Assembly: GCA_030648005.1 (NCBI GenBank) | Contig: JAUSIP010000001.1 | Location: 6,662-70,661, forward strand | DNA: 64,000 bases | Origin: a bacterium | GTDB taxonomy: Bacteria > Patescibacteriota > Minisyncoccia > Phycocordibacterales > UBA12445 | Reading direction: 5' to 3' | Part shown: in pieces, positions 1 through 64,000 of the stretch | How positions within the stretch are numbered: the first letter of the stretch is position 1 | How the letters are laid out: the number at the start of each line of letters is the position of its first letter | Made by a program: the position numbers and the translations under genes | Notes under the pieces: model-generated | Databases searched by the model: none | What the model was told of the DNA's origin: nothing | What the model saw: only the letters and a program-made list of their open reading frames with translations

Positions 1-1709
1 GCGGTCAAGAAAATAGTGATGAAGTCCTCCTCCTTAGTATTCAAGTCCATCACACCTACACCACCTCGCTTTTGCGCGCGATACTCACCCGGATCTGTCC
101 TCTTAATATACCCACCTGAGGTCAACACTAGCACCGACTCTTCGTCAGGTATCAAGTCCTCCTCACTAATATCTTGAACTCCACCCTTGACCACCCTAGT
201 CCTTCTCTCATCGCCGTACTTCTCCTTTATCTCGGCAAATTCATCTCTGATAACCTTCAATATCTTCGCCGGACTCGCCAAGAGTGCCCGAAGTTCTTTG
301 ATAAGTTCCTGTATAGCATTGAGCTCATCTTCGATCTTCTTTCTTTCGAGTCCTGCCAAGCGCGCGAGCTTCATCTCAAGGATGGCGACCGCCTGAATGA
401 CGGAGAATTTGAACGCCTTGATCAAATTAGCAGATGCCTCGGGAGTGTCCTTAGACTTCTTTATTATTTTTATTATCTCATCTATGTGGTCGAGCGCCTT
501 CTTGAGTCCGAGCAAAATATGCTCTCTCTCGAGCGCCTTTCTAAGATCAAACTCTGTTCTTCTTCGGACAACTATCTGTCTATGCAAAAGGAACTCTTCA
601 AGAATACTCTTCAAAGAAAGAACCTTCGGTATACCGTCGACAAGCGCCAGCATGTTGTAATTAAATGTCTGCTCAAGATCTGTGTACTTATAGAGCGCAT
701 TAAGAACCTTCTGCGGATAAGCTCCGGACTTGATGTCGACAACAACTCGAACATCTTTAGTGGACTCATCTCGGATGTCTCTAATCCCTTCAATCTTCTT
801 CTCTCGCACTAAGTCAGCCATCCTGATAATCATCTCGGCCTTATTGACTTGGTACGGTATGGAAGTGATAACGATCTGGAAGTTGTCGTTCTTGGTCTCA
901 ACGATCTCCGCTTCGCCACGACACACAACACCACCACGTCCTGTCGCGTATGCATGACTTATATCCTTATCGTTATAAACTATTCCGGCAGTCGGGAAGT
1001 CAGGACCTTTCACAAACTTGCGCAGATCTTCATTAGTAGCATCTTTATTCTCCGACAAATAAGCCAGCGCATCCATCACTTCACCGAGATTGTGTGGAGG
1101 AATCTTGGTCGCCATACCGACAGCGATACCGAGCGTGCCATTCAAAAGAAGATTCGGAGTTGCAGCCGGAAAGACTGATGGCTCCTTCCTAGTGTTGTCA
1201 TAGTTTGGCACGAAGTCTACGGTCTCCTTCTCTATATCCTTAAGCATCTCAGATGAGATCTTGGCCATCTTAGCCTCTGTGTATCTATAAGCAGCGGCAC
1301 TATCGCCGTCGTTGGAACCGAAGTTACCTTGGCCGAAGACCAGCGGGTAGCGGGTAGAGAAGTCCTGTGCTAGCTTAACCATCGCATCATAAACCGAAGA
1401 GTCGCCATGTGGATGATAGTGACCAAGCACATCTCCGACGATCATCGCTGACTTCCTAAACTTCGCACTGTAAGTAAGTCCGAGACCGTGCATAGAGTAC
1501 AGGATCCTTCTGTGAACAGGCTTCAAACCATCGCGCACATCCGGCAAGGCTCGAGAGACGATGACAGACATCGCGTAGTCCAGATATGACTTCCTCATCT
1601 CCGGCACTATATCTATCGGCACAATCGATCGCCCTACCGCGAGAACCTCTTCCGGTGTCAGCGGTCCGCCCTTGCCCTTATTATCGTTTTTTGAATTTTT
1701 ACCGGCCAT
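1..1709 (-). CDS. gyrA: DNA gyrase subunit A, N-terminal ~570 aa; the C-terminal part runs off the window start
   Basis: Hand translation of the minus strand from ATG 1709..1707 gives MAGKNSKND...[20 protein letters not shown]...GKYHPHGD-like motifs ([14 protein letters not shown]) and QGNFGS. The ORF is absent from the track because it is open to the edge; the + strand ORFs 174..1178 are antisense artefacts. Confidence 0.93.
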
Positions 1710-1721
1710 TGATTTAATATT

Positions 1722-2024
1722 TTACTTTGCACCTAACTTATCATTCATGTCCATCAACTCACTCTGAACCGACCGCCAAACGGCAGTCATATTTGTACTA
1801 AGCCTAGTAAACAACGACGGGGCGTCTGACTTCTTATCGATTACTTCAGTCAAACCACTGGTATCACTATTTAATGCCAATGGGGTCATGTTGTTAGAAA
1901 AATTCCAAACACCAAAAATGCCGATTATCAGACCGAGGGAGACGGTACTATGCAAAAGCATCTTCCGTCTTTGTTCTACCGGCTTCTCCCGCATCTTATC
2001 CATAAAATTATGTAATCTTTGCAT
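1722..2024 (-). CDS. hypothetical small membrane protein (one TM helix)
   Basis: 100-aa ORF 12 nt upstream of gyrA with a hydrophobic segment VSLGLIIGIFGVW; no recognisable family. Confidence 0.45.
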   Translation of the reverse strand: MQRLHNFMDKMREKPVEQRRKMLLHSTVSLGLIIGIFGVWNFSNNMTPLALNSDTSGLTEVIDKKSDAPSLFTRLSTNMTAVWRSVQSELMDMNDKLGAK

Positions 2025-2055
2025 CTTTTTTAGTTCTTATGCTTATACTAATCCC

Positions 2056-2709
2056 TTATACTATTGGTGACAACAAAATAACTTCTCCTTCTTTCCCCTC
2101 AAGATCTTTCATTTTAATCGTCAACTTATCCAGAGGCGACACGTTCTCTACTCCGGACTCCTTCAAGAAAGATGCGACAGCAGTCTTAGACACGCCGTTG
2201 ATATCGTGCTGCATTGGGATGACAATCTTCGGCTCGAGTAAGTTTACCAGCTTACTAGCATCTGAAGCGTTAAGTAATTCGTCAGCTGGCGAACTGCCGG
2301 TAATCGGCACAAATAGTATATCTATTGCTCCAAGTTCCTCCTTAACTTCTGGTTTTATATCTAGAACATTTAGCGCACCGACGTGACATAAATTTATGTC
2401 ATCAAAAACTACAGAATAAATAGTGTTCATCTTCTTAACTTCATTGATAGTTTGCTCCACCAAGAAACCCTTCACATAAATCCCCCCAGCCTCATACTCA
2501 CCTGGACCGTCTATAACGAAGAGTTCTCGACTCCCGCCGGAGACATTGGAGACACCATTATAGTTCTTGTCATTCATGCTTATAATGGCGATATCAGAAG
2601 AGAATCTGGTTGATTTAAAATCTGAATCCTTAGACACAGGGTTAAAAGCGATGACCACATCGCCCAACTGAACCTTAAAACACCCTATCCCATGATAAGA
2701 AATAACCAT
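2056..2709 (-). CDS. metallo-beta-lactamase-fold metal-dependent hydrolase
   Basis: 217 aa; N-terminal pattern MVISYHGIGCFKVQL...FNP typical of UPF0173/MBL-fold hydrolases. Confidence 0.6.
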   Translation of the reverse strand: MVISYHGIGCFKVQLGDVVIAFNPVSKDSDFKSTRFSSDIAIISMNDKNYNGVSNVSGGSRELFVIDGPGEYEAGGIYVKGFLVEQTINEVKKMNTIYSVVFDDINLCHVGALNVLDIKPEVKEELGAIDILFVPITGSSPADELLNASDASKLVNLLEPKIVIPMQHDINGVSKTAVASFLKESGVENVSPLDKLTIKMKDLEGKEGEVILLSPIV

Positions 2710-2722
2710 ATGTACCTATTAT

Positions 2723-2781
2723 AGTCCCGATTTTGATCTAAGTCAAAACCGGGATCCTCGATTCGATGAATCGAATCGGGA
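2723..2781. repeat. miniature inverted-repeat element, copy 1 (TIRs GTCCCGATT / AATCGGGAC)
   Basis: Perfect 9-bp terminal inverted repeats; the internal CGGGATCCTCGATTCGATGAATCGAATCGGGAC is the reverse complement of the element at 53662..53696. Confidence 0.7.
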
Positions 2782-2791
2782 CAAAATTTTT

Positions 2792-2819
2792 ATAAAAGAA
2801 AAAGCCCCCAAGACGGGGG
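2792..2819 (-). terminator. rho-independent terminator for ORF 2841..3308
   Basis: GCCCCCAAGACGGGGGC hairpin followed by a T-run on the minus strand. Confidence 0.6.
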
Positions 2820-2840
2820 CGGGCGGGGCGACTGATGACT

Positions 2841-3308
2841 TCATATGTAGTCTTCAATATTGTCGAGCCAAAAGTTGCTAACACCGCTCTGTTTCTGACG
2901 TTCGATGCGTTCGGCTTCGTTGAGTACAATAATCATCTCTCTACCGGCAAGAGTCAGCCTGACCGGGGAATAAAGTGCATAAGAAAGCAAACTTACAGCA
3001 GTAGCAACTTCTGCCACCTCAGCCTGCGATTCGGTCAGACAGGCAGAATGCCGGAGCTTCCGACAAAACTTCTTGCCTTCGAATATTCGGTCAACCATAG
3101 ATGATCTGATTATCAGAAAATCTTTCGCCGGGTAAAGCTCAAAGAGACGAAGTAGTGTCCCACGAAGATATATCCTAGCCTTGCGATCCCAAAAATTCAT
3201 CTCCCTCTCGGCAGTTTTACAATGTGAGTAGCCATACTTCTTTACATAACCGACAAATATTGAACGCATATCGCGGAGAGTTCGATTATCTCCCACCCCC
3301 AACTTCAT
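2841..3308 (-). CDS. hypothetical protein
   Basis: 155-aa ORF with its own terminator; no family recognised. Confidence 0.4.
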   Translation of the reverse strand: MKLGVGDNRTLRDMRSIFVGYVKKYGYSHCKTAEREMNFWDRKARIYLRGTLLRLFELYPAKDFLIIRSSMVDRIFEGKKFCRKLRHSACLTESQAEVAEVATAVSLLSYALYSPVRLTLAGREMIIVLNEAERIERQKQSGVSNFWLDNIEDYI

Positions 3309-3391
3309 AACACACTCCTTTATATATCTTTACAAAATTCTCAAGAAGCAAGCGAGTCTAGTTTGAAACTAACACAAATAACTCACAGAGT

Positions 3392-5389
3392 CTACTTCGT
3401 CTTGAACTCGTACACACCTTCCCAAGTAGCAGGCGGATGTTCGATGAAGTAAAGTGCACGCTCATTAAGTAACCTCGTTGGGCCGTCGTTTAACTTTTTT
3501 AAAATATCTTCTGTAATCTTCTTAACCTCCTGCCAATCGCCGTTGTAATAAAATCTTCGAGCTTTCTCAAAGTCAGACAAGATCCCCTTCACAGCCTCTT
3601 CCTTCTCTCTCTCGACAACTTCGAAGATCGTGACCGGCAATTTCTTACCTTTAACCTTCACTCTATCCAACTCTCTTATCAAGATCTTCTCTTTCTCTAT
3701 CAGTTCGGCCGGCAGATGATCAAAAGTATGCTGGCTAATAATGATATGCACCCCATAAGTCTTAGTCTGGCCTTCAAGACGCGAAGCGAGATTCACAGTA
3801 TCTCCCATCACAGTGTAGTCAAACTGCTGTTCCGAACCCATATTACCAGCAATCACCTTACCTGAATTCAAACCGATACCTATATCAATAGCCGGATCAC
3901 CTTCTGATACACTCTTCTCATTAAACTTTTTTAGCGCAGTCACCATCTCTAGCGAAGTCAGAACTGCATCCACAGCGTGCATTTTATTGGTAAGTGGAGC
4001 ACCCCAGAAGGCCATAATTGCATCGCCGATATACTTGTCTACAACCCCCCGCTTTTTTAGAGCAATGTCAGTCATTACAGTAAGGTACTTATTTAAGAAA
4101 TGTACCAGCTGTCCGGGAGTGAGGCCTTCAGAAAGATTTGTGAATCCGCGAACATCGGAGAAAAATACAGTGGTCTCTTTCTCGTCTCCGCCAAGCTTAA
4201 TCTTAGACGGATCGCGGAGCATCTCTTCCAGAATATCCCTAGAAACATATTTAGAGAAAAGATTACGCAGGTGATTCTTCTCTTTCTCAACAGTAAAATA
4301 ATGATAGGCGAAAGAGACCAATGAGCCGGAGATCCAGGCCAAGTTAATGTGCACAATGTTCGCAACCTGACCCTCGCCAAAAAGGTAGATGATCGCGACA
4401 TTGTAAAAAATACCCAAGACAACATTTACTCCGAGAGCTTTCCATGGCCGTTCACTAAAAGAGAATAGAAGTGCCGGCAATAATGTGGCAAAAAATATCC
4501 AGAACTCAAGCCAGCCCTCACTGATCGGAGCAAGTTTATAATCCTGCAAGATCATGTTTGCGATCTCCGCCTGGATCTCCACTCCACTCATAGCTGTGCC
4601 TCGCGAGAATGGTGTCGGCTTCTCATCATGCAAATCCGCTGCAGTAGAACCTATAAAAATAATTTTGTTTAAGAGTGGTAGATCAATATTTCCTTCATAA
4701 ACTTTCCAGAAAGGCACCATTGGGAATGATCCGGGCGGACCGGCGAATACGATCCGCTCAATACTCTCTTTGGGGTATGAATTTCTATGGCGAAGTCCGG
4801 CCGACTCGACAGTTTTCAATCCTAACGCCTTATTGATCACCGAACTGTCCGCGATCTCTATCCAAAGTGGAACCCTACGCACTACACCATCACGGTCAAG
4901 TATTAGGTTCACATGTGCCGGCGCAGTTAGAGATACATCAGTTATAATTTTCAGATTTTTCACCAGTGGCGCACCTCTCTCTACAAATGCATGCAAGCCG
5001 TCGATATTCACACTGGTAAATTCAACCGGCATTACCAATGGATATTTCAAACCCTCCATAGCCCTCACAAGAGCCCAATCATCTGCCTCTCCTATACGCG
5101 AAGCCTCCGGAAAGATCACATCTAGACCCACAGACTTCGGCTTATACTGCTCCAGATTGGAGAGTGCCTTAGCAAACACAGCTCGAGGCCACGGCCATTG
5201 GCCGATCTTCTGGATAGATTCGTTATCTATACCAATGATAACTATATCTTTATTAATCTCCTTTTTACTGAAGAGAATATCCTCGAAGAACTGCTCTATC
5301 CCCGAGAAAAGTCCGGCACGAAAAGAGCCGACCAGGATTAAGCCGAGAAATGAGTTTAAAAAATAAAAAAATAATTTTTTCCTATTCAT
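3392..5389 (-). CDS. CHASE2 sensor domain / class III adenylate-guanylate cyclase
   Basis: N-terminal CHASE2-like region, TM helices, C-terminal cyclase core FFSDVRGFTNLSE...YIGDAIMAFWGAP. Confidence 0.85.
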   Translation of the reverse strand: MNRKKLFFYFLNSFLGLILVGSFRAGLFSGIEQFFEDILFSKKEINKDIVIIGIDNESIQKIGQWPWPRAVFAKALSNLEQYKPKSVGLDVIFPEASRIGEADDWALVRAMEGLKYPLVMPVEFTSVNIDGLHAFVERGAPLVKNLKIITDVSLTAPAHVNLILDRDGVVRRVPLWIEIADSSVINKALGLKTVESAGLRHRNSYPKESIERIVFAGPPGSFPMVPFWKVYEGNIDLPLLNKIIFIGSTAADLHDEKPTPFSRGTAMSGVEIQAEIANMILQDYKLAPISEGWLEFWIFFATLLPALLFSFSERPWKALGVNVVLGIFYNVAIIYLFGEGQVANIVHINLAWISGSLVSFAYHYFTVEKEKNHLRNLFSKYVSRDILEEMLRDPSKIKLGGDEKETTVFFSDVRGFTNLSEGLTPGQLVHFLNKYLTVMTDIALKKRGVVDKYIGDAIMAFWGAPLTNKMHAVDAVLTSLEMVTALKKFNEKSVSEGDPAIDIGIGLNSGKVIAGNMGSEQQFDYTVMGDTVNLASRLEGQTKTYGVHIIISQHTFDHLPAELIEKEKILIRELDRVKVKGKKLPVTIFEVVEREKEEAVKGILSDFEKARRFYYNGDWQEVKKITEDILKKLNDGPTRLLNERALYFIEHPPATWEGVYEFKTK

Positions 5390-5398
5390 GACCTTATA

Positions 5399-6730
5399 CT
5401 ATCCGCGTCGTTCTCCATCATCCTCAAATTTAAGTAGGACCCTGAATACCGGCGTTTTGCCGGCTAGCTCTTTGTCACCACCCTTCCAGATAGCCATCAC
5501 GACTCCGGAACCTTCGCCCATTTCAGATATTTCAGGAGTAAGCTTGCCTACGAAAATCCCGCTCGCATCTATTGTTCCAATAGGACCCACAACCCTCCAA
5601 TCTACGGAACTTGTGACATCCTCCTTGCTTCCATCACTTAAAACAAGCATCGCCCTAAAGGCAATTTTCTGCTGTTCTGCAAAATCAGAGTTAATGAAAG
5701 TTCTCGACTCTATAATAAGATCAACAGGAGTACCTCGCCTACTTCTTATTATCCCCCCGATCGGACTATCTATTCTCTGTTCAACATTGTTCAATATCTC
5801 TTTCTTAATTTCCGCCCTCACCTCAGCTCTTACCTCCGCTTTTTTTACCGGTTCCGTAATCTTTCTCTCAACTATTTCTCCCACTCTCCTCTCTTCTGTC
5901 TTAATATTAATTTTGGTCTTCAATTCAGTCCGAACTTCTCTCAATGAATCTTTAAGTAACTCCTCACGCAGTTTTTCCCTCAGAACTCCACGTGACTTCA
6001 GATCTTTCACTTGAACTTCGATCTTAGTATCCTCAGACTCGTTGGCATTCAACCACTCTTGATCTCTAGGCACGATACCCGCGCCTGCGCTAGCCGGACT
6101 AACTGCAACGTCCACAGCGACAACCACCTTTTTATTGACTCTAATCTTCTCAACATCATCATTGGTCCACTCGACAAATTTGCCTTCACTTAGAATTATC
6201 GGTTCTTTGCCGACTCGTTCTCCGGTCTTAGGGTCTATTACCTGGAGAGCAACTGTATGTTGGGATCCAAACATCTTAGAGTGCCCTCCCTCCGAACTCA
6301 TACCAAAAGCCGTACCACGTACGGTCGCCACGGCGTTGGATGTCTTCACCTCCCAGACTGAAGCCGGTGTGGCAAGATCTATCACCTTAGACCAAACTTT
6401 CCCGACCGCCAGGCTAACTTTGACAGAAATAGCTCCGCTTGCTTTGTCGTAATTTCCATCATTCAAGGTGATTGTGGTGCCAGAATCCAAACGAAGCACC
6501 GAGCCGTCCAAGAAGTGCACCTTAGCCTCTCCATCGGTGCTTACTACGAGAGTTATCGGGTAGTCCAAACTGTCTCCACTTTTAAGACCAGAAACTTCCC
6601 CCTTAGTGATAGTTATCCACGGCTTTGTCGGAAGCTCTACAACGGGTGGAATCTCCTTTCCATCACCACCCACTAAAGACAGAAACAAAATAGGGATGAA
6701 TAAAACCGCTGCAATAAATATATTTTTCAT
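5399..6730 (-). CDS. FecR-domain secreted protein with C-terminal Big_2-like domain
   Basis: Signal peptide; VKTSNAVATVRGTAFGM (FecR-like); C-terminal Ig-like segment; adjacent to the CHASE2 cyclase. Confidence 0.6.
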   Translation of the reverse strand: MKNIFIAAVLFIPILFLSLVGGDGKEIPPVVELPTKPWITITKGEVSGLKSGDSLDYPITLVVSTDGEAKVHFLDGSVLRLDSGTTITLNDGNYDKASGAISVKVSLAVGKVWSKVIDLATPASVWEVKTSNAVATVRGTAFGMSSEGGHSKMFGSQHTVALQVIDPKTGERVGKEPIILSEGKFVEWTNDDVEKIRVNKKVVVAVDVAVSPASAGAGIVPRDQEWLNANESEDTKIEVQVKDLKSRGVLREKLREELLKDSLREVRTELKTKINIKTEERRVGEIVERKITEPVKKAEVRAEVRAEIKKEILNNVEQRIDSPIGGIIRSRRGTPVDLIIESRTFINSDFAEQQKIAFRAMLVLSDGSKEDVTSSVDWRVVGPIGTIDASGIFVGKLTPEISEMGEGSGVVMAIWKGGDKELAGKTPVFRVLLKFEDDGERRG

Positions 6731-6789
6731 TCATATAATATACTGCAACATTGCTCTCCTGCCAAGAGAGATGATATTATTCAATATAC

Positions 6790-7818
6790 ATGCTCGTGTT
6801 CGAACACCTCAGCAAGAGACTTATAGAACTGTTTGGGCTTTTGCTTATTGTCTTTCTGGTGACGAAATTTGTATCTGCATCCGGATTTCAATTCAATAAA
6901 AATTTAAACTTTGGATTAAGAAGTGATCCTGAAGTTATCAAACTACAAGATTTTTTAAGAAACTTAGGATTTTTTAATTTACCTACGTCTAGCGGAAACT
7001 ATTTCAATGTCACGGTCGATGCAGTTAAGAAATTCCAGCTCGCGAACAATATAAAGCCGATCAGCGGCTACTTCGGCCCGCTAACAAGAACACAAGCCAA
7101 TCGCCTATCGGGCACCCTAACTACAAACTTCCCGTCACCAACACCAATAACGCCAGTACCGATATCAGTCAACCGCTCCGCCACATCTACTTTCTTCGGA
7201 CAGATCGAGATCACCGACACAAATAATTCAGATAACATCAAAGACGAATATACAACCATACAGAACACCGGCACCACCAGCATAAGCATCACCGGCTTTA
7301 AACTCACAAACTCTCGCGGCGAGGAATTCCAAATACCTAAGGGACATAACCTACCAGGAATCTCAGCTGTTCCCCCAGACGAGATCATACTGAGGGGCAA
7401 TGATTCAGCCAAGATATTCATAGGTAAACAAGACCGGCATCTCGATTTTAGAGAGAATCTCTGTACCGGCTATCTTGATCAAGACAAAAGCTTCGGGGGT
7501 AAGATCTCGCGCAATTGCCCAGAACCAGACATCAATACTAATTTAAAACTACCCGACCACTGCATTCTAGTGTTCGAGGCCACTGGGTCTTGCCAGACAG
7601 TGGATCAATCCAGAATTCAAATAGCGGAATGTTTAGAATTTTCCGAAGCGCACTACAACTATCAGGGTTGTATTAAAGACTTTAAAAATAAAAGCAACTT
7701 TTTTAGCAGAAGATGGATAATCTGGATGCAAAGATCGAGCAAATTCTTGAGAGATATACACGACAAGGTCACCCTTTACGACAAAGATGGCAAAATCGTC
7801 CATGTCTTTACATATTAA
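6790..7818 (+). CDS. peptidoglycan-binding (PG_binding_1) domain protein with Cys-rich C-terminal domain
   Basis: DPEVIKLQDFLRNLGF...VDAVKKFQLANNIKPISGYFGPLT motif; the start codon is uncertain. Confidence 0.55.
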   Translation: MLVFEHLSKRLIELFGLLLIVFLVTKFVSASGFQFNKNLNFGLRSDPEVIKLQDFLRNLGFFNLPTSSGNYFNVTVDAVKKFQLANNIKPISGYFGPLTRTQANRLSGTLTTNFPSPTPITPVPISVNRSATSTFFGQIEITDTNNSDNIKDEYTTIQNTGTTSISITGFKLTNSRGEEFQIPKGHNLPGISAVPPDEIILRGNDSAKIFIGKQDRHLDFRENLCTGYLDQDKSFGGKISRNCPEPDINTNLKLPDHCILVFEATGSCQTVDQSRIQIAECLEFSEAHYNYQGCIKDFKNKSNFFSRRWIIWMQRSSKFLRDIHDKVTLYDKDGKIVHVFTY

Positions 7819-7864
7819 ATCTTTTAGGTATACTTAGGCACAACTCAATTATTAAAGGAATTTA

Positions 7865-7965
7865 TAGATTTGAGTGCAGAACGAGGAGAAAGTGAGTACT
7901 GCGACGATATGTACTAAAAGTACATTGAGGAGTAGGCGGAACTTTCGACAAAGTTATGTGCCAAA
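7865..7965 (+). repeat. conserved ~100-nt 3'-UTR repeat element, copy D (sense strand +)
   Basis: TGCAGAACGAGGAG...ATGTACTAAAAGTACATTGAGGAG...CTTTCGACAAAGTTATGTGCC matches the copies at 15682, 17826 and 33706 in reverse complement. Confidence 0.8.
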
Positions 7966-8037
7966 TATATAGATTCCGCAAGTGCCAACCACCCGGGCAT
8001 CAAAGTAAACCAAGACGGGGACGGAAAATTAATCATT

Positions 8038-9135
8038 ATGGGTACAAAACTATCTGATACAGACGTAACAAGCTATCACTCAAGCTCAATGGAGCAATAC
8101 GCCAAGCACATAGCGGGCAGACCCGAAATGGGCGACTTAGTAGAGGCACCGGTCATCGGCATAGTGAAGCTTGCTCTATATGTAGATCTCAAGCCTTACG
8201 GTACAGGTGTTATTTATGGTAGAGAGTTCTTAAATGCCCGAGATGTGATCAAGAAGATCAACGTCGGCGATATCATCACAGCTAAAGTTGTGGAGACAGA
8301 AACACCGGAGGATGGCTATGTTGGGCTATCTTTGAAAGAGGCAAGACAGGCATTGGTTTGGGCCGAGGCCGAGAACTTGGTCAAAAATAAAACGGTTCTT
8401 GAGCTATCCATTAAGGATGCCAACAAGGGCGGTCTTATTCTCGAATGGCAGAATGTTGTTGGTTTCTTACCTGCATCACAGTTGAAGCCTGAACACTATC
8501 CTAGAGTCAACGACGGCGATAAGGATAGGATAATGATCGAGTTAAAGAAGTTGATTGGGCAGAAAATTTTTGTATCTATAATTGGAGCTAATCCTAAGGA
8601 GGGCAAACTAATCTTCTCAGAGAAGAGTGGGGCGCAAAAAGAAAGGACTGAGATGGTTGAGAAGTATACTGTTGGCGATACACTCGATGGTGAAGTTACA
8701 GGAGCTGTAGACTTCGGAATATTCGTTAAACTCGAAGATGGCCTAGAGGGCTTAGTACACATCTCCGAGATTGATTGGTCTCTGGTTGAGAACCCTAAGA
8801 AGCTCTTCAAAACTGGTGACAAAATTAAGGTTAAGGTCATTGAGATCAAAGATGGCAAGGTATCTCTGTCTATCAAGGCACTAAAGGAGAATCCCTGGAA
8901 AGCTGCGGAATCTAAATACAAAAAGGGTGCTAAAGTTACCGGTGTTGTTATCAAATACAACAAGCATGGTGCCCTAGTAAGCATCGAGGAGGGTGTAGCG
9001 GGTCTAGTACACATCTCAGCCTTTAACACAGAGGAGAAGATGAAGGAGAAACTCGAACTCGGCAAGTCATACAACTTCACCATCACACTCTTCGAGCCAA
9101 AAGAGCAGAAGATGACGCTGACACTAGTTGAATAG
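8038..9135 (+). CDS. rpsA: ribosomal protein S1-like (multiple S1 RNA-binding domains, short form)
   Basis: Four repeated S1-domain signatures (GxVxG...VGDxxxxKV). Confidence 0.75.
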   Translation: MGTKLSDTDVTSYHSSSMEQYAKHIAGRPEMGDLVEAPVIGIVKLALYVDLKPYGTGVIYGREFLNARDVIKKINVGDIITAKVVETETPEDGYVGLSLKEARQALVWAEAENLVKNKTVLELSIKDANKGGLILEWQNVVGFLPASQLKPEHYPRVNDGDKDRIMIELKKLIGQKIFVSIIGANPKEGKLIFSEKSGAQKERTEMVEKYTVGDTLDGEVTGAVDFGIFVKLEDGLEGLVHISEIDWSLVENPKKLFKTGDKIKVKVIEIKDGKVSLSIKALKENPWKAAESKYKKGAKVTGVVIKYNKHGALVSIEEGVAGLVHISAFNTEEKMKEKLELGKSYNFTITLFEPKEQKMTLTLVE

Positions 9136-9720
9136 ACTCATCGCCTTGTTGCGTCCTTCAGTAATGATGCACGAGACAGCTTCAATAATCTTTTTAGACT
9201 CTTTTTTAAGAAGGTCCAATTCTGCCTTCTTAAACTCGCCGAGTATTAACTTCTCCACATCAGCCTCCCCTACCGGTCTTTTTATTTTGCCTGATGGCGT
9301 CACTGGCGAGATACCAATCCTTATTCTTATAAACGCCTCAGTCTTGATATTTTGAATTATAGATTTAACACCATTGTGTCCGCCGGGACCTCTATTAAAA
9401 GAAATTCTAAAGCTACCGATTGGCAAGTCTAGATCATCATGTATTACTATCAATTCCTCAGCCGTTTTCTTCGAAGTTACTAACTTATTTAAACCCACAC
9501 CGGAATTATTCATGAAGTTATCCGGCCAAAGAAGAGTTAGCTTCTTGCTTCCTAATTTGCCGGTAGATATGAGTGACTTGGTCTTAACATCACTTTTCCA
9601 ATCTGCAAATTCTACATCAGAAGAGTTACGCAAAAATTCCGTAACAATCCGCCCGGTATTATGCCTCGTATTCTTATACTCTTCACCTGGATTTCCGAGT
9701 CCGACAATAATATATGACAT
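9124..9720 (-). CDS. pth: peptidyl-tRNA hydrolase
   Basis: MSYIIVGLGNPGEEYKNTRHNTG; start moved to the internal ATG 9720. Confidence 0.9.
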   Translation of the reverse strand: MSYIIVGLGNPGEEYKNTRHNTGRIVTEFLRNSSDVEFADWKSDVKTKSLISTGKLGSKKLTLLWPDNFMNNSGVGLNKLVTSKKTAEELIVIHDDLDLPIGSFRISFNRGPGGHNGVKSIIQNIKTEAFIRIRIGISPVTPSGKIKRPVGEADVEKLILGEFKKAELDLLKKESKKIIEAVSCIITEGRNKAMSLFN

Positions 9721-9751
9721 AGGTTTATTTATATCACCTCCACAAATTCTT

Positions 9752-9788
9752 GGCAAAAAGAAATCCCCCACCTGGCTGGTGGGGGGGG
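9752..9788 (-). terminator. hairpin terminator downstream of ORF 9813..10415
   Basis: CCCCCCCCACCAGCCAGGTGGGGG hairpin plus a T-rich tract on the minus strand. Confidence 0.5.
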
Positions 9789-9812
9789 CGGATGAACTAG
9801 GGCTGGTTGCTA

Positions 9813-10415
9813 CTAACCTTCATGTTCAGCCGGGATGGCATCGAGATCGTCGCCGTTCATGTTCGGCTTCGGCGGAATGGGGTACTTGCCAATCGAGAGT
9901 TCAGTATCCGTAATCGCCGACACGGGCTCGGCTTGGACTCCCGATGAAGGGGGTAGCGCGTACTTCTTGACGTAGAAGATCTGTTCGCCGGGGGTGTACT
10001 CATACTTGTCGAGCATGACCACCATCGGTTTCTCCTCGAAGACGACCCGATGATCGATATCCAACTCGTGGAGATTGGGACTGATCTCTCGCATCAAGGT
10101 CGAGATAACCTGACGCACCGGAATGTCCAGGCCGAACTCCTTCCAAATACGGCCGCCATCCGCCTTGACCACCCACTCCTTGAGGTTCAAGTAGTTGGCA
10201 CCGCGTTCGACCTGCTTCCACATGACGCGGAAGTAGTCGCCGGACCGCTGGAGCATCAAGTAGACGAAGTCCGACCGGAAGTCATGGTGACCTTGGAACT
10301 TCCGCACCCTGACCTCCAGACACATGACGGCCACCTTCTTGTCATCGGAGCCAGGTGGGACCATGTACTCGACCAGCGATGCAAGAGCCGAGGGCAGATC
10401 AATAGATGGTCTCAT
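9813..10415 (-). CDS. hypothetical protein, compositionally foreign (GC-rich)
   Basis: 200-aa ORF, visibly GC-richer than its flanks, with its own terminator, inserted between pth and lepB; no family recognised. Confidence 0.55.
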   Translation of the reverse strand: MRPSIDLPSALASLVEYMVPPGSDDKKVAVMCLEVRVRKFQGHHDFRSDFVYLMLQRSGDYFRVMWKQVERGANYLNLKEWVVKADGGRIWKEFGLDIPVRQVISTLMREISPNLHELDIDHRVVFEEKPMVVMLDKYEYTPGEQIFYVKKYALPPSSGVQAEPVSAITDTELSIGKYPIPPKPNMNGDDLDAIPAEHEG

Positions 10416-10581
10416 TGTCTTCTTCTCCTTCTCTACGCCTATTCTAGCGTAAGTTGGTTATTGTCTAGGAGCACACTTCTACCTACAAGTATAGCATATA
10501 TGAGATATTTGTCAATGGCCAGAAATCCGCCCAAATATCCCCTATTTGCATATAATCGATTTTTGTAGTAAAATAGGCGGA

Positions 10582-11214
10582 ATGAATGAAGAAAATATAG
10601 TAAATAGCCATGAGAATAAGGATGGAATTAGTCCGATGCCAGAAATAGAAGAGGAGGTATCTTGGGGTACTTTTATCAAAGATATCATCAAGTTCACCCT
10701 ACTCTCTTTGATAGTGGTCGTGCCAATACGAGTCTTCATCGCCCAGCCTTTTCTCGTAAGCGGAAGCTCTATGAAGCCAACTTTCCATGATGGCGAGTAT
10801 CTGATTGTGGACGAAGTCTCCTACTATCTCAGTAAACCAGCAAGAGGTGATGTGGTTGTTTTCAGATATCCCTATGATCGCTCCAAATATTTCATCAAGA
10901 GAATAATCGGCCTTCCAGATGAGACAGTAGAGATAGATCAGAGCAAAATATTCATAAAAAATAAAGAAAATCCGGAGGGGTTCCTTCTTAACGAATCATA
11001 TGTAACCGACAAGAACTGGGGCACCAGAAAGTCGAGCATGACACTCTCCAATAAAGAATATTTTGTCATGGGCGACAACAGAAACGCGAGTTCAGATTCT
11101 AGAGAGTGGGGAGCACTGGCAGACGAGTTCATCACCGGACATGTTAAATTAAGACTTCTGCCAATCACAAAAGTAGAAGTATCACCGGGAGCAGTAGAGA
11201 AGTTTACCAATTAA
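10582..11214 (+). CDS. lepB: signal peptidase I
   Basis: SGSSMKPTF...GDNRNASSDSREWG; start at ATG 10582 (RBS AGGCGGA); an upstream ATG at 10546 is possible. Confidence 0.88.
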   Translation: MNEENIVNSHENKDGISPMPEIEEEVSWGTFIKDIIKFTLLSLIVVVPIRVFIAQPFLVSGSSMKPTFHDGEYLIVDEVSYYLSKPARGDVVVFRYPYDRSKYFIKRIIGLPDETVEIDQSKIFIKNKENPEGFLLNESYVTDKNWGTRKSSMTLSNKEYFVMGDNRNASSDSREWGALADEFITGHVKLRLLPITKVEVSPGAVEKFTN

Positions 11215-11236
11215 TTAACCCTGTTTCTTACACATC

Positions 11237-12622
11237 ATGGCAACAACAAAAAAAGAAAATTCAAAAATGGAGCCGCCACGAGCGCCGAAGGGTATGCGCG
11301 ATCTTTTAACACGCGACTACTACTTCTTCCAGGGCTTCTATGAGAAAGCCGCTGAAGTCGCCATCTACTTCGGATTCAAGCCGATAGAGACGCCTTTGGT
11401 TGAAGAGACACGGCTCTATACGGCAGGTGTTGGTGAGGGTACAGATATAGTCGAGAAAGAGATGTACAGGGTAAAGAGTAAGGGGAGCTCAGAACTTAGT
11501 CTTCGTCCGGAAGGCACAGCAGGAGTGGTTAGGGCATATATTGAGAATGGTATGCAATCTATGCCTCAACCGGTCATGCTCTACTACTATGGTACTTTCT
11601 ATCGACATGAGCGTCCGCAAAAAGGGCGATGGAGAGAGCTTAGACAGTTCGGACTTGAGATATTAGGGAGCGAGAAGTCTATAGCTGATGCGACGATCAT
11701 CAAGGTCACAATGTCTATCCTTGAAGATGCCGGGTACAAAAACCTCCTGCTTTCCATCAACAGCATCGGTGACAAAGCCTGCCGAAATTCGTACAAAAAA
11801 GAACTGACCAACTATTATAAGAAACATGCGAACGCGACCTGCAAAGACTGCAAGATTCGAATAAAGAATAATCCTCTACGTCTACTCGACTGCAAAGATG
11901 AGAAGTGCAAACCAATAAAGGAAGCTGCCCCACAATCCGTCAGTTTCTTGTGTGACCCATGCAAACAGCATTTCAAGGAAGTGCTGGAGTATTTGGAGAC
12001 ACTTAAAATTGAATATACGATTGATAGCAATTTAGTAAGAGGTCTAGATTATTACACTAGGACCGTTTTTGAGGTAAGCACGAAGGCTACTCCAAGCCCA
12101 AGAGAAGATGTTGTGGCTGGGGTGGTTGCTGGAGAAAAAACAGAGAAAGAAGGAGATGTGGAAGCTGTTAAGATCGAACCAGTATCTCTAGCCTTAGCTG
12201 GAGGGGGAAGATATGATTACCTAGCCAAAACACTTGGAAGCAAGAAGGATGTCCCAGGAGTCGGAGTCGGTATCGGTGCAGATAGAGTAGTCATGTCCCC
12301 GGAATTCAATCAGGAGCTCGCTCCGCGAATATTAAAGAAGCCTAAGATGTTTTTCATTCAGCTCGGCTTCTCTGCTAAACTTCAGAGTCTATCGATCATA
12401 GATATTTTGAGAAAAGCAAAGATACCCGTTCTTCAATCTCTCTCCAAAGACAGCCTATCTTCCCAACTGGGTGTTGCCGAGAAGATGAAGATCCCATATA
12501 CGATCATAATGGGACAGAAAGAGGTGATAGACGGCACGGTGATCATCCGCGATATGGACAGCCGATCACAAGACGAGATCAAGGTCGACAAACTAGCAGA
12601 ATACATAAAGAAGTTGAAATAA
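11237..12622 (+). CDS. hisS: histidyl-tRNA synthetase with Cys-rich insertion
   Basis: GMRDLL, LRPEGTAGVVRAY, class II motifs; inserted CKDCK...CKDEKCK...CDPCK cluster. Confidence 0.9.
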   Translation: MATTKKENSKMEPPRAPKGMRDLLTRDYYFFQGFYEKAAEVAIYFGFKPIETPLVEETRLYTAGVGEGTDIVEKEMYRVKSKGSSELSLRPEGTAGVVRAYIENGMQSMPQPVMLYYYGTFYRHERPQKGRWRELRQFGLEILGSEKSIADATIIKVTMSILEDAGYKNLLLSINSIGDKACRNSYKKELTNYYKKHANATCKDCKIRIKNNPLRLLDCKDEKCKPIKEAAPQSVSFLCDPCKQHFKEVLEYLETLKIEYTIDSNLVRGLDYYTRTVFEVSTKATPSPREDVVAGVVAGEKTEKEGDVEAVKIEPVSLALAGGGRYDYLAKTLGSKKDVPGVGVGIGADRVVMSPEFNQELAPRILKKPKMFFIQLGFSAKLQSLSIIDILRKAKIPVLQSLSKDSLSSQLGVAEKMKIPYTIIMGQKEVIDGTVIIRDMDSRSQDEIKVDKLAEYIKKLK

Positions 12623-12651
12623 TAACCGTCTTATGGTATCCTAAGAAACCA

Positions 12652-12894
12652 ATGATACAAGTAGAAGTAACAAAAAATAATAACGAGACCTCTTCAAGTA
12701 TAATCAGAAGATTTACCAAGAGAGTCCAGGAGTCGGGCATTATAAGGCGCGCCAAGTCCTTACGCTATAACGAAAGGGCGAAGTCCAGCTACGTCAAGAA
12801 GAAGAAGACACTCAAGCGACTCGCCAAGAGAAGCGAGACAGCCCGACTAAGAAGGCTCGGCAAGATAGAGGATGCTCCAACATATCGAAAATAA
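12652..12894 (+). CDS. rpsU: ribosomal protein S21
   Basis: IRRFTKRVQESGIIRRAK...RYNERAKS, basic C-terminus. Confidence 0.85.
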   Translation: MIQVEVTKNNNETSSSIIRRFTKRVQESGIIRRAKSLRYNERAKSSYVKKKKTLKRLAKRSETARLRRLGKIEDAPTYRK

Positions 12895-13273
12895 AACCAA
12901 AGAGAAGATCCCGCCAATTCCGTTCGCGGATATTGCAGGGTATACTATGAACCAAGGCTATGAACTTAGCCTTGGTTTCGTTAGTAATGCCACCTCAAAA
13001 AGATTAAACAACACCTATCGGCAGAAGAATAAACCAACGAATATTTTAAGCTTTCCTCTATCAAAAACAGAAGGAGAAATTCTAATAGCTATCAAGGTGG
13101 TGCAGAAAGAGGCGAAGGAACTTGGAGAAGAGTTGTCTGCTTATCTCGCATATATATTTATCCACGGTTTAGCGCATTTGGAAGGATTGGATCATGGTAG
13201 TAGAATGGAAGAAGAGGAGAAAAAAATAAGGTACAAATTTAGGGACATTTTCAAATCCTCCAATTTACTATAA
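12872..13273 (+). CDS. ybeY: rRNA maturation endoribonuclease YbeY
   Basis: HGLAHLEGLDH metal-binding motif. Confidence 0.85.
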   Translation: MLQHIENKTKEKIPPIPFADIAGYTMNQGYELSLGFVSNATSKRLNNTYRQKNKPTNILSFPLSKTEGEILIAIKVVQKEAKELGEELSAYLAYIFIHGLAHLEGLDHGSRMEEEEKKIRYKFRDIFKSSNLL

Positions 13274-14467
13274 GTGAGGAATAAAATAATAACAGGCATA
13301 GACATCGGATCATCTTCGATAAGGATCGTTGTTTCAGAAATTACTCAGGGGGAATCAACTCCACGGATTTTGTCTATGACAAATTCAAAATCGCGTGGAC
13401 TTCGGCATGGATATATTATAGATATGGAAGAGGCTGCAGAGTCTCTCAAAGATGCAGTGGTTGAAGCAGAGAGGATATCAGGCAAAAAAATAGAAGATGC
13501 GTATCTTGCCATAGGCGGAATAAGTCTTGAATCTATCATAGGCGAAGGCTCGATAGCTGTCTCCAAAGCCGACCTTGAGATAGGCGAAGCGGACATAAAA
13601 CGCGTACTAGAGACCAGCGAATCAAACCTAAAGAAGATAGCTAACCGCCAGATCATTCAATCTATTCCCATTCAATATAAACTAGATGGTAAGAAAATCC
13701 TTGGTCGACCCCATGGTATGAAGGGAGAGATCCTGGAGGTCAAAGTGCTCTATATCACCTGTCTTGAGCAACACTTGAACGATCTGATCAGCATCGTGGA
13801 GGGGGTGGGAATCTCAATAGAGAATATTGTACCCTCTCCTATTGCCGCAAGCTACGCAATATTATCTAAGGTGCAGAAGACGGCGGGCTGTATTCTAACG
13901 GACATCGGAGCAGAGACCGTTACTATCGCGGTCTTTGAAGAAGGGATTCTAACATCGCTGAAAGTTTTTCCAGTCGGTTCTGTAGACATCACGAATGACA
14001 TCGCTCTTGTGTTGAAGATCTCTATGGAGGAGGCAGAAAATTGTAAAACAGGCAAAGATAATAAAAATTACAACAGAAAAAGATTGGAAGAGATCATTGA
14101 GGCCCGACTCTCCGATATTTTTGATCTTATTGAAGCTCATCTAAAGAAGATCGGGAGGAACTCTCTTCTGCCGGCTGGCATCATTCTGGTTGGTGGTGGC
14201 TCAAACCTAAATATTGTAGAGCCCTTAGCTAAGGAGTACCTCAATCTGCCCGCCAGGATCGCTCCGCTATCGATCATGTCAAGTATCCCCATAAATGAAA
14301 ATAAGGAATCGCAGGTAGTTAGAAGAAGTGTCGATTCATCTTGGGCAGTCGCTTATGGACTCTGCACACTAGGGGAAAATAATGAGTCCCAAGAGAGCTC
14401 CCCTAGCCGTTTCGCAAAACAAACAAAAAACAACTTAATAAAGTGGTTGCGTCAATTCTTGCCATAA
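13274..14467 (+). CDS. ftsA: cell division protein FtsA
   Basis: Actin-like ATPase fold, ITGIDIGSSSIRIVV; directly upstream of ftsZ. Confidence 0.88.
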   Translation: MRNKIITGIDIGSSSIRIVVSEITQGESTPRILSMTNSKSRGLRHGYIIDMEEAAESLKDAVVEAERISGKKIEDAYLAIGGISLESIIGEGSIAVSKADLEIGEADIKRVLETSESNLKKIANRQIIQSIPIQYKLDGKKILGRPHGMKGEILEVKVLYITCLEQHLNDLISIVEGVGISIENIVPSPIAASYAILSKVQKTAGCILTDIGAETVTIAVFEEGILTSLKVFPVGSVDITNDIALVLKISMEEAENCKTGKDNKNYNRKRLEEIIEARLSDIFDLIEAHLKKIGRNSLLPAGIILVGGGSNLNIVEPLAKEYLNLPARIAPLSIMSSIPINENKESQVVRRSVDSSWAVAYGLCTLGENNESQESSPSRFAKQTKNNLIKWLRQFLP

Positions 14468-14495
14468 TCTCCTCATCTGATAGTATGGCTTTAAC

Positions 14496-15671
14496 ATGCC
14501 AAAAGTTAATCCAGAAATTGAAGCCTTCGCAAGAATAAAAGTTATCGGCGTCGGAGGATCGGGTGGTAACGCTATCAATCACATGATCGACTCCAAGATT
14601 GTCGGAGTTGAATTCGTGGCCATGAACACAGACACTCAGGATCTGCACAAATCTCTTGCTGAGAAGAAGATCCATATTGGTAAAAACTTAACCAAAGGAC
14701 GAGGGGCCGGTATGAATCCCGAGGTTGGGCAGCGAGCCGCCGAAGAGACGATTGAAGAGATACAAGGAATAACCAAGGGGGCCGATATGGTCTTCATAGT
14801 TTGCGGTATGGGTGGAGGTACGGGCACCGGCGCAGCACCAACCATTGCCAAGACTGCTAAAGAGCAAGGTGCTTTGACCATTGGAGTAGTCACTAAGCCC
14901 TTCTTCTTCGAGGGCGCTCAAAGAATGCGGCTAGCCAACGACGGCATAATGAACCTCAGGAATGAAGTTGACGCGATGATCGTCATACCAAACGATAGAC
15001 TTCTTGGGGTCATCGACAAAAGTACGACATTCCTCTCCGCATTTGCAATGTGCAACGAAGTATTGAGGCAGGCAGTAGAGGGTATCTCTAATCTAATAAC
15101 AATTCCTGGTATCATCAACGTCGACTTCGCAGACATTAGGACCATCATGCAGAACACAGGCTCAGCCCTTATGGGTATAGGTTCCGCTTCGGGCGAGAAT
15201 CGCGCCGAAGAAGCAGCTAGAGCAGCGATAAACTCCCCCCTCCTTGATCTTTCTATTCAGGGCGCAAAAGGTGTCCTATTTGCCGTATCCGGCGGGGATG
15301 ACATGACTATGTTTGAAATCCAGGAAGCAGCTAAGGTTATCACTGAGTCGATCGATCCAGACGCACGAGTCATCTTCGGCGCAATCAAGGATCCAAATCT
15401 CAAGAAAGACGAACTGAAGGTTACAGTTATCGCAACAGGATTCGCCAACGAAACCTTTGGCAAGAGTGATGAGATGATCAGGAGGCCAAAAATAAACGAG
15501 GTGAGCGAACCGGTGGCAAAGTCCTTCGTCCAAGAATTAAAGAATACATTTAAAAAAGAAGAGCGAATAGAAAACATTTCTAACATTTCGGACATGAACA
15601 TAGGCATGGACAAATCTGAAGATGAGAACTGGTCTTCAGTGCCGGCCTTCCTTCGTCGCGCCAAGAAATAA
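14496..15671 (+). CDS. ftsZ: cell division GTPase FtsZ
   Basis: [13 protein letters not shown] and the tubulin signature [16 protein letters not shown]. Confidence 0.95.
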
Positions 15672-15681
15672 AAAACTCAAA

Positions 15682-15780
15682 TTTAGCGCATGACTTTGTC
15701 GAGAACTCCGTTTATTTCTCACAGTACCGACTAAGTACAGTTTCAAAATAATACTCGTTCTCTCCTCGTCCTGCATCTAA
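15682..15780 (-). repeat. conserved ~100-nt 3'-UTR repeat element, copy A (sense strand minus, 3' of the dehydrogenase gene)
   Basis: Plus-strand TTAGCGCATGACTTTGTCGAG...CAGTACCGACTAAGTACAG...CTGCATCTAA aligns with the copies at 17826 and 33706. Confidence 0.75.
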
Positions 15781-15804
15781 ATTTGAGATTTTTATAGACT
15801 ATCG

Positions 15805-17094
15805 TTACTGCCCGATACCTTCATAGTGAAAGCCCAGTGCTTCGGCTTCGGCTTTTTTGTATATATTTCTGGCATCTACAATATTGGCACGGCCGATATT
15901 TTTCTTTATCTGTAGAAGTGTGATCTCCCTAAACTGCTTCCACTCGGTCATGATAACCAAACAATCCGCATCCTTTAACATACCTAGGGAATTATTACTG
16001 AATGTTATTTGTGGAAAAAGCTGTCTACCATTCGCTTCAGCCACCGGATCAAAACAGACCACCTCGGCGCCTGCACTCAGAAGATCCTCGACAAGCCTAA
16101 CTGCCGGAGATTCGCGAAGATCATCCGTCTCCGGCTTGAAGGCAAGTCCCCAAACCGCCACCTTCTTGCCATGTAAACCCTTCACCAGTCCCACAACCTT
16201 AGCTAAAACTCGATCACCTTGTCTTTTATTTATCTCTTCAGTTACATTCAGCAGAGGTAGTTCTGTGTCATACTTCCTCGCTGTGCTGATGAGGCCCTTA
16301 ACATCCTTAGGAAAGCACGATCCACCATATCCGGGGCCGGCATTCAAGAATGCGCGCTTGCCAATCCTCTGATCAAGCTTCATACCGAGTGCCACTTCAT
16401 CAACATTAGCTCCTATCTTCTCACAGAGTTCTGAGAGACTGTTAATGAACGATATGGAGACAGCAAGATAAGCGTTGGAGGCATACTTGATCATCTCGGC
16501 TGTTCTGACATCAGTGAAGAGTATCTCGGTTTTTATAAGTGAATACAGCTCCTGCATTATCTTCTTGGCACGGCCTAGTGGTACTCCGATAACAACTCTG
16601 TCTGGCTTCAAAAAATCAGATATCGCCTGGCCTTCACGCAGAAACTCGGGGTTTGAGACCACGTCGAATTTTACTTTCGCATGTTTCTCTAAGATCTTGG
16701 CAACTCTCTCCCCTGTCCCAACAGGGACCGTAGACTTATTTATAACAACAGCATACTTACGCATATTTCTTCCGATCTCTTCAGCCGCACGCTCAATATA
16801 TTTTGTCTCCACAGTCCCATCTTTTTTAGAAGGAGTGCCGACCGCTATAAAAATAACATCCGCATGTGCTATACCCTCCTCTGTATTATTGAAAAATTTT
16901 ATCCGTCCCTTCTTTATATTTTTAACAAGCAACGTCTCTATTCCCGGTTCGTATATCGGCGAGATCCCCTTCTTCAAATCCTCTATCTTCTGCTTATCTA
17001 TATCAACACAAGATACTTCATAACCCAGTTCAGCAAAGCATACCCCAGTCACCAAACCCACATACCCTGTACCCATTACACTAATTCTCTTCAT
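15805..17094 (-). CDS. UDP-glucose/GDP-mannose 6-dehydrogenase family enzyme
   Basis: MKRISVMGTGYVGLVTGVCFAELG Rossmann N-terminus; length and family pattern. Confidence 0.85.
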   Translation of the reverse strand: MKRISVMGTGYVGLVTGVCFAELGYEVSCVDIDKQKIEDLKKGISPIYEPGIETLLVKNIKKGRIKFFNNTEEGIAHADVIFIAVGTPSKKDGTVETKYIERAAEEIGRNMRKYAVVINKSTVPVGTGERVAKILEKHAKVKFDVVSNPEFLREGQAISDFLKPDRVVIGVPLGRAKKIMQELYSLIKTEILFTDVRTAEMIKYASNAYLAVSISFINSLSELCEKIGANVDEVALGMKLDQRIGKRAFLNAGPGYGGSCFPKDVKGLISTARKYDTELPLLNVTEEINKRQGDRVLAKVVGLVKGLHGKKVAVWGLAFKPETDDLRESPAVRLVEDLLSAGAEVVCFDPVAEANGRQLFPQITFSNNSLGMLKDADCLVIMTEWKQFREITLLQIKKNIGRANIVDARNIYKKAEAEALGFHYEGIGQ

Positions 17095-17173
17095 ATCAAA
17101 ATTATAACAAAGGTTAAATCATTTTGGTTATAAAAAAATCCCCCCGCCATAGCGAGGGGCACTTCGTCAAATA

Positions 17174-17650
17174 TTATTTGAGTAAAATTCTTTCAAGATC
17201 AGGCTTCCAGCGGGTGAGGAACTCGGTGATGATGTGTCCGCCGTCGTCGCCAGCAGTGGCACCATAGTCGATGAATTGATATCCGCAACTTGTACGACGT
17301 ATATTGTGCCGATGGTACGAATGGAAGTCCACACCGAAGAGATATTGGTATGCATCTTCCGGCAAGCTTTTCAAGGTCGCCGCCCATTCTTCCTTGTCAG
17401 GCTCAACACCGTAGTTACGGCGAACGATACTGAAGAGTCCGAGGCTAAAATACACCGTAGCAAGGTAACCTGCTTTGTTCGCAAGCCAACACTTGTACTC
17501 ACTCCAATTTTGCTGCATTGCGGCGAAGACCAGATCTCGGACTGTTTTAAAATTTCGGCATTTGTAGAGGATCTTCTGCATGTTCGGGATCTTGATGACT
17601 AGGGGCCCAATCAGGATTGCCGCCCGAAAACTTCCATAGTGTATCTCCAT
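17174..17650 (-). CDS. hypothetical protein (moderately GC-rich)
   Basis: 158-aa ORF, terminator 17135..17170, no family recognised. Confidence 0.45.
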   Translation of the reverse strand: MEIHYGSFRAAILIGPLVIKIPNMQKILYKCRNFKTVRDLVFAAMQQNWSEYKCWLANKAGYLATVYFSLGLFSIVRRNYGVEPDKEEWAATLKSLPEDAYQYLFGVDFHSYHRHNIRRTSCGYQFIDYGATAGDDGGHIITEFLTRWKPDLERILLK

Positions 17651-17825
17651 GAATTTTCAACTCCTTATCTTCCATAAAAAGTATAACAAAAAAAGCCGAC
17701 TAAGTCAATAGCTGGCTTTTTCTTACGCCCCGAGCCGAGTTTTAAATCCTAACGTGCCAGTAAAGGTAAACTTTGTTGCACTGGTATTTTAAAACTCAGC
17801 TCGAAGCTCGAACTCGGACTATCCA

Positions 17826-17923
17826 CTTAGCGCATAACTTTGTCGAAAGCTCCATTTGCTTCTCAATGTACTGTTAGTACATCTTCGTCGCAAGATTCGC
17901 TTTCTTCGCGTTCTGCATCTAAG
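17826..17923 (-). repeat. conserved ~100-nt 3'-UTR repeat element, copy B (3' of the helicase gene)
   Basis: CTTAGCGCATAACTTTGTCGAAAGCTCC...TGTACTGTTAGTACA...GCGTTCTGCATCTAAG. Confidence 0.8.
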
Positions 17924-17941
17924 TGTCTAAGTCCTTTGTGT

Positions 17942-19180
17942 TTAGCGTCTGTATGTTTTGTACTGCGAAGCTGGGCGGCCTGAATTTGAGTGACTAGAAT
18001 TACTTCTTGCAAAACGATTGAATTTTGGTCGTTCAGGTCTGTCCACCTCATTGACTCCACTGACACTTATACGTTTTGGTGGTAGTACAGGATTTGGCTT
18101 CAGCGCCAAACTCTTCCTCATTAGTCTCTCTATCTCCTTCACATCATAACGCTGGCCATGCTCGGCGAAAGAGATCGCCTTACCCATCTTACCAGCTCGG
18201 CCTGTTCGGCCTATTCGGTGAACATAATCCTCCGGATTGTCGGGTAGATCGAAGTTTACAACCAGCTCGATATCTGAGACGTCGATACCTCGAGCAGCAA
18301 TATCTGTAGCCACAAGCACTCGATGCCTACCACTCTTGAATCCATCAAGCGCTGCCTTCCTCTGCGAGAGAGACTTGTTGGAGTGGATGTCAGCTGAAGT
18401 GTGCCCCATATCTTTGATCTTATGAGAGATCTTCTTTGCTCCATGCTTAGTTCGTGAGAAAACCAAGACGGTACCCTTATGATCAGAAAGCATTTTATCC
18501 AGTAGTTGGATCTTCTCGTCTTTTGATATCATGTACAGTTCTTGCGAAATTCTCTCAGTCGTACTACCGGCTTCAGCTATCTGCACAGTCGCAGGCGACT
18601 TCATGTAAGTATTAGCTATCGCTCTAATCTTCGGAGGCATAGTCGCGGAGAAGAGCAGAGTCTGATGTTCTTTTGGTACAGATGACAAAATCTTTTTTAT
18701 CTGGGGTTCGAATCCCATATCAAGCATTCTGTCAGCTTCATCTAATACTAATATCGCTACAGTTCCTAAATTAATAGTTTTGTGCTGTAAGTGATCATTC
18801 AGTCTTCCTGGTGTTGCGACGATCACATGAGGCTTCTGGCGGATCATTGAGAGTTGTCCGCCCATAGGTGCGCCTCCAACAAGAATAGCTGTGCGCAATC
18901 CAAGCGGGCTACCGATTCTTTTCAAAGTCTCCTCAACCTGCATGGCAAGCTCTCGGGTTGGTAAGACTATTAAGCCTGTAGCACCATTCTTCTTAGCCAG
19001 CAACTGGATCATTGGCAAACCGAAAGCCAGCGTCTTACCTGTACCTGTCTGGGCAATACCTATAACGTCCTTGCCTGTCAGGACAATAGGAATAGACTTC
19101 TCCTGAATAGGAGTCGGTTTTGTGAGGCCATTCTTCTCCAGAATAGCCAAAAGCAATGGTGATATACCTAGATTATTCAT
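17942..19180 (-). CDS. DEAD-box ATP-dependent RNA helicase
   Basis: Q-motif TPIQ, AQTGTGKT, DEAD, SAT. Confidence 0.92.
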   Translation of the reverse strand: MNNLGISPLLLAILEKNGLTKPTPIQEKSIPIVLTGKDVIGIAQTGTGKTLAFGLPMIQLLAKKNGATGLIVLPTRELAMQVEETLKRIGSPLGLRTAILVGGAPMGGQLSMIRQKPHVIVATPGRLNDHLQHKTINLGTVAILVLDEADRMLDMGFEPQIKKILSSVPKEHQTLLFSATMPPKIRAIANTYMKSPATVQIAEAGSTTERISQELYMISKDEKIQLLDKMLSDHKGTVLVFSRTKHGAKKISHKIKDMGHTSADIHSNKSLSQRKAALDGFKSGRHRVLVATDIAARGIDVSDIELVVNFDLPDNPEDYVHRIGRTGRAGKMGKAISFAEHGQRYDVKEIERLMRKSLALKPNPVLPPKRISVSGVNEVDRPERPKFNRFARSNSSHSNSGRPASQYKTYRR

Positions 19181-19336
19181 ATTTTTTCTATCTGACCCGA
19201 TATCTGTAATGGGTCAGTAGAATTGACACATAAGTTCGAGTCCTAATATTACCTGTAAGTATACACTATTGAGTTTATTTTGTCAAGCAAATAAAAACAG
19301 CCCCTATTTTAGGGGCTGGCAACGATTTCGGCGCAC

Positions 19337-19876
19337 TTACAGTTTTTTTTGAAGAAATTCCCTGAGCTTCTTCTCGTTGGTGATTGGTTCAACTCTAACA
19401 GTCTCCGGATAGATAGGATGACCCGCTTCGTCCTCCTCGTAATCCTTATGTCCATCAATATCTTCCTTACTCAAACCAGCCTGCATAAGAAACTCTTCAA
19501 TGCTCTCTTTGGTATAGCCAGACCATGGAAGATCGGAGTTAGCATACATCAACCTTCCGCACTTGAGGATATTTGAGTAAATAGCATCAGCGTTCTGAAG
19601 AACTCTCTGGCGCAAGATCTCGTGTTCAAGATTTTTGATCCTCTTGTTGTAAGTTGTCTTACCGGCATGCCTTTCGTTGTATTGCGCGATCTGATCATCT
19701 GTGAAGCATCGTTCTAGGAGTTCAGCGAGCTTCCTGACCGGATCCTTGATCAGCTTGAAGCCACGTCGCTCAACAACCTCGACATAAGCTTCCAGATCTG
19801 CCCATGCATCCACGAACCGCTCCTCGATCTCTTCTGTATCTTCCTGAGACAAAACTTCGACTTCTGATGTACTCAT
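19337..19876 (-). CDS. hypothetical acidic protein
   Basis: Start at the internal ATG 19876 with RBS GGAGGT; terminator hairpin 19297..19315; no family recognised. Confidence 0.5.
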   Translation of the reverse strand: MSTSEVEVLSQEDTEEIEERFVDAWADLEAYVEVVERRGFKLIKDPVRKLAELLERCFTDDQIAQYNERHAGKTTYNKRIKNLEHEILRQRVLQNADAIYSNILKCGRLMYANSDLPWSGYTKESIEEFLMQAGLSKEDIDGHKDYEEDEAGHPIYPETVRVEPITNEKKLREFLQKKL

Positions 19877-20011
19877 TTGGGACCTCCTCTTTATTGACAA
19901 ACGGCTCTTTTCCAATAGCAAGATAGCATTAAAAAGTCCGAGTGGCAACTATGTTCGAAGTCGGTCTTCGTGCATCTTAAACTACAAAATATAGCTTAGA
20001 ATTTTGGCAAT

Positions 20012-20047
20012 AAAAAAACCGGTTGCAAACAGAGTGTCTGCAACCGG
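20012..20047 (-). terminator. rho-independent terminator of the E2-E1-Ubl operon
   Basis: Perfect 9-bp stem CCGGTTGCA/TGCAACCGG followed by a T7 run on the minus strand, 23 nt after the Ubl stop. Confidence 0.8.
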
Positions 20048-20069
20048 GCGTGGTATTCACTATGAGCTC

Positions 20070-20309
20070 CTAAGAACCTTGCGGGCGTTCGTGAACTGCG
20101 ACGATCTTCGATGCTGAAGTCACGCGCGTTTCAGGCGTGGCAGGCTTGCCGTCGACCGACAGGTTCTTCTTGTCGAGGCTGACTCCAGCCTCCTTGAGCA
20201 CCTCGGCGAGCGTGGCGCTCGCTTCGATAGTGACCGTCTTGGTGATCGGTTTTCCCGAAGTGGGGACGACCTCAAGTTGAACTTCGAAAGTCTTCTTGGT
20301 CTTGGTCAT
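20070..20309 (-). CDS. small ubiquitin-like (beta-grasp) protein, C-terminus ...HERPQGS
   Basis: 79 aa; predicted beta-beta-alpha-beta-beta pattern; last gene of the operon with the E1-like gene; RBS GAGGGGG; GC-rich. Confidence 0.5.
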   Translation of the reverse strand: MTKTKKTFEVQLEVVPTSGKPITKTVTIEASATLAEVLKEAGVSLDKKNLSVDGKPATPETRVTSASKIVAVHERPQGS

Positions 20310-20353
20310 TTTCCTTCACCCCCTCTTTTTTGTCTTGTTTTTTTTGTAAAGAA

Positions 20354-20992
20354 CTATACTTCTTGAAAGTACCCGCACAACATCCTCAGATGCCGCTTGA
20401 ATTTACTCTGTTTGAAGAACATTGTCAAGGCAGCGCAGGCGACGTTGGCCGCGGTACTGCTGATGTGTATCGCACCATGGTTGCCGCACATAGACCGGGT
20501 AGCTTCTACCGAGGAATATCGGATGAAATTCTCATAATAATCCACGTCATCCTTATCGCACGTGCGAATAGCGAACACTTCGATATATTCAGCGTTGATT
20601 CTCGTATCAACGAAGATCCCAACGAGAGGATTGTCCTTAACAGCCTTCCAGATGAGCTGGCGCGCCTCCATAGTATCAACACAAGCAACGACCGCGGTTT
20701 TGAGCGGTTCACCGTTGTACATCTTGGGTATAACCCTAATCTGAACTCCTGACGCTTCTTCCACGATCTCACTTAACGCTTCGACCTTCAGCCTCAAAAT
20801 ATGCTTCTGCCGGAACTCCGACATCGGCACGTTATGCGAGGCCACTTCGTCGCCATCCAAAACCGTAAGATCAGCGCACCCTTCTCTGGCGAGCATGATA
20901 GTGAGTCTACTGCCGACTGAACCGGCGCCAATGATAGTAACAGGTCGGAAGAGATCCGGATCAACGATCTTATTCTGTGCATCGAAATTCAT
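20354..20992 (-). CDS. E1-like ThiF/MoeB-family adenylyltransferase
   Basis: VTIIGAGSVGSRLTIMLAREGCADLTVLDGDEV Rossmann/ATP-binding signature; start ATG 20992 overlaps the upstream gene's stop (ATGA). Confidence 0.75.
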   Translation of the reverse strand: MNFDAQNKIVDPDLFRPVTIIGAGSVGSRLTIMLAREGCADLTVLDGDEVASHNVPMSEFRQKHILRLKVEALSEIVEEASGVQIRVIPKMYNGEPLKTAVVACVDTMEARQLIWKAVKDNPLVGIFVDTRINAEYIEVFAIRTCDKDDVDYYENFIRYSSVEATRSMCGNHGAIHISSTAANVACAALTMFFKQSKFKRHLRMLCGYFQEV

Positions 20993-22413
20993 TGTCCTAT
21001 GCAAGGCACACCTCCTTCGTCCAGTATCACCTTGATCGGCCATTCAGCGATCTTGTGCAGAGCCGTCTGATCTTCGTAACCTTCGAAAAGCCAACGAGTG
21101 AAGTAGCCGATGCCGTCTGCGTATCGATGCTCCTTGATCGCATCCTTGATCGCCGTGCCGGCATTGCCAAAACAGGGCGTGCCTTCTTTATTGATATGAG
21201 GATGAGGAACTCCTTCCGGATGAAACCGATCGAGACTCCAGATATAGAAGTCGCCGTTTCTATGGATTGCGAAAGCGAACCTGCCAAGCTGATGAGTATT
21301 GCCCGCATTAGTAATGTCAGCTCCGATAGTAGTAACGCGGATCATATCTTCAGCAAGCGATAGTTCCGATACATATGGATTCGAACGGATCCTGCGCCAC
21401 TGCCCCTTGAGAGATCTGAACAATTCATCTTTGGGCAGGGCATTGCTTACTGTCTTACTCAAGCGCTGAAGATTGAAACATTCACGCTCATTGATAGCCA
21501 GAGTCATCCTCAGATCTTCAATCTCTTGTTGTATCTTCTGCACCTCTCTGTCTATGCCGCCACTGACGGTGCTTATCCATTTTGTTGTAACGTCGACAAA
21601 CCTCTTGCGATTCAGACGGAGCATTTTGTCAGATGGCTTAGCTCCACCTTGCAGAGCCTGATAACGGCGTAGGGTCACAGCCAGAGCATTATCCAAAATT
21701 TTCAAACTAGTAAGAGAATTGAAAAATTCAACCACGCAAAACAGAAAATACCAGTTATTGCCAACTATCTGCGCAAGATCGTTCTCCCCGTCGCCGACGA
21801 ACTCCCCTCTTCCGGGAGTACCGGAGAAGGTCAGAACACCGTTGCCTTCTTTGGTATCCAACTGAAGGTCGAAGGCGCGGCGTAGATACTTGCTCTTTGA
21901 ATATCCGGGCGAATAGCTCCAAGGGAAAATATTGATCAGATTAGGCTTGTCGGGTAGCGGAGGCCTACCTATATCGCGTTTCTCGGCGTAAAAATCTATG
22001 TCCAATCCTCCGGCAAGCCTAGAGAAATTCTCTAAGATAATTCTGATGCTGGAATAGGGAGCTTCTTCGATCGTCTTCTTATCGTCTTCCTTCTCTGACA
22101 AGGGGATGATCCTGATATTTCCGGTCTTGATCCCAACGTACGGAACAGTGCGATTGCCCCACTTGGCATTCTTGGCATTAATGACATTTGGGTAAGGAGC
22201 TTGCCCGATACCGACAATCAGAAGAACGTCAATGAAGGTCATCCTCGCTTCCGCCACATTCGCGCACTGGAAGATGTAAGCATCGAGCTCGTATGGCCCT
22301 ACTCGTACTGTCCGCCTCTTGAAAGGGATCCCCTTCTTTGTGAACTCTTGAGTATGAGGCTCAGCCACGAGAGCCGGCAAGGCGAAAATAGGTGTTTTCA
22401 GTCCGGGAACCAT
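20989..22413 (-). CDS. E2-like (UBC-fold) protein with ~330-aa N-terminal domain of unknown function
   Basis: C-terminal HPHINKEGTPC matches the UBC active site HPNINSNGSIC with identical spacing; RBS AAGGAGG; first gene of the operon. Confidence 0.6.
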   Translation of the reverse strand: MVPGLKTPIFALPALVAEPHTQEFTKKGIPFKRRTVRVGPYELDAYIFQCANVAEARMTFIDVLLIVGIGQAPYPNVINAKNAKWGNRTVPYVGIKTGNIRIIPLSEKEDDKKTIEEAPYSSIRIILENFSRLAGGLDIDFYAEKRDIGRPPLPDKPNLINIFPWSYSPGYSKSKYLRRAFDLQLDTKEGNGVLTFSGTPGRGEFVGDGENDLAQIVGNNWYFLFCVVEFFNSLTSLKILDNALAVTLRRYQALQGGAKPSDKMLRLNRKRFVDVTTKWISTVSGGIDREVQKIQQEIEDLRMTLAINERECFNLQRLSKTVSNALPKDELFRSLKGQWRRIRSNPYVSELSLAEDMIRVTTIGADITNAGNTHQLGRFAFAIHRNGDFYIWSLDRFHPEGVPHPHINKEGTPCFGNAGTAIKDAIKEHRYADGIGYFTRWLFEGYEDQTALHKIAEWPIKVILDEGGVPCIGQ

Positions 22414-22527
22414 CTCTGCCTCCTTTGGCCCTCCGTAGCTTTATGCGTAGGGGGCCTTTATTTCGTACAGTGTCAAGGAGCACTCAAACCGATGAGATAA
22501 TATCAGGAATAATTGATTTAGTCAATG

Positions 22528-22614
22528 CGGAGGTGGGAGGATTTGAACCTCCGATACCCTTTCGGGTATGCCAGTTTTCGAAACTGGTGATTTCAACCAC
22601 TCACCCACACCTCC
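22528..22614 (-). tRNA. tRNA-Ser (anticodon CGA), type II with long variable arm
   Basis: Hand fold: acceptor GGAGGTG/CACCTCC, anticodon loop TTCGAAA, T-arm GGAGGTTCAAATCCTCC, discriminator G, no encoded CCA. Confidence 0.85.
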
Positions 22615-22685
22615 AAGTTTAAGCGTTTAAATACTAACAGCATTTTGCATTTTTGACAAAATTTAGTATTATAACGAAACCTAAC

Positions 22686-22793
22686 GGCCCTATCGTTCCC
22701 GATTTTATTACGATTTCGTTACAGCGAAATCTCCATAAAATCGAGGATCCTCGACCCTGTGGGGTCGGGACTATCGGTTAGGACACGGCCTTT
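22686..22793 (+). pseudogene. orphan tRNA-Glu 5' half (to the anticodon loop) interrupted in the D-arm by a MITE
   Basis: GGCCCTATCGT + 75-bp element + CTATCGGTTAGGACACGGCCTTT is identical to positions 1-34 of tRNA-Glu at 22931; no 3' half follows. Confidence 0.7.
22697..22771. repeat. miniature inverted-repeat element, copy 2 (TCCCGATTTT...GGGGTCGGGAC)
   Basis: Shares its ends and the internal ATCGAGGATCC core with the copies at 2723 and 53662. Confidence 0.7.
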
Positions 22794-22915
22794 GAGAGGT
22801 GAGGATGGGGTAAGGGGTCCCATCCGCAAGACCTTTTGAGGTAGTTTGCGAGCTAGTGAAGCAAAATATCCAAAAGGTGTACTGCTCCCGTAGGGAGGGA
22901 AACGCAGTGAGGCAT
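22794..22915 (+). ncRNA. conserved structured element X between the orphan 5' half and tRNA-Glu
   Basis: GAGGTGAGG-hairpin-CGCAAGACCTTTTGAG...AATATCCAAAAGGTGTACTG-hairpin. A homolog lies upstream of tRNA-Gly (33021..33122) and shows compensatory hairpin changes. Confidence 0.5.
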
Positions 22916-22930
22916 TTTAAAAAACTATAC

Positions 22931-23002
22931 GGCCCTATCGTCTATCGGTTAGGACACGGCCTTTTCAAGGCTGGAAGCAGAGTTCGACTCTCTGTAGGGT
23001 CA
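22931..23002 (+). tRNA. tRNA-Glu (anticodon TTC)
   Basis: Hand fold: acceptor GGCCCTA/TAGGGTC, anticodon stem CGGCC/GGCTG, loop TTTTCAA, T-arm CAGAGTTCGACTCTCTG. Confidence 0.85.
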
Positions 23003-23139
23003 TTGCGAAGCAAGGAGACTAAGTGAATGAACTGCTTCATTCACGCCAGAGAGTCGAAGCCCGATTGAGATAGTTTATGATTCCGAGTTTATCGAGGAAG
23101 AAATAAAATATCCAATTGGGGTACTGTTCCTGTAAGGAA

Positions 23140-23158
23140 CGACTCTCTGTAGGGTCAT
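23140..23158 (+). repeat. direct orphan copy of the tRNA-Glu 3' end (CGACTCTCTGTAGGGTCAT)
   Basis: 19-nt identity with 22984..23003; preceded by the GGGTACTG-hairpin motif. Confidence 0.8.
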
Positions 23159-23172
23159 CGCGAAATACCACC

Positions 23173-24039
23173 ATGACTCATCAAATACTCTTATATTACA
23201 AATATATAAACATCGAGGACCCGGAAGCGCTGATGGCGTGGCAGAAGAAGCTGTGTGAAGAACTTACTCTAAAGGGTAGAATTATAATCGCCAAAGAGGG
23301 AATCAATGGCACGGTCGAAGGCACTAGAGAGAATACTGAAAGGTATATAGAAGCGATGAAGGCTGATCCCCTCTTTGCTGACGTTCACTGGAAGATAAGT
23401 GCGAGTGACGGATTGGCCTTTCCTAAACTATCTATCAAGGTCCGATCAGAGATAGTGAGCGCACATCTTGATGGCGAAGATGTGAATCCGACAGAAGTTA
23501 CCGGCAGACATTTGAATCCTGAAGAACTTCACGAACTTTTAAAAAGCGGCGAGGAAGTTTATGTCGTCGACATGAGGAATGACTATGAACACAGAGTCGG
23601 GCACTTTAAGAATTCAATACTTCCTCCATTAACCAACTTCCGAGATCTGCCGAAAATAATTCCGGAGCTTGAATATTTGAAAGACAAAAAGGTTGTGACA
23701 GTCTGTACTGGCGGCGTGCGGTGTGAGAAAGCTTCCGGCTATCTAATCAAGAAAGGATTTAAAGATGTCAGTCAGTTGAACGGCGGGATTGTATCGTACA
23801 TGGAGAAGTTCCCTAACCAATATTTCAAAGGTAAATTATATGTCTTTGATGGCCGAGTCACGATGGGCTTCGACACCGATAGTCCAGCACACGAAATAAT
23901 CGGACAATGTGATAAGTGTAATAAGCAAAGTGAGAATTACATAAACTGCAACAACAATCTCTGCCATCGCCATTTCATCTGCTGTGTAAACTGCATAGAA
24001 ACAAGCGGAGCCTTCTGCGGGGATCAGTGCAGAAATTGA
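23173..24039 (+). CDS. trhO: rhodanese-domain tRNA U34 hydroxylase TrhO/YceA (UPF0176) with Cys-rich C-terminus
   Basis: MTHQILLYYKY...AKEGINGTV, rhodanese CTGGVRCE; start at ATG 23173. Confidence 0.8.
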   Translation: MTHQILLYYKYINIEDPEALMAWQKKLCEELTLKGRIIIAKEGINGTVEGTRENTERYIEAMKADPLFADVHWKISASDGLAFPKLSIKVRSEIVSAHLDGEDVNPTEVTGRHLNPEELHELLKSGEEVYVVDMRNDYEHRVGHFKNSILPPLTNFRDLPKIIPELEYLKDKKVVTVCTGGVRCEKASGYLIKKGFKDVSQLNGGIVSYMEKFPNQYFKGKLYVFDGRVTMGFDTDSPAHEIIGQCDKCNKQSENYINCNNNLCHRHFICCVNCIETSGAFCGDQCRN

Positions 24040-24155
24040 TCCTTGAAATAACCAAAATCTTCTGTTATAACTTACTCTAAGTCCCCCTTCGCGTAAAACT
24101 TCAGCGGGACGCTAAATTCTATAATTACTCATTGAAATTCGTAAATAGAATTTGC

Positions 24156-24229
24156 GCGCGTGTAGCTCAGGTGGTTAGAGCGTTACATTGACATTGTAAA
24201 GGCCCCTGGTTCGAGTCCAGGCATGCGCA
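24156..24229 (+). tRNA. tRNA-Val (anticodon GAC)
   Basis: Hand fold: acceptor GCGCGTG/CATGCGC, D-arm GCTCAGGTGGTTAGAGC, loop TTGACAT, T-arm CCTGGTTCGAGTCCAGG. Confidence 0.85.
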
Positions 24230-24249
24230 CAACGAACGAAGTGAGGCGG

Positions 24250-24270
24250 GCACATGCCTGGACTCGAACC
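24250..24270 (+). repeat. inverted copy of the tRNA-Val T-arm/acceptor 3' strand (GCACATGCCTGGACTCGAACC)
   Basis: Reverse complement of 24209..24228 with one mismatch. Confidence 0.8.
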
Positions 24271-24349
24271 TCGAAAGGGGCCGGGAAAACTGTAGTTTTC
24301 CCGTGGAGGAAGGATTGGGAAAACCGTGGGTTTCCCAGTGTGTGAGTAC

Positions 24350-24364
24350 TCCAGGCATGCGCAC
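24350..24364 (+). repeat. direct orphan copy of the tRNA-Val 3' end (TCCAGGCATGCGCAC)
   Basis: 15-nt identity with 24216..24230. Confidence 0.8.
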
Positions 24365-24374
24365 CAGAATAATC

Positions 24375-25571
24375 ATGAGGATATTAAGTATAGAAACAAG
24401 TTGTGATGAGACAGCCATAAGTGTGGTGGAGGCTAGGGGGACGTTAAAATCCCCCTCTTTCAAATTGCTCTCAGGGATTGTCCATTCGCAAGCCGATCTA
24501 CATGCAAAGTGGCAAGGTGTTGTGCCGACCATAGCCAAGAGAGAGCATGCTAAGAACCTGGTGCCGGTTTTAGAACGGGCATTAAAAGAATCCGGGCTTT
24601 TAGAAAATTCAAAAGTACCTGTCCGGTCAGGAAAAATTCAAAATTCAAAACTAGATTTAAAAATAAAAAAAATATTAGAGAGAGAAGAGGGACTTGCAGA
24701 AAGCTTTTTAAATTTTGTGCCTAATATTGAAATTCCGAAGATCGATGCCGTAGCCGTCACCTACGGCCCAGGACTTGAACCAGCTCTATGGACGGGTATT
24801 AACTTTGCGAAAGCGCTATCTGCATATTGGAAGAAACCAGTTGTGCCTGTGAACCACATGGAAGGTCACACACTCTCTGCTCTTCTACCGGGAGCTGTCG
24901 TTGGTGTGGAGGAAAATATTAAACTCAAGATGCCTGTTCTGGCTCTACTTATCAGTGGTGGCCACACTGAACTTGTTTTAATAAAAGACTGGCAGAATTA
25001 TAAGGTTGTCGGACACACCAGAGATGATGCCGTCGGTGAAGCGTTCGATAAAGTAGCAAGAATGCTTGGACTTCCCTATCCAGGTGGCCCACAGATCTCT
25101 AAGATGGCGGAGGGTTATCGAGGTAAAAAAACGATCAAGCTCCCACGCCCTATGATCCACTCTGATGACTTAGATTTTTCTTTTTCAGGATTAAAAACTT
25201 CTGTACTTTATAAAATCAAAGAACTCGGCGAACTATCTCCTGACTTAAAAGCTGAGCTCGCTCACGAATTCGAAGAAGCTGTCGTTGAGGTACTGGTAAG
25301 CAAAACAAAAAAAGCACTAGAGAAATTTGGCGTTAAAACCTTAATCGTCGGCGGAGGGGTTATTTCGAATAAAAAAATACGCCAGGCTTTTCAACAGCTT
25401 ACAAAAGAAAATTTCAAAGATGTGCAACTCCTGATCCCACACCAATCCCTATGTGGAGACAACGCCACTATGATCGGCATGGCTGGATACATGCGTTTGC
25501 TTAGCTATAAATCTAAAAAAACTAGTCCCCAGAAAAATTTCAAGGCTAAGGGCAATCTTGTGCTAAAATAG
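24375..25571 (+). CDS. tsaD: tRNA N6-adenosine threonylcarbamoyltransferase TsaD (Kae1/Gcp family)
   Basis: MRILSIETSCDETAISVV; start at ATG 24375 (the track ORF begins at an upstream GTG). Confidence 0.85.
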   Translation: MRILSIETSCDETAISVVEARGTLKSPSFKLLSGIVHSQADLHAKWQGVVPTIAKREHAKNLVPVLERALKESGLLENSKVPVRSGKIQNSKLDLKIKKILEREEGLAESFLNFVPNIEIPKIDAVAVTYGPGLEPALWTGINFAKALSAYWKKPVVPVNHMEGHTLSALLPGAVVGVEENIKLKMPVLALLISGGHTELVLIKDWQNYKVVGHTRDDAVGEAFDKVARMLGLPYPGGPQISKMAEGYRGKKTIKLPRPMIHSDDLDFSFSGLKTSVLYKIKELGELSPDLKAELAHEFEEAVVEVLVSKTKKALEKFGVKTLIVGGGVISNKKIRQAFQQLTKENFKDVQLLIPHQSLCGDNATMIGMAGYMRLLSYKSKKTSPQKNFKAKGNLVLK

Positions 25572-25614
25572 ATTCGGACTCAATAAGCTCTTTCAAAAAA
25601 AAGGGGGGGTCAGA

Positions 25615-26145
25615 GTGCGATATATTCTTACTCTACTCTACTTGCTTTGTATTATGACCGCCAATCCTGCGCTTTCTCAGACAATCAAAAACGGTGAGAT
25701 CATTATCACCGGCAACGAACCCGAACTCAGGGCTAAGGTACCACAATGGATCAAAGATTTCCGTAAGGAAGTTAAGAAATATGATCTTGATCCGAAACAG
25801 CCATCTCTAAATGTACTACGCCAAACTGGCCGGGGCAACTGCGAAGCCTTTGCAAAACTTGGTGCCTTGTACGCCATCCACTCCGGATACAGTTGTGAAT
25901 TCGTCATTATCGCCAATGGCAATGATGGACACATATTCTTGTATGTACGATGTGGAGATGACTATTGGAGCATATCCAACAGAGTCTATTACCATGTCGG
26001 ATCGATCGACGATGCAAAATGTCAGATGGGAGCTGTCGGACATAGATTCATAATGAAAATACCAGCAACACTTTCTGGTCTCAACTGGGAGTATCGTGAC
26101 CTGGTTTATAATAATAGCGCCATCCTGCAAGACCCGCTCAAATGA
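25615..26145 (+). CDS. secreted transglutaminase-like/papain-fold putative cysteine peptidase
   Basis: Signal peptide; GNCEAFA ... DGHIFLYV ... D triad-like pattern. Confidence 0.45.
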   Translation: MRYILTLLYLLCIMTANPALSQTIKNGEIIITGNEPELRAKVPQWIKDFRKEVKKYDLDPKQPSLNVLRQTGRGNCEAFAKLGALYAIHSGYSCEFVIIANGNDGHIFLYVRCGDDYWSISNRVYYHVGSIDDAKCQMGAVGHRFIMKIPATLSGLNWEYRDLVYNNSAILQDPLK

Positions 26146-26167
26146 TAATTTATGAGCGGGTCTTTTT
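26130..26167 (+). terminator. rho-independent terminator
   Basis: 11-bp stem AGACCCGCTCA/TGAGCGGGTCT plus T5. Confidence 0.8.
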
Positions 26168-26255
26168 CATTTTTTATAAAAAAATGATCCTGCGTAGCTT
26201 TAGCGAAGCGAGATTAAATATTCCCGAAATCAAATAATTTTGCTAGAATATCAGC

Positions 26256-28424
26256 ATGGAAGACAAACTATCTAAACCTTATAACCCGGCCGAGACGGAA
26301 GCTAGAATATATAAGAAGTGGGAGGATTCCGGCTATTTTAATCCGGATGTCTGTATAGAGAAAGGGGTTACAGGAGCAACTGCGCCTACCTTCTCCGTGG
26401 TTTTACCTCCGCCCAACGTGACTGGCCGTCTTCACCTCGGACATGCGCTTGAACACAGCCTTCAAGACACCGCTGTACGCTTCGAGCGTATGCGGGGCAA
26501 GCGCACTGTATGGATACCCGGCACAGATCACGCCGCCATTGCAACACAGTCAAGATTTGAGAAAGAGTTACAAAAAGAATCTGGCAAATCTCGACACGAT
26601 TTCCCGCGAGACGAGTTCTTCAATATGATAAACGAATTCGGACTGAAAAATCAGCAGGATATGCTCGGGCAGATGCGACTACTCGGCTCATCTCTCGACT
26701 GGTCTCGTGAAGCATTCACCCTCGACAAAGAGCGTAGTCTTGCCGTGAGAACCGCCTTCAAAAAGATGTATGATGAAGGCCTGATATACCGGGGCTTCCG
26801 AGTTGTTAATTGGGACCCTAAGGGACAGACAACCATCGCCGATGACGAGATAGTTTACGAGGAGCGCGAAGCAAAACTTTATACTTTTAAATATTCAAAA
26901 GATTTTCCCATCTCAATATCCACCACTCGTCCCGAAACCAAAGTTGGAGATACTGCCGTAGCTGTAAACCCAAAAGATGCTAGATATCAAGAATATATTG
27001 GTAAGACATACGAAATAAAAGATTTCTGTGGAGTCTCACTCAACATAAAAATAGTCGCGGATGATTCAGTAGAGCCGGAATTCGGCACCGGAGCACTGGG
27101 AGTTACACCGGCACATAGTCAGATAGACGCTGATATGGCCACCCGACACGATCTGCCAACCGTACAAGTTATAAATGAATTTGCGAAAATGACCGTTGGC
27201 GACGAAAGGATTTTAGGTAAGAAAACTACCGAGGCCAGAGAGGCTATCGTCACGTGGCTTAGCGAACAAGGGTTACTGGAGAAAGAGGAAGTGATCAAGC
27301 AGAATGTATCAACAGCAGAGAGGACAGGTGGGATAGTAGAACCTCTTCCGAAGTTGCAGTGGTTTATAAACGTCAACAAAGCTATCCCTTCAAAAAACAA
27401 CAAAACTCTGAAGGAACTAATGAGGGGGCCTATTTCGTCCCGCGAAGTTACTATTCTTCCTGATCATTTTGAGAAGATCTACTTCAACTGGATAGATAAC
27501 CTGCGCGACTGGTGCATCTCAAGGCAGATTATATATGGACATCAAATTCCTGTCTGGTATAGGAACGACGAGATCTATTGTGGTATCGAAGCTCCGGAAG
27601 ACCCGGGTTTCAAACAGGATCCGGATACTCTTGATACATGGTTCTCATCCGGACTGTGGACTTTCAGCACCTTAGGCTGGCCGAAAAAAACGATCGACCT
27701 AGAGACTTACCACCCTACAACCTTTATGAATCCAGGCTACGAGATACTGTTCTTCTGGGTGGCCAGAATGGTTATGATGAGTGAATATCTCTTAGGCGTT
27801 ATCCCATTTAAAACAGTCTATCTTCATGGAATCGTGAGGGATGCCAAAGGTAAAAAATTCAGTAAGTCTGCTAAAAATGGGATTGAGCCTGAAGAGGTTA
27901 TCAAGCAATTCGGCACTGATGCACTTCGAATGTCTATGATCGTCGGTATAGGACCGGGCAACGATCTAAGTTTTGATATTCAAAAAGTGAAAGCCTATTC
28001 GAAATTTGCCAACAAACTTTGGAATATTACACGGTTCACCCTCGACAATACAAAGGATCTTGATCTAAACAAAAATAACACCCTAGTATCCGAAGATATC
28101 GCCATCTGGAAAAATGTAGAAGCTTTAATACAGAAAATAACTACTGACATGGAAAGTTATAAATTCTACCTCGCGGCAGAAGATCTGTATCACTATATAT
28201 GGCACGAATTTGCAGATAAGATAATTGAAGAAAGTAAGCTATTGCTTCAGGGTGTCGATATAGCGATATCCAATTCCAGAAAGAAGCTTTTGCGAGATAT
28301 ACTTGCAACCTCTCTAAAACTCCTACATCCCTTCATGCCGTTCATCACCGAGGAGCTCTGGAGTATTCTCCCACGAGGGCAGGGCGAGAGTGAAATATTA
28401 ATGATAGAAAAATGGCCACATTAG
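26256..28424 (+). CDS. valS: valyl-tRNA synthetase (short form lacking the C-terminal coiled coil)
   Basis: PPPNVTGRLHLGHA (HIGH), KFSKS, YGTDALR-like FGTDALR. Confidence 0.85.
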   Translation: MEDKLSKPYNPAETEARIYKKWEDSGYFNPDVCIEKGVTGATAPTFSVVLPPPNVTGRLHLGHALEHSLQDTAVRFERMRGKRTVWIPGTDHAAIATQSRFEKELQKESGKSRHDFPRDEFFNMINEFGLKNQQDMLGQMRLLGSSLDWSREAFTLDKERSLAVRTAFKKMYDEGLIYRGFRVVNWDPKGQTTIADDEIVYEEREAKLYTFKYSKDFPISISTTRPETKVGDTAVAVNPKDARYQEYIGKTYEIKDFCGVSLNIKIVADDSVEPEFGTGALGVTPAHSQIDADMATRHDLPTVQVINEFAKMTVGDERILGKKTTEAREAIVTWLSEQGLLEKEEVIKQNVSTAERTGGIVEPLPKLQWFINVNKAIPSKNNKTLKELMRGPISSREVTILPDHFEKIYFNWIDNLRDWCISRQIIYGHQIPVWYRNDEIYCGIEAPEDPGFKQDPDTLDTWFSSGLWTFSTLGWPKKTIDLETYHPTTFMNPGYEILFFWVARMVMMSEYLLGVIPFKTVYLHGIVRDAKGKKFSKSAKNGIEPEEVIKQFGTDALRMSMIVGIGPGNDLSFDIQKVKAYSKFANKLWNITRFTLDNTKDLDLNKNNTLVSEDIAIWKNVEALIQKITTDMESYKFYLAAEDLYHYIWHEFADKIIEESKLLLQGVDIAISNSRKKLLRDILATSLKLLHPFMPFITEELWSILPRGQGESEILMIEKWPH

Positions 28425-29119
28425 CCAGCCCCACTGCATTGTTCTTCTCTCTGATCGGCGGGATAATCCCTGCGATTCTTTGGCTATGGTTCTGGCTACG
28501 CGAAGACAACAAGCATCCGGAACCGGCAAGAATGATCGTCGGAACCTTTCTTGCTGGTATCTTAAGTATAATACCCACATATTTCGCCGAATCTTATATT
28601 GCAGGCCATGTCGTGGACTCAGTAACAATTCTGATAATCTGGGCGCTCATTGAGGAAACTATGAAGTTCTCTGCGGCTTACCTCGGAGCTCTGCGTACAA
28701 AATTTTATGATGAGCCATTAGATGCGCCGATCTATATGATAACTGCGGCACTCGGTTTTGCCGCCGCTGAGAATTTTCTTTTTATTATAAACTCGCAAGA
28801 CAAACTATCATCTTTACTGACCGGCAGTATGCGTTTTGTTGGGGCAAGCCTACTTCACACGCTAGCATCTGCACTAATAGGCTGTATGATGGCGATGGCA
28901 TTTAAAAGAGGCTATTTCGCCAAGTTTATAGCTATTGTGATGGGGTTATTAACAGCTACAGTCTTGCACACATCCTTTAATGTATTTATAATTAAGAGTA
29001 ACGGCGGGAGTATTTCAATTGTATTTCTAACTCTCTGGCTGGCTATAATATTTCTACTGCTCTTCTTTGAGAAGCTTCGCATAGAAGATACTTACAACGA
29101 TCCCAATCAAATCGAATAA
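28412..29119 (+). CDS. prsW: PrsW-family intramembrane metalloprotease
   Basis: IEETMKF (EExxK) and FAAAENF (FxxxEN) motifs in a polytopic membrane protein. Confidence 0.75.
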   Translation: MATLASPTALFFSLIGGIIPAILWLWFWLREDNKHPEPARMIVGTFLAGILSIIPTYFAESYIAGHVVDSVTILIIWALIEETMKFSAAYLGALRTKFYDEPLDAPIYMITAALGFAAAENFLFIINSQDKLSSLLTGSMRFVGASLLHTLASALIGCMMAMAFKRGYFAKFIAIVMGLLTATVLHTSFNVFIIKSNGGSISIVFLTLWLAIIFLLLFFEKLRIEDTYNDPNQIE

Positions 29120-29128
29120 AACATAAAT

Positions 29129-29581
29129 ATGATGAGAAAAGAAAAGAGGTCATTTTTCGAGCGTATAACCGGCAGTATACGGCGGGCAAGCAGTACTGAA
29201 GAAGAACCGGATACTCAAGAAAAAAGCTGGGGTGATGATAGCGCTGAAGGGGCGCAATTGGCCGTAGATGTATATCAGACTCCAAGCGAAATAATAGTCA
29301 TGGCCATGATCGCCGGCGTTAAACCCGACGACTTAGATGTTAACATCACCAGAGAGATGGTTGTTATCAAGGCCAAAAGAGAGGAGCCTGAGTCTCCAGA
29401 GAAAGAGCGGTATGTGCATAAGGAGCTATATTGGGGGCCATTTGATAGAACCATCGTCCTGCCTGATGAAGTTGACGCTGATCACTCTGAAGCCATAGAG
29501 AAGCACGGTCTGCTAATAATCAGAATGCCAAAGTTTAACAAAAACCACTCCAAGACGCTTAAAATCAAGTCGCTAGGGTAA
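29129..29581 (+). CDS. Hsp20/alpha-crystallin small heat-shock protein
   Basis: ACD pattern LAVDVYQT...IIVMAMIAGVKPDDLDVNI...GPFDRTIVLP. Confidence 0.8.
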   Translation: MMRKEKRSFFERITGSIRRASSTEEEPDTQEKSWGDDSAEGAQLAVDVYQTPSEIIVMAMIAGVKPDDLDVNITREMVVIKAKREEPESPEKERYVHKELYWGPFDRTIVLPDEVDADHSEAIEKHGLLIIRMPKFNKNHSKTLKIKSLG

Positions 29582-29622
29582 TAATTGCCTCAATAGCCTT
29601 TTTTTGCTAGTATCTTAGCTAT

Positions 29623-29698
29623 GCCGAGGTAGCTCAGTTGGTAGAGCATATGCCTGAAGAGCATGGGGTCGGCGGTTCAAATCCGCCCCTCGGCACCA
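29623..29698 (+). tRNA. tRNA-Phe (anticodon GAA), CCA encoded
   Basis: Hand fold: acceptor GCCGAGG/CCTCGGC, loop CTGAAGA, T-arm GGCGGTTCAAATCCGCC, ACCA. Confidence 0.85.
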
Positions 29699-29703
29699 AA
29701 AAA

Positions 29704-29725
29704 ATCCCCATAAGGGGATTTTTAC
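29704..29725 (+). terminator. hairpin terminator after tRNA-Phe
   Basis: ATCCCCATAAGGGGAT plus T5. Confidence 0.65.
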
Positions 29726-29943
29726 TTGCCGAGGGAGAACGCCAACTGCTTGGCGTTCGTGCGGATTTGAAAGCCACAGCCATGTCCCATGGGGACAGGC
29801 GAGGCGGGGTCGAGAGTACTTAGTCCGCGCAATTTCGCTTTAGCGAAATGAGCAGACTTAGTAACTCGTGACCTAATCCCCCGAAGCTTGGTAAGGACAA
29901 TTTATTTGGAATTAAAATCGGCATAATTAAACAACCGGTTGTT

Positions 29944-29957
29944 CCCTCGGCACCAAA
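29944..29957 (+). repeat. direct orphan copy of the tRNA-Phe 3' end (CCCTCGGCACCAAA)
   Basis: 14-nt identity with 29685..29698+; preceded by the palindrome AACAACCGGTTGTT. Confidence 0.7.
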
Positions 29958-30102
29958 TTTTATCCTTGTTTTGTAACGCTGAAAAATTGACGGTGTGGTG
30001 GAGTTGGAACTTAAGTTAGCTTAGGTTGACTGTGTTCATATATAAATGTTAGTTTAGATGTGGACTGTTTTTGGATAATTGACAATCATCGGAGGTCAAG
30101 TG

Positions 30103-30543
30103 ATGACACATCACGATGAAGTTTTAGACCGGAAGAAAAGCATGAAAAAGCTGCTTGATGATGCTCATGAAGACACAATGCTATTGCCAGATTATGTCAA
30201 ATCTGCGGAAGTCAAGGCTATAGATCCTACTCAATATTTGCGGAGGCGACGCTATATCAATGGGGTCTATGGCGTTAAGAGGTTGATTAGGGAGGCCCCC
30301 AAGCTCGGCCAAGATATCTCTGTAATAGTTCTTGAGTTGGGCGACTTCTACATTTCGAACCACGGCTTCAATCCTGAGACAGATGAATGTAACGGTAATG
30401 TTGTGCTACAAGGTGATGCAGAGAAGATCTATGACTGGTGCTTAGAGAGAAATCTTGGCCCAAAGATTGTCTATTCAAAGGGTGGTAGACCGGAACTCTT
30501 GTTTGTGGGCGTTAGTCAGTTCGTGATAGTTATAACTTGGTAA
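30103..30543 (+). CDS. hypothetical protein
   Basis: Start ATG 30103 with RBS GGAGGT; terminator 30571..30596. Confidence 0.5.
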   Translation: MTHHDEVLDRKKSMKKLLDDAHEDTMLLPDYVKSAEVKAIDPTQYLRRRRYINGVYGVKRLIREAPKLGQDISVIVLELGDFYISNHGFNPETDECNGNVVLQGDAEKIYDWCLERNLGPKIVYSKGGRPELLFVGVSQFVIVITW

Positions 30544-30570
30544 CAACTCTAAGTGTTAATTCTATATTCG

Positions 30571-30596
30571 GCCGTCATATTGACGGCTTTTTATTT
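30571..30596 (+). terminator. rho-independent terminator
   Basis: GCCGTCA/TGACGGC stem plus T5. Confidence 0.75.
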
Positions 30597-30686
30597 TTCT
30601 GCCCAAGCGGATAGGTTTGGTATATAGGGAATCACAAGAGACTTCATTAATTCAGTTCTAACATCATCCACCAGAGTGCACCAAAC

Positions 30687-30740
30687 AAAAAAAACTCGAA
30701 GTGAGTCTTCCTATACAGGAAGACTCACTTCGAGTTTTTG
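30687..30740. repeat. 45-bp perfect hairpin repeat, copy 1 (19-bp stem ACTCGAAGTGAGTCTTCCT)
   Basis: Near-identical copy at 44118..44170; flanked by A/T runs, so it can act as a bidirectional terminator. Confidence 0.8.
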
Positions 30741-30746
30741 GGACTT

Positions 30747-31055
30747 TTATCTTTGATTCAATGAGTCAAGCTGTTTAAGAATATCTACGGCTCCGGGAGT
30801 TTTGCTAAGATCCGGTATAGAGCTGGCCTTCTTCTGAATATCACTCAGGGTGGAGCCGGCCTGGCTATACAAATTAAGTAGCAGATTGAAATATGGCTGG
30901 ATGTAATAGTAAGTTCCAACAAATGAGCCGATTATAAGACCCCAGTAAATAAATTTAAAAACCTTATTTACCCTTGCAGACCTCTGTATCCCGCGGAGAA
31001 TCTTATTGTTCTCACGGGTTAGTTCTAATAATTCTCCGAGCTGTTTATCTTCCAT
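30747..31055 (-). CDS. hypothetical small membrane protein
   Basis: 102 aa, one TM helix. Confidence 0.45.
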   Translation of the reverse strand: MEDKQLGELLELTRENNKILRGIQRSARVNKVFKFIYWGLIIGSFVGTYYYIQPYFNLLLNLYSQAGSTLSDIQKKASSIPDLSKTPGAVDILKQLDSLNQR

Positions 31056-31654
31056 TAATTATATAATAACAAAAAAAGACCCCGGGGACAATCCCGGGGC
31101 CACAACCTCGCATGCTTAGCTAGCTACTCCTTTGACTACTTCGACCTCAGCCTTTTTTCTGCTCGATGCTCTCTTGCCACCAGATAAGATACCGGCACCA
31201 AGTACAAAACCGAAGTTATACCAACCACCATTGTTATGAACCTCATACAGACACACATCACTCGAGAAAAGCGAAATGATCCATGTGATCGGCGCGATTA
31301 TTCCGTGCTACAGACCGAGCCAGAACCCAGCAATATTTCCGTCCGAAGCTGGAACATTCACCGTAGTATTTGGACCGGGGGTACAACCAGTCAGAAGCAG
31401 TACCCCACCCAAGAACAATAGACCGAGCAAGTGTGTTTTCCTCATTGTTCCATCCTTCGAGTTAGAAACGTACACGATCTAGAGAATAGAGTATCATTTA
31501 TATTAAATAAGTCAATAACAAGGAATCTCGCCCTACGGGCGCTGGTACTTTTCGCTCCGATATCCATCGGAGAACGAAAAGTCTTTCGATTCCCCGGCGC
31601 AGGCAAAGCAGTTTGCCTGCTCGGGAGCACAAAAAACCGCTCCGCTCTTGTTTG

Positions 31655-31726
31655 TGCTCCCGCGAGGAATCGAACCTCGATTTAAGGTTTAGGAAACCTC
31701 CGTCCTATCCGTTGAACGACGGGAGC
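31655..31726 (-). tRNA. tRNA-Arg (anticodon CCT)
   Basis: Hand fold on the minus strand: acceptor GCTCCCG/CGGGAGC, loop TTCCTAA, T-arm CGAGGTTCGATTCCTCG. Confidence 0.8.
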
Positions 31727-31898
31727 TTGGACTTGTCTTTTATAACATCAATTAAGCTTAAAATCAAACTATTTATTAAATTTTAAAACTTGTTACAGAT
31801 TGAACGGCCGTCAGATATGTAACATTTTTGTTTTTATTATCATCCTGTTATGATGAATAATACAAAGTATAAAGTGCCGTAAGGCTCCGAGAAGCCCG

Positions 31899-32210
31899 CT
31901 AATTAGCGGGCTTCGATATTGAAATTATCCTATCATAACTATCATCTTTTGACACCTTATTGCGTCTCGTGTGTTTACACTTAATACACTTTTGCAATAT
32001 ATAAGTCTCTCCCCCATCTATCTCTATCCCTATCGGCTCCATGAGAGTCTGACAGGTGGCTAGCCTGTCTCCGGGCTCTACATCTACATGCTTGCTCCAT
32101 AAGCACTCCGGACAGTGGTTGGTGAAGCCGTTGCCAGCAACAAAAAATCCGCATTTAGCGCATTCGAAGTTTTCAATGTTGCGTATGAATGTCATTAGAT
32201 TTAATTCCAT
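31899..32210 (-). CDS. RNHCP-domain zinc-ribbon protein
   Basis: CAKCGF...TNHCPECLWSKHVD matches the RNHCP domain signature. Confidence 0.65.
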   Translation of the reverse strand: MELNLMTFIRNIENFECAKCGFFVAGNGFTNHCPECLWSKHVDVEPGDRLATCQTLMEPIGIEIDGGETYILQKCIKCKHTRRNKVSKDDSYDRIISISKPAN

Positions 32211-32367
32211 TATTGCCCACTATCCCACTTCGCACAAGGCTACGCGGGATCATTTTTTTATAAAAAATGAAAAAGTCTCCCGCTGAGCGAAAGACTGCTG
32301 TTGCCCCGCTTCTCGGGGACTTCGGGCAACTATGCGAGGCTTAGCCTCGCATAGTATGTATGGCTCC

Positions 32368-32823
32368 TTACAGGTGACTGCTGGTCTCGGCAGTCGGCTG
32401 TCCGACAACCCCGTCCGTAGGCATGGATATGTCGAGCACCAGGTTCTCACAGGCCTTCGTCCATTCGGGTGTTCCCTGGTGATAAGCCTCGATCTTGCCC
32501 TTCTCCATCTGCCAAGAATTGCTGGGATTCAGATCGTCGAAGTCATATTCCAGATGAGAGATCCTTAGACCACGGAAGCTATTGAATCTTACGATCCAGA
32601 GCTTGTCGTTGTATCGGACCACATCTCCCGGCTTCAGGCTTCTAACCGTCTCGCCGTTCAGCATGGTCTGATGACCCTTACGCGCCCGTTCCCGAGCCTC
32701 GTCCATCTGCTCGGCTGGAGAGCGGGTATCCTTGTTGTGGAAGACCTCGCCAACAAGAACAAGGCAAAACAAGAGATAGATCATTATATAAAGAAGCTCC
32801 CACACCTTTTGACCCAGAGACAT
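32368..32823 (-). CDS. hypothetical membrane-anchored protein (GC-elevated)
   Basis: 151 aa, N-terminal TM helix; no family recognised. Confidence 0.45.
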   Translation of the reverse strand: MSLGQKVWELLYIMIYLLFCLVLVGEVFHNKDTRSPAEQMDEARERARKGHQTMLNGETVRSLKPGDVVRYNDKLWIVRFNSFRGLRISHLEYDFDDLNPSNSWQMEKGKIEAYHQGTPEWTKACENLVLDISMPTDGVVGQPTAETSSHL

Positions 32824-32939
32824 AATACTTCCTCCTTGAACTAGTAACGCAATCTATGTTTTCAAACCCTCTCTAGTTTTGCATATTATAGTGTAAAAGT
32901 CAATAGCTGAAAAAACCTTGTATTCTCTAACTACTTTTG

Positions 32940-33010
32940 TGCGGCCAGGGAGAATCGAACCCCCATCTAATGCTTGGGAAGCACTCATTTTACCACTAAA
33001 CTATGGCCGC
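32940..33010 (-). tRNA. tRNA-Gly (anticodon CCC)
   Basis: Hand fold: acceptor GCGGCCA/TGGCCGC, loop TTCCCAA, T-arm GGGGGTTCGATTCTCCC. Confidence 0.8.
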
Positions 33011-33020
33011 TTTTCTAAAT

Positions 33021-33156
33021 TAAATCTCATCCTTACAGGATCTGTACACCTTTTGGATATATTCTCGCACAAACTCAAATATATCTCAAAAGGTCTTGCG
33101 GCGCTAAGCGCGCCTCACCTCAGGAAGGTCGCATCCTACCACTGAACTATACCCGC
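33021..33156 (-). ncRNA. orphan tRNA 5' half (GCGGGTATAGTTCAGTGGTAGGATGCGACCTTCC) fused to conserved structured element X, immediately upstream of tRNA-Gly
   Basis: Minus-strand sequence TGAGGTGAGG-GGCGCGCTTAGCGCC-GCAAGACCTTTTGAG...AATATATCCAAAAGGTGTACAG-ATCCTGTAAGGAT is homologous to 22794..22915. Confidence 0.55.
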
Positions 33157-33163
33157 TTAAAAA

Positions 33164-33502
33164 CTATTTTGTAAAAAAATCCAGAAAACTATCCCAGTAG
33201 CTCTTATTGTCACTCACTTCAGGTTTCTTATCGCTAACCTCATCTACCACCACAAGCACCTCCTCGCCCAACTTTGTGATCTGGAATTTATTGCGGAGTT
33301 CTTCTTCTACCCCTCTTTCTGTTTTAAGCCTCTCCAGTTCTGCGATCAAGCGATCACGGTTATCCTGCAAAAGAGCTAGCTTCTTCTCCGACTCCTCCCT
33401 ATTCATCTTAGTTATCTGGTTAGTTTTGTAAATATTGTAATCGCTATTGATTAGTAAGACAACAATGATCAACAGTACTCCTATCATTATTGGAGACTGC
33501 AT
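33164..33502 (-). CDS. FtsB/DivIC-like septum formation initiator (TM plus coiled coil)
   Basis: Start ATG 33502 with RBS AAGGTGGA; TM helix then a heptad-rich segment. Confidence 0.5.
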   Translation of the reverse strand: MQSPIMIGVLLIIVVLLINSDYNIYKTNQITKMNREESEKKLALLQDNRDRLIAELERLKTERGVEEELRNKFQITKLGEEVLVVVDEVSDKKPEVSDNKSYWDSFLDFFTK

Positions 33503-33705
33503 ATATTTCTTCCACCTTTTCTTTTCTTGTAAATCTCTCACCAACGTATTATAGTATATGGATAATATACCCACAATGTTATTTCACAAAGAAAACAAAA
33601 AGAAGATAAATCTGCTCTGGAGTATTATGTGTGTACTCCTAGCGATCAGTATGGTACTGCTCTACATCCCAGCCTTCTACCAGTAAAACCTATATACTTA
33701 GCGCA

Positions 33706-33792
33706 TAACTTTGTCGGAGACTGCGTTTATTCCTCACTGTACTATTTGTACAGTTTCGTCATAAGCCTCGCCTCCTTCGCGTTCTGCATCTA
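33706..33792 (-). repeat. conserved ~100-nt 3'-UTR repeat element, copy C (3' of lepA)
   Basis: CTTAGCGCATAACTTTGTCGGAGAC...TGTACTATTTGTACA...GCGTTCTGCATCTAAG. Confidence 0.8.
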
Positions 33793-33820
33793 AGTCTATC
33801 AGTTTTAGAATTTTGGGATT

Positions 33821-35650
33821 TTAGGATTTGATAACCTTAAGGAACACCTCCTGTGGGATGTTTATTTTGCCCTTGCCCAACCTCTCCATTTTCTTCTTGC
33901 CTTTCTTCTGCTTCTCGCGAAGTTTCATTTTTCTAGTGATGTCTCCGCCGTATAAATAACCGGCCACATCCTTCTTCATACCCGACACTGAACGTGATGA
34001 GATAATACGTCCAAAGGCCTGCGCCTGTATCTTGAAATCAAACATCTGACGAGGTAGGGCAGCCTTCAATTTATCGACTATCTTCTCACACTCTTCTTCG
34101 ACTACGCGCCGAGCTACCACTTTACTAAACGAAGGGAAGAGTTCATCCCCAATCAGCACATCCACACGCACTACATCGGCCTCACGGAGACCATCTATCT
34201 GATATGAAAGCGAAGCAAACCCGGAAGAAATGCTCTTCAACTTGTCGAAGAAATTCCTCATTAATTCGCGAAGTGGCATGCTGATCTCAAGCTGATTTCT
34301 CCTATCACCGAAGACCTCAGTCGATCCAACCTCCACCTCATGTTCATAGAACATCTGCATAACCTCGCCCAAATACTCCGGTGGAGTGATTATCTTCGCC
34401 TTAACCCAGGGTTCATAAACCTTCTTCTTAACGCTGTCATCAGGAAAGAGCGACGCGGAATGAATCATCTCTTTTTTATTTACCCTGAGCTCTGTCGAAG
34501 GGCTGGTTGCTAGATATTCTACCAAGTAACTTACCGTAGGTGAAGTTATAACTAGTTCGAGATTGAACTCCCTCTTTAATCTTTCAGTGATGATTTCCAA
34601 ATGAAGCATACCCAAGAATCCGCATTTATAACCACGCCCAAGTGAAGTCGACTGATCCTCATCATAAGTCAGAGAAGAATCAGATAGTTTTAAGCGCTCC
34701 AGTGCCTGTCGTAAAAGCACGAAGTCATCCTGACTCTCCGGATAGATCGAAGCCCAGACAACAGGACGTGGCTCCATATAGCCAACCAGAGCCGGCAACT
34801 CCTTACCGACTCTGGTAATAGTGTCTCCGACCTTGTTCTGTCCGATCTTTTTTATACCTGTCACAATATATCCAATCTGACCGGGAGCAAGTTCAGCCAC
34901 AACCTTCTTCTCCGGAGCGAATATACCAACTTCAATGATCTCAAACTTTTCCTCAGATGCCACGAAGACCATGTTGTCCCCCGCCTTTATTGTGCCGTCT
35001 AAAACTCTAACAAAAACGATTATCCCTTTGTGTGCGGAATATTCAAAGTCGAAGACGAGTGCACGGGAACTTCCACTGTCCGGCATCGGTTCTTTTGGTG
35101 CGGGGATACGAGCGATTATCTCCCGTAGCAGATCCTCAACGCCAAGTCCGGTCTTACCTGAAGTCGCCATTATAGAATCTCTGTCACAATCAAGAAGTTT
35201 AACTATCTCATCTTTAACATCTTCAATCCTAGCACTCGGCAGATCAACTTTATTCAAAACAGGTATAATGGTCAGTCCAAGTTCACGCGCCATTGCTAAT
35301 ACAGTCAGAGTCTGTGCCTGAACACCCTGGGTAGCATCAACAAGAAGAAGTGCACCTTCAACAGCCTTCAGGGCCCGCGAGACCTCATAGGAGAAGTCAA
35401 CATGCCCAGGAGTATCTATTAAATTTAGGGTATAGGATATAGTGTCCAGGGTATAAGACATCATCACTGGCTGCATCTTAATAGTGATACCGCGCTCACG
35501 CTCAAGCTCCATGCTATCAAGTACTTGCTCCTTCATCTTACGATGTTCGATCGTCTTTGTAGTCTCCAACATCCTATCAGACAGAGTACTCTTGCCATGA
35601 TCTATATGGGCAATAATGGAGAAGTTCCTTATTTTATTCAAATCAGACAT
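33821..35650 (-). CDS. lepA: translation elongation factor 4
   Basis: NFSIIAHIDHGKSTL, DTPGHVDF, C-terminal LepA-specific region. Confidence 0.95.
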   Translation of the reverse strand: MSDLNKIRNFSIIAHIDHGKSTLSDRMLETTKTIEHRKMKEQVLDSMELERERGITIKMQPVMMSYTLDTISYTLNLIDTPGHVDFSYEVSRALKAVEGALLLVDATQGVQAQTLTVLAMARELGLTIIPVLNKVDLPSARIEDVKDEIVKLLDCDRDSIMATSGKTGLGVEDLLREIIARIPAPKEPMPDSGSSRALVFDFEYSAHKGIIVFVRVLDGTIKAGDNMVFVASEEKFEIIEVGIFAPEKKVVAELAPGQIGYIVTGIKKIGQNKVGDTITRVGKELPALVGYMEPRPVVWASIYPESQDDFVLLRQALERLKLSDSSLTYDEDQSTSLGRGYKCGFLGMLHLEIITERLKREFNLELVITSPTVSYLVEYLATSPSTELRVNKKEMIHSASLFPDDSVKKKVYEPWVKAKIITPPEYLGEVMQMFYEHEVEVGSTEVFGDRRNQLEISMPLRELMRNFFDKLKSISSGFASLSYQIDGLREADVVRVDVLIGDELFPSFSKVVARRVVEEECEKIVDKLKAALPRQMFDFKIQAQAFGRIISSRSVSGMKKDVAGYLYGGDITRKMKLREKQKKGKKKMERLGKGKINIPQEVFLKVIKS

Positions 35651-35679
35651 AAAGGTAATAATATACTAAGACGAGCCTT

Positions 35680-37362
35680 TTACAACCCTTCCGGAGAAGG
35701 AATGATTGGTCTTTTGTTTCCAAATTTTCTACTAATCATAGACGTGAACCCTCTCATCTCTTCATTTTTAATTGCTGTCAAAAACATGCACCAAACAAAT
35801 ATACCAATTAACCCTGAATAAAGTCCGTGCAAGAAGATACCCCAGAATGTTTGCAGATCTAGAAAATTATTGAAAATATGAAGAGAGAAAGATGTAATAA
35901 TCCCCAGCACAATTGAGGCGAGGAGCGATTGCAAAACTGTCTTCATTACTCTAGGCGAGAATCTTATTTTTATATCTTTCTCAAAAGTGATCCAGAGAAA
36001 TATCGCATTTATAAAAGTTCCTATTGTGAAAGCAAGTCCAAGCAAGAGGACCTCGGCACCAGGAACATCTGCGATTCTAAATACTCTGTCTACAAGCCTC
36101 TCGTATCCGGGATGCCCGGATGAAATATTTATAAAAAGATATGCGGAAATTATAATTATCAAGGAAGATGCTATTTTTATAATAACCGGCTGTTTCGTCT
36201 TGCCTGTCGCATAATAAGCACGATCGAAAAGCTGGATGATACTTTGGAAAACTACCGTCAGAGAGAACATCGCCAGAAGGGCCGCAGTAAGCCTGGTGTG
36301 ATCCCAATTAAAATTACCAGAACCAAGTATTATGCGTACGATCTGAGCGCGAAGTACAATAAAAAGAGTCACTATCGGCATTGACCAGAAGATAATATGT
36401 CGGAGCGTTTCGGACATATACGAGACGAACTCCTCTTTCTGTCCGGAGGAAAACATCTTTGACATGGTTGGGAAAGCGGCCACCGAATAGCTTATGCCTA
36501 TTAACGCCATCGGCACAGACTGAAGATTGAAAGCGAAGTTAAAAATAGATATAGAACCACTCGACATATGCGAAGCCAGGGCTGTTAGCACCATGATAGC
36601 AAGTACATTAACGCCAAGTGCCATAGTTCTAGGCAGAGATAGGCTTGAAATCTTAGATATATCTTTCTTTAAGAATTTAAAACTTATAGCCGGGAAATAA
36701 CCTTCACTTACAACAGTAGGCACTTGCACTAGGAAGTGCATCAACGCACCCAACACCACACCATATACCAAGCCATCCAACCCAAAAACCGGATAGAAGA
36801 AGATCACTCCGGATATGATCCCAATATTGTATAGGACTGGACTTAGGGCATAGATGAAGAATCTTTTATAAGATTGGGTTACCGCGCCAAAAAGATTTGA
36901 TAATCCCAAAAAAAACGGTGACAAAAGCAGTATGCGAGTCATGGTTATAAGTTTCGCCTTAGCCTGAAGATCGAACCCGGGTGCTACGAAATCCACAAGA
37001 TACGGCGTAAAGATATAAACAACAGCGCTAGTTATAGTTATAGTAAGCAAGAAGAATGTGAGGAGCGATGAGAGAAAAGATTTAACATCTTCAACAGACT
37101 CATGCTCTATCTTGTCTACCAATATTGGGATGAGTACAGTGACAGCCAAGAAAGAGCCGACGGAGACAAAAATAAGATCTGGTAGTCGGAAGGCTGCATA
37201 GTAAATATCAAGTTCACTTGAAGCGCCAAAGTGGCCAGCCAACAACCTATCGCGGAAAAGGCCTAACAGCTGTGACACTAACGATGAGAAACCAAGAAGA
37301 AAAGCGGCCTGATGCAGACCGCTAAACTCTTTATTGAAAAAATCAATAAGTTTCTGGACCAT
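35680..37362 (-). CDS. murJ: lipid II flippase MurJ/MviN
   Basis: Polytopic membrane protein; N-terminal LLGLFRDRLLAGHFGASSELDIYYAAFRLPD pattern. Confidence 0.8.
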   Translation of the reverse strand: MVQKLIDFFNKEFSGLHQAAFLLGFSSLVSQLLGLFRDRLLAGHFGASSELDIYYAAFRLPDLIFVSVGSFLAVTVLIPILVDKIEHESVEDVKSFLSSLLTFFLLTITITSAVVYIFTPYLVDFVAPGFDLQAKAKLITMTRILLLSPFFLGLSNLFGAVTQSYKRFFIYALSPVLYNIGIISGVIFFYPVFGLDGLVYGVVLGALMHFLVQVPTVVSEGYFPAISFKFLKKDISKISSLSLPRTMALGVNVLAIMVLTALASHMSSGSISIFNFAFNLQSVPMALIGISYSVAAFPTMSKMFSSGQKEEFVSYMSETLRHIIFWSMPIVTLFIVLRAQIVRIILGSGNFNWDHTRLTAALLAMFSLTVVFQSIIQLFDRAYYATGKTKQPVIIKIASSLIIIISAYLFINISSGHPGYERLVDRVFRIADVPGAEVLLLGLAFTIGTFINAIFLWITFEKDIKIRFSPRVMKTVLQSLLASIVLGIITSFSLHIFNNFLDLQTFWGIFLHGLYSGLIGIFVWCMFLTAIKNEEMRGFTSMISRKFGNKRPIIPSPEGL

Positions 37363-39851
37363 TAGTTATCGGCATCGGAGCTGTCGTCAACTTCAACAGA
37401 AGTGGCAGTAGACGTCTCCTTCTTAACTTTCTCTTTCACTGGAAGTTTGCTTCTTTTCTCCGGCGCGACAGGTTCGTTCTTTGGCGGAACAATATTCTCA
37501 AGAGCTCCTCTACCGGCTTTCAAATTTATCAGAATATTCGCAACCTCCTTAGAATCCGGATTAAGAACGCTCAGCTCTTCAAACTCTTTGATCGCATCAT
37601 TAACCTTACCAAGCTTACTATAAGATATACCTAAGAAATATTTGGCATTGGCATAATTTGACTGTGCACCGGTTGCAGCCTTTAATGCTTCTACAGCCCC
37701 AGCATAATCCTTGTTCGTATATTTCAACAAACCGAGCTGGAATAAAATCCCAACATCGCCAGGTGAGAAAATAGCAGCCTGCTGTGCCTTCGCGATCGCT
37801 TCCGGCAAGTTTCCTTGCTTTGCCTCTATCTGAGATAAAAGGAATAAAGCTTCTGTGTAATTACTCTTCTTTGCTAATGCCTTAGCGATATATTCTTTAG
37901 CTTTAACACTGTCGCCCTTTGCAACTTCAACCTGGGCCAAATTTAAGTAGATGCTAGGATTCTTAGGATTGAGCACTAGCGCCTTATTATAGGAATCAAT
38001 AGCAAGATCATAAGATCCACTGATCACATCCTTAAGTGGGAGCACCGTCTCACCAACCTTACCCAAGGCGATCCAGTTAAAATAATTGGATGGATTAAGC
38101 TCCGTAGCCTTTCTTGCACTACCCGCCGCCGAAGTCAGATCAAGCTGCAACTGCTGAAATAAAGATTCTTTCGTCATACCAGATGAACCGGAGAGTAGGG
38201 AGCGAAGTTTAATCAAACCAATCTCTGTTAATGATCTATAATAAAGATCCTGTTCATCCATATCAATGGCACTCTTGATAGATCTCTCAACTTCCACAAT
38301 CCCCCCCACTTGATTGAAGTTATAAATACCACGCTGGAAAGTATATAGGGCACTAGATTTCTTATAGAGAGAGTAACTTCCAGATATGACCGATATAATA
38401 AGCAGAACAATAACAAGAACTGCAACAAAGCCGAGCTTCGGACTGTTAAGGAAAGAAAAACCATACTGCCTAACCAAACCGGCACGAGACAAAGAAGCCA
38501 AGAAAATGCCTGTGAACACGAAAGTTAACACCATCAACGCCGTATCTGTAACGTAGAATATAGAGAATGCCCAAAGATAGAAGCTTGCGATAAATGATGC
38601 CAGAATTATAAGCTGATCAGCCATATCCTCAAAGGAGACCATAAGCGCCTTGTATCCGTAATACACGAGGGATAATAGGAAAAGTCCTGCCGAAATCAAA
38701 CCAAATAATCCCAAGGTGATTGCATAAGATGGTATGCGCCCAAAACCGACATTGAATTCAGTATTCCAGAATATCGTGGAGTTGACCGCATCAGGCTTAT
38801 ACACTGACCACTCTTTTGCAAAAGTATTCGGTCCAGTACCAAGATAAAAACTCTTTTGCATTGTCGCTTTAGCAACCTCCATTGTTGACTGCCAAGACGG
38901 TCTGACTTCCAACTGATATATATTATATTTATTCAAAACAGGTCCTACGGAGTTAGCCCCAAAGAAGAGAACTATTGCCACAATAACCACAAAGAACGAC
39001 GGCTTAAAAATAATATTCTTATAATTGCTATGGCCTTCACTGAACATCCCCGACCTCGCAAGAGAATATATACATACAATAAGAGCGAAGACGCCGACTA
39101 TAACCCAAATAAGATTGTAGTTGGCTAAAGTAACCATCATTATGGAGAGGGCAAGTGTCATCCAAAGTATACTTTTTTTAAACTTTTTACCTCTAAGCGA
39201 AGGTGATTCCAAACCAACCAGAGCGAGTAACAAAGACAGGCCGAAGAAGATACCGAAATCGTTCCACTTTCCGATCATGTTAGATAAAACCCCACCCGAA
39301 AGAAGTTTAACAGGAGAAAGTATCTGGATCAGCTCGACTGCACCAATAATCAACGATGTGATTATCAATCCGTTAAAAAATCGAAAGGTCCTTTTCCGAG
39401 AATCGAAAAACGTGGAGGCCAGGAACATCGCTAAGAAGAAAACGATGGTTGAGACAAGTGTGTCGTTCTCGTATCCGAGTCCAAAAACCGATAAGCCAAG
39501 AGCTGGAGCAAGGAGAGAAGATGCGGTAAACGAAGCCACAAGCAACAGACTTGTCCAAAAAATAGCTCCACCCGGAAAAGTGAACTTGCCGTCCTCAAGC
39601 CTGGTTATGAGCCACAATACAAAAGAGACAAGGACTCCGCCCGAAAATAGAATCTTCTTTGCAAACTCAAGCTGAAAACCAGAAGAAGCCGGTAAAATAA
39701 AAAGTGGAACCAGTAATATTGTGAATAAAAAAACAAAGTAAGAAAGTTTGCCTATAAATGGCATTGTTCCGTAGAAACGACTCTTTCGAGGAGTCTCGTC
39801 AGACTCCTCTACCACTTCATCAATAACGATATTTAAATCTTCTTCTTGCAT
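37362..39851 (-). CDS. O-antigen ligase/polymerase-like membrane domain fused to C-terminal TPR repeats
   Basis: Many TM helices, then TPR-like repeats (AIDSYNKALVLNP..., YLNLAQV...). Confidence 0.65.
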   Translation of the reverse strand: MQEEDLNIVIDEVVEESDETPRKSRFYGTMPFIGKLSYFVFLFTILLVPLFILPASSGFQLEFAKKILFSGGVLVSFVLWLITRLEDGKFTFPGGAIFWTSLLLVASFTASSLLAPALGLSVFGLGYENDTLVSTIVFFLAMFLASTFFDSRKRTFRFFNGLIITSLIIGAVELIQILSPVKLLSGGVLSNMIGKWNDFGIFFGLSLLLALVGLESPSLRGKKFKKSILWMTLALSIMMVTLANYNLIWVIVGVFALIVCIYSLARSGMFSEGHSNYKNIIFKPSFFVVIVAIVLFFGANSVGPVLNKYNIYQLEVRPSWQSTMEVAKATMQKSFYLGTGPNTFAKEWSVYKPDAVNSTIFWNTEFNVGFGRIPSYAITLGLFGLISAGLFLLSLVYYGYKALMVSFEDMADQLIILASFIASFYLWAFSIFYVTDTALMVLTFVFTGIFLASLSRAGLVRQYGFSFLNSPKLGFVAVLVIVLLIISVISGSYSLYKKSSALYTFQRGIYNFNQVGGIVEVERSIKSAIDMDEQDLYYRSLTEIGLIKLRSLLSGSSGMTKESLFQQLQLDLTSAAGSARKATELNPSNYFNWIALGKVGETVLPLKDVISGSYDLAIDSYNKALVLNPKNPSIYLNLAQVEVAKGDSVKAKEYIAKALAKKSNYTEALFLLSQIEAKQGNLPEAIAKAQQAAIFSPGDVGILFQLGLLKYTNKDYAGAVEALKAATGAQSNYANAKYFLGISYSKLGKVNDAIKEFEELSVLNPDSKEVANILINLKAGRGALENIVPPKNEPVAPEKRSKLPVKEKVKKETSTATSVEVDDSSDADN

Positions 39852-39921
39852 ATTTTTAATTATAAACTCCTTAGGCGATTAATATGCTACTAATTTTATA
39901 CCAGTCTGTTATAATCTACAA

Positions 39922-40653
39922 GTGCAAGAAAAGATACCCCACGGCCATAGTGAGAATCTCCACCAGACTGATCATGGTCTGTATATAAGCGACCTGGTAT
40001 ATGGATCAAACGACGGTATTATAACCACATTTGCAGTGGTTTCCGGAGCGGCAGGAGCGGCCTTAACCACAGAAACCATCATAATCCTAGGGCTGGCCTC
40101 GCTCGTTGCTGATGGTATTTCCATGGGGATATCTAATTATCTAGCCATCTCTTCCAGGCTCGACTACCAGAAGCAAGAACGAAGGAGAGAAGAATTTGAA
40201 GTTGATAATTTCCCAGAGAAAGAGCGTTCGGAGGTTAGAGAGATACTAGAACGCTGGGGTATCCCGGAGAGGTATATGGAGGAAACTCTGACTTCCATAA
40301 CGAGCGACAAGACACGCTGGGTAGATTTAATGATGAAAGAAGAGCTCGGAATATTCGAAGATAAGATAGAATCCCCTTCAAAACACGGACTCGTAACAAT
40401 GGGCGCTTTCGTAATAGCGGGATCTCTCCCTTTGACACCGTATCTTTTTGGTGTAAATGCAGACTCGCAATTCATCGTTTCAATAATCGCCACCGCTAGC
40501 TCACTCTTTGTTGTTGGTTCAGCAAGGACATATCTAACGGGAGCCAAGTGGTTCCAATCTGGACTTCAAATGCTTCTGGTTGGCAGTGCTGCTGCTGCCA
40601 GCGCTTATCTCGTAGGCGCTCTGGTCAAGAACTTCTTTGGGATCATGATCTAA
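39922..40653 (+). CDS. VIT1/CCC1-family iron/manganese transporter
   Basis: DLVYGSNDGIITTFAVVSGAAGA motif. Confidence 0.75.
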   Translation: MQEKIPHGHSENLHQTDHGLYISDLVYGSNDGIITTFAVVSGAAGAALTTETIIILGLASLVADGISMGISNYLAISSRLDYQKQERRREEFEVDNFPEKERSEVREILERWGIPERYMEETLTSITSDKTRWVDLMMKEELGIFEDKIESPSKHGLVTMGAFVIAGSLPLTPYLFGVNADSQFIVSIIATASSLFVVGSARTYLTGAKWFQSGLQMLLVGSAAAASAYLVGALVKNFFGIMI

Positions 40654-40667
40654 TAGAACCTACTATT

Positions 40668-41591
40668 CTAGATTTTCTTCGGAAATAGGACAGAAAGCCA
40701 TAGCGATAATCCGAGGGTTGACATTATTATCGCCAGGGACATGAGTGATGATATGTGAATGCTAAATATCCCAGCAAGCATTTTTAAACCAATGAAAACC
40801 AATATAAAAGCCAGGCCCTTCTGAAGATGGTGAAAGCGGTGCAAAAAACTTTCAATCAGGAAGAAGAGCGCTCGAAGTCCCATCACTGCAAAAATATTGG
40901 AGGTGAAGACGATGAAACTGTTTTGTGATATGGCGAAAGCTGCCGGAATGGAATCCACCGCGAAAACGATATCTGTCGTTTCAACAATGATTACGATCAA
41001 GAAGAGCAGCGTGAAGTGGATCTTCCCTTTCTCCCAAAGAACAAACTTACCTTCATGATCAGCTGTGCTGAAACGGAGATATTTCCTGGCATATTTCACA
41101 ACAATACTATTCTCAAAATCAGCATGCTCCTCTTTCTTATCCGCAAAAAGTTTTATACCGGTATATAGAAGTAGAGCGCCAAAAATATACAGAACAAAAT
41201 GGAACTGCTCTATTATATAGGCGCCGGCAACAATGAATACGCCTCTGGAGACGATCGCTCCAAGTATCCCCCAGAAGAGAACCTTGTGGTGATACTTTTC
41301 CGGAAGCTTAAAGTAGTTAAAGATCAACATTATGACAAAAAGATTATCGACGGAGAGCATCTTCTCAGTCACGTAAGCGCCCATGAACTCTGCCGCCAAC
41401 TCCCGACTCATAAAGAGAAATACAAGAAAGGCAAAAGCGAAAGATATAGCCACCCAGAAGAGCGACTGGATGAGCGCCTCCTTTGGTTCTATGCGATGTG
41501 CCCTTTTATTAAAGAAGCCAAGATCAGCTATCAAAAAACCGATAATAGTAATTCCAAATAGTATAGATAGATAAAATTGTGGATCAGTCAT
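40668..41591 (-). CDS. TerC-family integral membrane protein
   Basis: LSVDNLFVIMLIF and overall TerC topology. Confidence 0.75.
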   Translation of the reverse strand: MTDPQFYLSILFGITIIGFLIADLGFFNKRAHRIEPKEALIQSLFWVAISFAFAFLVFLFMSRELAAEFMGAYVTEKMLSVDNLFVIMLIFNYFKLPEKYHHKVLFWGILGAIVSRGVFIVAGAYIIEQFHFVLYIFGALLLYTGIKLFADKKEEHADFENSIVVKYARKYLRFSTADHEGKFVLWEKGKIHFTLLFLIVIIVETTDIVFAVDSIPAAFAISQNSFIVFTSNIFAVMGLRALFFLIESFLHRFHHLQKGLAFILVFIGLKMLAGIFSIHISSLMSLAIIMSTLGLSLWLSVLFPKKI

Positions 41592-41654
41592 CAGCTATTT
41601 ATATCATTTGTCGGAGATAAAAGAAAAGCCCCGATAGACATCGGGGGGGTATCT

Positions 41655-42296
41655 CTAAAAGAACAACAACATCTGCTGTGCGACACTATCTAACCCCCCT
41701 TTATTCGAGAGGAAGATATATGGGATATCGGATGCGAGCGCATCTTTGTCCTGCTCCCAATAATCAACTTCACCCAAAGAAAGTATATAGAAGGACGCAA
41801 CGAAACTTTCAGGATCATCATACTTTGTCGAGATGTAACTACGTACCGAACGGACAGCCTCGGGTTCAAGTATCATAAACCGTGGATAAGCATCGGCAGT
41901 GAGCGGCTCGAGAGCTTTAACGAGAGAAGTCTTGTGTGTAGCATAGTAGTTCTCATGCTCTTCAGATACAGAGAGATATCTATTCTGGTGTCTTACAAAT
42001 CGCTCCGCTGGCACATTGTATATATATTCACCGGGTAGATCTGAAACCATTGGCCCGCGAGTCGTGAAGCTTCTGATTAAGCGAAGGTTCGGCCTCATCT
42101 CAAAAATCTTCCTCATAACATTAGTTTTATTTGCATCAGACGCAGATGTTACTGTGCAGATTGCAGGTCGTATGAACCTGCTAGGATCTCCCCGGAGGCT
42201 CACATATTCAAACTCTTGCCCAAAAGATATTAGCTCACGTATCTCCGCATGAATCTCTTTGGATATCCCACGGTTTATTATAATCACCCGCTTCAT
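41655..42296 (-). CDS. hypothetical protein
   Basis: Start at the internal ATG 42296 with RBS AGGAGG; no family recognised. Confidence 0.5.
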   Translation of the reverse strand: MKRVIIINRGISKEIHAEIRELISFGQEFEYVSLRGDPSRFIRPAICTVTSASDANKTNVMRKIFEMRPNLRLIRSFTTRGPMVSDLPGEYIYNVPAERFVRHQNRYLSVSEEHENYYATHKTSLVKALEPLTADAYPRFMILEPEAVRSVRSYISTKYDDPESFVASFYILSLGEVDYWEQDKDALASDIPYIFLSNKGGLDSVAQQMLLFF

Positions 42297-42418
42297 CTGA
42301 AACCTCCTTGTCAACGAACTAGAACAGCAATATCTTGCTGTAATATAGTATGAAATCAATTATTTGCCAATGTAGGCAAGAAAAAACCCATACTGCTTTA
42401 GCGGTATGGGGATAGGTT

Positions 42419-43195
42419 TTAGGCCTCGTAGACTATTGGATAGCGAATCAGATAATAGAAGGGTTCCTTGCAAATCGGCCGATATGGATCAAACCGACTT
42501 CTCTCACGATAGATGTATTGCCAATGATCGCGAACGACTCCCTCCTCAAGTAGAACTATACTCGAAGATCTTGTACCGTAGTTGTATATTGGATCGTCGA
42601 TGCAAGTGCCAAAATAAGGGTCACCGTGAATATCCAGCACCACTCGCAAGACCCCGACCGAAGGCTCCTGTTCGGTGATATTGGTGTTTCGGCAAACATT
42701 CAAGACGTTCTGAACGGACAAAGAATGATCTCCACCTATAACCCTGCCCACACCATGATTAGTGACGACCAAGATCCCATCTCCCTCTATCGTAGACTCG
42801 ATAACCTTACCATCACCCTTAAGAAGAAACATCTTATTCTTGTCGCCTACAACCATATAGAAACCGTTATAATCACTACCCGGCAGGCGATTGATCTCTT
42901 CAAAGGCTCGCTCCGCACTCTTATGTCGGAGCGCCCGCATAACGAGCTCTCCCCGACTGACTCTGTCCGGCACTGATGTCACAGAGGGACGATTTGTAAG
43001 TGCTGCAAAAACACCATGACCATTAACTCCGTTCCATGTACCTCCGCGCTCCATGTCCTTGGGAGCGAAGATCCTGTGCTCCCAATCCCGCATTCCAGGC
43101 GATTCCGAAAGGCGATCAAGCCGTTCATCGCGATTAGACGCAAATGCAATCCTGTAACGAGGAAAGATGTTATTAAACACAACCAACGTGCCCAT
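42419..43195 (-). CDS. NRDE-family (TANGO2-like) protein
   Basis: Contains the eponymous FASNRDE motif near the N-terminus. Confidence 0.65.
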   Translation of the reverse strand: MGTLVVFNNIFPRYRIAFASNRDERLDRLSESPGMRDWEHRIFAPKDMERGGTWNGVNGHGVFAALTNRPSVTSVPDRVSRGELVMRALRHKSAERAFEEINRLPGSDYNGFYMVVGDKNKMFLLKGDGKVIESTIEGDGILVVTNHGVGRVIGGDHSLSVQNVLNVCRNTNITEQEPSVGVLRVVLDIHGDPYFGTCIDDPIYNYGTRSSSIVLLEEGVVRDHWQYIYRERSRFDPYRPICKEPFYYLIRYPIVYEA

Positions 43196-43198
43196 TTA

Positions 43199-43918
43199 TC
43201 ATTCGCCTCCTTGCCCCGAGATTTGTCGTGGGGCTTCTTCAGTAAGCTTCTTAAGAAGCTCCTCCGGCAATTTGTCGCGTGTCACATGCTGGCATGAACC
43301 GTCAGCACTGACAATGATCGCACGTACCCTTTTCCATTCGTCACAGTTGGCTACAATAAAGTCTGCCTTCGAATCATGCATACTCTTTGTGGCGATCTCA
43401 ATCAACTTCTCATCAGAAACACCCATCTCGTGCTTGAACTTCACTAGCTTACCCTTAAAACCCCAGGTGTCGCGGATCTTGTCAACAATCTTCTCTGTCC
43501 GCAGAAGCTCGAGAGAAAGTCTATCGTGAGGTGTCTTGATCTTGGTACTATTATCTATCTGATGATAAGCACCTCCGATATTACTCGCGAACACACCTGC
43601 GACATACCAGTCACTCACTGCCGCTGAATGGATCACTACATCATATTTGCCACCTCGAATCTCTTTTTCTATCAAGAACTTCAACTCATCATATGTCCGA
43701 AAGTGCTTCACATTTCGAAGAAGGAGATTCTCACGGAACTTCAGAATGTCGTCGCGATTGGAGAAACTCTCATCTGCAGTCAGGATCGTTACATCATGTT
43801 CTTTACCCCGAAAATATCTGGCGATCTTTTCACCTGTTCTACCTGTAGCATTGTTAGTAATCGAGCGAATCGCATCAATATCCTCGTCTGTCCCGCCAGC
43901 CGTTACTAGAACTCGCAT
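43199..43918 (-). CDS. coaB: phosphopantothenate--cysteine ligase (CoaB domain)
   Basis: MRVLVTAGGTDEDIDAIRSITNNATGRTG. Confidence 0.7.
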   Translation of the reverse strand: MRVLVTAGGTDEDIDAIRSITNNATGRTGEKIARYFRGKEHDVTILTADESFSNRDDILKFRENLLLRNVKHFRTYDELKFLIEKEIRGGKYDVVIHSAAVSDWYVAGVFASNIGGAYHQIDNSTKIKTPHDRLSLELLRTEKIVDKIRDTWGFKGKLVKFKHEMGVSDEKLIEIATKSMHDSKADFIVANCDEWKRVRAIIVSADGSCQHVTRDKLPEELLKKLTEEAPRQISGQGGE

Positions 43919-44117
43919 GGTGTATCCTCCTTATCAATGAACCCAGCCCATCCACACCAAAACTACCACATTAGTATGTGGCTGTCTATTGATGAAATTT
44001 ATACGGAAGAAAAAACTATTTCTTTGCCTTCTTCGGCTTCTTCTTCTCCTTTCTATGTCCGTCTCCTTTTGCCATATCTAAATTATAACATCACTCCTCC
44101 CAAAACTTATCCACAGT

Positions 44118-44170
44118 AAAAACTCGAAGTGAGTCTTCCTATATAGGAAGACTCACTTCGAGTTTTTTTA
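44118..44170. repeat. 45-bp perfect hairpin repeat, copy 2
   Basis: Identical 19-bp stem to copy 1; loop ATATA; followed by T7. Confidence 0.8.
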
Positions 44171-45049
44171 GATAATCTCGGCTAGATCTTCGTATGTATC
44201 TTCCTTCGGAATAATGTAGATATCCTGCCCATACCCTCCAGTGCCGACATACTCCGCCTCGCCATTAAGTACCGCCTCGAAGTCCTGACAGGCGAAACAT
44301 CCCTCCTCACCTCGTGGACAATCGAACTCCTTCGCCAGCCGTGCCGCCTTAACCTTTCGAGCAACTGTTAAAACTTTCTCCTTCGCTTCAGTTAAATCCG
44401 GTATCTTCATTGACGTTAGTTCATCGCTTCGGTCTAAGTACCAGTAGGCTACGCCGGAAACTTTCCTTTTTTGCAGAGCATTAAGTAGGAGCATGTATAT
44501 TGGCAACTGAAGGGAACCTTCCCCCTCGTCATGTTTACCAGTTTTAAAATCAATCACCACAATACTGTCATCTTCAGGCTTGTACTCCATCCAATCGATC
44601 AATCCGCACAAAATAATATTCTCATCCTCTGACAAATAAAAGTTTGGTGGCATGCCGTTGTGTCCATCCTTTAGTCTGACTGTTTTCTTAGCTAAAGGTC
44701 CCGGATGTTTTATGGCTCGCTCGATCATCGCCTTACCTCGTGCCTTCGCCTCCGCTTCCTCTTCCGCTGACTGGAATCCGCCCTTTTTGCCAGACACCTT
44801 CATCCAAGCCACTTCATAATCCTCCAGCAAGTTCCTCTTTAGTCGTTCTTCGGTCGGTATCGTTTTTAAATTCTCCAACACTTCATGCACCGCCGTACCC
44901 AGCGACAACGCCGGACTTATGACCGCAATCTTCCGCCCGCTCTTCGGATCCTTGTAGACATTCTTAAGAAAGTAAGCGCGCGGACACTTCAAGAAGTCCC
45001 CCATCGAAGAGTGTGATACCCAGACTGCGGTGTATTTGTCTTGCGGCAC
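44168..45049 (-). CDS. PD-(D/E)XK nuclease (RecB/Cas4-like) with C-terminal Cys cluster
   Basis: GLIDWMEY...VIDFKTGK nuclease motif; CPRGEEGCFAC cluster. Confidence 0.6.
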   Translation of the reverse strand: MPQDKYTAVWVSHSSMGDFLKCPRAYFLKNVYKDPKSGRKIAVISPALSLGTAVHEVLENLKTIPTEERLKRNLLEDYEVAWMKVSGKKGGFQSAEEEAEAKARGKAMIERAIKHPGPLAKKTVRLKDGHNGMPPNFYLSEDENIILCGLIDWMEYKPEDDSIVVIDFKTGKHDEGEGSLQLPIYMLLLNALQKRKVSGVAYWYLDRSDELTSMKIPDLTEAKEKVLTVARKVKAARLAKEFDCPRGEEGCFACQDFEAVLNGEAEYVGTGGYGQDIYIIPKEDTYEDLAEII

Positions 45050-45052
45050 GTT

Positions 45053-45970
45053 CTATTCCGCTAACATCTTATCCATCGCCTGGTCATAACGCTTCAAACA
45101 TTCCCTGCTCCGGGCTTCATATGTAGCACCAGCAGACTTCTTAAAAACGAAGGCGCGGAACTGTATGAACCATGTTGCAAACGGATTATAATTCGCTTTG
45201 TACAGTGAAGCAATACATTGATTTCTATAGGCGACAACATGGGACCGATATCCTCTCGCGCATCTTATAGCCTTATCTTCGCTGGTTTCGCCTTCCTTTG
45301 GCTCAGCCGACTTCAAACAGATATTTATATATTTCTCCCCCGTAGTGAGTTCGATCGGCTTATTCAAGGTGTAATCCGTCTCGCAAAGTTTTTTTCTTGT
45401 CTCTTCTGATGTGTCCGGCCACTTACCCATTTCCATACATCGGTTTAAATAACTCTTACATGTATCTTTCTCTCCTATGCTGCCTACCAATTCGGAACAA
45501 TAGTACTTGTATACCGGCGCCTTGCACTTATTTTCATCTACTATGATCGGGATCTCGGCTGTGGTTGGAGTATCGAAGACCCCGCGCTTCTGCATAGAAT
45601 TAGTATCCGCCACCGCTAGGTCACTACAACAAGAGGCGGCATTAGGATTATTGTAGACGATCATGCACTTCTGAACATATCTGCTGTGATATTTTTTAGC
45701 GGCGTCATTCCAGGCTTCAGGATTGCCGGGTAAGGGTGAGGGTGGTATTGTATTTTGATCTGCATTGATCGCGCAACCTCTGTCGCATTTAGCGATCTCC
45801 GCCAGACTTTGATCCAGTGGCAGCTTCTTCAACAGAACAGCATCGGAGCATGAAGCCTTGCAGGCGCGATACTCCTCCAAACTCTTTGTGCTGGCAATTT
45901 GAGGCGATAATGCATAGGCGGGCAAGTATCCTAATAAAAAAGTGAACGCTAATATTATTATCTTCTTCAT
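45053..45970 (-). CDS. secreted cysteine-rich hypothetical protein
   Basis: Signal peptide, more than 20 Cys. Confidence 0.45.
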   Translation of the reverse strand: MKKIIILAFTFLLGYLPAYALSPQIASTKSLEEYRACKASCSDAVLLKKLPLDQSLAEIAKCDRGCAINADQNTIPPSPLPGNPEAWNDAAKKYHSRYVQKCMIVYNNPNAASCCSDLAVADTNSMQKRGVFDTPTTAEIPIIVDENKCKAPVYKYYCSELVGSIGEKDTCKSYLNRCMEMGKWPDTSEETRKKLCETDYTLNKPIELTTGEKYINICLKSAEPKEGETSEDKAIRCARGYRSHVVAYRNQCIASLYKANYNPFATWFIQFRAFVFKKSAGATYEARSRECLKRYDQAMDKMLAE

Positions 45971-46058
45971 GCTTGTATATTAATATTTTTCGCCCGCTAA
46001 ATCAATACATTACTGCACAAGACAGTCTTGTACAGTACTTATATTTTAATTTTAGCTT

Positions 46059-46313
46059 CTACTTATAAACATCTTTGCGGTGCTCGAATTTTATGACTGA
46101 AATCAATAGTTCTTGTTTATAAATTTTATATATGATACGAAACGGCCAGACGCGGACAGTATATTCGTCTTTATGTTTACCATGAAGTTTCTTGCCTGAA
46201 AACGGATCCGCCCTAATGGCGGAGAGAACTTGCATGGCTCTATTATAGTCCTCATCATTCAGACTATCGAGATTCTTTTCTGCTTTTGGTTTGATCTTTA
46301 GTATGAATGCCAT
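46059..46313 (-). CDS. RelE/ParE-family toxin
   Basis: 84 aa, basic; overlaps the upstream antitoxin gene. Confidence 0.6.
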   Translation of the reverse strand: MAFILKIKPKAEKNLDSLNDEDYNRAMQVLSAIRADPFSGKKLHGKHKDEYTVRVWPFRIIYKIYKQELLISVIKFEHRKDVYK

Positions 46314-46629
46314 ATTTTCTTTTTGGTTTTTCTGCCAGAGATCGAGGTCGTTTTGCGATCATCTCTTCAAGAGATACCCAGTTTTTATAATCTCCCGACC
46401 TTACAGCCTCATCAGTCTCAGTGACTTCCTTCTCTAGATCAGGAAAAGTACGAAGGACATCTAATGTTTCCACCCAGGATTCATATTCTTCCGCAGACAT
46501 AATAACCACCTTTGGCTTGCCGTCGGCAGTTAATGTATAAACTTTGTTTGGTGACTGCACTTCGTCAGCAATCTCAAAAATACGCTTGCGCGCATCGGAT
46601 ATAGAAATTGTTGTTTTTACATTTGTCAT
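46264..46629 (-). CDS. Phd/YefM-family antitoxin
   Basis: ISISDARKRIFEIADEV...VVIMSAEEYESWVETLDV. Confidence 0.65.
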   Translation of the reverse strand: MTNVKTTISISDARKRIFEIADEVQSPNKVYTLTADGKPKVVIMSAEEYESWVETLDVLRTFPDLEKEVTETDEAVRSGDYKNWVSLEEMIAKRPRSLAEKPKRKYGIHTKDQTKSRKESR

Positions 46630-46684
46630 GTTATGTACACTATAGCGTACATAGTATATTATCGCAAGCCACCTGTCTCTCCAC

Positions 46685-47278
46685 TTAAGGGCAGGGTGCG
46701 AATTCGCAGTTGGGGCCGGTGCGCCCGACAGCCGAGCCGTCAGGGCAGATCTTCGCCTCCATAGTACATGCCCTCATAGGCGGAGGTGTAGGCAGCGGCG
46801 GGGTCGGCATACTAACACCGCCTGTAGTTAGGTCGAAAAACACCGGTATCTCGAGAACGTCGTCGTGCTCGGGCAAGCCGGAAGGGTTGTCCTTCCGGAG
46901 TATCAGGGTTCCCCTGTTGCTTGATGCTTTTTTGTTGACCGTAAAAGTAATGGTGGCTTCGTACAGCACGAACTCCGGCGTCATCCACTCGCTCTGTGCT
47001 GTAGCAAAACTCTCCACCAGCACCTTGCCGTCCGCGTCGAGTAAGGTCACCGGGAAGCTGGCTTCAAAGTACCAGTTGCCTCTTGCCTCGCCTCTTATAA
47101 CGAGCGGGCTCTTGATGACTTGGTTCGGGCGCGGAGAGTCGACGCGGATAAGGTTCGATTTTTCATTTTCGAAATTCGTCACAACCGAAGCCGGCGCCTC
47201 TTTTCGCGCCATTTTTAACCCAACGCCAAGACCTGCGATAAATAATAGAGTGATAACTACTGCTAAAATATTTTTCAT
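46685..47278 (-). CDS. secreted Gmad2 immunoglobulin-like domain protein
   Basis: Start ATG 47278; SPLVIRGEARGNWYFEASFPVTLLDADGKVL pattern. Confidence 0.5.
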   Translation of the reverse strand: MKNILAVVITLLFIAGLGVGLKMARKEAPASVVTNFENEKSNLIRVDSPRPNQVIKSPLVIRGEARGNWYFEASFPVTLLDADGKVLVESFATAQSEWMTPEFVLYEATITFTVNKKASSNRGTLILRKDNPSGLPEHDDVLEIPVFFDLTTGGVSMPTPPLPTPPPMRACTMEAKICPDGSAVGRTGPNCEFAPCP

Positions 47279-47294
47279 AAGGCTAATTATAGCT

Positions 47295-48539
47295 CTAGGC
47301 ATTGCTCCCCGCAATGTAACCTGTTGTCCAGCAGAGCTGGAGAGAGTAGCCACCAGAAGGCCTGTTGATGTGCAGCAGGTCGCCAGTAATAAATAGATTA
47401 TCGAGCTTCAAAGAACGCATAGTTTTAGTGTCTACTTCGTCGAGTACCACTCCCCCGTCGGCGGCCACTGCGCGGTCGCTACCCATCAGGCTAGTGATAG
47501 TTACCGGTAGGGATTTCAAAATGCGTACTATCTTTTTCCTCTCTTCAACAATAACGCTGTTTATCTTTTTATCAGGATCAAGTCCATCTATGAGAGAAAG
47601 GATCCTGTCACCGGTGCCCGGTGGGGCAACTTCACGGAAAACATTTTTCAAATTCTTATTTTTGTTAGCATCAAAAAGTTCAATAACTTTCTTCTCTAAA
47701 TCGCCGATATCTAAATCCGGATATGTATCAATAGTAGCTGTAACGACACCGGAACGAAGCAACCCATCAACATCTTTAGCACTGTTCAAGATCAGCGGAC
47801 CGGAGAGACCGAAGTGGGTGAATAGTATCTTACCTGTTTTAGAAAATCTTTTTTTGCTGTCTAAGAAAAAAGTAATCTTCATGGATTCAATAGAAACACC
47901 GGGAAGATCTTTGATCCACCTGTCAGCTACAGCAAGTGGAACAATAGTTGGTGTTGGCGGTACAGTGGTGTGACCGAGAGCGTTCAACCAGTTGAAGCCG
48001 TCGCCTGTAGAACCCGTCTCCGGATGTGAGATTCCGCCAGTAGCTAAGACCACAGACTTGGCTTTATATAAAATTCCATTCGAGATAACGCCTTCAACTT
48101 TATTACCAACAGAAACTATTTTAGAAACCGGCGACATATTCTTCACCACAACACCGTTATCACGAACATAATGCTCCATAACCTTGAAAACATCCAGGGC
48201 CTTTTCTGTCTTAGGGAAAGCACGCTTTTTAGCCTGTACAACAAGCGGGAGACCATGTGATTCAAAAAAGTTGAAAGTCTCCTTAACTCCAAATTGTGAG
48301 AATGAAGAATACAAGAACTGCTCTGCATCGCCGTAATTCTTCAGAAGCGCGCGGATGTCAAACTCGGCATTAGTAATATTGCATCTGCCACCACCGGTGA
48401 TCTTCAACTTCTCACCAAGCAACCTATTTTTTTCCAGTAGCAAAACTTTCTTCCCAAGCTCCCCCGCCCGGCCGGCGGCCATTATACCGGAAGCTCCGCC
48501 CCCGACAACAATGACATCATATTGTTCTTCTGAAGCCAC
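47295..48539 (-). CDS. HI0933/BaiN-like FAD-dependent flavoprotein
   Basis: YDVIVVGGGASGIMAA...GGGRCNITN. Confidence 0.8.
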   Translation of the reverse strand: MASEEQYDVIVVGGGASGIMAAGRAGELGKKVLLLEKNRLLGEKLKITGGGRCNITNAEFDIRALLKNYGDAEQFLYSSFSQFGVKETFNFFESHGLPLVVQAKKRAFPKTEKALDVFKVMEHYVRDNGVVVKNMSPVSKIVSVGNKVEGVISNGILYKAKSVVLATGGISHPETGSTGDGFNWLNALGHTTVPPTPTIVPLAVADRWIKDLPGVSIESMKITFFLDSKKRFSKTGKILFTHFGLSGPLILNSAKDVDGLLRSGVVTATIDTYPDLDIGDLEKKVIELFDANKNKNLKNVFREVAPPGTGDRILSLIDGLDPDKKINSVIVEERKKIVRILKSLPVTITSLMGSDRAVAADGGVVLDEVDTKTMRSLKLDNLFITGDLLHINRPSGGYSLQLCWTTGYIAGSNA

Positions 48540-48548
48540 ACAATCAAA

Positions 48549-49325
48549 CTAGTCTGCCCAGATAACATGAGTAAAAACCTTCTTACCATTTCCAAGATCT
48601 CGTACATAGAGCGATGGTCGGCCGTCTGCAGAATTTTTTATACTCTTACCCCAACTCTTTGGGTCATCGTGGTTAACCACATCTGATGCTCCCTGAGAGA
48701 AAGCTGTTTGACTGCTTGTATTCGTACTGTCCAGATGAGCATAGATAGTATCCAACATATCGTAATCATGCTGGTTAGGATGCTGGTTAGAAAGTGGATT
48801 ACTTGTATAGTCCATACATGTATCAAGGTTTGGATTATTGAAATCCTCATCTTGGTGATTTAGACCAAAGACGTGTCCAACTTCTTGGCACATTACAAAA
48901 GCCTTCCACTCCGGTTTGTTATAAGCAGGTTTGACAAAGTAACTGTCGTTGAGCTTTGTGGTGGCTTGGACAATATGTTCACCGTTCGTCCAGACACTCG
49001 CGATACCAAGCCAGCCATTGCTTCCATATTTACTGTTGCACACTTCGATCCGCCCAAGAGTGGCTCTGCAATTTTTCGGATTAGAAGTGCCGGCAACAAC
49101 TACCGTATCTAATACTGAAGACAAACTCCAGTCACTCGAAGCGAGAGCAAGATACGAATCCCAAGATGTTGAGACATTGTCACCAAGCTTCAGGGTCAAA
49201 GGATTAGCAGTACGTGCCCAGTGGTACCCACCCCAAGAATGATCGGCATATGCGACAGATACTAAAGTACCTAGAGAGAGTACAGATGCGGCCGCAAACT
49301 TACTGAAATTAGAAAATTTAAACAT
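48549..49325 (-). CDS. secreted metzincin-type zinc metalloprotease
   Basis: Signal peptide; HEVGHVFGLNH (HExxHxxGxxH). Confidence 0.7.
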   Translation of the reverse strand: MFKFSNFSKFAAASVLSLGTLVSVAYADHSWGGYHWARTANPLTLKLGDNVSTSWDSYLALASSDWSLSSVLDTVVVAGTSNPKNCRATLGRIEVCNSKYGSNGWLGIASVWTNGEHIVQATTKLNDSYFVKPAYNKPEWKAFVMCQEVGHVFGLNHQDEDFNNPNLDTCMDYTSNPLSNQHPNQHDYDMLDTIYAHLDSTNTSSQTAFSQGASDVVNHDDPKSWGKSIKNSADGRPSLYVRDLGNGKKVFTHVIWAD

Positions 49326-49379
49326 TGTGATGAAATTATTACTAATATTAAATTTTTATCTTTATCTAATGTATCAATT

Positions 49380-50873
49380 TTACTTCTCCAAATCAAGCTC
49401 TTCATCTATGCGGATCTCAGCCACAAACTCCGGCACGTGGCTTACTAATATCATAGCACCTTCATACTTATTGAGTGCTTCGGCGATGATAGGCAAGTGG
49501 CGGAAATTAATATGGTTAGTCGGCTCGTCGAGTATAAGCAGACCCGGCTTCTGAAGCACGAGGCGAGCGAAAGCTACCAAGCCCTTCTGCCCCTCTGATA
49601 GACTGCCGATCTTGCTGTGCATAAGATCACCGGTGATGAGAAACCCCGCAGCAGTGCCTCGCATCGCATGTTCATCAGACTTCTTCATAATAGACAGAAG
49701 CGAATCAAAGACAGTATCTTCGAAGTTAAGCGTGGAGAAATCTTGACGGTAATAACCGACAACTGTGTCCTTCGCGATAACCGAACCGGAAGCTGTGCCC
49801 TTAGCAATAGCCTCAAGTAGAGTGGACTTGCCGATGCCATTTGGACCTTTCAAAAGCAAGTGCTGATTCTTACGAAGTGTAAGACTGGCCTTGTGTTTAA
49901 CAATCGGATTCGCGACCTTACCCTTCTTCGAGACGTGAGGATTAGTGCTTATAGTATTAAATTCAGTGATACTAAGTATCGTACCGGACAGATCCGTCTG
50001 TGAAGGAATAATGAAGGGGCGGATAGTCCTGTCCTCCTTTCTCGTATCCACCTTACTCTCCTCAAGCTCCTCTGCTAAATCGCGCATACGCTTGGCAACC
50101 AAACGCATCTGACCGCCCTTATTAGCGAAAGAGTTGGCCTTATCCTTCTTCTCTTGTATCTGCTTCTCCAACTGGGCATTCTGCCTATTCTCCCTCTCCA
50201 CTCGAGCAGAGATCTCTCTAACGACATTGAAATAGTTGCCGGTGTACTGCTCAACTTTCTTAGTGAAGATATCCAGATACAAAACTCCGTCGGTGAAAGC
50301 GTTGAGGAAGTCCGAATCGTGCGAAATGACAATCACAGTCTTGGTATAATTCTTCAAGAACTGCGTGAGATGCGCGATCCCCGCTTTGTCTAAGTTGTTG
50401 GTCGGCTCATCAAGTAGAAGCAGATCAGGATCTTGTATCAGTGCCGAAGCCAGAAGAAGTCGTGCCTGCTGTCCGCCGGAGAAGGAACGGACGATGCGGT
50501 CATGCAACTTTTCATGGCCTTTCAAATTCACAACTTCAAGCACTTCGTCTATCTTGGGATCGATGTCGTAGATTTTATCTGCAAACTGCCTTTCGAAAAA
50601 TTCGCGGACAGTCAGGTCAAGCATATCGCGTGGGATGATCTGTCTCGCGAGCGCAATAGTCAGACCATGCGAAAGAAAGACATCGCCAGAGTCCGGCTTC
50701 AGACCACCAGTAATAAGCTGAAAGATAGTACTCTTCCCTCCACCGTTCTGCCCCATGACCGTGATCTTGGAGTTCTTGCGAACAGAGAAAGAGACCGCAT
50801 CCAGAATGGGCTTGTTCTCTTCGTATTGAAAGCCGGCGTCTTCAAACCGGAGTATCACTTCGTCTTTTGCCAT
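49380..50873 (-). CDS. ABC-F family ATPase (two ABC domains, no TMD)
   Basis: Two Walker A/B sets and a linker between domains. Confidence 0.85.
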   Translation of the reverse strand: MAKDEVILRFEDAGFQYEENKPILDAVSFSVRKNSKITVMGQNGGGKSTIFQLITGGLKPDSGDVFLSHGLTIALARQIIPRDMLDLTVREFFERQFADKIYDIDPKIDEVLEVVNLKGHEKLHDRIVRSFSGGQQARLLLASALIQDPDLLLLDEPTNNLDKAGIAHLTQFLKNYTKTVIVISHDSDFLNAFTDGVLYLDIFTKKVEQYTGNYFNVVREISARVERENRQNAQLEKQIQEKKDKANSFANKGGQMRLVAKRMRDLAEELEESKVDTRKEDRTIRPFIIPSQTDLSGTILSITEFNTISTNPHVSKKGKVANPIVKHKASLTLRKNQHLLLKGPNGIGKSTLLEAIAKGTASGSVIAKDTVVGYYRQDFSTLNFEDTVFDSLLSIMKKSDEHAMRGTAAGFLITGDLMHSKIGSLSEGQKGLVAFARLVLQKPGLLILDEPTNHINFRHLPIIAEALNKYEGAMILVSHVPEFVAEIRIDEELDLEK

Positions 50874-50950
50874 GGCCTAGAGCCTAACACAAATTTGACA
50901 AAAAGAAAAACCACCAATCTAATTGGTGGTAGGGGTAAGAATGAGAGAAT

Positions 50951-51487
50951 TTAGACACAATCTGTGGCGGATATAATCGCTCGGCCATAGAGAGCTTTGG
51001 TTATCTTATCCTCACTGCCGTACTTTCGGAAACCAGTATCATCTCTTACTGAAGGATTCCGCTCTTCCAATTCCTTGAAGTATTCCTTCCAGTCAAACAC
51101 CTTCTTCGGAGGAGCCTTCGTGATGATACTCTGAGGGTAAAGGATGTCCAATTTCGTGCCATCAGTCTTCTGACACTTAAACGTAATCGGCAAACCATGA
51201 CTTCGCAAACCATCAGGTTTCAACCAGCCCGCGACCCTATCAAAAAGAACTCCAATCACCTTGTATCTATTCCCAGTGAAAAACTTATTATCTCGTCCAA
51301 GAGATCTAGCAGTATCTCCTCTAATCCATCCTTCAACCACTCCCCAAACTTCAAGAATGTCCCCCTCCCCGCAAACAGGTAGTGAGATCCCATTGCTCTC
51401 GCACTGTAATGCCTGCTTGTCGTCTAGAAAGAGAAACCCACAGAACTGACACATGAAGACGACGGGGCGTCTGATTACAAGTGGCAT
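50951..51487 (-). CDS. hypothetical protein with N-terminal CxxC zinc-ribbon
   Basis: Overlaps the upstream ORF by 13 nt (operon). Confidence 0.45.
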   Translation of the reverse strand: MPLVIRRPVVFMCQFCGFLFLDDKQALQCESNGISLPVCGEGDILEVWGVVEGWIRGDTARSLGRDNKFFTGNRYKVIGVLFDRVAGWLKPDGLRSHGLPITFKCQKTDGTKLDILYPQSIITKAPPKKVFDWKEYFKELEERNPSVRDDTGFRKYGSEDKITKALYGRAIISATDCV

Positions 51488-51732
51488 GATTTTCCTCCTT
51501 CAGGTGGTGTGTGTACGAGGTGCCATGTGAGCCATGGGACATGCTTTTTGACGAGCGCGTTCAGATCGGGATAGACCATGATCGTGAAGAGGCCGAATGG
51601 GTGCTTGTATCTCTTCTTCACCATCTTGGCGGCTTTATTTACATTCTTTGCCTCCACAAATGCTATGTCCATATCAGAATGCGTGGGCGCGGCATAGCTG
51701 TAGGTGACTACGCAGAATTCTAGCATGAGCAC
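51475..51732 (-). CDS. hypothetical small protein
   Basis: Overlaps both neighbours by 13 nt; could start at the internal M. Confidence 0.35.
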   Translation of the reverse strand: MLMLEFCVVTYSYAAPTHSDMDIAFVEAKNVNKAAKMVKKRYKHPFGLFTIMVYPDLNALVKKHVPWLTWHLVHTPPEGGKSCHL

Positions 51733-52340
51733 CTTCTTTTCTGGGTATCATGATTAGGAATCTCGATATGCGAAACAGGAACCCACTTCATTGGCCCACG
51801 GACTTTATGACAATGTTCAGCTGAGATCTCGAGAGCATCAATGACGATCTTAGCGGGATCCATCTGCCCGAAGTCAGCACTCAGATAAGCATGATGCATG
51901 GCGCCAAGAGCATAAGAGAACCCCACCCCTATAGCGGCGAAGGGTAAGGCCGGATCTTGAATAGAATAATTCATGCCAATTTCATAAACCCAATTTCTAT
52001 AACAGATAAGAAAATTTGATCCTATCTCTTCCTCACCAGCCTTGTAATTACCTCTCTTGAAAAGCTTCTGCATGGCAGGAACCATCTTCAAGATTAGAAA
52101 ATTGCGATTGACCTCCCTATCGAGAGTTAGCTCCTTCTGCTCGGGCAACCTAAGAGATCTCATCAAATCTGCCGCGCGATAATCACCATCAAAGGCAATC
52201 ATAACATCCGGACTCTTAACCTGCTTGATTTTGAAGAATTTCACATCATTTCTTGTTGCGGCGTTATCGCCATAAGTACAGAGCGAGTCAGCGCCGACAA
52301 CTGTGAGATTATTGTGAACCAGCGCCACGACGCAAGTCAT
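51720..52340 (-). CDS. proteasome-family (HslV-like) N-terminal-nucleophile threonine peptidase
   Basis: MTCVVAL...VVGADS, IAFDGD, AIGVGFSYALGAM parallel the HslV motifs TTIVSV...IAGDGQ, AGFAGGTAD, AIGSGGPYA. Confidence 0.6.
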   Translation of the reverse strand: MTCVVALVHNNLTVVGADSLCTYGDNAATRNDVKFFKIKQVKSPDVMIAFDGDYRAADLMRSLRLPEQKELTLDREVNRNFLILKMVPAMQKLFKRGNYKAGEEEIGSNFLICYRNWVYEIGMNYSIQDPALPFAAIGVGFSYALGAMHHAYLSADFGQMDPAKIVIDALEISAEHCHKVRGPMKWVPVSHIEIPNHDTQKRRCSC

Positions 52341-52398
52341 AGGAACCCCTCCCTATATCAAAAAAACATTGTTCTAAACTCAAACTATCAAAAATGTC

Positions 52399-52857
52399 CT
52401 ATGATGTAAATGTCGAGGATTTCGGCGCGACCCTGGCGCCGATCACGACCGCCAGCGCGGCGATCAAGATATTTTTTATAATATACTGACCTTCAAGAGT
52501 TGGAACTAGAAGTCCTTGCCATGTAATATCCGACAAAAGTAAAAGTGGCATAGCAGTAGTGACCAGGTGTAAGCAGAGGAAAAATATCGCCACCCGTTCT
52601 AGTCCGGTGATAAGGAACAGTATACCGATCGTCATCTCATAAATCGCAAATAAAGTATAAAAGAGAGTAAAAGGCATGAAGCCTATTGTCTTATCAAAAA
52701 GAGCAAGCACAAGCGGGCCAGCCGGACTCGCACCGATAAGCTTCAAAGCTCCGAACCAGAAGTAAACAATAAAGATCGCTGTCCGCGCCATAGGTACCTC
52801 CAGCCTTCGAAGATGGGAGATCACCCTCGCGTCAATTTTATGGAACCGTTCTTGCAT
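52399..52857 (-). CDS. DoxX-like small membrane protein
   Basis: Four predicted TM helices; an internal start is possible. Confidence 0.4.
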   Translation of the reverse strand: MQERFHKIDARVISHLRRLEVPMARTAIFIVYFWFGALKLIGASPAGPLVLALFDKTIGFMPFTLFYTLFAIYEMTIGILFLITGLERVAIFFLCLHLVTTAMPLLLLSDITWQGLLVPTLEGQYIIKNILIAALAVVIGARVAPKSSTFTS

Positions 52858-52892
52858 AGAATTAATTATAACATATTGATTTTGATTTAATA

Positions 52893-52918
52893 AAAAAAAC
52901 CCCGATGACCATCGGGGG
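52893..52918 (-). terminator. rho-independent terminator
   Basis: CCCCGATG/CATCGGGG stem plus T8 on the minus strand. Confidence 0.8.
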
Positions 52919-52924
52919 CGCTAG

Positions 52925-53278
52925 CTAATTTACATTGGATGGTGGTAGCGGATTATCCTGTGGCTCAGCTTCGGGGATTTCTTCAACTATCTCGCTGTGT
53001 TCATCCTGAATGTTTTCATATCTAACCTTAACCACGAGCATATCTGCATGGTTTGATTTAAGAACCGGGTCAACAGCCACAAACAGAGCATAGTCGTCAA
53101 ACAACAACTTCAATATAGCCCACCTTCTGTCTTCGGGAATCTCACCCATCCTCTGCTTACTTCTCCATTCACCATCCAACCCCTCTAGAGCTTCAATGAA
53201 CGTCTCGAACTCCTCAATTTTTTTAAAATTTGGAGGTTCTCTCCCACTCCAGAGTGGTATCCTTTTTGGTCTGTACAT
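52925..53278 (-). CDS. hypothetical protein
   Basis: Start ATG 53278 with RBS GGAGG. Confidence 0.45.
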   Translation of the reverse strand: MYRPKRIPLWSGREPPNFKKIEEFETFIEALEGLDGEWRSKQRMGEIPEDRRWAILKLLFDDYALFVAVDPVLKSNHADMLVVKVRYENIQDEHSEIVEEIPEAEPQDNPLPPSNVN

Positions 53279-53359
53279 GACAACCTCCCAACAGTTAGTT
53301 ATCAATCAACTACCCTTTCATAAAATAACATTTTATGGATAGCCTGGGCAAGTTAGTGT

Positions 53360-53545
53360 CTAGTTTTTCCAATGGAGTACAATCTCAAAATAAAGGAAGA
53401 GTGCCCCGGTGACTGCCCAAGATAGGATCTCGAAGATTATCGGCTTGAAATTTATTTTATGCAGGGTCATTGCGAGTGATCCGAAAACAACTATCAGCAC
53501 GGCGAGTAATACAATCAACTCTTTCTGTGTTTCTATCACGCTCAA
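53360..53545 (-). CDS. hypothetical small membrane protein
   Basis: 61 aa, two TM helices. Confidence 0.35.
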   Translation of the reverse strand: MSVIETQKELIVLLAVLIVVFGSLAMTLHKINFKPIIFEILSWAVTGALFLYFEIVLHWKN

Positions 53546-53661
53546 CCTCTCCTTTTGGAATTTCTAAACTAACCTTACCAAATATTTATATATTATAAAA
53601 GACCCCCATCTTTTGCTTTTTTAGTAATAATTTGATATATTTTACTTCATATTCCTCGGTA

Positions 53662-53708
53662 GTCCCGATTCGATTCATCGAATCGAGGATCCCGACAGGG
53701 GTCGGGAC
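53662..53708. repeat. miniature inverted-repeat element, copy 3, inserted in an orphan tRNA-Asn 5' fragment
   Basis: GTCCCGATTCGATTCATCGAATCGAGGATCCCGACAGGGGTCGGGAC, flanked by TCCTCGGTA and TCAGTGGTTTAGTTGTTAAC (tRNA-Asn positions 1-9 and roughly 12-38). Confidence 0.75.
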
Positions 53709-53735
53709 TCAGTGGTTTAGTTGTTAACTTAATAT

Positions 53736-53810
53736 TCCTCGGTAGCTCAGTGGTAGAGCAGCTCGCTGTTAACGAGTTGGTCGTAGGTTCGAATCCTACC
53801 CGGGGAGCCA
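53736..53810 (+). tRNA. tRNA-Asn (anticodon GTT), CCA encoded
   Basis: Hand fold: acceptor TCCTCGG/CCGGGGA, loop CTGTTAA, T-arm GTAGGTTCGAATCCTAC. Confidence 0.85.
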
Positions 53811-53948
53811 AGTGAGCGAAGCGAACGCTCCACGAGCAAGCAAACTGCTTTGCTTGCGTGGTAGGATTCGAAAAGGTTCTCCGTTATCCGATGGCAATCG
53901 GATCGGAAACCTGTACCGTTCATGTAATGAAAGAATCCTTCTAAAAAA

Positions 53949-54566
53949 ATGAAAAACCCCAAAGTAATAATCTACGACAACGACGGAATGATCTGCCATA
54001 GTGGCCGATTTAGCGACAGTTATTCTAAGGAGTTTGGGATTGAGATGGATATAATGAGTCCCTTTTTCGAAGGACCATTTAAAAACTGTCTCGTTGGAAA
54101 AGCAGACCTGAAAGAGGAGTTAGAAAAAGTTTTAGATATATGGAACTGGAAAGGGACAGCCAACCAGCTTCTTGATTACTGGTTTTCAGTAGGAAGCACG
54201 CTCGACGAGAAAGTTTTCCCTACTATTTCAAAATTTAAAGATCAAGGTCTAATAGTATGTCTGGCAACTAATCAGGAAAAATATCGAAAAGAATATTTAG
54301 TTACAAAATTTGGATACGACAAAGTATTTAATGAAATCTTTTCTTCTGCAGAACTAGGCGCTTATAAGAACAGCGAGAAGGGTCTCCAAAAAACTTTCGA
54401 CATCTTGAAAGATAAATATGGCATTGAAGATAGAGACGAGATCATGTACTGGGATGACCGAGAAGGAAATGTTGAACATATAAATCAGTTTGGTATGAAC
54501 GGTCAGCATTATAAAAATTATGAGGAGTTTAGGGATGTAATGGCCGGTCTTGGCTACTTAGTTTAA
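53949..54566 (+). CDS. HAD-superfamily hydrolase
   Basis: IIYDNDGMI (motif I), LATNQ, WDD. Confidence 0.6.
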   Translation: MKNPKVIIYDNDGMICHSGRFSDSYSKEFGIEMDIMSPFFEGPFKNCLVGKADLKEELEKVLDIWNWKGTANQLLDYWFSVGSTLDEKVFPTISKFKDQGLIVCLATNQEKYRKEYLVTKFGYDKVFNEIFSSAELGAYKNSEKGLQKTFDILKDKYGIEDRDEIMYWDDREGNVEHINQFGMNGQHYKNYEEFRDVMAGLGYLV

Positions 54567-54570
54567 TTTT

Positions 54571-54972
54571 ATGCAAAATAAAACAACTCACGAATCATTT
54601 GTTTTAAGACAATCCACACTTCCAAGTGCAGGAATCGGAGTGATTACCTTACACGACATAGCCAAGGGTACATATATGGAGCTTTTTCGTGATGGTTTTG
54701 AGGAGGAAATTAGGGATGAGTCTGATGTGCCGAAGCCACTCAGGGCATACTGTCTCTATCAGGGTAATGGCAAGATCTTATGTCCAAAAATGTTCAATCG
54801 TATGGATATCGGAAATTATCTCAATCACTCAGAGAACTGGAATATGGTCTATGAAAAAGGCAGGGGTTACTTTGCTTCTCGAGATATTAGAGCCGGAGAG
54901 GAACTCTTTGCCAACTATAGAGATCTGGGAGAGCCCGAAGACCAGAGAGAGGAGTATTACAAGGTGCATTAA
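54571..54972 (+). CDS. SET-domain protein (putative lysine methyltransferase)
   Basis: NHSENWN and GEELFANY motifs. Confidence 0.6.
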   Translation: MQNKTTHESFVLRQSTLPSAGIGVITLHDIAKGTYMELFRDGFEEEIRDESDVPKPLRAYCLYQGNGKILCPKMFNRMDIGNYLNHSENWNMVYEKGRGYFASRDIRAGEELFANYRDLGEPEDQREEYYKVH

Positions 54973-55043
54973 TACTTTGACCTTCAGCATTTCTTGGAGC
55001 AGAGCGAGTACGATGCGAAAGGTGTACTGTTCCCGTAATGAAA

Positions 55044-55061
55044 GAATCCTACCCGGGGAGC
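55044..55061 (+). repeat. direct orphan copy of the tRNA-Asn 3' end (GAATCCTACCCGGGGAGC)
   Basis: 18-nt identity with 53791..53808; preceded by the GGTGTACTG-hairpin motif. Confidence 0.8.
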
Positions 55062-55073
55062 AAAAATAAAATA

Positions 55074-56483
55074 CTATCTTTGGTAGTGTGTTGAATTTTT
55101 AAATTCCCAGTTACCGACCGAGCAAGAACCGTCCTGATGCTCGATCTGTAATTCACTTGCACTTGTAAGTTGTACTATAATTCTACCGCTCGTTATTCCT
55201 CGCTCATTATTCCTGTACTGATGATTTCCATCATTGTCATAGCAATAAGTAGAACCCGGCACAACTTCATTAAATTTTCTATTTATATTTCCCAATGAAT
55301 TAGCTGTAAATATCCATTTGGTCGGCTGAGAAACAAACATTCCACTTGTTGATATAACAGATTCACCAGAGAACCTATTGTTCAATCCAAAGTGGAGTAA
55401 TTTACCCCAGTCGGCGGGCCTCATTGGAGACGCGTTTCCAATAAACCAATCGCCCTGTAAAGTCCCGGTAATATCATGTTCAACAGTTCCACAATTACCC
55501 TTTGCTGTTGGTTCAAGTTTTGCCAAAAGCTGTTCTCTAAGTGGAGAAGAAAAATAATTATAAGGACAAGTTGAGTGTTTTGTCAGAAAGCCGTGTCTCG
55601 ATGGACTTATAAAAGAATGCGTGACGCGTAAATCCCATGTGCCAAAATTGAAATTCCCCTGCATCCTACCCACGGTGCCAAGCGGTGTTCCCTCTACTAT
55701 TTTATTCAAAACCATTACAGGACAATTGTTACTACCCGGCGAATCACTTGAATTCGGACATTTATATTCATCAACAATCTTCTTCAGTACTGGCGAAAAA
55801 CCCTTGATGTGATCAACGACACCAAACACGTCCTTGCAAAACGCATATTTAATTGTGTGATCTTCGGGATCCTGAGTAGCTCCATATCTTGGGGTTATCA
55901 AAATAATCCACATATCTCCGGGTGCTACAAGCGGTGTCGTTTGAGTTGTTCCTTGACCATTAACTGCTATGTAAGTATCCGAACTAATACTTGCGAGAGT
56001 ATGTTCTGGAGGGTTTGCTGATCCGATAGGCTCAATACCCACTATAGAGTCAAGAGGAACGGGGGATGTCTTCATCAATACATTTTCACAATCAGGAAGC
56101 AGAGCTCGCTCTTCGTCAGAAAGAATCTCCCACCCCAGACGCTTTTTTATCAGATCCTCGGGCTTATTGCTAAACCCGTGGTTTACCCAATTTACAATAT
56201 CCTCCACTCTAACTTCTTTTTTGTTACCAGAATCTTGCGGTGTTTGATTTATCGGGGCAACTTTTGGAAGTTCCGCTACGCCAATATCTTGCCGGGGAAC
56301 TTCTTTCTCACTCTCTTTCTCACTCTCAGTCGCTACTTTCACTACAGGCTTATCTGTATCTAATTTCTTAATCTCTTTTACTCCGTGATTCGAATATAAA
56401 TATCCACTGGCAATTAAAAATACGGTAACAAAACTAATAATAATGACAGGGGCAAACCCTCTTTTATAACAAATTATTTTCAT
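55074..56483 (-). CDS. secreted/anchored hypothetical protein
   Basis: 469 aa with an N-terminal TM/signal anchor. Confidence 0.5.
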   Translation of the reverse strand: MKIICYKRGFAPVIIISFVTVFLIASGYLYSNHGVKEIKKLDTDKPVVKVATESEKESEKEVPRQDIGVAELPKVAPINQTPQDSGNKKEVRVEDIVNWVNHGFSNKPEDLIKKRLGWEILSDEERALLPDCENVLMKTSPVPLDSIVGIEPIGSANPPEHTLASISSDTYIAVNGQGTTQTTPLVAPGDMWIILITPRYGATQDPEDHTIKYAFCKDVFGVVDHIKGFSPVLKKIVDEYKCPNSSDSPGSNNCPVMVLNKIVEGTPLGTVGRMQGNFNFGTWDLRVTHSFISPSRHGFLTKHSTCPYNYFSSPLREQLLAKLEPTAKGNCGTVEHDITGTLQGDWFIGNASPMRPADWGKLLHFGLNNRFSGESVISTSGMFVSQPTKWIFTANSLGNINRKFNEVVPGSTYCYDNDGNHQYRNNERGITSGRIIVQLTSASELQIEHQDGSCSVGNWEFKNSTHYQR

Positions 56484-56799
56484 ATGAATATACTATCATG
56501 AAGTAAACTTGCAACCGGCCTCATTATCCACAAATTAAATAGCGAAACATTAGTGAGAATAATCATTTTTTGTTACTCTTCTAATTATGCTAAACGGCCA
56601 AAAAATTCTTGTCTACGCGCCGTTTGATAGCGAGATCTCTGATATTAGTTCACGGGAAGATTTCGGTTATGATGTTTAGCTTACTGTATAGAGAACTCAT
56701 ATAGTCCTTGTTGGATAAAATTGTTATAATATTCTCTTGTTCGAGGAGCCAGAAAAACGCCGCGAGATTCCAGAATGAAAATGGTGTAGAATAATAACT

Positions 56800-57291
56800 G
56801 TGACTATCAACAATGCATTCAAACTTATCATTGCCATTGCGGTTTCCGAGCTGGCCGGTATCATCGGTTCGGTGTTTACGATTCCGTCCGTTGCCGGTTG
56901 GTACGCCGGGATTGTAAAGCCGGCTCTCAATCCACCGGCGTGGGTGTTCGGGCCGGTCTGGACGACACTATTCGCGCTTATGGGTATCGCGGCGTTCCTG
57001 ATCTGTTCCTCCTACGCTGAAGCTTCGGCGGATAAAAAGAAAGGGATTAAGGTGGCGTTGATATTGTTTGGCATCCAGCTGGTGCTCAACACGCTATGGT
57101 CGATTATCTTTTTCGGCCTGCACAGCCCAGGCGGCGCGCTTGTTGAGATCATATTCCTTTGGCTCGCTATCCTCGCTACAATCATTGCCTTCGCGAAGAT
57201 CTCAAGACCGGCGGCATGGCTTCTGGTGCCCTACATTCTTTGGGTCAGTTTCGCAATGTATCTGAATTATGCGATCTGGTCGTTGAATTGA
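56800..57291 (+). CDS. tspO: TspO/MBR tryptophan-rich sensory protein
   Basis: Five TM helices, GWYAGIVKPALNPPAWVFGPVWTTLF. Confidence 0.8.
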   Translation: MTINNAFKLIIAIAVSELAGIIGSVFTIPSVAGWYAGIVKPALNPPAWVFGPVWTTLFALMGIAAFLICSSYAEASADKKKGIKVALILFGIQLVLNTLWSIIFFGLHSPGGALVEIIFLWLAILATIIAFAKISRPAAWLLVPYILWVSFAMYLNYAIWSLN

Positions 57292-57684
57292 ACAGGGAGA
57301 AAATATTGAAGGAGTACTGGTGGCTGGTCCCATTTACCGAGAAATTCCTACCCAAGTATCTTTACTATCCAACCCACAAATGTTAGCTTGTGGACGGAAG
57401 ACGGCGTACTGCGATTGCAGTTGTCATAAGAAAGAAAAAGAATTACAAACAGAAAGTAACAAAGGAGGAGAATAAAGATGTCTAGCGGTATGGCCAGAAG
57501 CGGCCGGAGAACTTCGAGCCTTCAAGCGAGCACTTCAGCTAAGAGCGGGTATTACCGCCGCTCAGCTTGAGATGGCTCTGCAATTGGCAGAAGTAGAATT
57601 TAAAAGATTGAAAAATTCAAAGTAGAGATATTTTTGTACAGCCACCCAAAATAGGGTGGCTTTTTTCTTTTATTTAAAATTATC

Positions 57685-57936
57685 TCACCGATGAGTACAC
57701 CCGGCCCAACAGCAAGGCCGGCGCATTCCGCCCTTAAGTTTTGACATCGCTTTCTCGATACGGATATTCCTAGTCTCCTCTTTCTTGCCGGACGTAACCC
57801 AGCATATCCATTCGTTGCGAGCGAGCGGGGTGATATCTTCCCATACTTCCAGCGCCCTAGGTGTTGCTATGAGAGCCTCGCGTAAATCCGCCGGTAGTCT
57901 ATGTACTGTGCCGGAGGCGACACCTTTTTTAATCAT
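57685..57936 (-). CDS. YdeI/OmdA-domain protein
   Basis: LREALIATPRALEVWEDITPLARNEWICWV. Confidence 0.55.
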   Translation of the reverse strand: MIKKGVASGTVHRLPADLREALIATPRALEVWEDITPLARNEWICWVTSGKKEETRNIRIEKAMSKLKGGMRRPCCWAGCTHR

Positions 57937-57953
57937 AACTTAATTTTACCAGA

Positions 57954-59252
57954 CTATTCCTTCTTTCCAAGCGAAAACCAATCTGTATTACGGGTCATAT
58001 ACATGACTGCGGCCAGGATCATGAAGAGGAAGAGTGAACCGGCAATGAGTGCGTAGTCTTCAAGATGAAGTATGAAGTAGAGATAAGCATAGAGTGTTGT
58101 GAGGAGTGCGAAGATCGGGAAGGCGCGCCGCCTGCTCTTCAGAACAAATGCGCTGTATGATGTTATAAGAAAAGCTATCATAGTAGTCGCCAAGAGATAT
58201 GCGGGCGTGAATCCGATCTGTTCTGTGAGAGAGAGCAGGAGGAGGTAGAAGAGCGCAAGTGCGGAGCCAACGAGAAGATACTGTATAGGATGTACATGTA
58301 CACCAGCGAGTACATCAAAGAGGAAGTAAGCGGCGAAAGTTAGAACGATGAAGAGAATTGCATATTTTACTGCGCGTTGAACCATGTCATATGTATCGAT
58401 TCCCGGATGAAGATCTACCCCGGCCGCCGATCCGGCGAATTGCAGGAGATCGAGCTTCTCTCCCTGCCAAGTAGCCGGATACGAGCGACCAAGTGAAGAA
58501 AGATGCCATTCGGAAATGAAACCGTCTTTTGTTATTTCACGAGAGGTCGGGAGGAATTTGCCGACGAATTTAGGATTAGGCCACAATGAAGCAATAGAGA
58601 GACTTGTCTCGGTTCCGAGAGGTGCGATCAAAATCCCCTCACTCCCCTTCAGTTTAAGTTCGAACGAGAACGGGATCTTTGCACTACCGCTAATCGGCAC
58701 AGCGACATGGAGACCGGAGCTGTTCAGCGTTTCAAAGCCGGAACCGGGCTCAAAGGCAAACGAAGTGCCCCTCCAGTTGAGATCAAATTGTCTCTCGATA
58801 CCGCGCGTGTCAGTGATCTCAACCGCAAGCGTTGCATTATAAATACCACGGGAAGTAAGCGAGCGCATGTCATCCGGTGAGAATTCGCCCGAAACCTTGA
58901 CCTTACTCACGTAGACGACCGACTTGAAAATGCCTCGCGAACGTACTTCTGGCTCAAGAACCGTCTCGTAGTTTAAGATTGCAGGAAGGACGTAGGCCTT
59001 CTCAAGGTAGCTTGACGTGCCTCGCACAACTGATACTTCGGCAATAAGCATTGGGCCGACTATCGTCTGACGTTCACCCCAGCCCTGTGCGATCTCACTC
59101 TTGGCTTCGTCCGCCCTGTGTTGCCGCTCTTCTACGAGCCCCATCACAAGAAGACTCGCCACAAAACAGGCTACGCCGATAATACCGATAGCTAATACTT
59201 TTATTGATATAGTGTCAGTCATAATGTTTCTATAACTTACGCTCCCACTCAC
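57954..59252 (-). CDS. creD: CreD-family inner membrane protein
   Basis: N-terminal TM helix, large periplasmic region, C-terminal multi-TM block. Confidence 0.65.
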   Translation of the reverse strand: MSGSVSYRNIMTDTISIKVLAIGIIGVACFVASLLVMGLVEERQHRADEAKSEIAQGWGERQTIVGPMLIAEVSVVRGTSSYLEKAYVLPAILNYETVLEPEVRSRGIFKSVVYVSKVKVSGEFSPDDMRSLTSRGIYNATLAVEITDTRGIERQFDLNWRGTSFAFEPGSGFETLNSSGLHVAVPISGSAKIPFSFELKLKGSEGILIAPLGTETSLSIASLWPNPKFVGKFLPTSREITKDGFISEWHLSSLGRSYPATWQGEKLDLLQFAGSAAGVDLHPGIDTYDMVQRAVKYAILFIVLTFAAYFLFDVLAGVHVHPIQYLLVGSALALFYLLLLSLTEQIGFTPAYLLATTMIAFLITSYSAFVLKSRRRAFPIFALLTTLYAYLYFILHLEDYALIAGSLFLFMILAAVMYMTRNTDWFSLGKKE

Positions 59253-59312
59253 AGGTTACAGAGCAAATAAAGAAACCGCCTATTGGCGGTTATTTTTCCG
59301 CCAGCTGGCGGA

Positions 59313-59636
59313 TTACACCTCCTTCTTCTTATAGAAAGTTACTTCCACTTTAAACCTTTTATCTTTAGGGTGATTATTAACGAAATAGGCAGCCACTTTT
59401 TCTACAAAATCTTTTCCATATTTATTGGCCAGATAAAGACAGTGATACAAATCTTCTCCCGAGGCGGTTCCAATCTTTTCAAATTCCGAAGTTTGTTCCT
59501 GATTTAGAAGTATGATTTGTCGTTCCTCCAGCAACTTTCCATTCTTTTCTTTCTTCATCAGAAGACCTTTTACATTCTCCTTAAAAGAAGTTATTTGATG
59601 CCTAGAAACGACATCTAGACTTGCCTTGCTTTTCAT
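59313..59636 (-). CDS. hypothetical protein
   Basis: 107-aa ORF. Confidence 0.4.
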   Translation of the reverse strand: MKSKASLDVVSRHQITSFKENVKGLLMKKEKNGKLLEERQIILLNQEQTSEFEKIGTASGEDLYHCLYLANKYGKDFVEKVAAYFVNNHPKDKRFKVEVTFYKKKEV

Positions 59637-59758
59637 AACACCCCCTTTTTTCTCCCCTTATCCTATTCTAAATATCCGATAAAAGCTAGCGCGGAATCAA
59701 ACAGGATATAAAAAAACCGCTCTTTCGAGCGGGGTGAGTTACAACGAATACCTTCTTT

Positions 59759-60616
59759 CTAGAACAGTTCCCATGCGGTAGGATGTTCTTGGATCTTTCT
59801 CATGGCCTTAAACTGGATCTGTCTGACTCTCTCACGACACACACCGAGCATCTTGCCAATAGTGTCAAGTGTTCTTGGTTTATTATCTTCCAGACCAAAC
59901 CGGAGATCGATCACCATCTTCTCTATTTTAGAGAGGATCTTAAGGATAAGAGACCTGAACTGCTCACGAGCCACCTTCTTGATCGCCTGATCTTCCGGAG
60001 AAGGACGGTCGTCGGACAGCACAGCTCTCAAGGATGCGTTATCAGTATTATCATTCGCAGATCCTGAAGACATTAGCCTATCCAACGAAACCGGATCTCG
60101 ATCGAGATTCTCCATCTCGATCTCACGAACATCGTCGACTGTCATTCCCAGCTCTCTCGCAATAACCTCAGGTGTTTGATCTAGCCCATTATTCATCTTT
60201 CTCCATTCCTCCTTATACATGAAGACCTTAGAAACCTGATCGCTCTTGTAGACGGGAAGTGTTATTGTCCTAGATCCGGTAGCTATTGCTCTGCGGACCG
60301 CCTGTTTGATCCACCAAGTTGCATAGGTCGAGAACCTAAGACCACGGGCCCAGTCAAACTTCTTGACCGCCCTCATGAGGCCCATATTACCCTCCTGAAT
60401 AAGATCAAGGAAGGACAGGCTCTTAGAATTTTTGATCTGTTTCTTGTATTTTTTGGCGACCGAGATCACCAGTCGAAGATTCGCCCTGATCAACGATGCC
60501 TTAGCCTGTTCGTCACCTTCCGCGGTCTTCCGCGCCAACTCTCGCTCCTCATCTGAAGACACCAGACGATGCTGGCCTATCGCCACCATATAACCCACTG
60601 TTTCAATGTCCACCAT
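59759..60616 (-). CDS. RNA polymerase sigma-70 family factor (primary-like, compact)
   Basis: Region 2 FSTYATWWIKQAVRRAI, region 4 LGVCRERVRQIQFKAMRKI. Confidence 0.85.
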   Translation of the reverse strand: MVDIETVGYMVAIGQHRLVSSDEERELARKTAEGDEQAKASLIRANLRLVISVAKKYKKQIKNSKSLSFLDLIQEGNMGLMRAVKKFDWARGLRFSTYATWWIKQAVRRAIATGSRTITLPVYKSDQVSKVFMYKEEWRKMNNGLDQTPEVIARELGMTVDDVREIEMENLDRDPVSLDRLMSSGSANDNTDNASLRAVLSDDRPSPEDQAIKKVAREQFRSLILKILSKIEKMVIDLRFGLEDNKPRTLDTIGKMLGVCRERVRQIQFKAMRKIQEHPTAWELF

Positions 60617-60717
60617 AGACTTATCGCCTCCTATTATTATCTTATATCACATACAGTCTATCTGTCAAGTCTTACTGAAACCTTGATTTTTTGATTAATT
60701 TATGGTAATATTGAAAT

Positions 60718-60951
60718 ATGAGGAGAAACGCAGCAGAACTCAATATAAGCCAGGCAGAGATGCCTCTTGCTGACTTTCTCGAATCCTACAACAAAAATAT
60801 GCCAGCTAGCTTCCCGCGCGCGACTACAAGTTTGCTCAAGAAATTTCAAGAAGCCCATGCCGTACTTTTCCGCCACGGAGACTCTTGGTCTCTTGATCAG
60901 CATCGTAAGAAGCTGATGGACTGGCTACCGAGGAACATTAAGACGCTCTAA
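60718..60951 (+). CDS. hypothetical protein
   Basis: 77-aa ORF. Confidence 0.3.
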   Translation: MRRNAAELNISQAEMPLADFLESYNKNMPASFPRATTSLLKKFQEAHAVLFRHGDSWSLDQHRKKLMDWLPRNIKTL

Positions 60952-60973
60952 ACAATTGGTGTATAATTAAACC

Positions 60974-62047
60974 GTGAGGAAACTTAGAGAATCACTCGAG
61001 GAGAATTATCGCCGTATCTCTACGGCTGCCATACTAATCGCTTTCATAATCGACAGCGTCACCCTTGTTCGTGTTGATCTCTATTTGACCAATCTGCTTT
61101 TGCTTGTCTATCTTGCCATTGTCGGAGTCGGCATAGTAATTATAAATCTGTATGAAGACGGCCGGACGCGCTTCATCTCCGAAGATGCTTACCAATGGCT
61201 CTTCATCGCCATGCAGTTCTCCTTCGGAGGACTCTTCGGTCGATTCTTGATCTACTACAGCAGAAGTGGTTCGCTTTTGACTAGCTGGCCTTTCCTACTC
61301 CTACTGGCCGGTCTACTTATTGGTAATGAATTCTCAAAAAAATATTATACCCGCCTTGTCTTACAGATCAGCTTCTTCTTCCTGGCTCTCTTCTCCTATC
61401 TGATATTCTTAATTCCGGTTCTTGTTGGCCGTATGGGAGGAGATATATTCATACTTTCCGGCTATATCAGTCTACTGTGTATCCTGTCTTTCTTGTATCT
61501 TCTTTCAAAAACCGCCCCGAAGAGGGTGAACTCCGACAGTCACTCTTTATACTGGAGTATTGGTGCCATATTCTTCCTGATGAATCTATTCTACTTTACC
61601 AATATTATACCTCCGATACCCCTATCGCTCCGTGAAGCCGGCGTCTACCACAAGGTCATCCCAGGCAGTACGGGATATCTAGTAACACATGAAGATTCTG
61701 CTCGACTGTCATTTCTAATGCCGTACGAAATGATACACATAAAAGCCGGTGGTACACTCTCCGCCTACTCTGCAATCTTCGCCCCAACCAACTTCGATAC
61801 GTCTATCGTCCACAACTGGCAATTTTATAATCCCTCTACCGAACAGTGGGAAAGTCGCAGTAAGATCACATTGCCAATAGTCGGCGGGCGTGACAACGGC
61901 TATCGAGGATATTCTATTAAGACAAATCTAACCGCCGGGTACTGGCGCGTAAATATGGAGACACTACGAGGACAATCAATAGGCGCAACGAAGTTCAAGG
62001 TCGAGTACGTCGACAAGGAACCACACTTGACATCATCTACTATTTAA
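60974..62047 (+). CDS. hypothetical polytopic membrane protein with C-terminal extracytoplasmic domain
   Basis: At least 6 TM helices. Confidence 0.5.
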   Translation: MRKLRESLEENYRRISTAAILIAFIIDSVTLVRVDLYLTNLLLLVYLAIVGVGIVIINLYEDGRTRFISEDAYQWLFIAMQFSFGGLFGRFLIYYSRSGSLLTSWPFLLLLAGLLIGNEFSKKYYTRLVLQISFFFLALFSYLIFLIPVLVGRMGGDIFILSGYISLLCILSFLYLLSKTAPKRVNSDSHSLYWSIGAIFFLMNLFYFTNIIPPIPLSLREAGVYHKVIPGSTGYLVTHEDSARLSFLMPYEMIHIKAGGTLSAYSAIFAPTNFDTSIVHNWQFYNPSTEQWESRSKITLPIVGGRDNGYRGYSIKTNLTAGYWRVNMETLRGQSIGATKFKVEYVDKEPHLTSSTI

Positions 62048-62115
62048 TGCTAATTTTCTATGTGGAATCTCGTCCATTGACTGTATCCGCCAGCTGGCGG
62101 AGGGAGGATATCTAA

Positions 62116-62397
62116 ATGCCAACACGTGTATGTCCGGCATGCGGGAATCGATCAAAAGAGGTCAATCATCCGGCCGGAATGACTGAATATTCAGCCGCGA
62201 CCGGTTTTATTCCTGTGTCTGTCGAAGGTGGAAGTACGGTCTGGCTTTGCGCCATATGCGCTTCGATCGTTCGGCGCTTCGCCGAGTCTATAGTGGAAAT
62301 CGTAGGAGAGGAGAAGATCCGTTTTTCCGATCTGCTGAAGCCGAAGGAGGAAGTAGATGGAAGCCAAGAAAATAGTGCCTGTGTCAGTCAATCCTGA
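62116..62397 (+). CDS. zinc-ribbon hypothetical protein
   Basis: CPACGN...CAIC. Confidence 0.35.
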   Translation: MPTRVCPACGNRSKEVNHPAGMTEYSAATGFIPVSVEGGSTVWLCAICASIVRRFAESIVEIVGEEKIRFSDLLKPKEEVDGSQENSACVSQS

Positions 62398-62674
62398 CAG
62401 CGAACACTCGCACAAGTTCCACGGCAAGATCGTCTTCACCTGGGCAGGCAGAAGTGTCAACAAGATCTTGTCTCTCTTTATTGAGAGGGTCTGGACACAA
62501 GTAAACAGCAGCGACTTCTGCACAATGCAGAGGGTCAACGACAAAGAAGTAGAGCTATGGGTGTGCGCTAAGAACATCAAACTTGTCCATAAGGTTCTGA
62601 ACGAGGCGCTTGAAAGCTTGAAGACCCCCATCGAGAAATGTAGCGAGAAGCTTGTTGTGTCCAAAGAGGGGTAA
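62357..62674 (+). CDS. hypothetical protein
   Basis: Overlaps the upstream ORF; followed by a terminator. Confidence 0.35.
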   Translation: MEAKKIVPVSVNPDSEHSHKFHGKIVFTWAGRSVNKILSLFIERVWTQVNSSDFCTMQRVNDKEVELWVCAKNIKLVHKVLNEALESLKTPIEKCSEKLVVSKEG

Positions 62675-62698
62675 CTAATCAGCAAAAACGAGCCACGC

Positions 62699-62725
62699 GC
62701 GCCCCGAACCTCGGGGCGCTTTTTT
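62699..62725 (+). terminator. rho-independent terminator
   Basis: GCGCCCCGA/TCGGGGCGC stem plus T6. Confidence 0.8.
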
Positions 62726-62762
62726 ATTAGCACAATTGACACTGATTTAAAAAGATCTATAC

Positions 62763-63392
62763 TTGACAATAGAGAGAATATTGATTTTTTCACAACCAGA
62801 CTGGAGACAAGAGATGGGCGAGCAGAAGTGTGTACGTAAAACATGGATCCTTCTTGGATATCTCAGTGGGGTGGCTAGATTCGAGGTAAGCTGTATGGAT
62901 ATCAATAAAGTTCTCGAAGAGAATCCTGAACTTATTCTAAATTACAACGCACTACTATACTTCCACTTCTTTGAGAAGCTCTTCATAAAGATTATTCCCG
63001 AGGGTGAGACTGAAGAGATAAACATGGAATCAATGGGCGAAAGCTATAAGGCCTCTCCGCAATACTTCTTCCCAGGACAAGGTAAATTCGTCTTTGTTGA
63101 TAAGCTCAAAACCAAGAATGACGAGCAAAGCATGACTATGCTAAAATACATGCTTGATCATAACCTTGACACCGGCTTCATTGACACTATCATTGGCCAA
63201 ATGTTCAGCTCGGTTCACCTTGCTAAGGGCGATCGCTTTCTAAAAGAATCAGAGATCAAAGACTTCGGACAGAAACAGAAGATTACCGAAAGTGAACCCG
63301 AATCTGAAATTAAGGAAGTCAAAGAGACAAAAGTTGAAGAGCCTACCGAGCCGGAACCAGGGCCACCCATCAAACCGGAAGATCTCAACTGA
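62763..63392 (+). CDS. hypothetical protein with acidic/Pro-rich C-terminus
   Basis: The start may be an internal M. Confidence 0.4.
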   Translation: MTIERILIFSQPDWRQEMGEQKCVRKTWILLGYLSGVARFEVSCMDINKVLEENPELILNYNALLYFHFFEKLFIKIIPEGETEEINMESMGESYKASPQYFFPGQGKFVFVDKLKTKNDEQSMTMLKYMLDHNLDTGFIDTIIGQMFSSVHLAKGDRFLKESEIKDFGQKQKITESEPESEIKEVKETKVEEPTEPEPGPPIKPEDLN

Positions 63393-63405
63393 TTTATCGC
63401 GATCC

Positions 63406-63430
63406 TCCCGACCTTGTGTCGGGATTTTTT
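63406..63430 (+). terminator. rho-independent terminator
   Basis: TCCCGAC/GTCGGGA stem plus T6. Confidence 0.7.
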
Positions 63431-63436
63431 AAAAAA

Positions 63437-64000
63437 ATGATTAGCAAAAATAAAAATAAAATAATAGTCGTGTGTGGACCTACCGCAACAGGCAAGAGTG
63501 ACCTGGCTGTGGTGCTAGCGAAGAAGTTTGATGGCGAAGTGATATCTGCTGATTCGAGGCAGGTGTATAAAGGCATGGATATTGGGAGTGGTAAAATCAC
63601 CAAGACGGAGATGCAGGAAGTACCACACCACCTGCTCGATGTCATCTCACCTAAGAAAGTCTTTACGGTTGCTGATTATCAGAAGCTGGCGAATGAGGCT
63701 ATTGAAAAAATATTAGCAAAAAATAAACTACCGATTATCTGCGGGGGGACGGGTCTATATATACAATCGATCGTAGATGATCTTATTCTTCCGGAAGTAC
63801 CGCCAGATCTAGGACTAAGAAAAGAACTTAAAAAAAAATCTGTAGCTGAACTTTTTATAGAATTAAAAAGGTTAGATCCGAAACGCGCCGAGAATATTGA
63901 CAGTAAGAATCCAGTAAGGCTGATCCGGGCGATCGAGATAGCTCGCACGTTAGGTTCTGTGCCTAAATTACAATTTGGTAAAAATAAAAAGTACGAATTC
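63437..64000 (+). CDS. miaA: tRNA dimethylallyltransferase (partial, runs off the window end)
   Basis: VVCGPTATGKSDLAV...ISADSRQVYKGMDIGSGK. Confidence 0.85.
   Translation, partial: MISKNKNKIIVVCGPTATGKSDLAVVLAKKFDGEVISADSRQVYKGMDIGSGKITKTEMQEVPHHLLDVISPKKVFTVADYQKLANEAIEKILAKNKLPIICGGTGLYIQSIVDDLILPEVPPDLGLRKELKKKSVAELFIELKRLDPKRAENIDSKNPVRLIRAIEIARTLGSVPKLQFGKNKKYEF

Follow-up and report, generated by a model that had tools for sequence, protein, structure and literature searches.

A candidate family of small, modular insertions behind tRNA genes in a Patescibacteria lineage, carrying antisense copies of the adjoining tRNA

The question raised by this locus is what the short stretch between an intact tRNA-Val gene and tsaD represents, and how it came to hold both a direct and an inverted copy of the end of the tRNA. 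The gene, tRNA-Val(GAC), lies at 24156–24229 on the forward strand of the window, the whole 64-kb stretch of DNA that was analysed, and was recognized by ARAGORN and by Rfam (68.7 bits); it is intact and CCA is not encoded. All of the features claimed for the locus in a preliminary description were present on re-analysis, with some corrections of detail. The last 14 nt of the tRNA and the next base (24216–24230) form the left copy of a direct repeat, TCCAGGCATGCGCAC, and the 15-nt copy of the tRNA 3′ end reported at 24350–24364 matches it at 15 of 15 positions. This right copy, the orphan 3′ end, lies on the same strand and is followed by CA, giving GCGCA-CCA as at the empty sites of relatives described below; it stops 10 nt upstream of the tsaD start (24375), and the flank beyond it begins CAGAATAATC.

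The inverted, or antisense, copy of tRNA-Val was located by repeat and fold analysis at 24250–24282 (forward strand). The 21-nt inverted repeat described earlier is real, with GGTTCGAGTCCAGGCATGCGC (24208–24228) facing GCACATGCCTGGACTCGAACC (24250–24270), but it is paired at 20 of the 21 positions (95% complementary), the sole mismatch being an A opposite C70, and it complements nucleotides 53–72 of the tRNA, the discriminator being excluded. It starts 20 nt after discriminator A (24229), rather than the 15 nt first given. A 5-nt bulge, TCGAA (24271–24275), is followed by AGGGGCC (24276–24282), which is complementary to tRNA-Val at 24201–24207 and brings the total to 28 paired positions. Chance can be excluded for this repeat, because none of 300 shuffles of the 200-nt trailer reached the observed score.

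The remainder of the stretch, all on the forward strand, consists of termini and hairpins. The left terminus or spacer, AACGAACGAAGTGAGGCGG (24231–24249), has CGAAG and AAGTGA motifs in common with the trailers of tRNA-Asn and tRNA-Glu, and its first 14 nt are the same at the related locus L002. The two similar hairpins said to follow the antisense copy were confirmed, at 24282–24303 (CGGGAAAACT/AGTTTTCCCG) and 24316–24337; the second is a diverged tandem copy of the first (85% identity). The first occurs in L080 and is missing from L002, and the second has the same sequence in L080 and L001. The right terminus, GGTTTCCCAG-N3/4-GTGAGYAC (24329–24349), abuts the orphan, is kept in four of four Val-type copies (window, L080, L001 and L002), and is not an inverted repeat of the left one.

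Comparison with related genomes gave a divided answer, in that the repeats are missing from L003 and L093 and the element is kept in L080, L001 and L002. In the first two, tRNA-Val has no trailer and ends GCGCA-CCA and GCGCA-CCC, respectively, and because both genes end GCGCA-CC without a trailer, 24231–24349 is an insertion that has moved the original 3′ end downstream, where it forms the orphan copy. The CCA-type flank sits on this orphan copy in the window, and the functional copy of tRNA-Val runs into element sequence. The alignments thus show a 119-bp insertion behind tRNA-Val, which contains no ORF and encodes no enzyme. Empty Glu, Arg, Asn and Phe sites were also found among L002, L092, L001 and L005, so that unoccupied target sites, one of the marks of a tRNA-targeted island, exist in related genomes.

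Such islands (those of tyrosine integrases, Islander-type elements and tycheposons, as well as the integrase-less CIMEs) resemble the present elements in entering tRNA genes in their 3′ portion, where the break falls within or close to the T loop, in regenerating the tRNA and displacing its original 3′ fragment as a direct repeat, in their tandem or nested arrangements and cargo (here at tRNA-Asn), and in their varying presence among relatives. Islands break tRNA genes in the anticodon loop, in the T loop or at the extreme 3′ end, and the break points found here fall within that range; a direct-repeat-bounded insert with a regenerated tRNA was found at Val, Glu, Phe and Asn. One explanation is an inert scar: an integrase-borne island would have entered the 3′ end of tRNA-Val by attP × attB recombination and been mostly deleted, leaving attL, 119 bp and attR, with the inverted copy as a functionless leftover of an arm. 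Islands targeted to tRNA genes are classically recognized by a regenerated tRNA together with the displaced 3′ fragment (10.1101/2020.12.28.424599), and the empty sites in relatives are in keeping with this history, as are the cargo ORFs between tRNA-Asn and its orphan end.

A neutral relic, however, should not keep 90–92% identity where the DNA of tsaD is about 70% identical. The body of the Val element is 92% identical between the window and L080, and its right module is 90% identical between the window and L001, set against 68–72% for tsaD across the same genomes and about 53% for the flank past the orphan; the high identity points to spread in recent times or to strong constraint. The left terminus (14 of 14 positions) and the right terminus are common to the window, L080, L001 and L002, and the interior is variable. 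At L002 the termini and a perfect 15-nt repeat are kept and the antisense copy has decayed (shuffle p 0.55; fold z 0.1), a point in favour of the scar; because the element persists there, the antisense is not needed for its retention. These comparisons cover 10 copies in five genomes, several of them cut by contig ends, with the L092/L001 and L094/L080 copies represented by their outer parts. An exact search for the right-terminus pattern among GTDB species representatives and JGI metagenomes gave no further Val-type copy, only chance matches in coding DNA, and scans of viral contigs for element patterns gave nothing relevant.

Against the scar also stands the lack of any integrase remnant, in the copies as in the scanned ORFs of the window. 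The window has 62 ORFs of 90 aa or more, and a Pfam scan that covered 61 of them detected no integrase, transposase, reverse transcriptase or homing endonuclease; the remaining one (28412–29119) is assigned to PrsW by synteny only, and tsaD was identified separately. None of the copies found has a recombinase gene, and there is none among the scanned ORFs of the 64-kb window. The present elements differ from tRNA-targeted islands in this lack of an integrase in the element or the window (61 of 62 ORFs scanned), in their size of 79–260 bp, with most copies having no ORF, and in an antisense target copy that reaches to the chromosomal side of the repeat, covarying hairpin scaffolds and the use of one scaffold at different tRNAs, which are described next.

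The layout was said to recur at the Glu, Phe, Asn and Arg loci, and it does so to differing degrees: tRNA-Glu and tRNA-Phe have an antisense segment and a nearby orphan, the orphan of tRNA-Asn is 1.25 kb away, and tRNA-Arg keeps only a 7-nt copy. The Glu element (23003–23164, forward strand) comprises a hairpin with the loop AACTGCTT (23023–23044), an antisense segment (23047–23058), a 3′ module (23108–23139) and the orphan (23140–23164). In the Phe element (29699–29957, forward strand), a hairpin resembling an intrinsic terminator (29702–29721) stands between the tRNA and the antisense segment, whose halves (29726–29735 and 29761–29771) are separated by a AACTGCTT hairpin (29737–29758); a structured body and the orphan (29944–29957) complete it. 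The antisense halves of the Arg element (31521–31653, reverse strand), at 31622–31630 and 31585–31595, likewise lie on either side of a AACTGCTT hairpin (31599–31620), and its scaffold ends in a hairpin at 31527–31543; a T-loop copy, GATTCCT (31521–31527), takes the place of a full orphan end. At tRNA-Asn (53811–55061, forward strand), antisense halves at 53827–53835 and 53858–53872, again split by a AACTGCTT hairpin (53836–53857), precede two cargo ORFs (HAD-like and SET domain; 53949–54972), which are bracketed by two 27-nt copies of the 3′ module, A (53913–53939) and B (55024–55050), and the orphan (55044–55061) lies past the ORFs. All four trailers beat every shuffle (p ≤ 0.003 each), as at Val, and no comparable antisense signal was found at 13 other tRNA loci in the window and relatives; tRNA-Ser and tRNA-Gly(CCC) have no 3′ trailer. 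The direct repeat starts at T-loop nucleotides 56–60 (Glu, Asn, Arg and Val) or at nucleotide 65 (Phe) and ends between nucleotide 73 and +7. Its length varies (about 13, 15, 18 and 25 nt across loci), so no single fixed-stagger mechanism fits.

These sequences define a modular family of small elements aimed at the part of tRNA genes between the T loop and the 3′ end, so far in one Patescibacteria lineage only. Each member has four parts, namely a conserved left terminus, an antisense segment, a hairpin scaffold and a conserved right terminus abutting the displaced tRNA end. The antisense segment, of 12–28 nt, is directed against the adjoining tRNA, of which it covers the T loop, the 3′ strand of the T stem and usually that of the acceptor stem too; it is always complementary to nucleotides 53/54 up to 65–73 and is always found 23–63 nt downstream, and the hairpin with the invariant AACTGCTT loop often divides it where the T stem meets the acceptor stem. 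In the literature no earlier account turned up of trailers that hold an antisense copy of the tRNA they follow.

The hairpin with covarying stems is common to the Glu, Phe, Arg and Asn trailers. Across seven such hairpins, 98% of the cells are paired and seven of seven pairs have changed on both sides, and none of 500 shuffles reached either the observed pairing score or the observed covariation score. All seven stemmed AACTGCTT copies adjoin tRNAs and are on the tRNA-sense strand, and no occurrence in 120 viral loci, which a looser pattern retrieved, had a stem. Stems of the Phe body have changed in a compensatory way (GCC/GGC versus GTT/AAC), with one further change from C-G to U·G on the forward strand. 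These observations speak for a function as a folded single strand. As to which strand folds, the mismatches are mixed: G·U pairs point to the tRNA-sense strand in the Phe body, at Arg and in the Glu element of L094, and the Val mismatch is A·C on that strand.

By these comparisons the antisense segment is shown to track the neighbouring tRNA. In a 7 × 7 matrix the best pairing partner of each segment is its own tRNA. Nucleotide 59 in the T loop of tRNA-Phe is A in the window and G in L001, and the antisense shifts from T to C to match. In addition, L094 has the right-hand scaffold of the window's Arg element (GAAAGACTTTTCGTT ... AAAAGTACCAGCGCCCGTAGGGCGAG) at tRNA-Glu, where both antisense and orphan are specific to Glu. 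Gene conversion, or copying from the target at insertion, could also produce such tracking. We conclude that the element is more than a passive remnant, because it is conserved above the neighbouring essential gene and belongs to a modular family with a tRNA-tracking antisense. The att-site remnant first suggested agrees with the empty sites (L003 and L093), the CCA-type flank on the downstream copy and the 119 bp with conserved ends, and goes astray in its passivity. A scar would also leave unexplained one architecture at five different tRNAs, each with its specific antisense, hairpin stems that covary around an invariant loop and a single scaffold serving two different tRNAs, and we regard it as unlikely.

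The stable folds predicted for these trailers raise the alternative of a cis-acting RNA of the host, in which fold-back, or pairing with the orphan upstream of tsaD, would govern either the tRNA, through its 3′ processing, its termination or read-through beyond it, or the downstream mRNA, through its stability or translation; the processing or attenuation structure proposed in the preliminary description belongs here. The predicted fold of tRNA-Val with its trailer has an energy of −106 kcal/mol (z −8.4), and the Asn and Arg trailers (z −4.5 and −5.7, respectively) are predicted to form three-way junctions; the Val antisense is able to pair with either copy of the direct repeat. The Val trailer is probably transcribed together with tsaD, because the orphan ends 10 nt before its start and a promoter and terminator scan showed no promoter-like site within the element, and every copy is on the tRNA-sense strand. 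Such a function is nonetheless distinctly unlikely in our estimation. Close relatives (L093) do without the element at the same tRNA and gene, the downstream gene differs from locus to locus (tsaD, a UPF0176/TrhO-like gene, a HAD gene and a lipoprotein-like ORF), the tRNA would have to fold in competition with a structure that sequesters its T arm and its acceptor strand, and the direct repeat and conserved termini are left unexplained. A general cis role in tRNA maturation is further argued against by the Phe locus, where the terminator-like hairpin precedes the antisense and separates it from the tRNA, and by L002, where the element persists with a decayed antisense and without the fold.

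The direct repeat, like the antisense, tracks its target, a point for the modular insertion family that can also be read in terms of homologous recombination. In the genome of L092 and L001 (same sample), tRNA-Val is itself diverged (TCCTGTATCGCCC), with five differences within the 15-nt block, and the orphan has the same five. The tRNA gene and its duplicated 3′ end might then serve as the arms of a cassette, copied into a naive tRNA gene by break repair or transformation, perhaps with the help of a homing endonuclease encoded elsewhere, and the inverted copy would be incidental or a decoy for endonuclease binding. A repeat that always matches the resident tRNA, diverged ones included, fits this explanation, and variable repeat lengths are as recombination rather than a fixed stagger predicts; at L003 an 86-aa GIY-YIG ORF lies beside tRNA-Val, with the intact gene on one side of it and an orphan 5′ fragment on the other. 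We consider it very unlikely all the same, as RecA-type recombination would have to work with a very short right arm of 13–25 nt, no 3′-side element has an endonuclease gene, and the tRNA-structured antisense, the T-loop covariation and the invariant-loop hairpin would have no explanation.

That GIY-YIG ORF, of homing-endonuclease type at a related locus, is also a point of likeness with the group I introns described in the anticodon loop of Patescibacteria tRNA genes (PMC13011429), which share with the present elements the phylum, the type of host gene and a guide-like segment spanning the junction. If the orphan with its CCA were the true 3′ exon, the sequence from the T loop to 24349 would be removed as an unconventional intron, with the antisense as an internal guide sequence aligning both splice sites. 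The antisense does pair with the orphan and with sequence on either side of the presumed 5′ splice site, the pairings following one another 5′ to 3′ as P10/P1 do in group I introns, the predicted minimum-free-energy fold pairs the acceptor 5′ strand of tRNA-Val with the orphan, and group I introns are common in tRNA genes of this phylum (PMC13011429). The idea is scarcely credible even so, because a complete tRNA is encoded without any splicing, a 3′ exon is missing from the Arg copy and no known self-splicing core would fit into elements of 79–135 nt. There is no U·G pair at the junction (T60 pairs with A), and no G before the orphan copies, where the preceding base is C (Val), A (Glu) or T (Phe). 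Rfam searches of the whole window at the gathering threshold, and of the five loci at E ≤ 5–10, returned tRNAs and noise only, and specifically no group I core (RF00028) at E ≤ 10 (Val/Glu and Phe) or E ≤ 5 (Asn and Arg/Gly); the GGTTCAGAGACTA and GATATAGTCC cores of the published introns (PMC13011429) are absent. A group I intron was rejected on the lack of core, U·G pair, terminal G and similarity to those introns, which also differ in position, the present elements being in the T-loop/3′-end region of a tRNA that is intact unspliced. Two-part guides of the hammerhead or H/ACA type were likewise rejected from the sequence, as the junctions are only A and GT/GCC, a CUGAUGA/GAAA core is absent and the target is paired throughout where the two helices adjoin.

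We hold with moderate confidence that the elements are non-autonomous, modular, tRNA-targeting insertions whose antisense matches the target and works within a single strand that folds; this action, what the antisense does and movement in trans are inferred, and any part of the antisense in insertion would be putative. The antisense segment would be the target-matching module. It might pair with the tRNA-sense strand to give a duplex copy of the target site, like the folded attP of CTX phage or the attC of integrons, or, acting as an RNA read through from the tRNA promoter, it might form a guide–target helix; a recombinase or nuclease from elsewhere in the genome would use the structure to insert the element at a matching tRNA gene. 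CTX attP(+), which exploits host Xer recombinases, and attC offer a matching layout, with two inverted imperfect copies of the site close together and foldable into a bulged duplex, one hybrid site beside its inverted partner and the other at the far end; they too have no recombinase of their own and keep structure rather than sequence (variable stems). Here, by contrast, the target is a tRNA gene rather than dif or attI, no Xer/IntI-type gene lies among the scanned ORFs of the window, the fold takes in the functional 3′ half of the tRNA, there is an extra hairpin with an invariant 8-nt loop, and a ssDNA stage would be putative.

A bolder reading, which we rate as possible but doubtful, is that these are the non-coding parts of undescribed, programmable nucleic-acid-guided mobile elements, in which a swappable antisense, set in register with tRNA structure and borne on the AACTGCTT-loop scaffold, guides a trans-acting enzyme to any tRNA gene that it matches, with Arg-to-Glu retargeting on one scaffold. 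The bridge RNA of IS110 and the seekRNA of IS1111 similarly have a structured non-coding segment with a two-part, hairpin-interrupted guide that is complementary to the target and differs by target. The present elements differ in that no DEDD (RuvC-like) recombinase gene occurs in any element or among the scanned ORFs of the window, both halves are antisense to the same strand over a contiguous 20–28 nt (IS110 guides pair with both strands in two loops), and long direct repeats, rather than a 2-nt core, flank the insert. Casposons also insert at tRNA 3′ ends with a target duplication of about 15 bp; here Cas1, a polymerase and terminal inverted repeats are lacking and repeat length is variable. 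The primer-binding site of LTR retroelements, an element-borne antisense of about 18–21 nt to the 3′ end of a specific tRNA, was rejected as a model, there being no complement of CCA at Val, Phe, Arg or Asn and no reverse transcriptase; the bases 5′ of the antisense are CGG-G, ACT, TTTG and AAC, respectively. Because the CCA complement is absent at these four, the antisense matches the gene rather than the mature tRNA.

Should target choice truly lie with the antisense, the family would amount to a naturally retargetable insertion system of very small size and to a new way for mobile DNA to exploit tRNA genes. On a conservative reading, the tRNA genes of Patescibacteria, in otherwise stripped-down genomes, are crowded with tiny structured insertions that duplicate pieces of tRNA. 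These confuse assemblers, contigs breaking at the tRNA/antisense palindrome, and could mislead tRNA annotation; they also illustrate, in living genomes, how tRNA genes might become fragmented or split.

The tRNA-Val(GAC) gene (24156-24229, + strand; ARAGORN; 68.7 bits with Rfam), in which CCA is not encoded, had in the preliminary description been given a trailer with an inverted copy of the tRNA, two hairpins and an orphan (second, downstream) copy of the tRNA 3′ end before tsaD. The coordinates were correct, and a repeat finder placed the inverted copy at 24250-24270, opposite 24208-24228, but the spacer is 20 nt, not 15 nt, and the 21-nt arms are 95% complementary, with one mismatch. The same search gave TCCAGGCATGCGCAC as a direct repeat of 15 nt without mismatch (24216-24230 and 24350-24364), and two hairpins, at 24282-24303 and 24316-24337, with a mutual identity of 85%. 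Beyond a 5-nt bulge the antisense copy resumes, AGGGGCC (24276-24282) pairing with 24201-24207, so that 28 tRNA-Val positions (nt 45-72) can be sequestered. The complementarity of the trailer was reached by none of 300 trailer shuffles, and tRNA, trailer and orphan together have a folding energy of −106 kcal/mol (z = −8.4 relative to shuffles). A host cis-acting RNA structure is one reading of such a fold, and we consider it quite unlikely.

Among contigs from relatives whose TsaD is 68-77% identical, the element is present in some and absent from others; TsaD and UPF0176 homologues place the window itself in an uncultured Patescibacteria/Parcubacteria-type genome. In contigs L003 and L093 the trailer behind tRNA-Val is absent and the gene ends in GCGCA-CCA and GCGCA-CCC, which marks these as empty sites; the flank of the window's orphan copy is of the same CCA-type. 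L002 carries a 79-bp version, with an identical left terminus (14/14), the right terminus kept and a perfect 15-nt repeat, around a decayed antisense segment. The L080 contig begins inside the element (92% identity to the window over 78 nt), and L001 begins with a right module 90% identical to that of the window. After this module comes TCCTGTATCGCCCAC, with which the genome's own diverged tRNA-Val ends, as is shown by the terminus of L092, a contig of that sample. By comparison, identity is 68-72% for tsaD DNA and approximately 53% for the flank beyond the orphan. Because a noncoding stretch outconserves an essential gene, its ends are conserved and its repeat follows the local target, these comparisons point to an insertion that is spreading recently or strongly constrained, rather than to drift. 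For the element family as a whole, the sample comprises ten copies from five genomes, several of them cut by contig ends. Independent short-read assemblies (L094/L080 and L092/L001) stop within or right after tRNA-Val and restart inside the trailer, probably owing to the tRNA/antisense palindrome or to polymorphism at the site, and the key copy with the diverged tRNA-Val (L092/L001) consequently comes without its antisense region. No further Val-type copies came from scanning GTDB representatives, JGI metagenomes and IMG/VR with exact patterns; the family seems either to be narrow or to vary too much for such patterns.

The 119-bp stretch 24231-24349 is an insertion, and it belongs to a modular family. 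Five of the seven window tRNAs (Glu, Val, Phe, Arg and Asn) have their stretch from nt 53/54 to nt 65-73 repeated in antisense, invariably 23-63 nt downstream and on the tRNA-sense strand; tRNA-Ser and tRNA-Gly(CCC) in the window have none. At Phe, Arg and Asn, a hairpin of 7 bp whose loop is AACTGCTT interrupts the antisense segment exactly opposite the T-stem/acceptor junction, while at Glu the hairpin stands before the segment rather than splitting it. Orphan 3′ ends lie at 23140-23164 (Glu) and 29944-29957 (Phe), and a 7-nt T-loop copy is the sole remnant of this repeat at Arg. The true orphan at Asn (55044-55061) is found beyond two accessory ORFs, one HAD-family phosphatase-like and one with a SET domain (53949-54972, between the tRNA-Asn trailer and the displaced 3′ end), and a 27-nt 3′ module ending GAATCCT is duplicated, with one copy on each side of the pair. 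This is a cassette-like arrangement; that the elements as a whole are homology-armed cassettes spread by recombination seems to us decidedly improbable.

In sequence, the duplicated tRNA end tracks the adjoining tRNA, and so does the antisense segment. The best pairing partner of every antisense segment was its own tRNA in a 7 × 7 comparison. In L001, where the Phe element is conserved, tRNA-Phe has changed from A to G at T-loop nt 59 and the antisense segment from T to C; in the body of this element, window and L001 differ by compensatory stem substitutions (GCC/GGC to GTT/AAC) and, on the + strand, by a single replacement of C-G with U.G. L094 starts with a second Glu element, whose antisense segment and orphan are both Glu-specific but whose right scaffold is that of the window tRNA-Arg element, with an identical hairpin, AGCGCCCGTAGGGCGAG. 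The seven AACTGCTT hairpins have seven different stems, with 98% of cells paired and every pair changed on both sides, and neither their pairing nor their covariation score was matched in 500 shuffles. Of 14 occurrences of the motif in 163 kb of related DNA, all seven with stems of at least 6 bp adjoin tRNAs, and the motif was without a stem wherever it occurred in 120 unrelated viral loci. A loop that never varies, on a stem that is free to do so, implies recognition in a folded single strand, be it RNA or single-stranded DNA; at least one module is constrained in this form.

Rfam searches, at the gathering threshold and at E-values up to 5-10, returned only tRNAs. Group I introns are common in Patescibacteria tRNA genes, where they are positioned in the anticodon loop (PMC13011429); here the published core motifs are absent, the junctions have neither the U.G pair nor the terminal G, and no splicing is needed to give an intact tRNA. 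An unconventional intron we regard as very unlikely indeed. The antisense segment does not complement CCA, as a primer-binding site would, it leaves no unpaired bases as needed for an H/ACA pocket, and a hammerhead core is absent. Of the 62 window ORFs with 90 aa or more, 61 showed no Pfam match to an integrase, transposase, reverse transcriptase or homing endonuclease; the remaining ORF (28412-29119) is putatively PrsW, by synteny with L001 alone. The nucleases in the scanned ORFs are YbeY and an unrelated PD-(D/E)XK (Cas4-like) protein (44168-45049, − strand), the latter adjoining no tRNA element, as is also true of a Phd/YefM-type antitoxin ORF (46264-46629, − strand).

We lean slightly towards a mobile element with a functional antisense segment. 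Such elements would depend for their movement on an enzyme whose gene lies elsewhere, and would use the antisense segment as their target-matching module. In one form, a folded att site, the tRNA 3′ half and the segment would fold together as a duplex with bulges that copies the target, resembling CTX-phage attP(+) and integron attC; after integration, these leave a hybrid site, short spacer, inverted partner, body and second hybrid site, which is exactly the order seen here. In the other, transcription from the tRNA promoter would continue into the segment, which would act as a guide RNA displayed by the hairpin scaffold. Both forms fit the layout to a similar degree. Folding of the tRNA-sense strand is slightly favoured by its G.U-type pairs, which occur in the Arg guide, in the Phe body and in both the guide and the hairpin of the L094 Glu element, although the Val A.C mismatch points the opposite way. 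Against a necessary role for the antisense segment stand the retention of the L002 element without a working one, the variable repeat lengths (approximately 13-25 nt) and the failure to find the enzyme in the scanned window ORFs. The direct repeat, regenerated tRNA, empty sites and Asn cargo liken the family to tRNA-targeted integrative elements and their integrase-less derivatives, and an inert integrase scar is an explanation that we hold to be unlikely. Unlike those elements, the present ones are tiny, are missing an integrase, have a covarying scaffold that in one case serves two tRNAs, and carry a target-antisense segment extending past the repeat into the chromosomal side; we found no description of these features (missing integrase, size, antisense segment, covarying scaffold or its reuse) in the literature searched. 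That the element represents the noncoding component of a guided insertion system of a truly new kind is a tentative and rather doubtful proposition.

Further elements were noted in the window and its relatives. A palindromic mini-element of 46-75 nt (TCCCGATT..AATCGAGGATCCCG..CGGGAC; window 22697-22771, 53663-53708 and 2720-2781 (−); L003 3581-3631) interrupts the D stem, between nt 10/11 or 11/12, where tRNA-Glu, tRNA-Asn and the L003 tRNA-Val have left orphan 5′ fragments; the third window copy lies in a non-tRNA spacer. In L003 (3570-3974), an 86-aa GIY-YIG ORF, weakly matching group I intron endonucleases, lies between an orphan tRNA-Val 5′ fragment (nt 1-24) and the intact tRNA-Val, whose start it overlaps. 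A structured element of approximately 110-137 nt without an Rfam match (22794-22930 and 33011-33122 (−); GAGGTGAGG, hairpin, GCAAGACCTTTTGAG ... ATATCCAAAAGGTGTAC, hairpin with a GTA loop) comes after orphan 5′ tRNA halves broken in the anticodon loop, and has a 3′ module and covarying stem in common with the tRNA-Glu 3′ trailer (23108-23139). The orphan tRNA-Gly 5′ half (33123-33156, − strand) resembles the resident tRNA-Gly(CCC) of L001, while the intact tRNA-Gly(CCC) beside it (32939-33010, − strand) differs in sequence, which suggests that the window gene was overwritten by an incoming copy. Upstream of tRNA-Ser in L092 (8450-8618) and L002 (7200-7378), a 5′-side element holds a copy of tRNA nt 1-15, a AACTGCTT-loop hairpin (in L002 the loop reads ATTGTTT) and the conserved stem GGGCGATTT..AAATCGCCC, with a new promoter-like site standing before the intact tRNA. 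Compared with L002 (7007-7468) and L092 (8307-8706), the window (22527-23002) has its divergently oriented tRNA-Ser and tRNA-Glu genes in the opposite order, which implies an inversion at this locus, one that is rich in these elements.

Follow-up and report, generated by a model that had tools for sequence, protein, structure and literature searches.

Structured non-coding cassettes behind tRNA genes of Patescibacteria carry direct and inverted copies of the tRNA 3' end

Introduction

Patescibacterial genomes, at about 1 Mb, contain very little DNA to spare. What, in such a genome, is a GC-rich insert of about 245 bp that follows a complete tRNA-Phe gene and ends in an orphaned second copy of that gene's 3' end? 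A direct repeat running from the T loop to the 3' end of a tRNA is the arrangement seen for att sites that use the T-loop sublocation of tRNA genes. The insert considered here lies among genes for ValRS, a PrsW-like membrane protein, Hsp20, LepA and MurJ, in a window by which we mean the whole 64,000-nucleotide stretch of contig JAUSIP010000001.1 that was analysed. By its Hsp20 homologs, the window falls within Parcubacteria, close to Candidatus Vogelbacteria. A sequence-only reading of the window had listed, behind the tRNA, a terminator hairpin, an inverted 8-mer, a CTGC-loop hairpin, a GC-rich spacer with a palindrome and a direct 14-nt repeat. Here we describe the insert as one member of a family of structured cassettes and weigh what such cassettes may be.

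Results

Anatomy of the tRNA-Phe cassette

The tRNA-Phe(GAA) gene at 29623..29698 (plus strand, as for all features below unless stated) is complete and encodes its CCA, and both ARAGORN and Rfam (RF00005, 73.2 bits) agree with the sequence-only reading in calling it a tRNA. Its nucleotides 56-76 (CAAATCCGCCCCTCGGCACCA) together with the following AA make up what we call the proximal copy, D (29678..29700), whose last 14 nt recur at 29944..29957 as the distal copy of D. This 'orphan' 3' end (CCCTCGGCACCAAA) is identical to 29687-29700, as had been claimed. The 14-mer has these two occurrences only in the 64 kb, and CCCTCGGC likewise occurs only twice; by our own arithmetic, the chance that a given 14-mer recurs within 300 nt is about 1e-6. 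The features listed by the sequence-only reading are not chance.

The tRNA is followed by a spacer (29699..29726) composed of an A run, a hairpin (ATCCCC-ATAA-GGGGAT, 29704-19) and a T run (TTTTT). The hairpin has a stem of 5-6 bp with five G-C pairs and the T5 run behind it, and is kept in three other loci (L007, L008 and L012). The earlier description of this hairpin as a terminator stands in so far as the hairpin and the TTTTT are present, but a consensus terminator scan made no call there; judged from its sequence, the spacer looks like a bidirectional terminator. It also forms the tip of a long palindrome in which D is followed, beyond the spacer, by an inverted arm. The acceptor part of this arm (TGCCGAGGGA, 29727..29736) is the reverse complement of tRNA nucleotides 65-73 and can pair with 29686-95 or, alternatively, with 29943-52 (TCCCTCGGCA); the inverted match is 10 nt long and includes the 8-mer (GCCGAGGG, 29728-29735) that had been recognized as the inverse of the acceptor sequence. 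Behind it stands hairpin 1 (GAACGCCAA-CUGC-UUGGCGUUC, 29737..29758), which extends by one further pair the 29738-29757 hairpin already noticed, keeps its loop in L007, L012 and L008 while the stem changes there are compensatory, and recurs as a module of the family. Hairpin 1 divides the arm where the acceptor part meets the T-stem part. Further on, GCGGATTTG at 29761-69 forms a second inverted block, complementary to the tRNA's T loop and T stem (CAAATCCGC, 29678-86), and D is the target of both arm parts. Taken as a whole, the inverted arm in the window, interrupted by the CUGC-loop hairpin, is the reverse complement of tRNA-Phe nucleotides 54-76.

The T part of the arm is at the same time the 5' strand of P1 (GCGGAUUUG, 29761-69) in a three-way junction, the type A core (29759..29883), which is defined by a covariance model (R1, below), by covariation and by single-sequence folding. 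From P1 the core proceeds through a GAAA joiner (29769-72), P2 (29773-29805), a GG joiner (29806-07) and P3 (29808-29873), which contains an invariant G.U pair and a bulged A, into the 3' strand of P1 (29874-81), itself a degenerate copy of tRNA nucleotides 56-64. An AT-rich extension (29882..29929), whose sequence is unconserved past the first ~10 nt in comparison with L007, separates this T part of the distal repeat from the acceptor part. The palindrome AACAACCGGTTGTT does lie at 29930..29943, where the sequence-only reading had placed it, and forms a small hairpin by sequence and predicted fold; it is absent from the closest homolog, L007, and is lineage-specific. At the far end, 29727-36 can pair with 29943-52 in a 10-bp acceptor-like terminal helix that is followed by CCA, giving a 3' ACCA. 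Overlooked at first were the second inverted block, the three-way-junction core and four sister cassettes, as well as two points about the distal end, namely that the repeat normally begins in the T loop (degenerate here, 29874-81) and that the palindrome is specific to this lineage.

The GC content of 0.52-0.56 over 29650-29900, against 0.35-0.47 in the flanks, and the lack of any ORF of note within the ~260-bp cassette bear out the initial picture of a GC-rich, hairpin-bearing, non-coding insert. The predicted fold of the segment reaches -100 kcal/mol (z = -7.9 against shuffles), and the core folded on its own gives the consensus junction. An alternative hairpin made of D, spacer and arm (29678-29770) is predicted at -58 kcal/mol (z = -10.5). 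The segment 29699-29957 is one cassette of the type A family described next.

The core defines a family with covarying helices

The family was collected with a search pattern of two blocks conserved among the window, L007 and L012 (TTGAAAGCC and, after 15-40 intervening nt, GAGGCGGGGTCGA). Scanned over contigs representing one genome per species, the pattern returned 54 loci, ~49 of which belong to Patescibacteria of many classes and four or five of which are chance matches in coding DNA. An alignment of 52 cores (A1) was turned into covariance model R1, which scores the window copy at 76.4 bits (E = 6e-20, 29759-29883) as its sole match in the window and, at E < 1e-6, recovers 77 copies from 53 sources, Patescibacteria in nearly every case, with up to five or six copies per 8 kb.

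In the consensus, P1 leads through GAAA to P2, through GG to P3 and then directly back into P1. P2 consists of GCC/GGC, a small internal loop and a variable hairpin, and P3 of GGUCG/UGACC with the invariant G.U, three covarying pairs, a near-invariant bulged A and again a variable hairpin, such that some 35 invariant or near-invariant positions stand amid variable helices. The consensus structure, which was also examined with RNAalifold, is paired in 90.5% of alignment cells, compared to 33-41% when partners are slid; its covariation score is 0.512, against at most 0.126 with slid partners, and 19 of the 30 pairs have changed on both sides. On the tRNA-sense strand the core helices contain 26 G.U pairs and 6 A.C pairs, with one G.U invariant, and for this reason we take the tRNA-sense strand to be the one that folds.

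This strand preference bears on a different kind of gene altogether. A small RNA encoded on the minus strand, starting near 29957 and ending at the shared bidirectional terminator (29719-29704), would suit the good fold of that strand (z = -9.6), a weak -35/-10 match at 29985-29957 and the seven-T run that the hairpin at 29704-19 has on the minus strand. It is very improbable given the excess of G.U over A.C (26 to 6) and the invariant G.U, which would become a C.A mismatch on the minus strand, and given that 77 of 77 copies are oriented like the tRNA and many lack such a terminator on the 5' side.

The arms are matched to the resident tRNA

The cassettes are ~130-260 bp long, non-coding, and located immediately 3' of tRNA genes in Patescibacteria. 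A same-strand tRNA lies 20-130 nt upstream of the core in 43 of the 77 copies and 11 more stand further down in arrays; for most other copies an upstream tRNA 3' end is visible that was missed by ARAGORN or cut by the locus edge. The host tRNAs are those for Phe, Leu (five anticodons), Ser, Thr, Val, Met, Asp, Cys, Pro, Tyr, Arg and Glu, making 12 amino-acid specificities, and one array is headed by a Trp gene. The cassettes share one layout: a spacer, usually with a terminator-like hairpin; next an arm reverse-complementary to host tRNA nucleotides 54-76, often split by a CUGC-loop hairpin (23 of 76 family copies contain the CTGC loop); the three-way-junction core; and a second copy of tRNA nucleotides 56-76. 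Many cassettes have a terminator of their own downstream (L007, L019, L033 and L047).

Following the conserved GUGAC comes a repeat of the tRNA that starts at C56 of the T loop and stops within 3 nt of the tRNA 3' end. The repeat begins at CAA(A/G)TCC in the T loop and measures 19-25 nt in more than 20 loci, the duplicated target ranging from 13 to 25 nt; upstream of the junction stands the reverse complement of the same tRNA stretch. Among 120 tRNAs of the fetched loci, a direct repeat of at least 12 nt was found downstream of 43 and upstream of none, and an inverted repeat of at least 10 nt downstream of 45 and upstream of none. Repeats and inverted arms equal the resident tRNA; the core is thus constant and the arms are re-written for each tRNA. 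The cores themselves do not cluster by tRNA identity: the core nearest to the Phe copy of the window belongs to a Tyr copy, and a Leu(cag) copy resembles a Leu(gag) copy more than it does its ortholog.

Of 37 inverted arms compared, 14 are closer to the actual tRNA than to the distal copy and none is closer to the distal copy, which indicates that the distal copy is the one that decays. The tRNA end, its trailer, the terminator-like hairpin and the arm form a single palindrome, near-perfect in L018, L047, L069 and L071. In several loci the distal repeats copy the gene (for example ..CACA) and not the CCA-tailed mature tRNA, and the inverted arm often leaves the CCA uncovered and runs into the gene's trailer. 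An arm that extends into the trailer copies DNA or a primary transcript, not the mature tRNA. Copies in L045 and L058 stand inside tRNA clusters with no terminator and must therefore be co-transcribed; the minimal form, in L045, copies unpaired acceptor nucleotides.

The tRNA-Phe site turns over among relatives

Contigs of relatives share the order ValRS, PrsW, Hsp20, ..., tRNA-Phe, ..., tRNA-Arg(cct), tRNA-Gly(ccc), and the states of the tRNA-Phe site were compared among related species, with no excised form and no same-species empty site seen. L007 carries the same element in the same layout, with compensatory stem changes and the CTGC loop kept, and its copy ends in TTCCCTCGGCACCAA, the homolog of the distal copy, followed by a terminator. 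From the window to L007, nucleotide 59 of the T loop changes together with the inverted arm and the distal copy, and the arms and the fold are kept across a deep divergence (Hsp20 is 67% identical). In L012 and L013 the 5' two-thirds of the element remain but the distal repeat is gone, and L008 preserves an internally deleted remnant. The tRNA-Phe gene of L003 and of L005 stands bare, and that of L001 is followed by a different structured element (type B) that ends in the tRNA-Phe 3' end. The spacer is thus conserved where it is present, yet the tRNA-Phe site turns over. The comparison thus supports the conservation that the sequence-only reading had looked to, with compensatory changes and the same layout behind many tRNA genes. 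Its coupling of repeat and spacer fares unevenly: in L012 and L013, which are related species and not strains, the repeat is lost while the core is kept, whereas across the family the repeat and the core go together.

The stretch between Hsp20 and tRNA-Phe is a variable island in the relatives. Taken with the direct repeat of the tRNA 3' end, this would be compatible with the scar of a prophage or genomic island at tRNA-Phe, of which attL and attR were left after deletion of the interior and in which any structure is incidental. We consider such a scar barely credible, as its interior would be a covarying structure present in 77 copies behind many tRNAs and the inverted arm would go unexplained. 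Phage matches are also lacking: the whole element has no BLAST match in phage or plasmid collections, and IMG/VR holds no match to the type A pattern.

Arrays, nested copies and sister cassettes

Tandem copies occur in L036, L062, L066 and L071. The units are identical in L036 and in L062, L071 has two different cassettes with a spacer each, and the successive repeats of L066 derive from different tRNAs, with CAAGTCC as their only shared sequence. In L050, a type C cassette stands between tRNA-Asp and a type A cassette that is orthologous to the one of L047. From this nesting it follows that the unit is spacer, arm, core and repeat or, equivalently, repeat, spacer, arm and core, and that the newest copy adjoins the tRNA.

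Trailer cassettes follow five of the seven tRNAs in the window (Glu, Val, Phe, Arg(cct) and Asn). The four besides tRNA-Phe represent at least three further core types, three of them (at tRNA-Glu, Arg and Asn) contain the CUGC hairpin, and none has an Rfam match. The cassettes also affect annotation, through spurious ORFs and wrong start codons (for example the tsaD start at 24303).

Several of these observations speak to a function for the host, namely that the cassettes are non-coding RNAs tied to tRNA expression, the main rival to a mobile cassette, which we regard as possible but doubtful. As a processed tRNA-like trailer, the inverted arm and the distal repeat would form an acceptor- and T-like helix with a 3' ACCA, hairpin 1 would replace the tRNA body and the junction the T loop, and RNase P and 3'-end enzymes would release the product; as a cis switch, the arm would choose between the tRNA 3' half and the distal copy as its pairing partner and thereby set the level of tRNA maturation. 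The conservation of fold, arms and distal acceptor copy between the window and L007, including the co-variation of nucleotide 59, arm and distal copy, speaks for a host RNA, and the excess of G.U over A.C on the tRNA-sense strand, the co-transcribed, terminator-less copies within tRNA clusters (L045/L058), the many copies with a terminator of their own downstream (L007, L019, L033, L047) and the trailers on five of seven window tRNAs point the same way. So do the two exclusive and very stable pairings, D, spacer and arm at -58 kcal/mol versus the junction fold. A host RNA would, however, have to be dispensable, since the cassette is missing or degraded at the same tRNA in L003, L005, L008 and L012 and another core type occupies that tRNA in L001. 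Tandem and nested copies also sit poorly with it, and a mimic of tRNA processing needs neither an exact copy of the tRNA nor the unpaired acceptor nucleotides that are copied in the minimal L045 form.

The cassettes do not fit known families

With Rfam 15, only tRNAs reach the gathering score in the window and nothing is found in the spacer even at E <= 10. The identities of tmRNA, SRP RNA, 6S RNA, RNase P RNA and group I intron were rejected on negative Rfam and ARAGORN results and the absence of signature sequences. For tmRNA in particular, G3:U70 is missing (the acceptor has G1-C2-C3), as are a tag reading frame and a T arm with its T loop, and the hairpin abutting the 3' strand is unconserved in L007. 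Hammerhead, twister, hairpin and HDV-like ribozymes do not fit when cores are compared by hand (the joiners here being GAAA, GG and none), and Rfam is negative for them. A group I or group II intron or an IStron is contradicted by the complete tRNA upstream and the lack of an intron model match, and a MITE or IS-derived transposon by arms that vary from copy to copy with the local tRNA and by a duplicated target of 13-25 nt in place of a short one of fixed length. Against a retron msr/msd or a tRNA-primed retroelement stand the missing reverse transcriptase and an arm that often lacks the CCA and enters the trailer. Two modes of origin were likewise rejected. Insertion after the tRNA's terminator disagrees with the second cassette of L050, which adjoins tRNA-Asp, and with each spacer staying with its own arm; replication template-switch or snap-back predicts a repeat that continues through trailer and terminator, and the repeat generally stops at the tRNA end.

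Neighbouring ORFs include no Pfam recombinase, and clustering of all ORFs from ~50 cassette loci found only housekeeping families to recur. By these two analyses, neither the cassettes nor their surroundings encode an integrase, a transposase or a reverse transcriptase. The full-text literature that we searched contains no description of them, although one may exist outside it. As every known family tested fails at least one defining feature, we rate the cassettes as a new class.

These negative results also bear on an intron- or viroid-like element that would move at the RNA level with the core as its ribozyme. The unit of D, spacer, arm and core would be cut or spliced at the bonds equivalent to 55|56 and might circularise to a rod, the arm would act as an internal guide for reverse-splicing into a matching T loop, and DNA copies would arise via reverse transcription. 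Such an element would account for a compact core whose ~35 invariant or near-invariant positions recall small ribozymes, for a guide-like arm complementary to the 3' 'exon', for a junction that sets the cassette 3' end at the 55|56 bond, and for head-to-tail tandems resembling rolling-circle multimers. We nonetheless find it improbable: no ribozyme or intron family matches at E <= 10, the hammerhead, twister and HDV cores could not be fitted by hand, the upstream tRNA is already complete and has no need of splicing, no reverse transcriptase is linked, and distal repeats in several loci copy the gene (..CACA) rather than a CCA-tailed tRNA.

Discussion

Several known systems share part of the cassette design. 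Like the integrative elements that use the tRNA T loop (prophages, ICEs and cis-mobilizable elements), the cassettes have a direct repeat from the T loop to just past the tRNA, a tRNA rebuilt by the proximal copy, a fixed orientation, tandem insertion and variable presence. Unlike these elements, they are only 130-260 bp long, have no integrase or other gene, share a core across 12 specificities, and possess an extra inverted copy of the target and a covarying interior. Integron attC sites and the attP of CTX-phi (XerCD) are likewise imperfect palindromes, conserved in structure and variable in sequence, which are strand-specific and build arrays; in CTX-phi attP, the stem imitates the chromosomal target duplex. 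When tested for, the attC-type feature was present in the cassettes, in the form of covariation, of 26 G.T against 6 A.C, and of the palindrome of D, spacer and arm. The cassettes differ from attC and attP in targeting a tRNA gene, in having neither an ORF nor an established IntI or Xer link, and in a core that combines a three-way junction with many unpaired but invariant bases.

Group I and II introns, IStrons and IS110 bridge RNAs also combine a structured core with a segment complementary to the insertion flank and leave the host gene unharmed. In contrast to these, no catalytic core or recombinase was detected for the cassettes, a full tRNA precedes them so that the gene is uninterrupted, and ~20 nt of the target are duplicated. 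The terminal helix that copies an acceptor stem and ends in ACCA resembles tmRNA, viral 3' tRNA-like structures and mascRNA, and an inverted arm complementary to about the same stretch of the tRNA 3' end recalls a retroviral primer-binding site. Unlike tRNA-like RNAs, the cassettes lack a T loop, G3:U70 and a tag reading frame and are negative with ARAGORN and Rfam, and unlike a primer-binding site, their arm often omits the CCA and enters the trailer. Finally, the cassettes resemble REPINs, PATEs and MITEs in size, abundance, hairpin architecture, non-coding nature and intergenic position near terminators, but their arms are copies of the local tRNA in place of constant terminal repeats, and their association with tRNA 3' ends is strict.

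Set against the alternatives discussed above, the reading that we favor, with a probability of roughly 0.45, is that of a mobile but non-autonomous cassette whose point of entry is the T loop of tRNA genes. A small circular intermediate made of D, spacer, inverted arm and core would recombine site-specifically, in the manner of Campbell, into the T loop between nucleotides 55 and 56, using an enzyme that would be encoded elsewhere. The insertion would bring a replacement 3' end and a terminator and push the old 3' end downstream, where it would become the 'orphan'. The tRNA-sense strand, as RNA or single-stranded DNA, would fold into a rod capped by the spacer hairpin at one end and the junction at the other, with the stem of D and inverted arm copying the target; the junction would set the cassette 3' end (GUGAC) beside the 55|56 bond, the circle opening at GUGAC|CAAG. 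The inverted arm is best understood either as part of a folded single strand that imitates the target, as in CTX-phi attP and integron attC, or as a guide. This model accounts for where the repeat starts and stops, for the orientation, the arrays, the heterogeneous repeats, the turnover and the decay of the distal copy. Mobility itself, and the nature of the folded molecule as RNA or DNA, we infer.

A number of points count against a mobile cassette. The cassettes and their neighbourhoods are devoid of integrase, transposase and reverse transcriptase genes, no excised form or same-species empty site was seen, and phage, virus and plasmid collections yielded no copy. Ordinary integrase biology does not explain one core behind 12 specificities with matched arms, and we have derived no mechanism by which both arms would be re-created at a new target. 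The orthologs in the window and L007 keep arms and fold, which fits a host function equally well. A spacer that is a good terminator may leave the core hardly transcribed, whereas the L045 copy must be co-transcribed.

A more far-reaching version of mobility, which we put forward speculatively and think rather unlikely, is that these are programmable elements. The inverted arm would be a nucleic-acid guide that chooses the tRNA, the cores, of which there are at least four unrelated types, would be new catalytic or recombinase-recruiting RNAs or folded single-stranded DNAs, and insertion would copy the target's 3' end both ways. To our knowledge, an insertion process that copies the 3' end of its target in both orientations has no described precedent.

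If the cassettes are mobile, they target essential genes harmlessly with a specificity that is apparently set by base pairing and not by a protein, which would bear on the evolution of mobile elements and on programmable insertion. If they are host RNAs, they would reveal that tRNA expression or processing has a hitherto unknown layer in a very large and poorly understood branch of the bacteria. On either reading, they constitute several new families of structured nucleic acids with strong covariation that are ready for biochemistry.

Cassettes after other tRNA genes of the window

The design of the tRNA-Phe cassette recurs, with other cores, after tRNA-Glu (23003-23160, plus strand), tRNA-Val (24231-24370, plus strand), tRNA-Arg(cct) (about 31510-31653, minus strand) and tRNA-Asn (about 53811-53950, plus strand). 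All four of these sister cassettes contain an inverted copy of the 3' part of the T-loop/T-stem of their own tRNA, and the CUGC-loop hairpin is present in those of tRNA-Glu, tRNA-Arg(cct) and tRNA-Asn. The direct repeat measures 19 nt in the tRNA-Glu cassette and 15 nt in the tRNA-Val cassette. Within the same window, tRNA-Ser(cga) and tRNA-Gly(ccc) are without a cassette.

The tRNA-Val cassette also bears on gene annotation. The longest TsaD ORF opens at a GTG inside it (24303), but because the conserved TsaD N-terminus, MRILSIETSCDE, begins at the ATG at 24377, we consider this ATG to be probably the true start. A minus-strand ORF at 24167-24538 is spurious.

Nested arrays and neighboring genes

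Further core types, exemplified by ..CCUGUACUGAACAUGUAAUGUUCAAGUCC.. and ..GACUUUUCG..CGAAAAGUACC.., are situated between tRNAs and cassettes of type A, the three-way-junction core found at tRNA-Phe in the window. These nested arrays of unlike cassettes occur in five of the loci fetched in the type A search (L044, L050, L066, L016 and L024).

Another fetched locus, L019, carries a class A RNase P RNA of bacterial type (110 bits; 49-441), with a cassette on the other strand some 80 nt away. Their closeness is probably coincidental and due to clustering of RNA genes. A 218-aa ORF with a LAGLIDADG-like start (..LGFFAADGNI..) is found at 2576-3232 of L040 and in two other cassette-bearing loci, with no established link to the cassettes.

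The tRNA-Phe site in related genomes

We set window positions 29600-30600 against five loci from relatives (L003, L005, L007, L008 and L012). In all of these, tRNA-Phe and Hsp20 lie on opposite strands and 0.6-1.3 kb apart, with different small genes between them, whereas in the window tRNA-Phe and its cassette follow Hsp20 on the same strand after only 41 nt. The tRNA-Phe segment is therefore inverted or rearranged in the window, and the Hsp20-to-tRNA-Phe interval is a variable island.

L003 additionally carries a second, partial tRNA-Phe (nucleotides 1-46; 4150-4355 with its trailing stretch) that adjoins a run of N and has the same 8-nt upstream flank. The roughly 160 nt that follow include a piece resembling the P3 hairpin of the type A cassette in L007, together with an inverted segment that resembles a T arm with a changed loop; this stretch is possibly an old cassette that was rearranged, or else an artefact of the assembly.

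In L001, from a closer relative (Hsp20 74% identical), the element trailing tRNA-Phe (3430-3528) shares its core type, including GGGAAAAC..GUUUUCCC and GGGAAAACCGUGGGUUUCCC, with the tRNA-Val cassette of the window. Different core types can therefore occupy the same tRNA in related species.

Follow-up and report, generated by a model that had tools for sequence, protein, structure and literature searches.

Structured repeats that mirror tRNA 3' ends, and a lineage-specific gene pair bracketed by such repeats at tRNA-Asn, in a Patescibacteria genome

Insertion into tRNA genes is one of the classic ways in which genes are gained. We know of little work on how genes are gained and shuffled in the tiny, recombinase-poor genomes of Patescibacteria. 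In a 64-kb stretch of DNA from this phylum (the window), a lineage-specific gene pair is bracketed by repeats of a tRNA 3' end, which raises the question of how the pair came to lie there. An earlier note on the locus had read it as a small cargo element, integrated at tRNA-Asn and lacking a recombinase of its own. We examined the repeats, the two genes and the equivalent loci of related genomes.

Repeats at the tRNA-Asn locus

The tRNA-Asn(GTT) gene was confirmed as intact by ARAGORN and by Rfam (RF00005, 71.8 bits), with the CCA encoded (53736..53810, + strand). Its nucleotides 57-74, from the T-loop to the discriminator base, recur as an orphan at 55044..55061 (+). This 18-nt sequence, GAATCCTACCCGGGGAGC, was matched at 18/18 positions, as had been claimed, and at exactly two places in the window (53791-53808 and 55044-55061); about 0.04 matches are expected by chance, even with 3 mismatches permitted. 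The orphan ends 12 nt from the stop codon of a conserved neighbour gene of 469 aa (55074..56483, - strand; no Pfam family), with which the lineage-specific stretch ends. As in tRNA-gene islands, an intact tRNA-Asn thus forms one boundary of the locus, and the other carries a direct repeat of the 3' part of that tRNA. The direct copy begins at G57 in the T-loop, with the same start at Glu and Arg, and the T-loop is one of the canonical sublocations of repeat boundaries in such islands, beside the anticodon loop and the 3' end. No significant tRNA similarity was detected upstream of the 18-nt copy (shuffle p = 0.6). A reading of the bracketing motif as a decayed tRNA 3' half was rejected, its similarity being insignificant.

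Several small structures follow the tRNA. A linker with hairpin H0 (53811..53835, +; RNA fold) contains GCTCCAC, which is partly complementary to the acceptor 3' strand; this anti-acceptor is clearer at the same place in the Arg and Phe modules described below. It is followed by hairpin H1 with a 9-bp stem and a CTGC loop (53836..53857, +; GCAAGCAAA-CTGC-TTTGCTTGC), and by a stretch that copies the T-loop and the T-stem 3' strand of tRNA-Asn in inverted orientation (inverted repeat I1, GGTAGGATTCGAA; 53860..53872, +). Next comes unit a (53873..53939, +), composed of H2, an invariant GTAC, H3 (TTCAT-GTA-ATGAA) and a T-loop copy, GAATCCT. Unit b lies beyond the gene pair (54979..55043, +) and comprises H2b (GACCTT...AAGGT), GTAC and a decayed H3b (TTCCC-GTA-ATGAA) with two broken pairs; it has no inverted partner of its own. 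The two units contain the copies of a 39-nt direct repeat, D1a (53901-53939) in unit a and D1b (55012-55050) in unit b, which are 82% identical. A 15-mer of this repeat, GTAATGAAAGAATCC, was found at just its two copies.

Units a and b have 16 exact nucleotides in common (GTAATGAAAGAATCCT) and split right after GAATCCT, into TCTAAAAAA... in one case versus ACCCGGGGAGC in the other. The base of H2 differs by a swap from GG/CC to CC/GG that keeps the pairing, and unit b belongs to a subtype (AAAGGTGTACTG) that recurs at the Glu and Gly tRNAs. Judging by their 82% identity, the paired swap in H2 and the subtype of unit b, the two units did not arise by a recent local duplication.

GAATCCT thus occurs three times as a core at this locus, once within the T-loop of the tRNA and once at the end of each unit. 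The second core is followed on its right by the gene pair, the third by what remains of the tRNA 3' end and then by the conserved neighbour gene. An independent Logan contig (run SRR13727527) shows this arrangement too, with motif, HAD, SET, the motif joined to the 18-nt copy, and the 469-aa gene in that order. Exact look-ups of the SET and 469-aa proteins returned one 3.2-kb contig from the same organism as the sole match, and a scan of viral contigs for the junction of motif and tRNA 3' end gave no match.

The bracketed genes and their relatives

The first gene encodes a putative HAD-like phosphatase of 205 aa (53949..54566, +). Its profile matches were all below cut-off: 17.3 and 17.4 bits for Pfam HAD_2 and Hydrolase (cut-offs 23.8 and 26.4) and 30.8 bits for NCBIfam HAD-IIIC (cut-off 35.75). 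The assignment came from DNDG (DxDG) and WDD (DD) motifs in the translation and from 140 homologues, many of which, at 42-77% identity, carry PF00702/PF13419. The second gene (54571..54972, +; 133 aa) begins 4 nt past the HAD stop codon. Its product is a predicted member of the SET-domain methyltransferase family, with 38.2 bits against PF00856 (gathering cut-off 22.4) and NHS (NHSENWN) and EELFANY (GEELFANY; ELxxxY) motifs. Of the proposed pair of a HAD hydrolase and a SET-domain gene between the repeats, SET was upheld by a profile above cut-off, and HAD is suggested by motifs and homologues.

The SET protein had been called unusual cargo for a bacterium. We found 54 homologues at 55-74% identity, mainly metagenome proteins, and the few with names belong to Patescibacteria/CPR; SET proteins of about 130 aa are therefore not unusual in the phylum. 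Viral vSET and the Methanosarcina SET protein are known minimal SET proteins. The protein described here resembles minimal SET proteins in its size, in consisting of the SET domain alone and in its NHS and ELxxxY catalytic motifs, and differs in that its gene stands in a pair with a HAD-like gene, as in none of the relatives examined. Minimal bacterial and archaeal SET-domain proteins have been reviewed (PMC3980110). Sequence searches of the PDB with SET and HAD were uninformative, SET being without a sequence-detectable solved structure, and a literature search combining Patescibacteria with the SET domain returned no paper.

Base composition, which if typical would count against a cassette, pointed both ways. 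The HAD-like ORF had the lowest GC of 51 ORFs (0.371, about 2 sd below the window mean of 0.452), in keeping with a cassette, while the GC of SET was ordinary (0.420).

We then compared the tRNA-Asn loci of three related genomes (L014, L015 and L025). The flanking genes were kept and HAD and SET were absent, in agreement with the lineage-specific nature of the pair. The relatives are only 55-80% identical at the protein level, too distant for the junctions to be aligned, so this absence is judged by gene order and tRNA flanks. Homologues of the 469-aa gene lie 1.6-1.8 kb from tRNA-Asn in L014 and L015, and the genes in the slot between the two differ from genome to genome. Around tRNA-Asn, L014, L015, L025 and the window also differ in how their genes are ordered and oriented. 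In related genomes, HAD and SET homologues were found in other contexts, at eight other loci, and never adjacent to each other: HAD in the order dnaA-dnaN-...-HAD-PBP or in another context with a NUDIX gene alongside, and SET in three others. We also considered an inversion of the tRNA-HAD-SET segment, since flipping it makes all genes co-directional as in L025 and L026. It was not adopted because the boundary repeats are direct, not inverted.

The ORFs between the repeats are HAD-like and SET only, with no other of integrase length, so that the segment indeed has no recombinase of its own. A cognate integrase encoded elsewhere, as the earlier note envisaged, was not found in the 64-kb window. 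Among the roughly 60 ORFs scanned (nearly all of those of at least 130 aa, plus some shorter ones near the locus), none matched an integrase, transposase or reverse transcriptase in Pfam, and the window likewise yielded no HUH or Xer-type gene.

A module family behind tRNA genes

The structures behind tRNA-Asn proved to be one case of a wider family, which is a more interesting result than the gene pair. A structured module of about 130 nt lies behind five of the seven tRNAs of the window (Asn, Arg, Glu, Val and Phe), in the order linker, H1 with its CTGC loop, inverted T-arm copy, H2, invariant GTAC, H3 and direct copy of the T-loop 3' part. Each module copies the T-loop-to-3' end of its own tRNA twice, once inverted and once direct. 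A complement and a copy of the last 7-23 nt of that tRNA are present, with structured DNA between them. Inverted T-arm copies matching the local tRNA are also present at Glu, Val, Phe and Arg. At Glu, Val, Phe and Asn unit b, the direct copy comprises the entire 3' end of the tRNA. At Arg and Phe the complement of the tRNA end is split by H1 exactly between its T-stem and acceptor parts. The module tail (the H2-GTAC-H3 motif) was also found at the Arg, Glu and Gly tRNA loci, and Val retains GTAC alone. In all, at least six tRNA loci carry the dispersed repeats; at the five other than Asn the module measures about 130-260 nt and has no cargo.

This distribution changes how two features of the locus are read. 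The motif copies of about 30 nt do bracket the gene pair, yet they are not cassette-specific terminal repeats, being the tail of a dispersed, tRNA-linked module; likewise, the CTGC hairpin and the inverted T-arm copy at 53860..53872 are present as reported, but as parts of the module found behind other tRNAs and not as cassette features. Taken literally, the model of the earlier note is a classical island, brought by an integrase to the tRNA 3' end and since decayed to 1.2 kb, with the motif as its terminal repeat. It agrees with the lineage-specific content and with the tRNA 3' end being directly repeated at the far boundary. We nevertheless consider it improbable, given that the motif is not island-specific, that the same module occurs without cargo at five other tRNA loci, and that no integrase gene, nor any ORF of such length besides HAD and SET, was detected.

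The folding of the modules is conserved. Four copies of H1 occur in the window (Glu, Phe, Asn and Arg) and every pair forms in each of them, with compensatory changes in six of the nine pairs; none of 500 shuffles reached the observed score. The pairing of H3 is likewise kept through compensatory changes between copies. Compared with shuffled sequence, the modules folded with z = -3.3 to -5.9. In four of the eight module segments, the sense strand folded 5-10 kcal/mol better than the antisense strand, with more G-U pairs, and P1, H2 and H3 are predicted to form a three-way junction of tRNA-like topology. An alignment of whole module units with MAFFT was too poor in H2 for a covariance model, and explicit pattern and pairing scans were therefore used.

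With permissive thresholds, Rfam gave tRNAs and noise alone and did not match the modules, on which basis known ribozymes, group I introns, YrlA and tmRNA were rejected. Literature searches found no description of the family. A viral scan for ATATCCAAWWGGKGTAC gave 92 matches, all attributable to chance, apparently within coding sequence and with the H3 hairpin absent. In related genomes, the module was absent at tRNA-Asn (L014, L015, L025 and L026), at tRNA-Glu (L119) and at tRNA-Val (L120); because these genomes lack it at the tRNA loci compared, the comparison suggests that the modules are dispensable and recently gained. One case of the family was found at a non-orthologous tRNA of another genome (L119). 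A metagenome scan with the tRNA-Asn sequence returned two loci, neither of them with a module, and a scan for the tRNA-Asn 3' half returned just unrelated high-GC contigs.

Conserved folding raises the possibility that the modules are functional RNA, either a co-transcribed structured 3' trailer acting as a processing signal or a leader of the next gene; HAD-SET would then merely lie downstream, and unit b would be a decaying relic of another copy. The compensatory changes in H1 and H3, the better fold of the sense strand and the tRNA-like topology would all fit such a role. So would the position of the module tail, 9-17 nt before the start codons of TrhO (at Glu), TsaD (at Val) and HAD (at Asn), and the fact that no promoter-like or terminator-like site was found between tRNA-Asn and HAD. 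At tRNA-Phe, however, a canonical terminator precedes the module, and no Rfam family matches. The modules are also missing from the tRNA loci compared in relatives. An RNA role leaves unexplained how similar modules came to lie at six loci, and why at four places (Glu, Val, Phe and Asn unit b) the direct copy takes in the whole 3' end of the tRNA. On balance we regard a functional RNA as rather doubtful. If the modules are RNAs, they represent a new class of tRNA-linked structured RNA.

A second alternative dispenses with mobile elements: local duplication and unequal crossing-over would have produced the repeats, and HAD-SET would have arrived by ordinary rearrangement in a poorly syntenic genome. 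The precedent is the E. coli tyrT-tyrV (rttR/tpr) region, where three tandem 178-bp units (repeat spacing 178, 178) lie just downstream of a tRNA and the proximal one runs about 19 nt into the tRNA-Tyr 3' end, much as the repeats do here. The orphan upstream of tRNA-Asn (see below) resembles a short tandem duplication, and the variable gene order and orientation at this tRNA would also fit. In contrast to the E. coli units, which are tandem, periodic and confined to one locus, the modules are dispersed and structured and carry inverted copies; the Asn repeats are spaced 1111-1253 nt apart with unrelated genes between, neither tandem nor periodic. Duplication explains neither the homologous CTGC hairpin and H2-GTAC-H3 at tRNA loci 20-30 kb apart nor the tRNA-specific inverted copies, and the single case at a non-orthologous tRNA in L119 also speaks against it. 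This alternative is unlikely.

Proposed insertion at the T-loop core, and an upstream orphan

The layout of the Asn locus, with three cores and a displaced 3' end, is what successive site-specific insertions at the T-loop would leave. Our preferred reading, a tentative one that we would put somewhat short of probable, is that successive insertions occurred at the core GAATCCT, by an enzyme that may be encoded elsewhere. A mini-module would first have entered tRNA-Asn; the tRNA would have been rebuilt and its former 3' end displaced. A two-gene segment of about 1.1 kb with its own module tail would then have entered the harmless distal core. The enzyme would have to be supplied by another part of the genome or by a helper element. 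Under this reading the empty site would join the GAATCCT of unit a to ACCCGGGGAGCAAAAAT, and a circular cassette would join that of unit b to TCTAAAAAAATG. The reading builds on the observed repeats, conserved folding, missing modules at comparable tRNA loci of relatives and non-syntenic HAD and SET; from these we infer that recombination gave rise to the junctions, as well as the order of events and any present-day mobility.

Certain observations stand against successive insertions. Five different tRNA 3' ends would require either one recombinase that serves them all or five element lineages, and no recombinase-type gene was found in the 64 kb. Neither an empty site nor a circular junction was seen. 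The composition of SET is ordinary, that of HAD is only about 2 sd low, and unit b is without an inverted partner. Module tails directly before start codons also fit an RNA role.

Tyrosine integrases with a crossover in the T-loop give rise to genomic islets and cis-mobilizable elements (CIMEs) at tRNA genes, and Williams reportedly defined, in 2002, sublocation classes of integration in tRNA genes. The Asn locus resembles islets and CIMEs in having an intact tRNA at one end and, at the other, a direct repeat of its 3' part starting in the T-loop, in its lineage-specific content without its own recombinase (as in CIMEs) and in the apparent tandem arrangement of two elements. It differs in that no integrase was found in 64 kb, that the element is merely about 130-260 nt at five other tRNAs, that the modules also carry an inverted target copy and that one family serves several tRNAs.

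Folded recombination sites are known from integron cassettes (attC) and as CTX-type single-strand attP sites. As in those systems, a promoterless gene segment ends here in a structured site of about 80 nt whose inverted repeats could rebuild a target-like duplex, the repeat boundary falls at a 7-nt core, and several units stand in series at one anchor. Unlike integrons, the locus has a tRNA T-loop as its anchor, unit b lacks an inverted half, no IntI/Xer gene was found in the window, and no GTTRRRY core was noticed by eye. What is shared with integrons is a general property only, a structured inverted-repeat site at the cassette 3' end.

The modules might have spread as RNA or single-stranded DNA. 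One route would be reverse transcription primed from tRNA 3' ends, by which such an end is copied into the element; another, by analogy with integron attC and CTX phage attP, would be a folded strand with a stem that rebuilds the target duplex. The complement and copy of the tRNA end in each module, and the split of the complement at the T-stem/acceptor boundary at Arg and Phe, would suit such a route. A folded single strand, on integration, would also be expected to leave the tRNA end, body, inverted copy, loop and direct copy in this order. Yet the search of the window revealed neither a reverse transcriptase nor HUH or Xer-type genes, and the model is one of analogy only. We consider it very improbable.

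A broader and speculative version would make the modules new non-autonomous elements for the universal tRNA T-loop, in which the folded strand or RNA, with its copy and complement of the tRNA 3' end, rebuilds the target duplex. Insertion would restore the tRNA, and the harmless distal core would serve as a landing pad for cassettes such as HAD-SET. This would amount to integron-like capture in Patescibacteria by a predicted recombinase, and seems to us unlikely. Whatever their origin, the modules form a family of structured repeats at most tRNA genes of the genome, each mirroring its tRNA's own 3' end, and if they are recombination sites, they define a new gene-capture mechanism. The orphan tRNA fragments that they create can mislead annotation and break assemblies, and the Logan contig stops within hairpin H1.

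Group I introns of Patescibacteria occupy the 35/36 position of the tRNA anticodon loop, were detected with RF00028 and have been shown to self-splice (PMC13011429). The likeness lies in the phylum and in the invasion of tRNA genes, tRNA-Asn notably, by structured elements that standard annotation misses; the tRNA-Asn described here is, in contrast, continuous. Searches of 52.5-56 kb and 22-34 kb, with E up to 1-5, gave no group I intron match.

A further orphan lies upstream of tRNA-Asn. Its first part (53641..53662, +) consists of 12 nt of the tRNA-Asn leader and tRNA nucleotides 1-10, a 22-nt direct repeat that is 91% identical to 53724-53745. Its second part (53708..53716, +; CTCAGTGGT) corresponds to nucleotides 11-19, as seen once a 45-nt insert is removed; the orphan then agrees with the leader and nucleotides 1-19 at 29/31 positions. 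An orphan 5' fragment is therefore present as reported, with a different extent: it had been thought to reach nucleotide 38, and its apparent GTTAAC "anticodon loop" is part of the second leader copy.

The insert itself (53663..53707, +) splits the orphan between nucleotides 10 and 11. It forms two hairpins, has TCCCGA...TCGGGA ends and folds as DNA at -16.8 kcal/mol (z = -4.3). No target-site duplication flanks it or its relatives and no transposase was found in the 64-kb window, so the earlier designation as a MITE holds for small size, inverted ends and copies and not for these two features. It was unique in a near-exact search; because two diverged relatives exist (22698-22770 and 2722-2779(-)), the label MITE-like is defensible. 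The three copies in 64 kb are 45-73 nt long, with strong hairpins and the same ends, and all of them lie immediately 5' of CT.

A gene pair behind tRNA-Asn

Both ARAGORN and Rfam located an intact tRNA-Asn(GTT) at 53736-53810, as had been read from the sequence. With a repeat finder we detected a 39-nt direct repeat (53901-53939 and 55012-55050, 82% identical), a 21-nt repeat over the tRNA 3' end (53791-53811 and 55044-55064, 18 nt exact), a 22-nt repeat (53641-53662 and 53724-53745) and an inverted repeat between the tRNA 3' end and 53848-53872. The tRNA 3'-end 18-mer and the 15-mer GTAATGAAAGAATCC were each found at two sites in 64 kb, where fewer than 0.2 chance matches are expected. The orphan 18-nt tRNA 3' end claimed beyond the gene pair was thus an exact copy and the sole second occurrence. 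The upstream orphan 5' fragment also exists, but it had been given the wrong extent (nt 1-38): without a 45-nt insert (53663-53707), it corresponded to a 12-nt leader and tRNA nt 1-19, matching at 29 of 31 positions.

Two ORFs lie between the repeats. One encodes a SET-domain protein (PF00856, 38 bits); the other encodes a HAD-like protein with profile scores under the cut-offs, DNDG and WDD motifs, and homologues that carry HAD Pfam domains. A Logan contig that was assembled independently and comes from the same organism, a Patescibacteria (Paceibacteria-like) MAG, had the same arrangement around both genes. tRNA, HAD and SET form a plus-strand segment inside a long, nearly all minus-strand gene run, in which TspO is the one other plus-strand gene. 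Among the roughly 60 ORFs scanned, the window yielded no integrase, transposase or reverse transcriptase, in agreement with the description of the pair as lacking its own recombinase.

The earlier note had held that core-like composition and synteny would speak against a mobile cassette. The GC content of HAD (0.371) was the lowest among 51 ORFs examined (mean 0.452, sd 0.038), while that of SET was ordinary; both genes were non-syntenic in relatives. HAD homologues were found in a dnaA-dnaN-...-HAD-PBP context or in another one with a NUDIX gene beside, SET homologues in three further contexts, and the two were never adjacent in the relatives examined. In the proposed presence/absence comparison, judged by gene order and tRNA flanks, HAD and SET were missing beside tRNA-Asn in three fetched loci (L014, L015, L025), and the gene content of the slot from tRNA-Asn to the gene for a 469-aa protein differed genome by genome.

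The 469-aa protein, CreD, an 83-aa protein, TspO, an ABC-F ATPase and a sigma factor recurred as tRNA-Asn neighbours in these three loci. Comparison of 49380-60616 with them and with L026 showed that this set (sigma-70 included) was kept, but arranged and oriented differently around the tRNA in every genome compared; tRNA-Asn therefore looks like a pivot for rearrangements. The 469-aa protein belongs to no Pfam family; besides those in Paceibacteria, it has homologues (49-60% identity; L016-L019) in MAGs of DPANN archaea (Woesearchaeota, Micrarchaeota, Aenigmatarchaeota), a cross-domain distribution.

A family of tRNA-linked modules

The CTGC hairpin, inverted T-arm and ~30-nt motif formerly taken as cassette features were all present, but they belong to a dispersed tRNA-linked module family. 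Scanning the window for 11-mers of each tRNA picked out Glu, Val and Phe beside Asn, and local alignment brought in Arg as well. At all five, an inverted T-arm copy 20-70 nt downstream is followed by a direct 3'-end copy. Read on the tRNA strand, the module consists of a linker; the acceptor 3'-strand complement (Arg, Phe, weakly Asn); H1, a 9-bp stem with a CTGC loop; a sequence complementary to the T-loop and T-stem 3' strand; H2, a long hairpin; an invariant GTAC; H3, a 5-bp hairpin whose loop is GTA (distinct at Asn, Arg and Glu but missing at Val); and a direct T-loop copy, starting from G57 at Asn, Arg and Glu. This last copy is 7 nt long in Asn unit a and Arg but complete to the 3' end in Glu; in Val and Phe it begins at a more 3' position and likewise reaches the tRNA 3' end.

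The Glu (23003-23157), Val (24231-24366), Phe (29699-29960) and Arg (31522-31653, minus strand) modules each carry GTAC and two copies, one inverted and one direct, of their own tRNA's T-loop-to-3' end, with a CTGC-loop hairpin in Glu, Phe and Arg. Upstream modules precede tRNA-Glu (22686-22930) and tRNA-Gly (33011-33160, minus strand), where an orphan 5' half ending within the anticodon loop is followed by GAGGTGAGG, a hairpin, CGCAAG, H2-GTAC-H3 and the complete tRNA. With the two arrangements taken together, six of the seven window tRNAs have a module. The Gly orphan (GCGGGTATAGTTCAGTGGTAGGATGCGACCTTCC) derives from a different, UCC-like tRNA-Gly and not from the adjacent tRNA-Gly(CCC). The tRNA-Val as annotated (24220-24233) ends GCGCACAACG with no encoded CCA; its orphan copy downstream (24350-24366) reads GCGCACCAG, CCA included, and the module-less relative L120 has GCGCACCC.

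All cells of H1 were paired across four copies, with compensatory changes in 6 of 9 pairs. For H3 (six copies), 93% of cells were paired and 4 of 5 pairs showed compensatory changes; broken pairs were confined to Asn unit b. Modules folded far better than shuffled sequence (z -3.3 to -5.9); they are predicted to form a three-way junction, closed where the inverted copy pairs with the direct one. An Rfam search gave no match to the family and our literature searches turned up no description of it; it is of greater interest than the cassette.

Origin of the modules

Modules were not found at comparable loci of fetched relatives, namely four tRNA-Asn loci, tRNA-Glu of L119 (80% TrhO identity) and tRNA-Val of L120. 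Since homologous structured sequence is present at six loci and absent from these, some form of dispersal is required, which purely local duplication, as at E. coli tyrT, does not explain. The L119 tRNA-Glu promoter is identical to the sequence preceding the window's orphan Glu 5' half, which therefore marks the ancestral gene start. L119 also has an orphan tRNA-Ser 5' fragment fused to an 11-bp CTGC-loop hairpin (4450-4502), 115 nt upstream of the real tRNA-Ser, so related repeats exist beyond the window's genome.

At tRNA-Asn, the gene pair is bracketed by two module tails. Unit a (53873-53939) is canonical and, like the Arg module, ends in GAATCCT. Unit b (54979-55061) comprises H2b and GTAC, then a decayed H3b and the entire 18-nt tRNA end, and occupies nearly all of the gap from the SET stop codon to that of the neighbour gene. 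Because the units are 82% identical, differ by a pairing-preserving GG/CC to CC/GG swap at the base of H2, and unit b belongs to the AAAGGTGTACTG subtype also seen at Glu and Gly, their sequences indicate that they are not fresh duplicates of one another. The interpretation in the earlier note holds in part: the gene pair at the tRNA 3' end is insertion-like and recombinase-less, but its supposed terminal repeats are members of the module family.

Both units share 16 exact nt up to GAATCCT and diverge directly after, giving three GAATCCT cores at this locus. From left to right, the first precedes the tRNA end and module, the second HAD-SET, and the third the tRNA end and conserved flank. The simplest reading of this layout is a series of insertions at a T-loop core by an enzyme encoded elsewhere, in which a mini-module would have come first and HAD-SET would have followed into its distal, non-essential core. 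The complement and copy of each tRNA end suggest, purely by analogy, that a folded single-strand or RNA-guided step may be involved. An RNA role for the modules is a serious alternative or additional possibility, as the sense strand folds better for some modules and module tails adjoin start codons.

Other repeats and compositional outliers

The insert of the Asn orphan (53663-53707) is a two-hairpin sequence (TCCCGA...TCGGGA) with two further copies, at 2722-2779 (minus strand) and 22698-22770. One separates what look like a gene's promoter hexamers; the other interrupts the D-arm of the orphan tRNA-Glu half, at a position equivalent to that in the Asn orphan. CT directly follows all three copies. 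In two relatives, L003 (30-495) and L006 (1320-1780), a small GIY-YIG nuclease gene has an orphan tRNA 5' part on one side and a complete tRNA on the other. In L003, 33 nt of tRNA-Glu are duplicated, flanking the nuclease gene and tRNA-Ala, with the anticodon loop flipped in one copy (GAACA vs GTTCA). The tRNA-Trp-like orphan of L006 (p for the similarity about 0.016) contains a pair of short palindromic inserts.

A ~46-nt near-perfect palindrome, CTCGAAGTGAGTCTTCCTATATAGGAAGACTCACTTCGAG, occurs at 30690-30745 and 44120-44165. Its Rfam match to a miRNA was spurious; it resembles a bidirectional terminator present more than once, or else a further family of small repeats. The Logan contig (L001, run SRR13727527) terminates inside H1 (window 53832), which suggests that repeated modules break short-read assemblies. 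Compositional outliers, against a window mean GC of 0.452, were the ORFs at 9813-10415 (GC 0.564, GC3 0.75), 32368-32823 (0.526) and 56800-57291 (TspO, 0.520).
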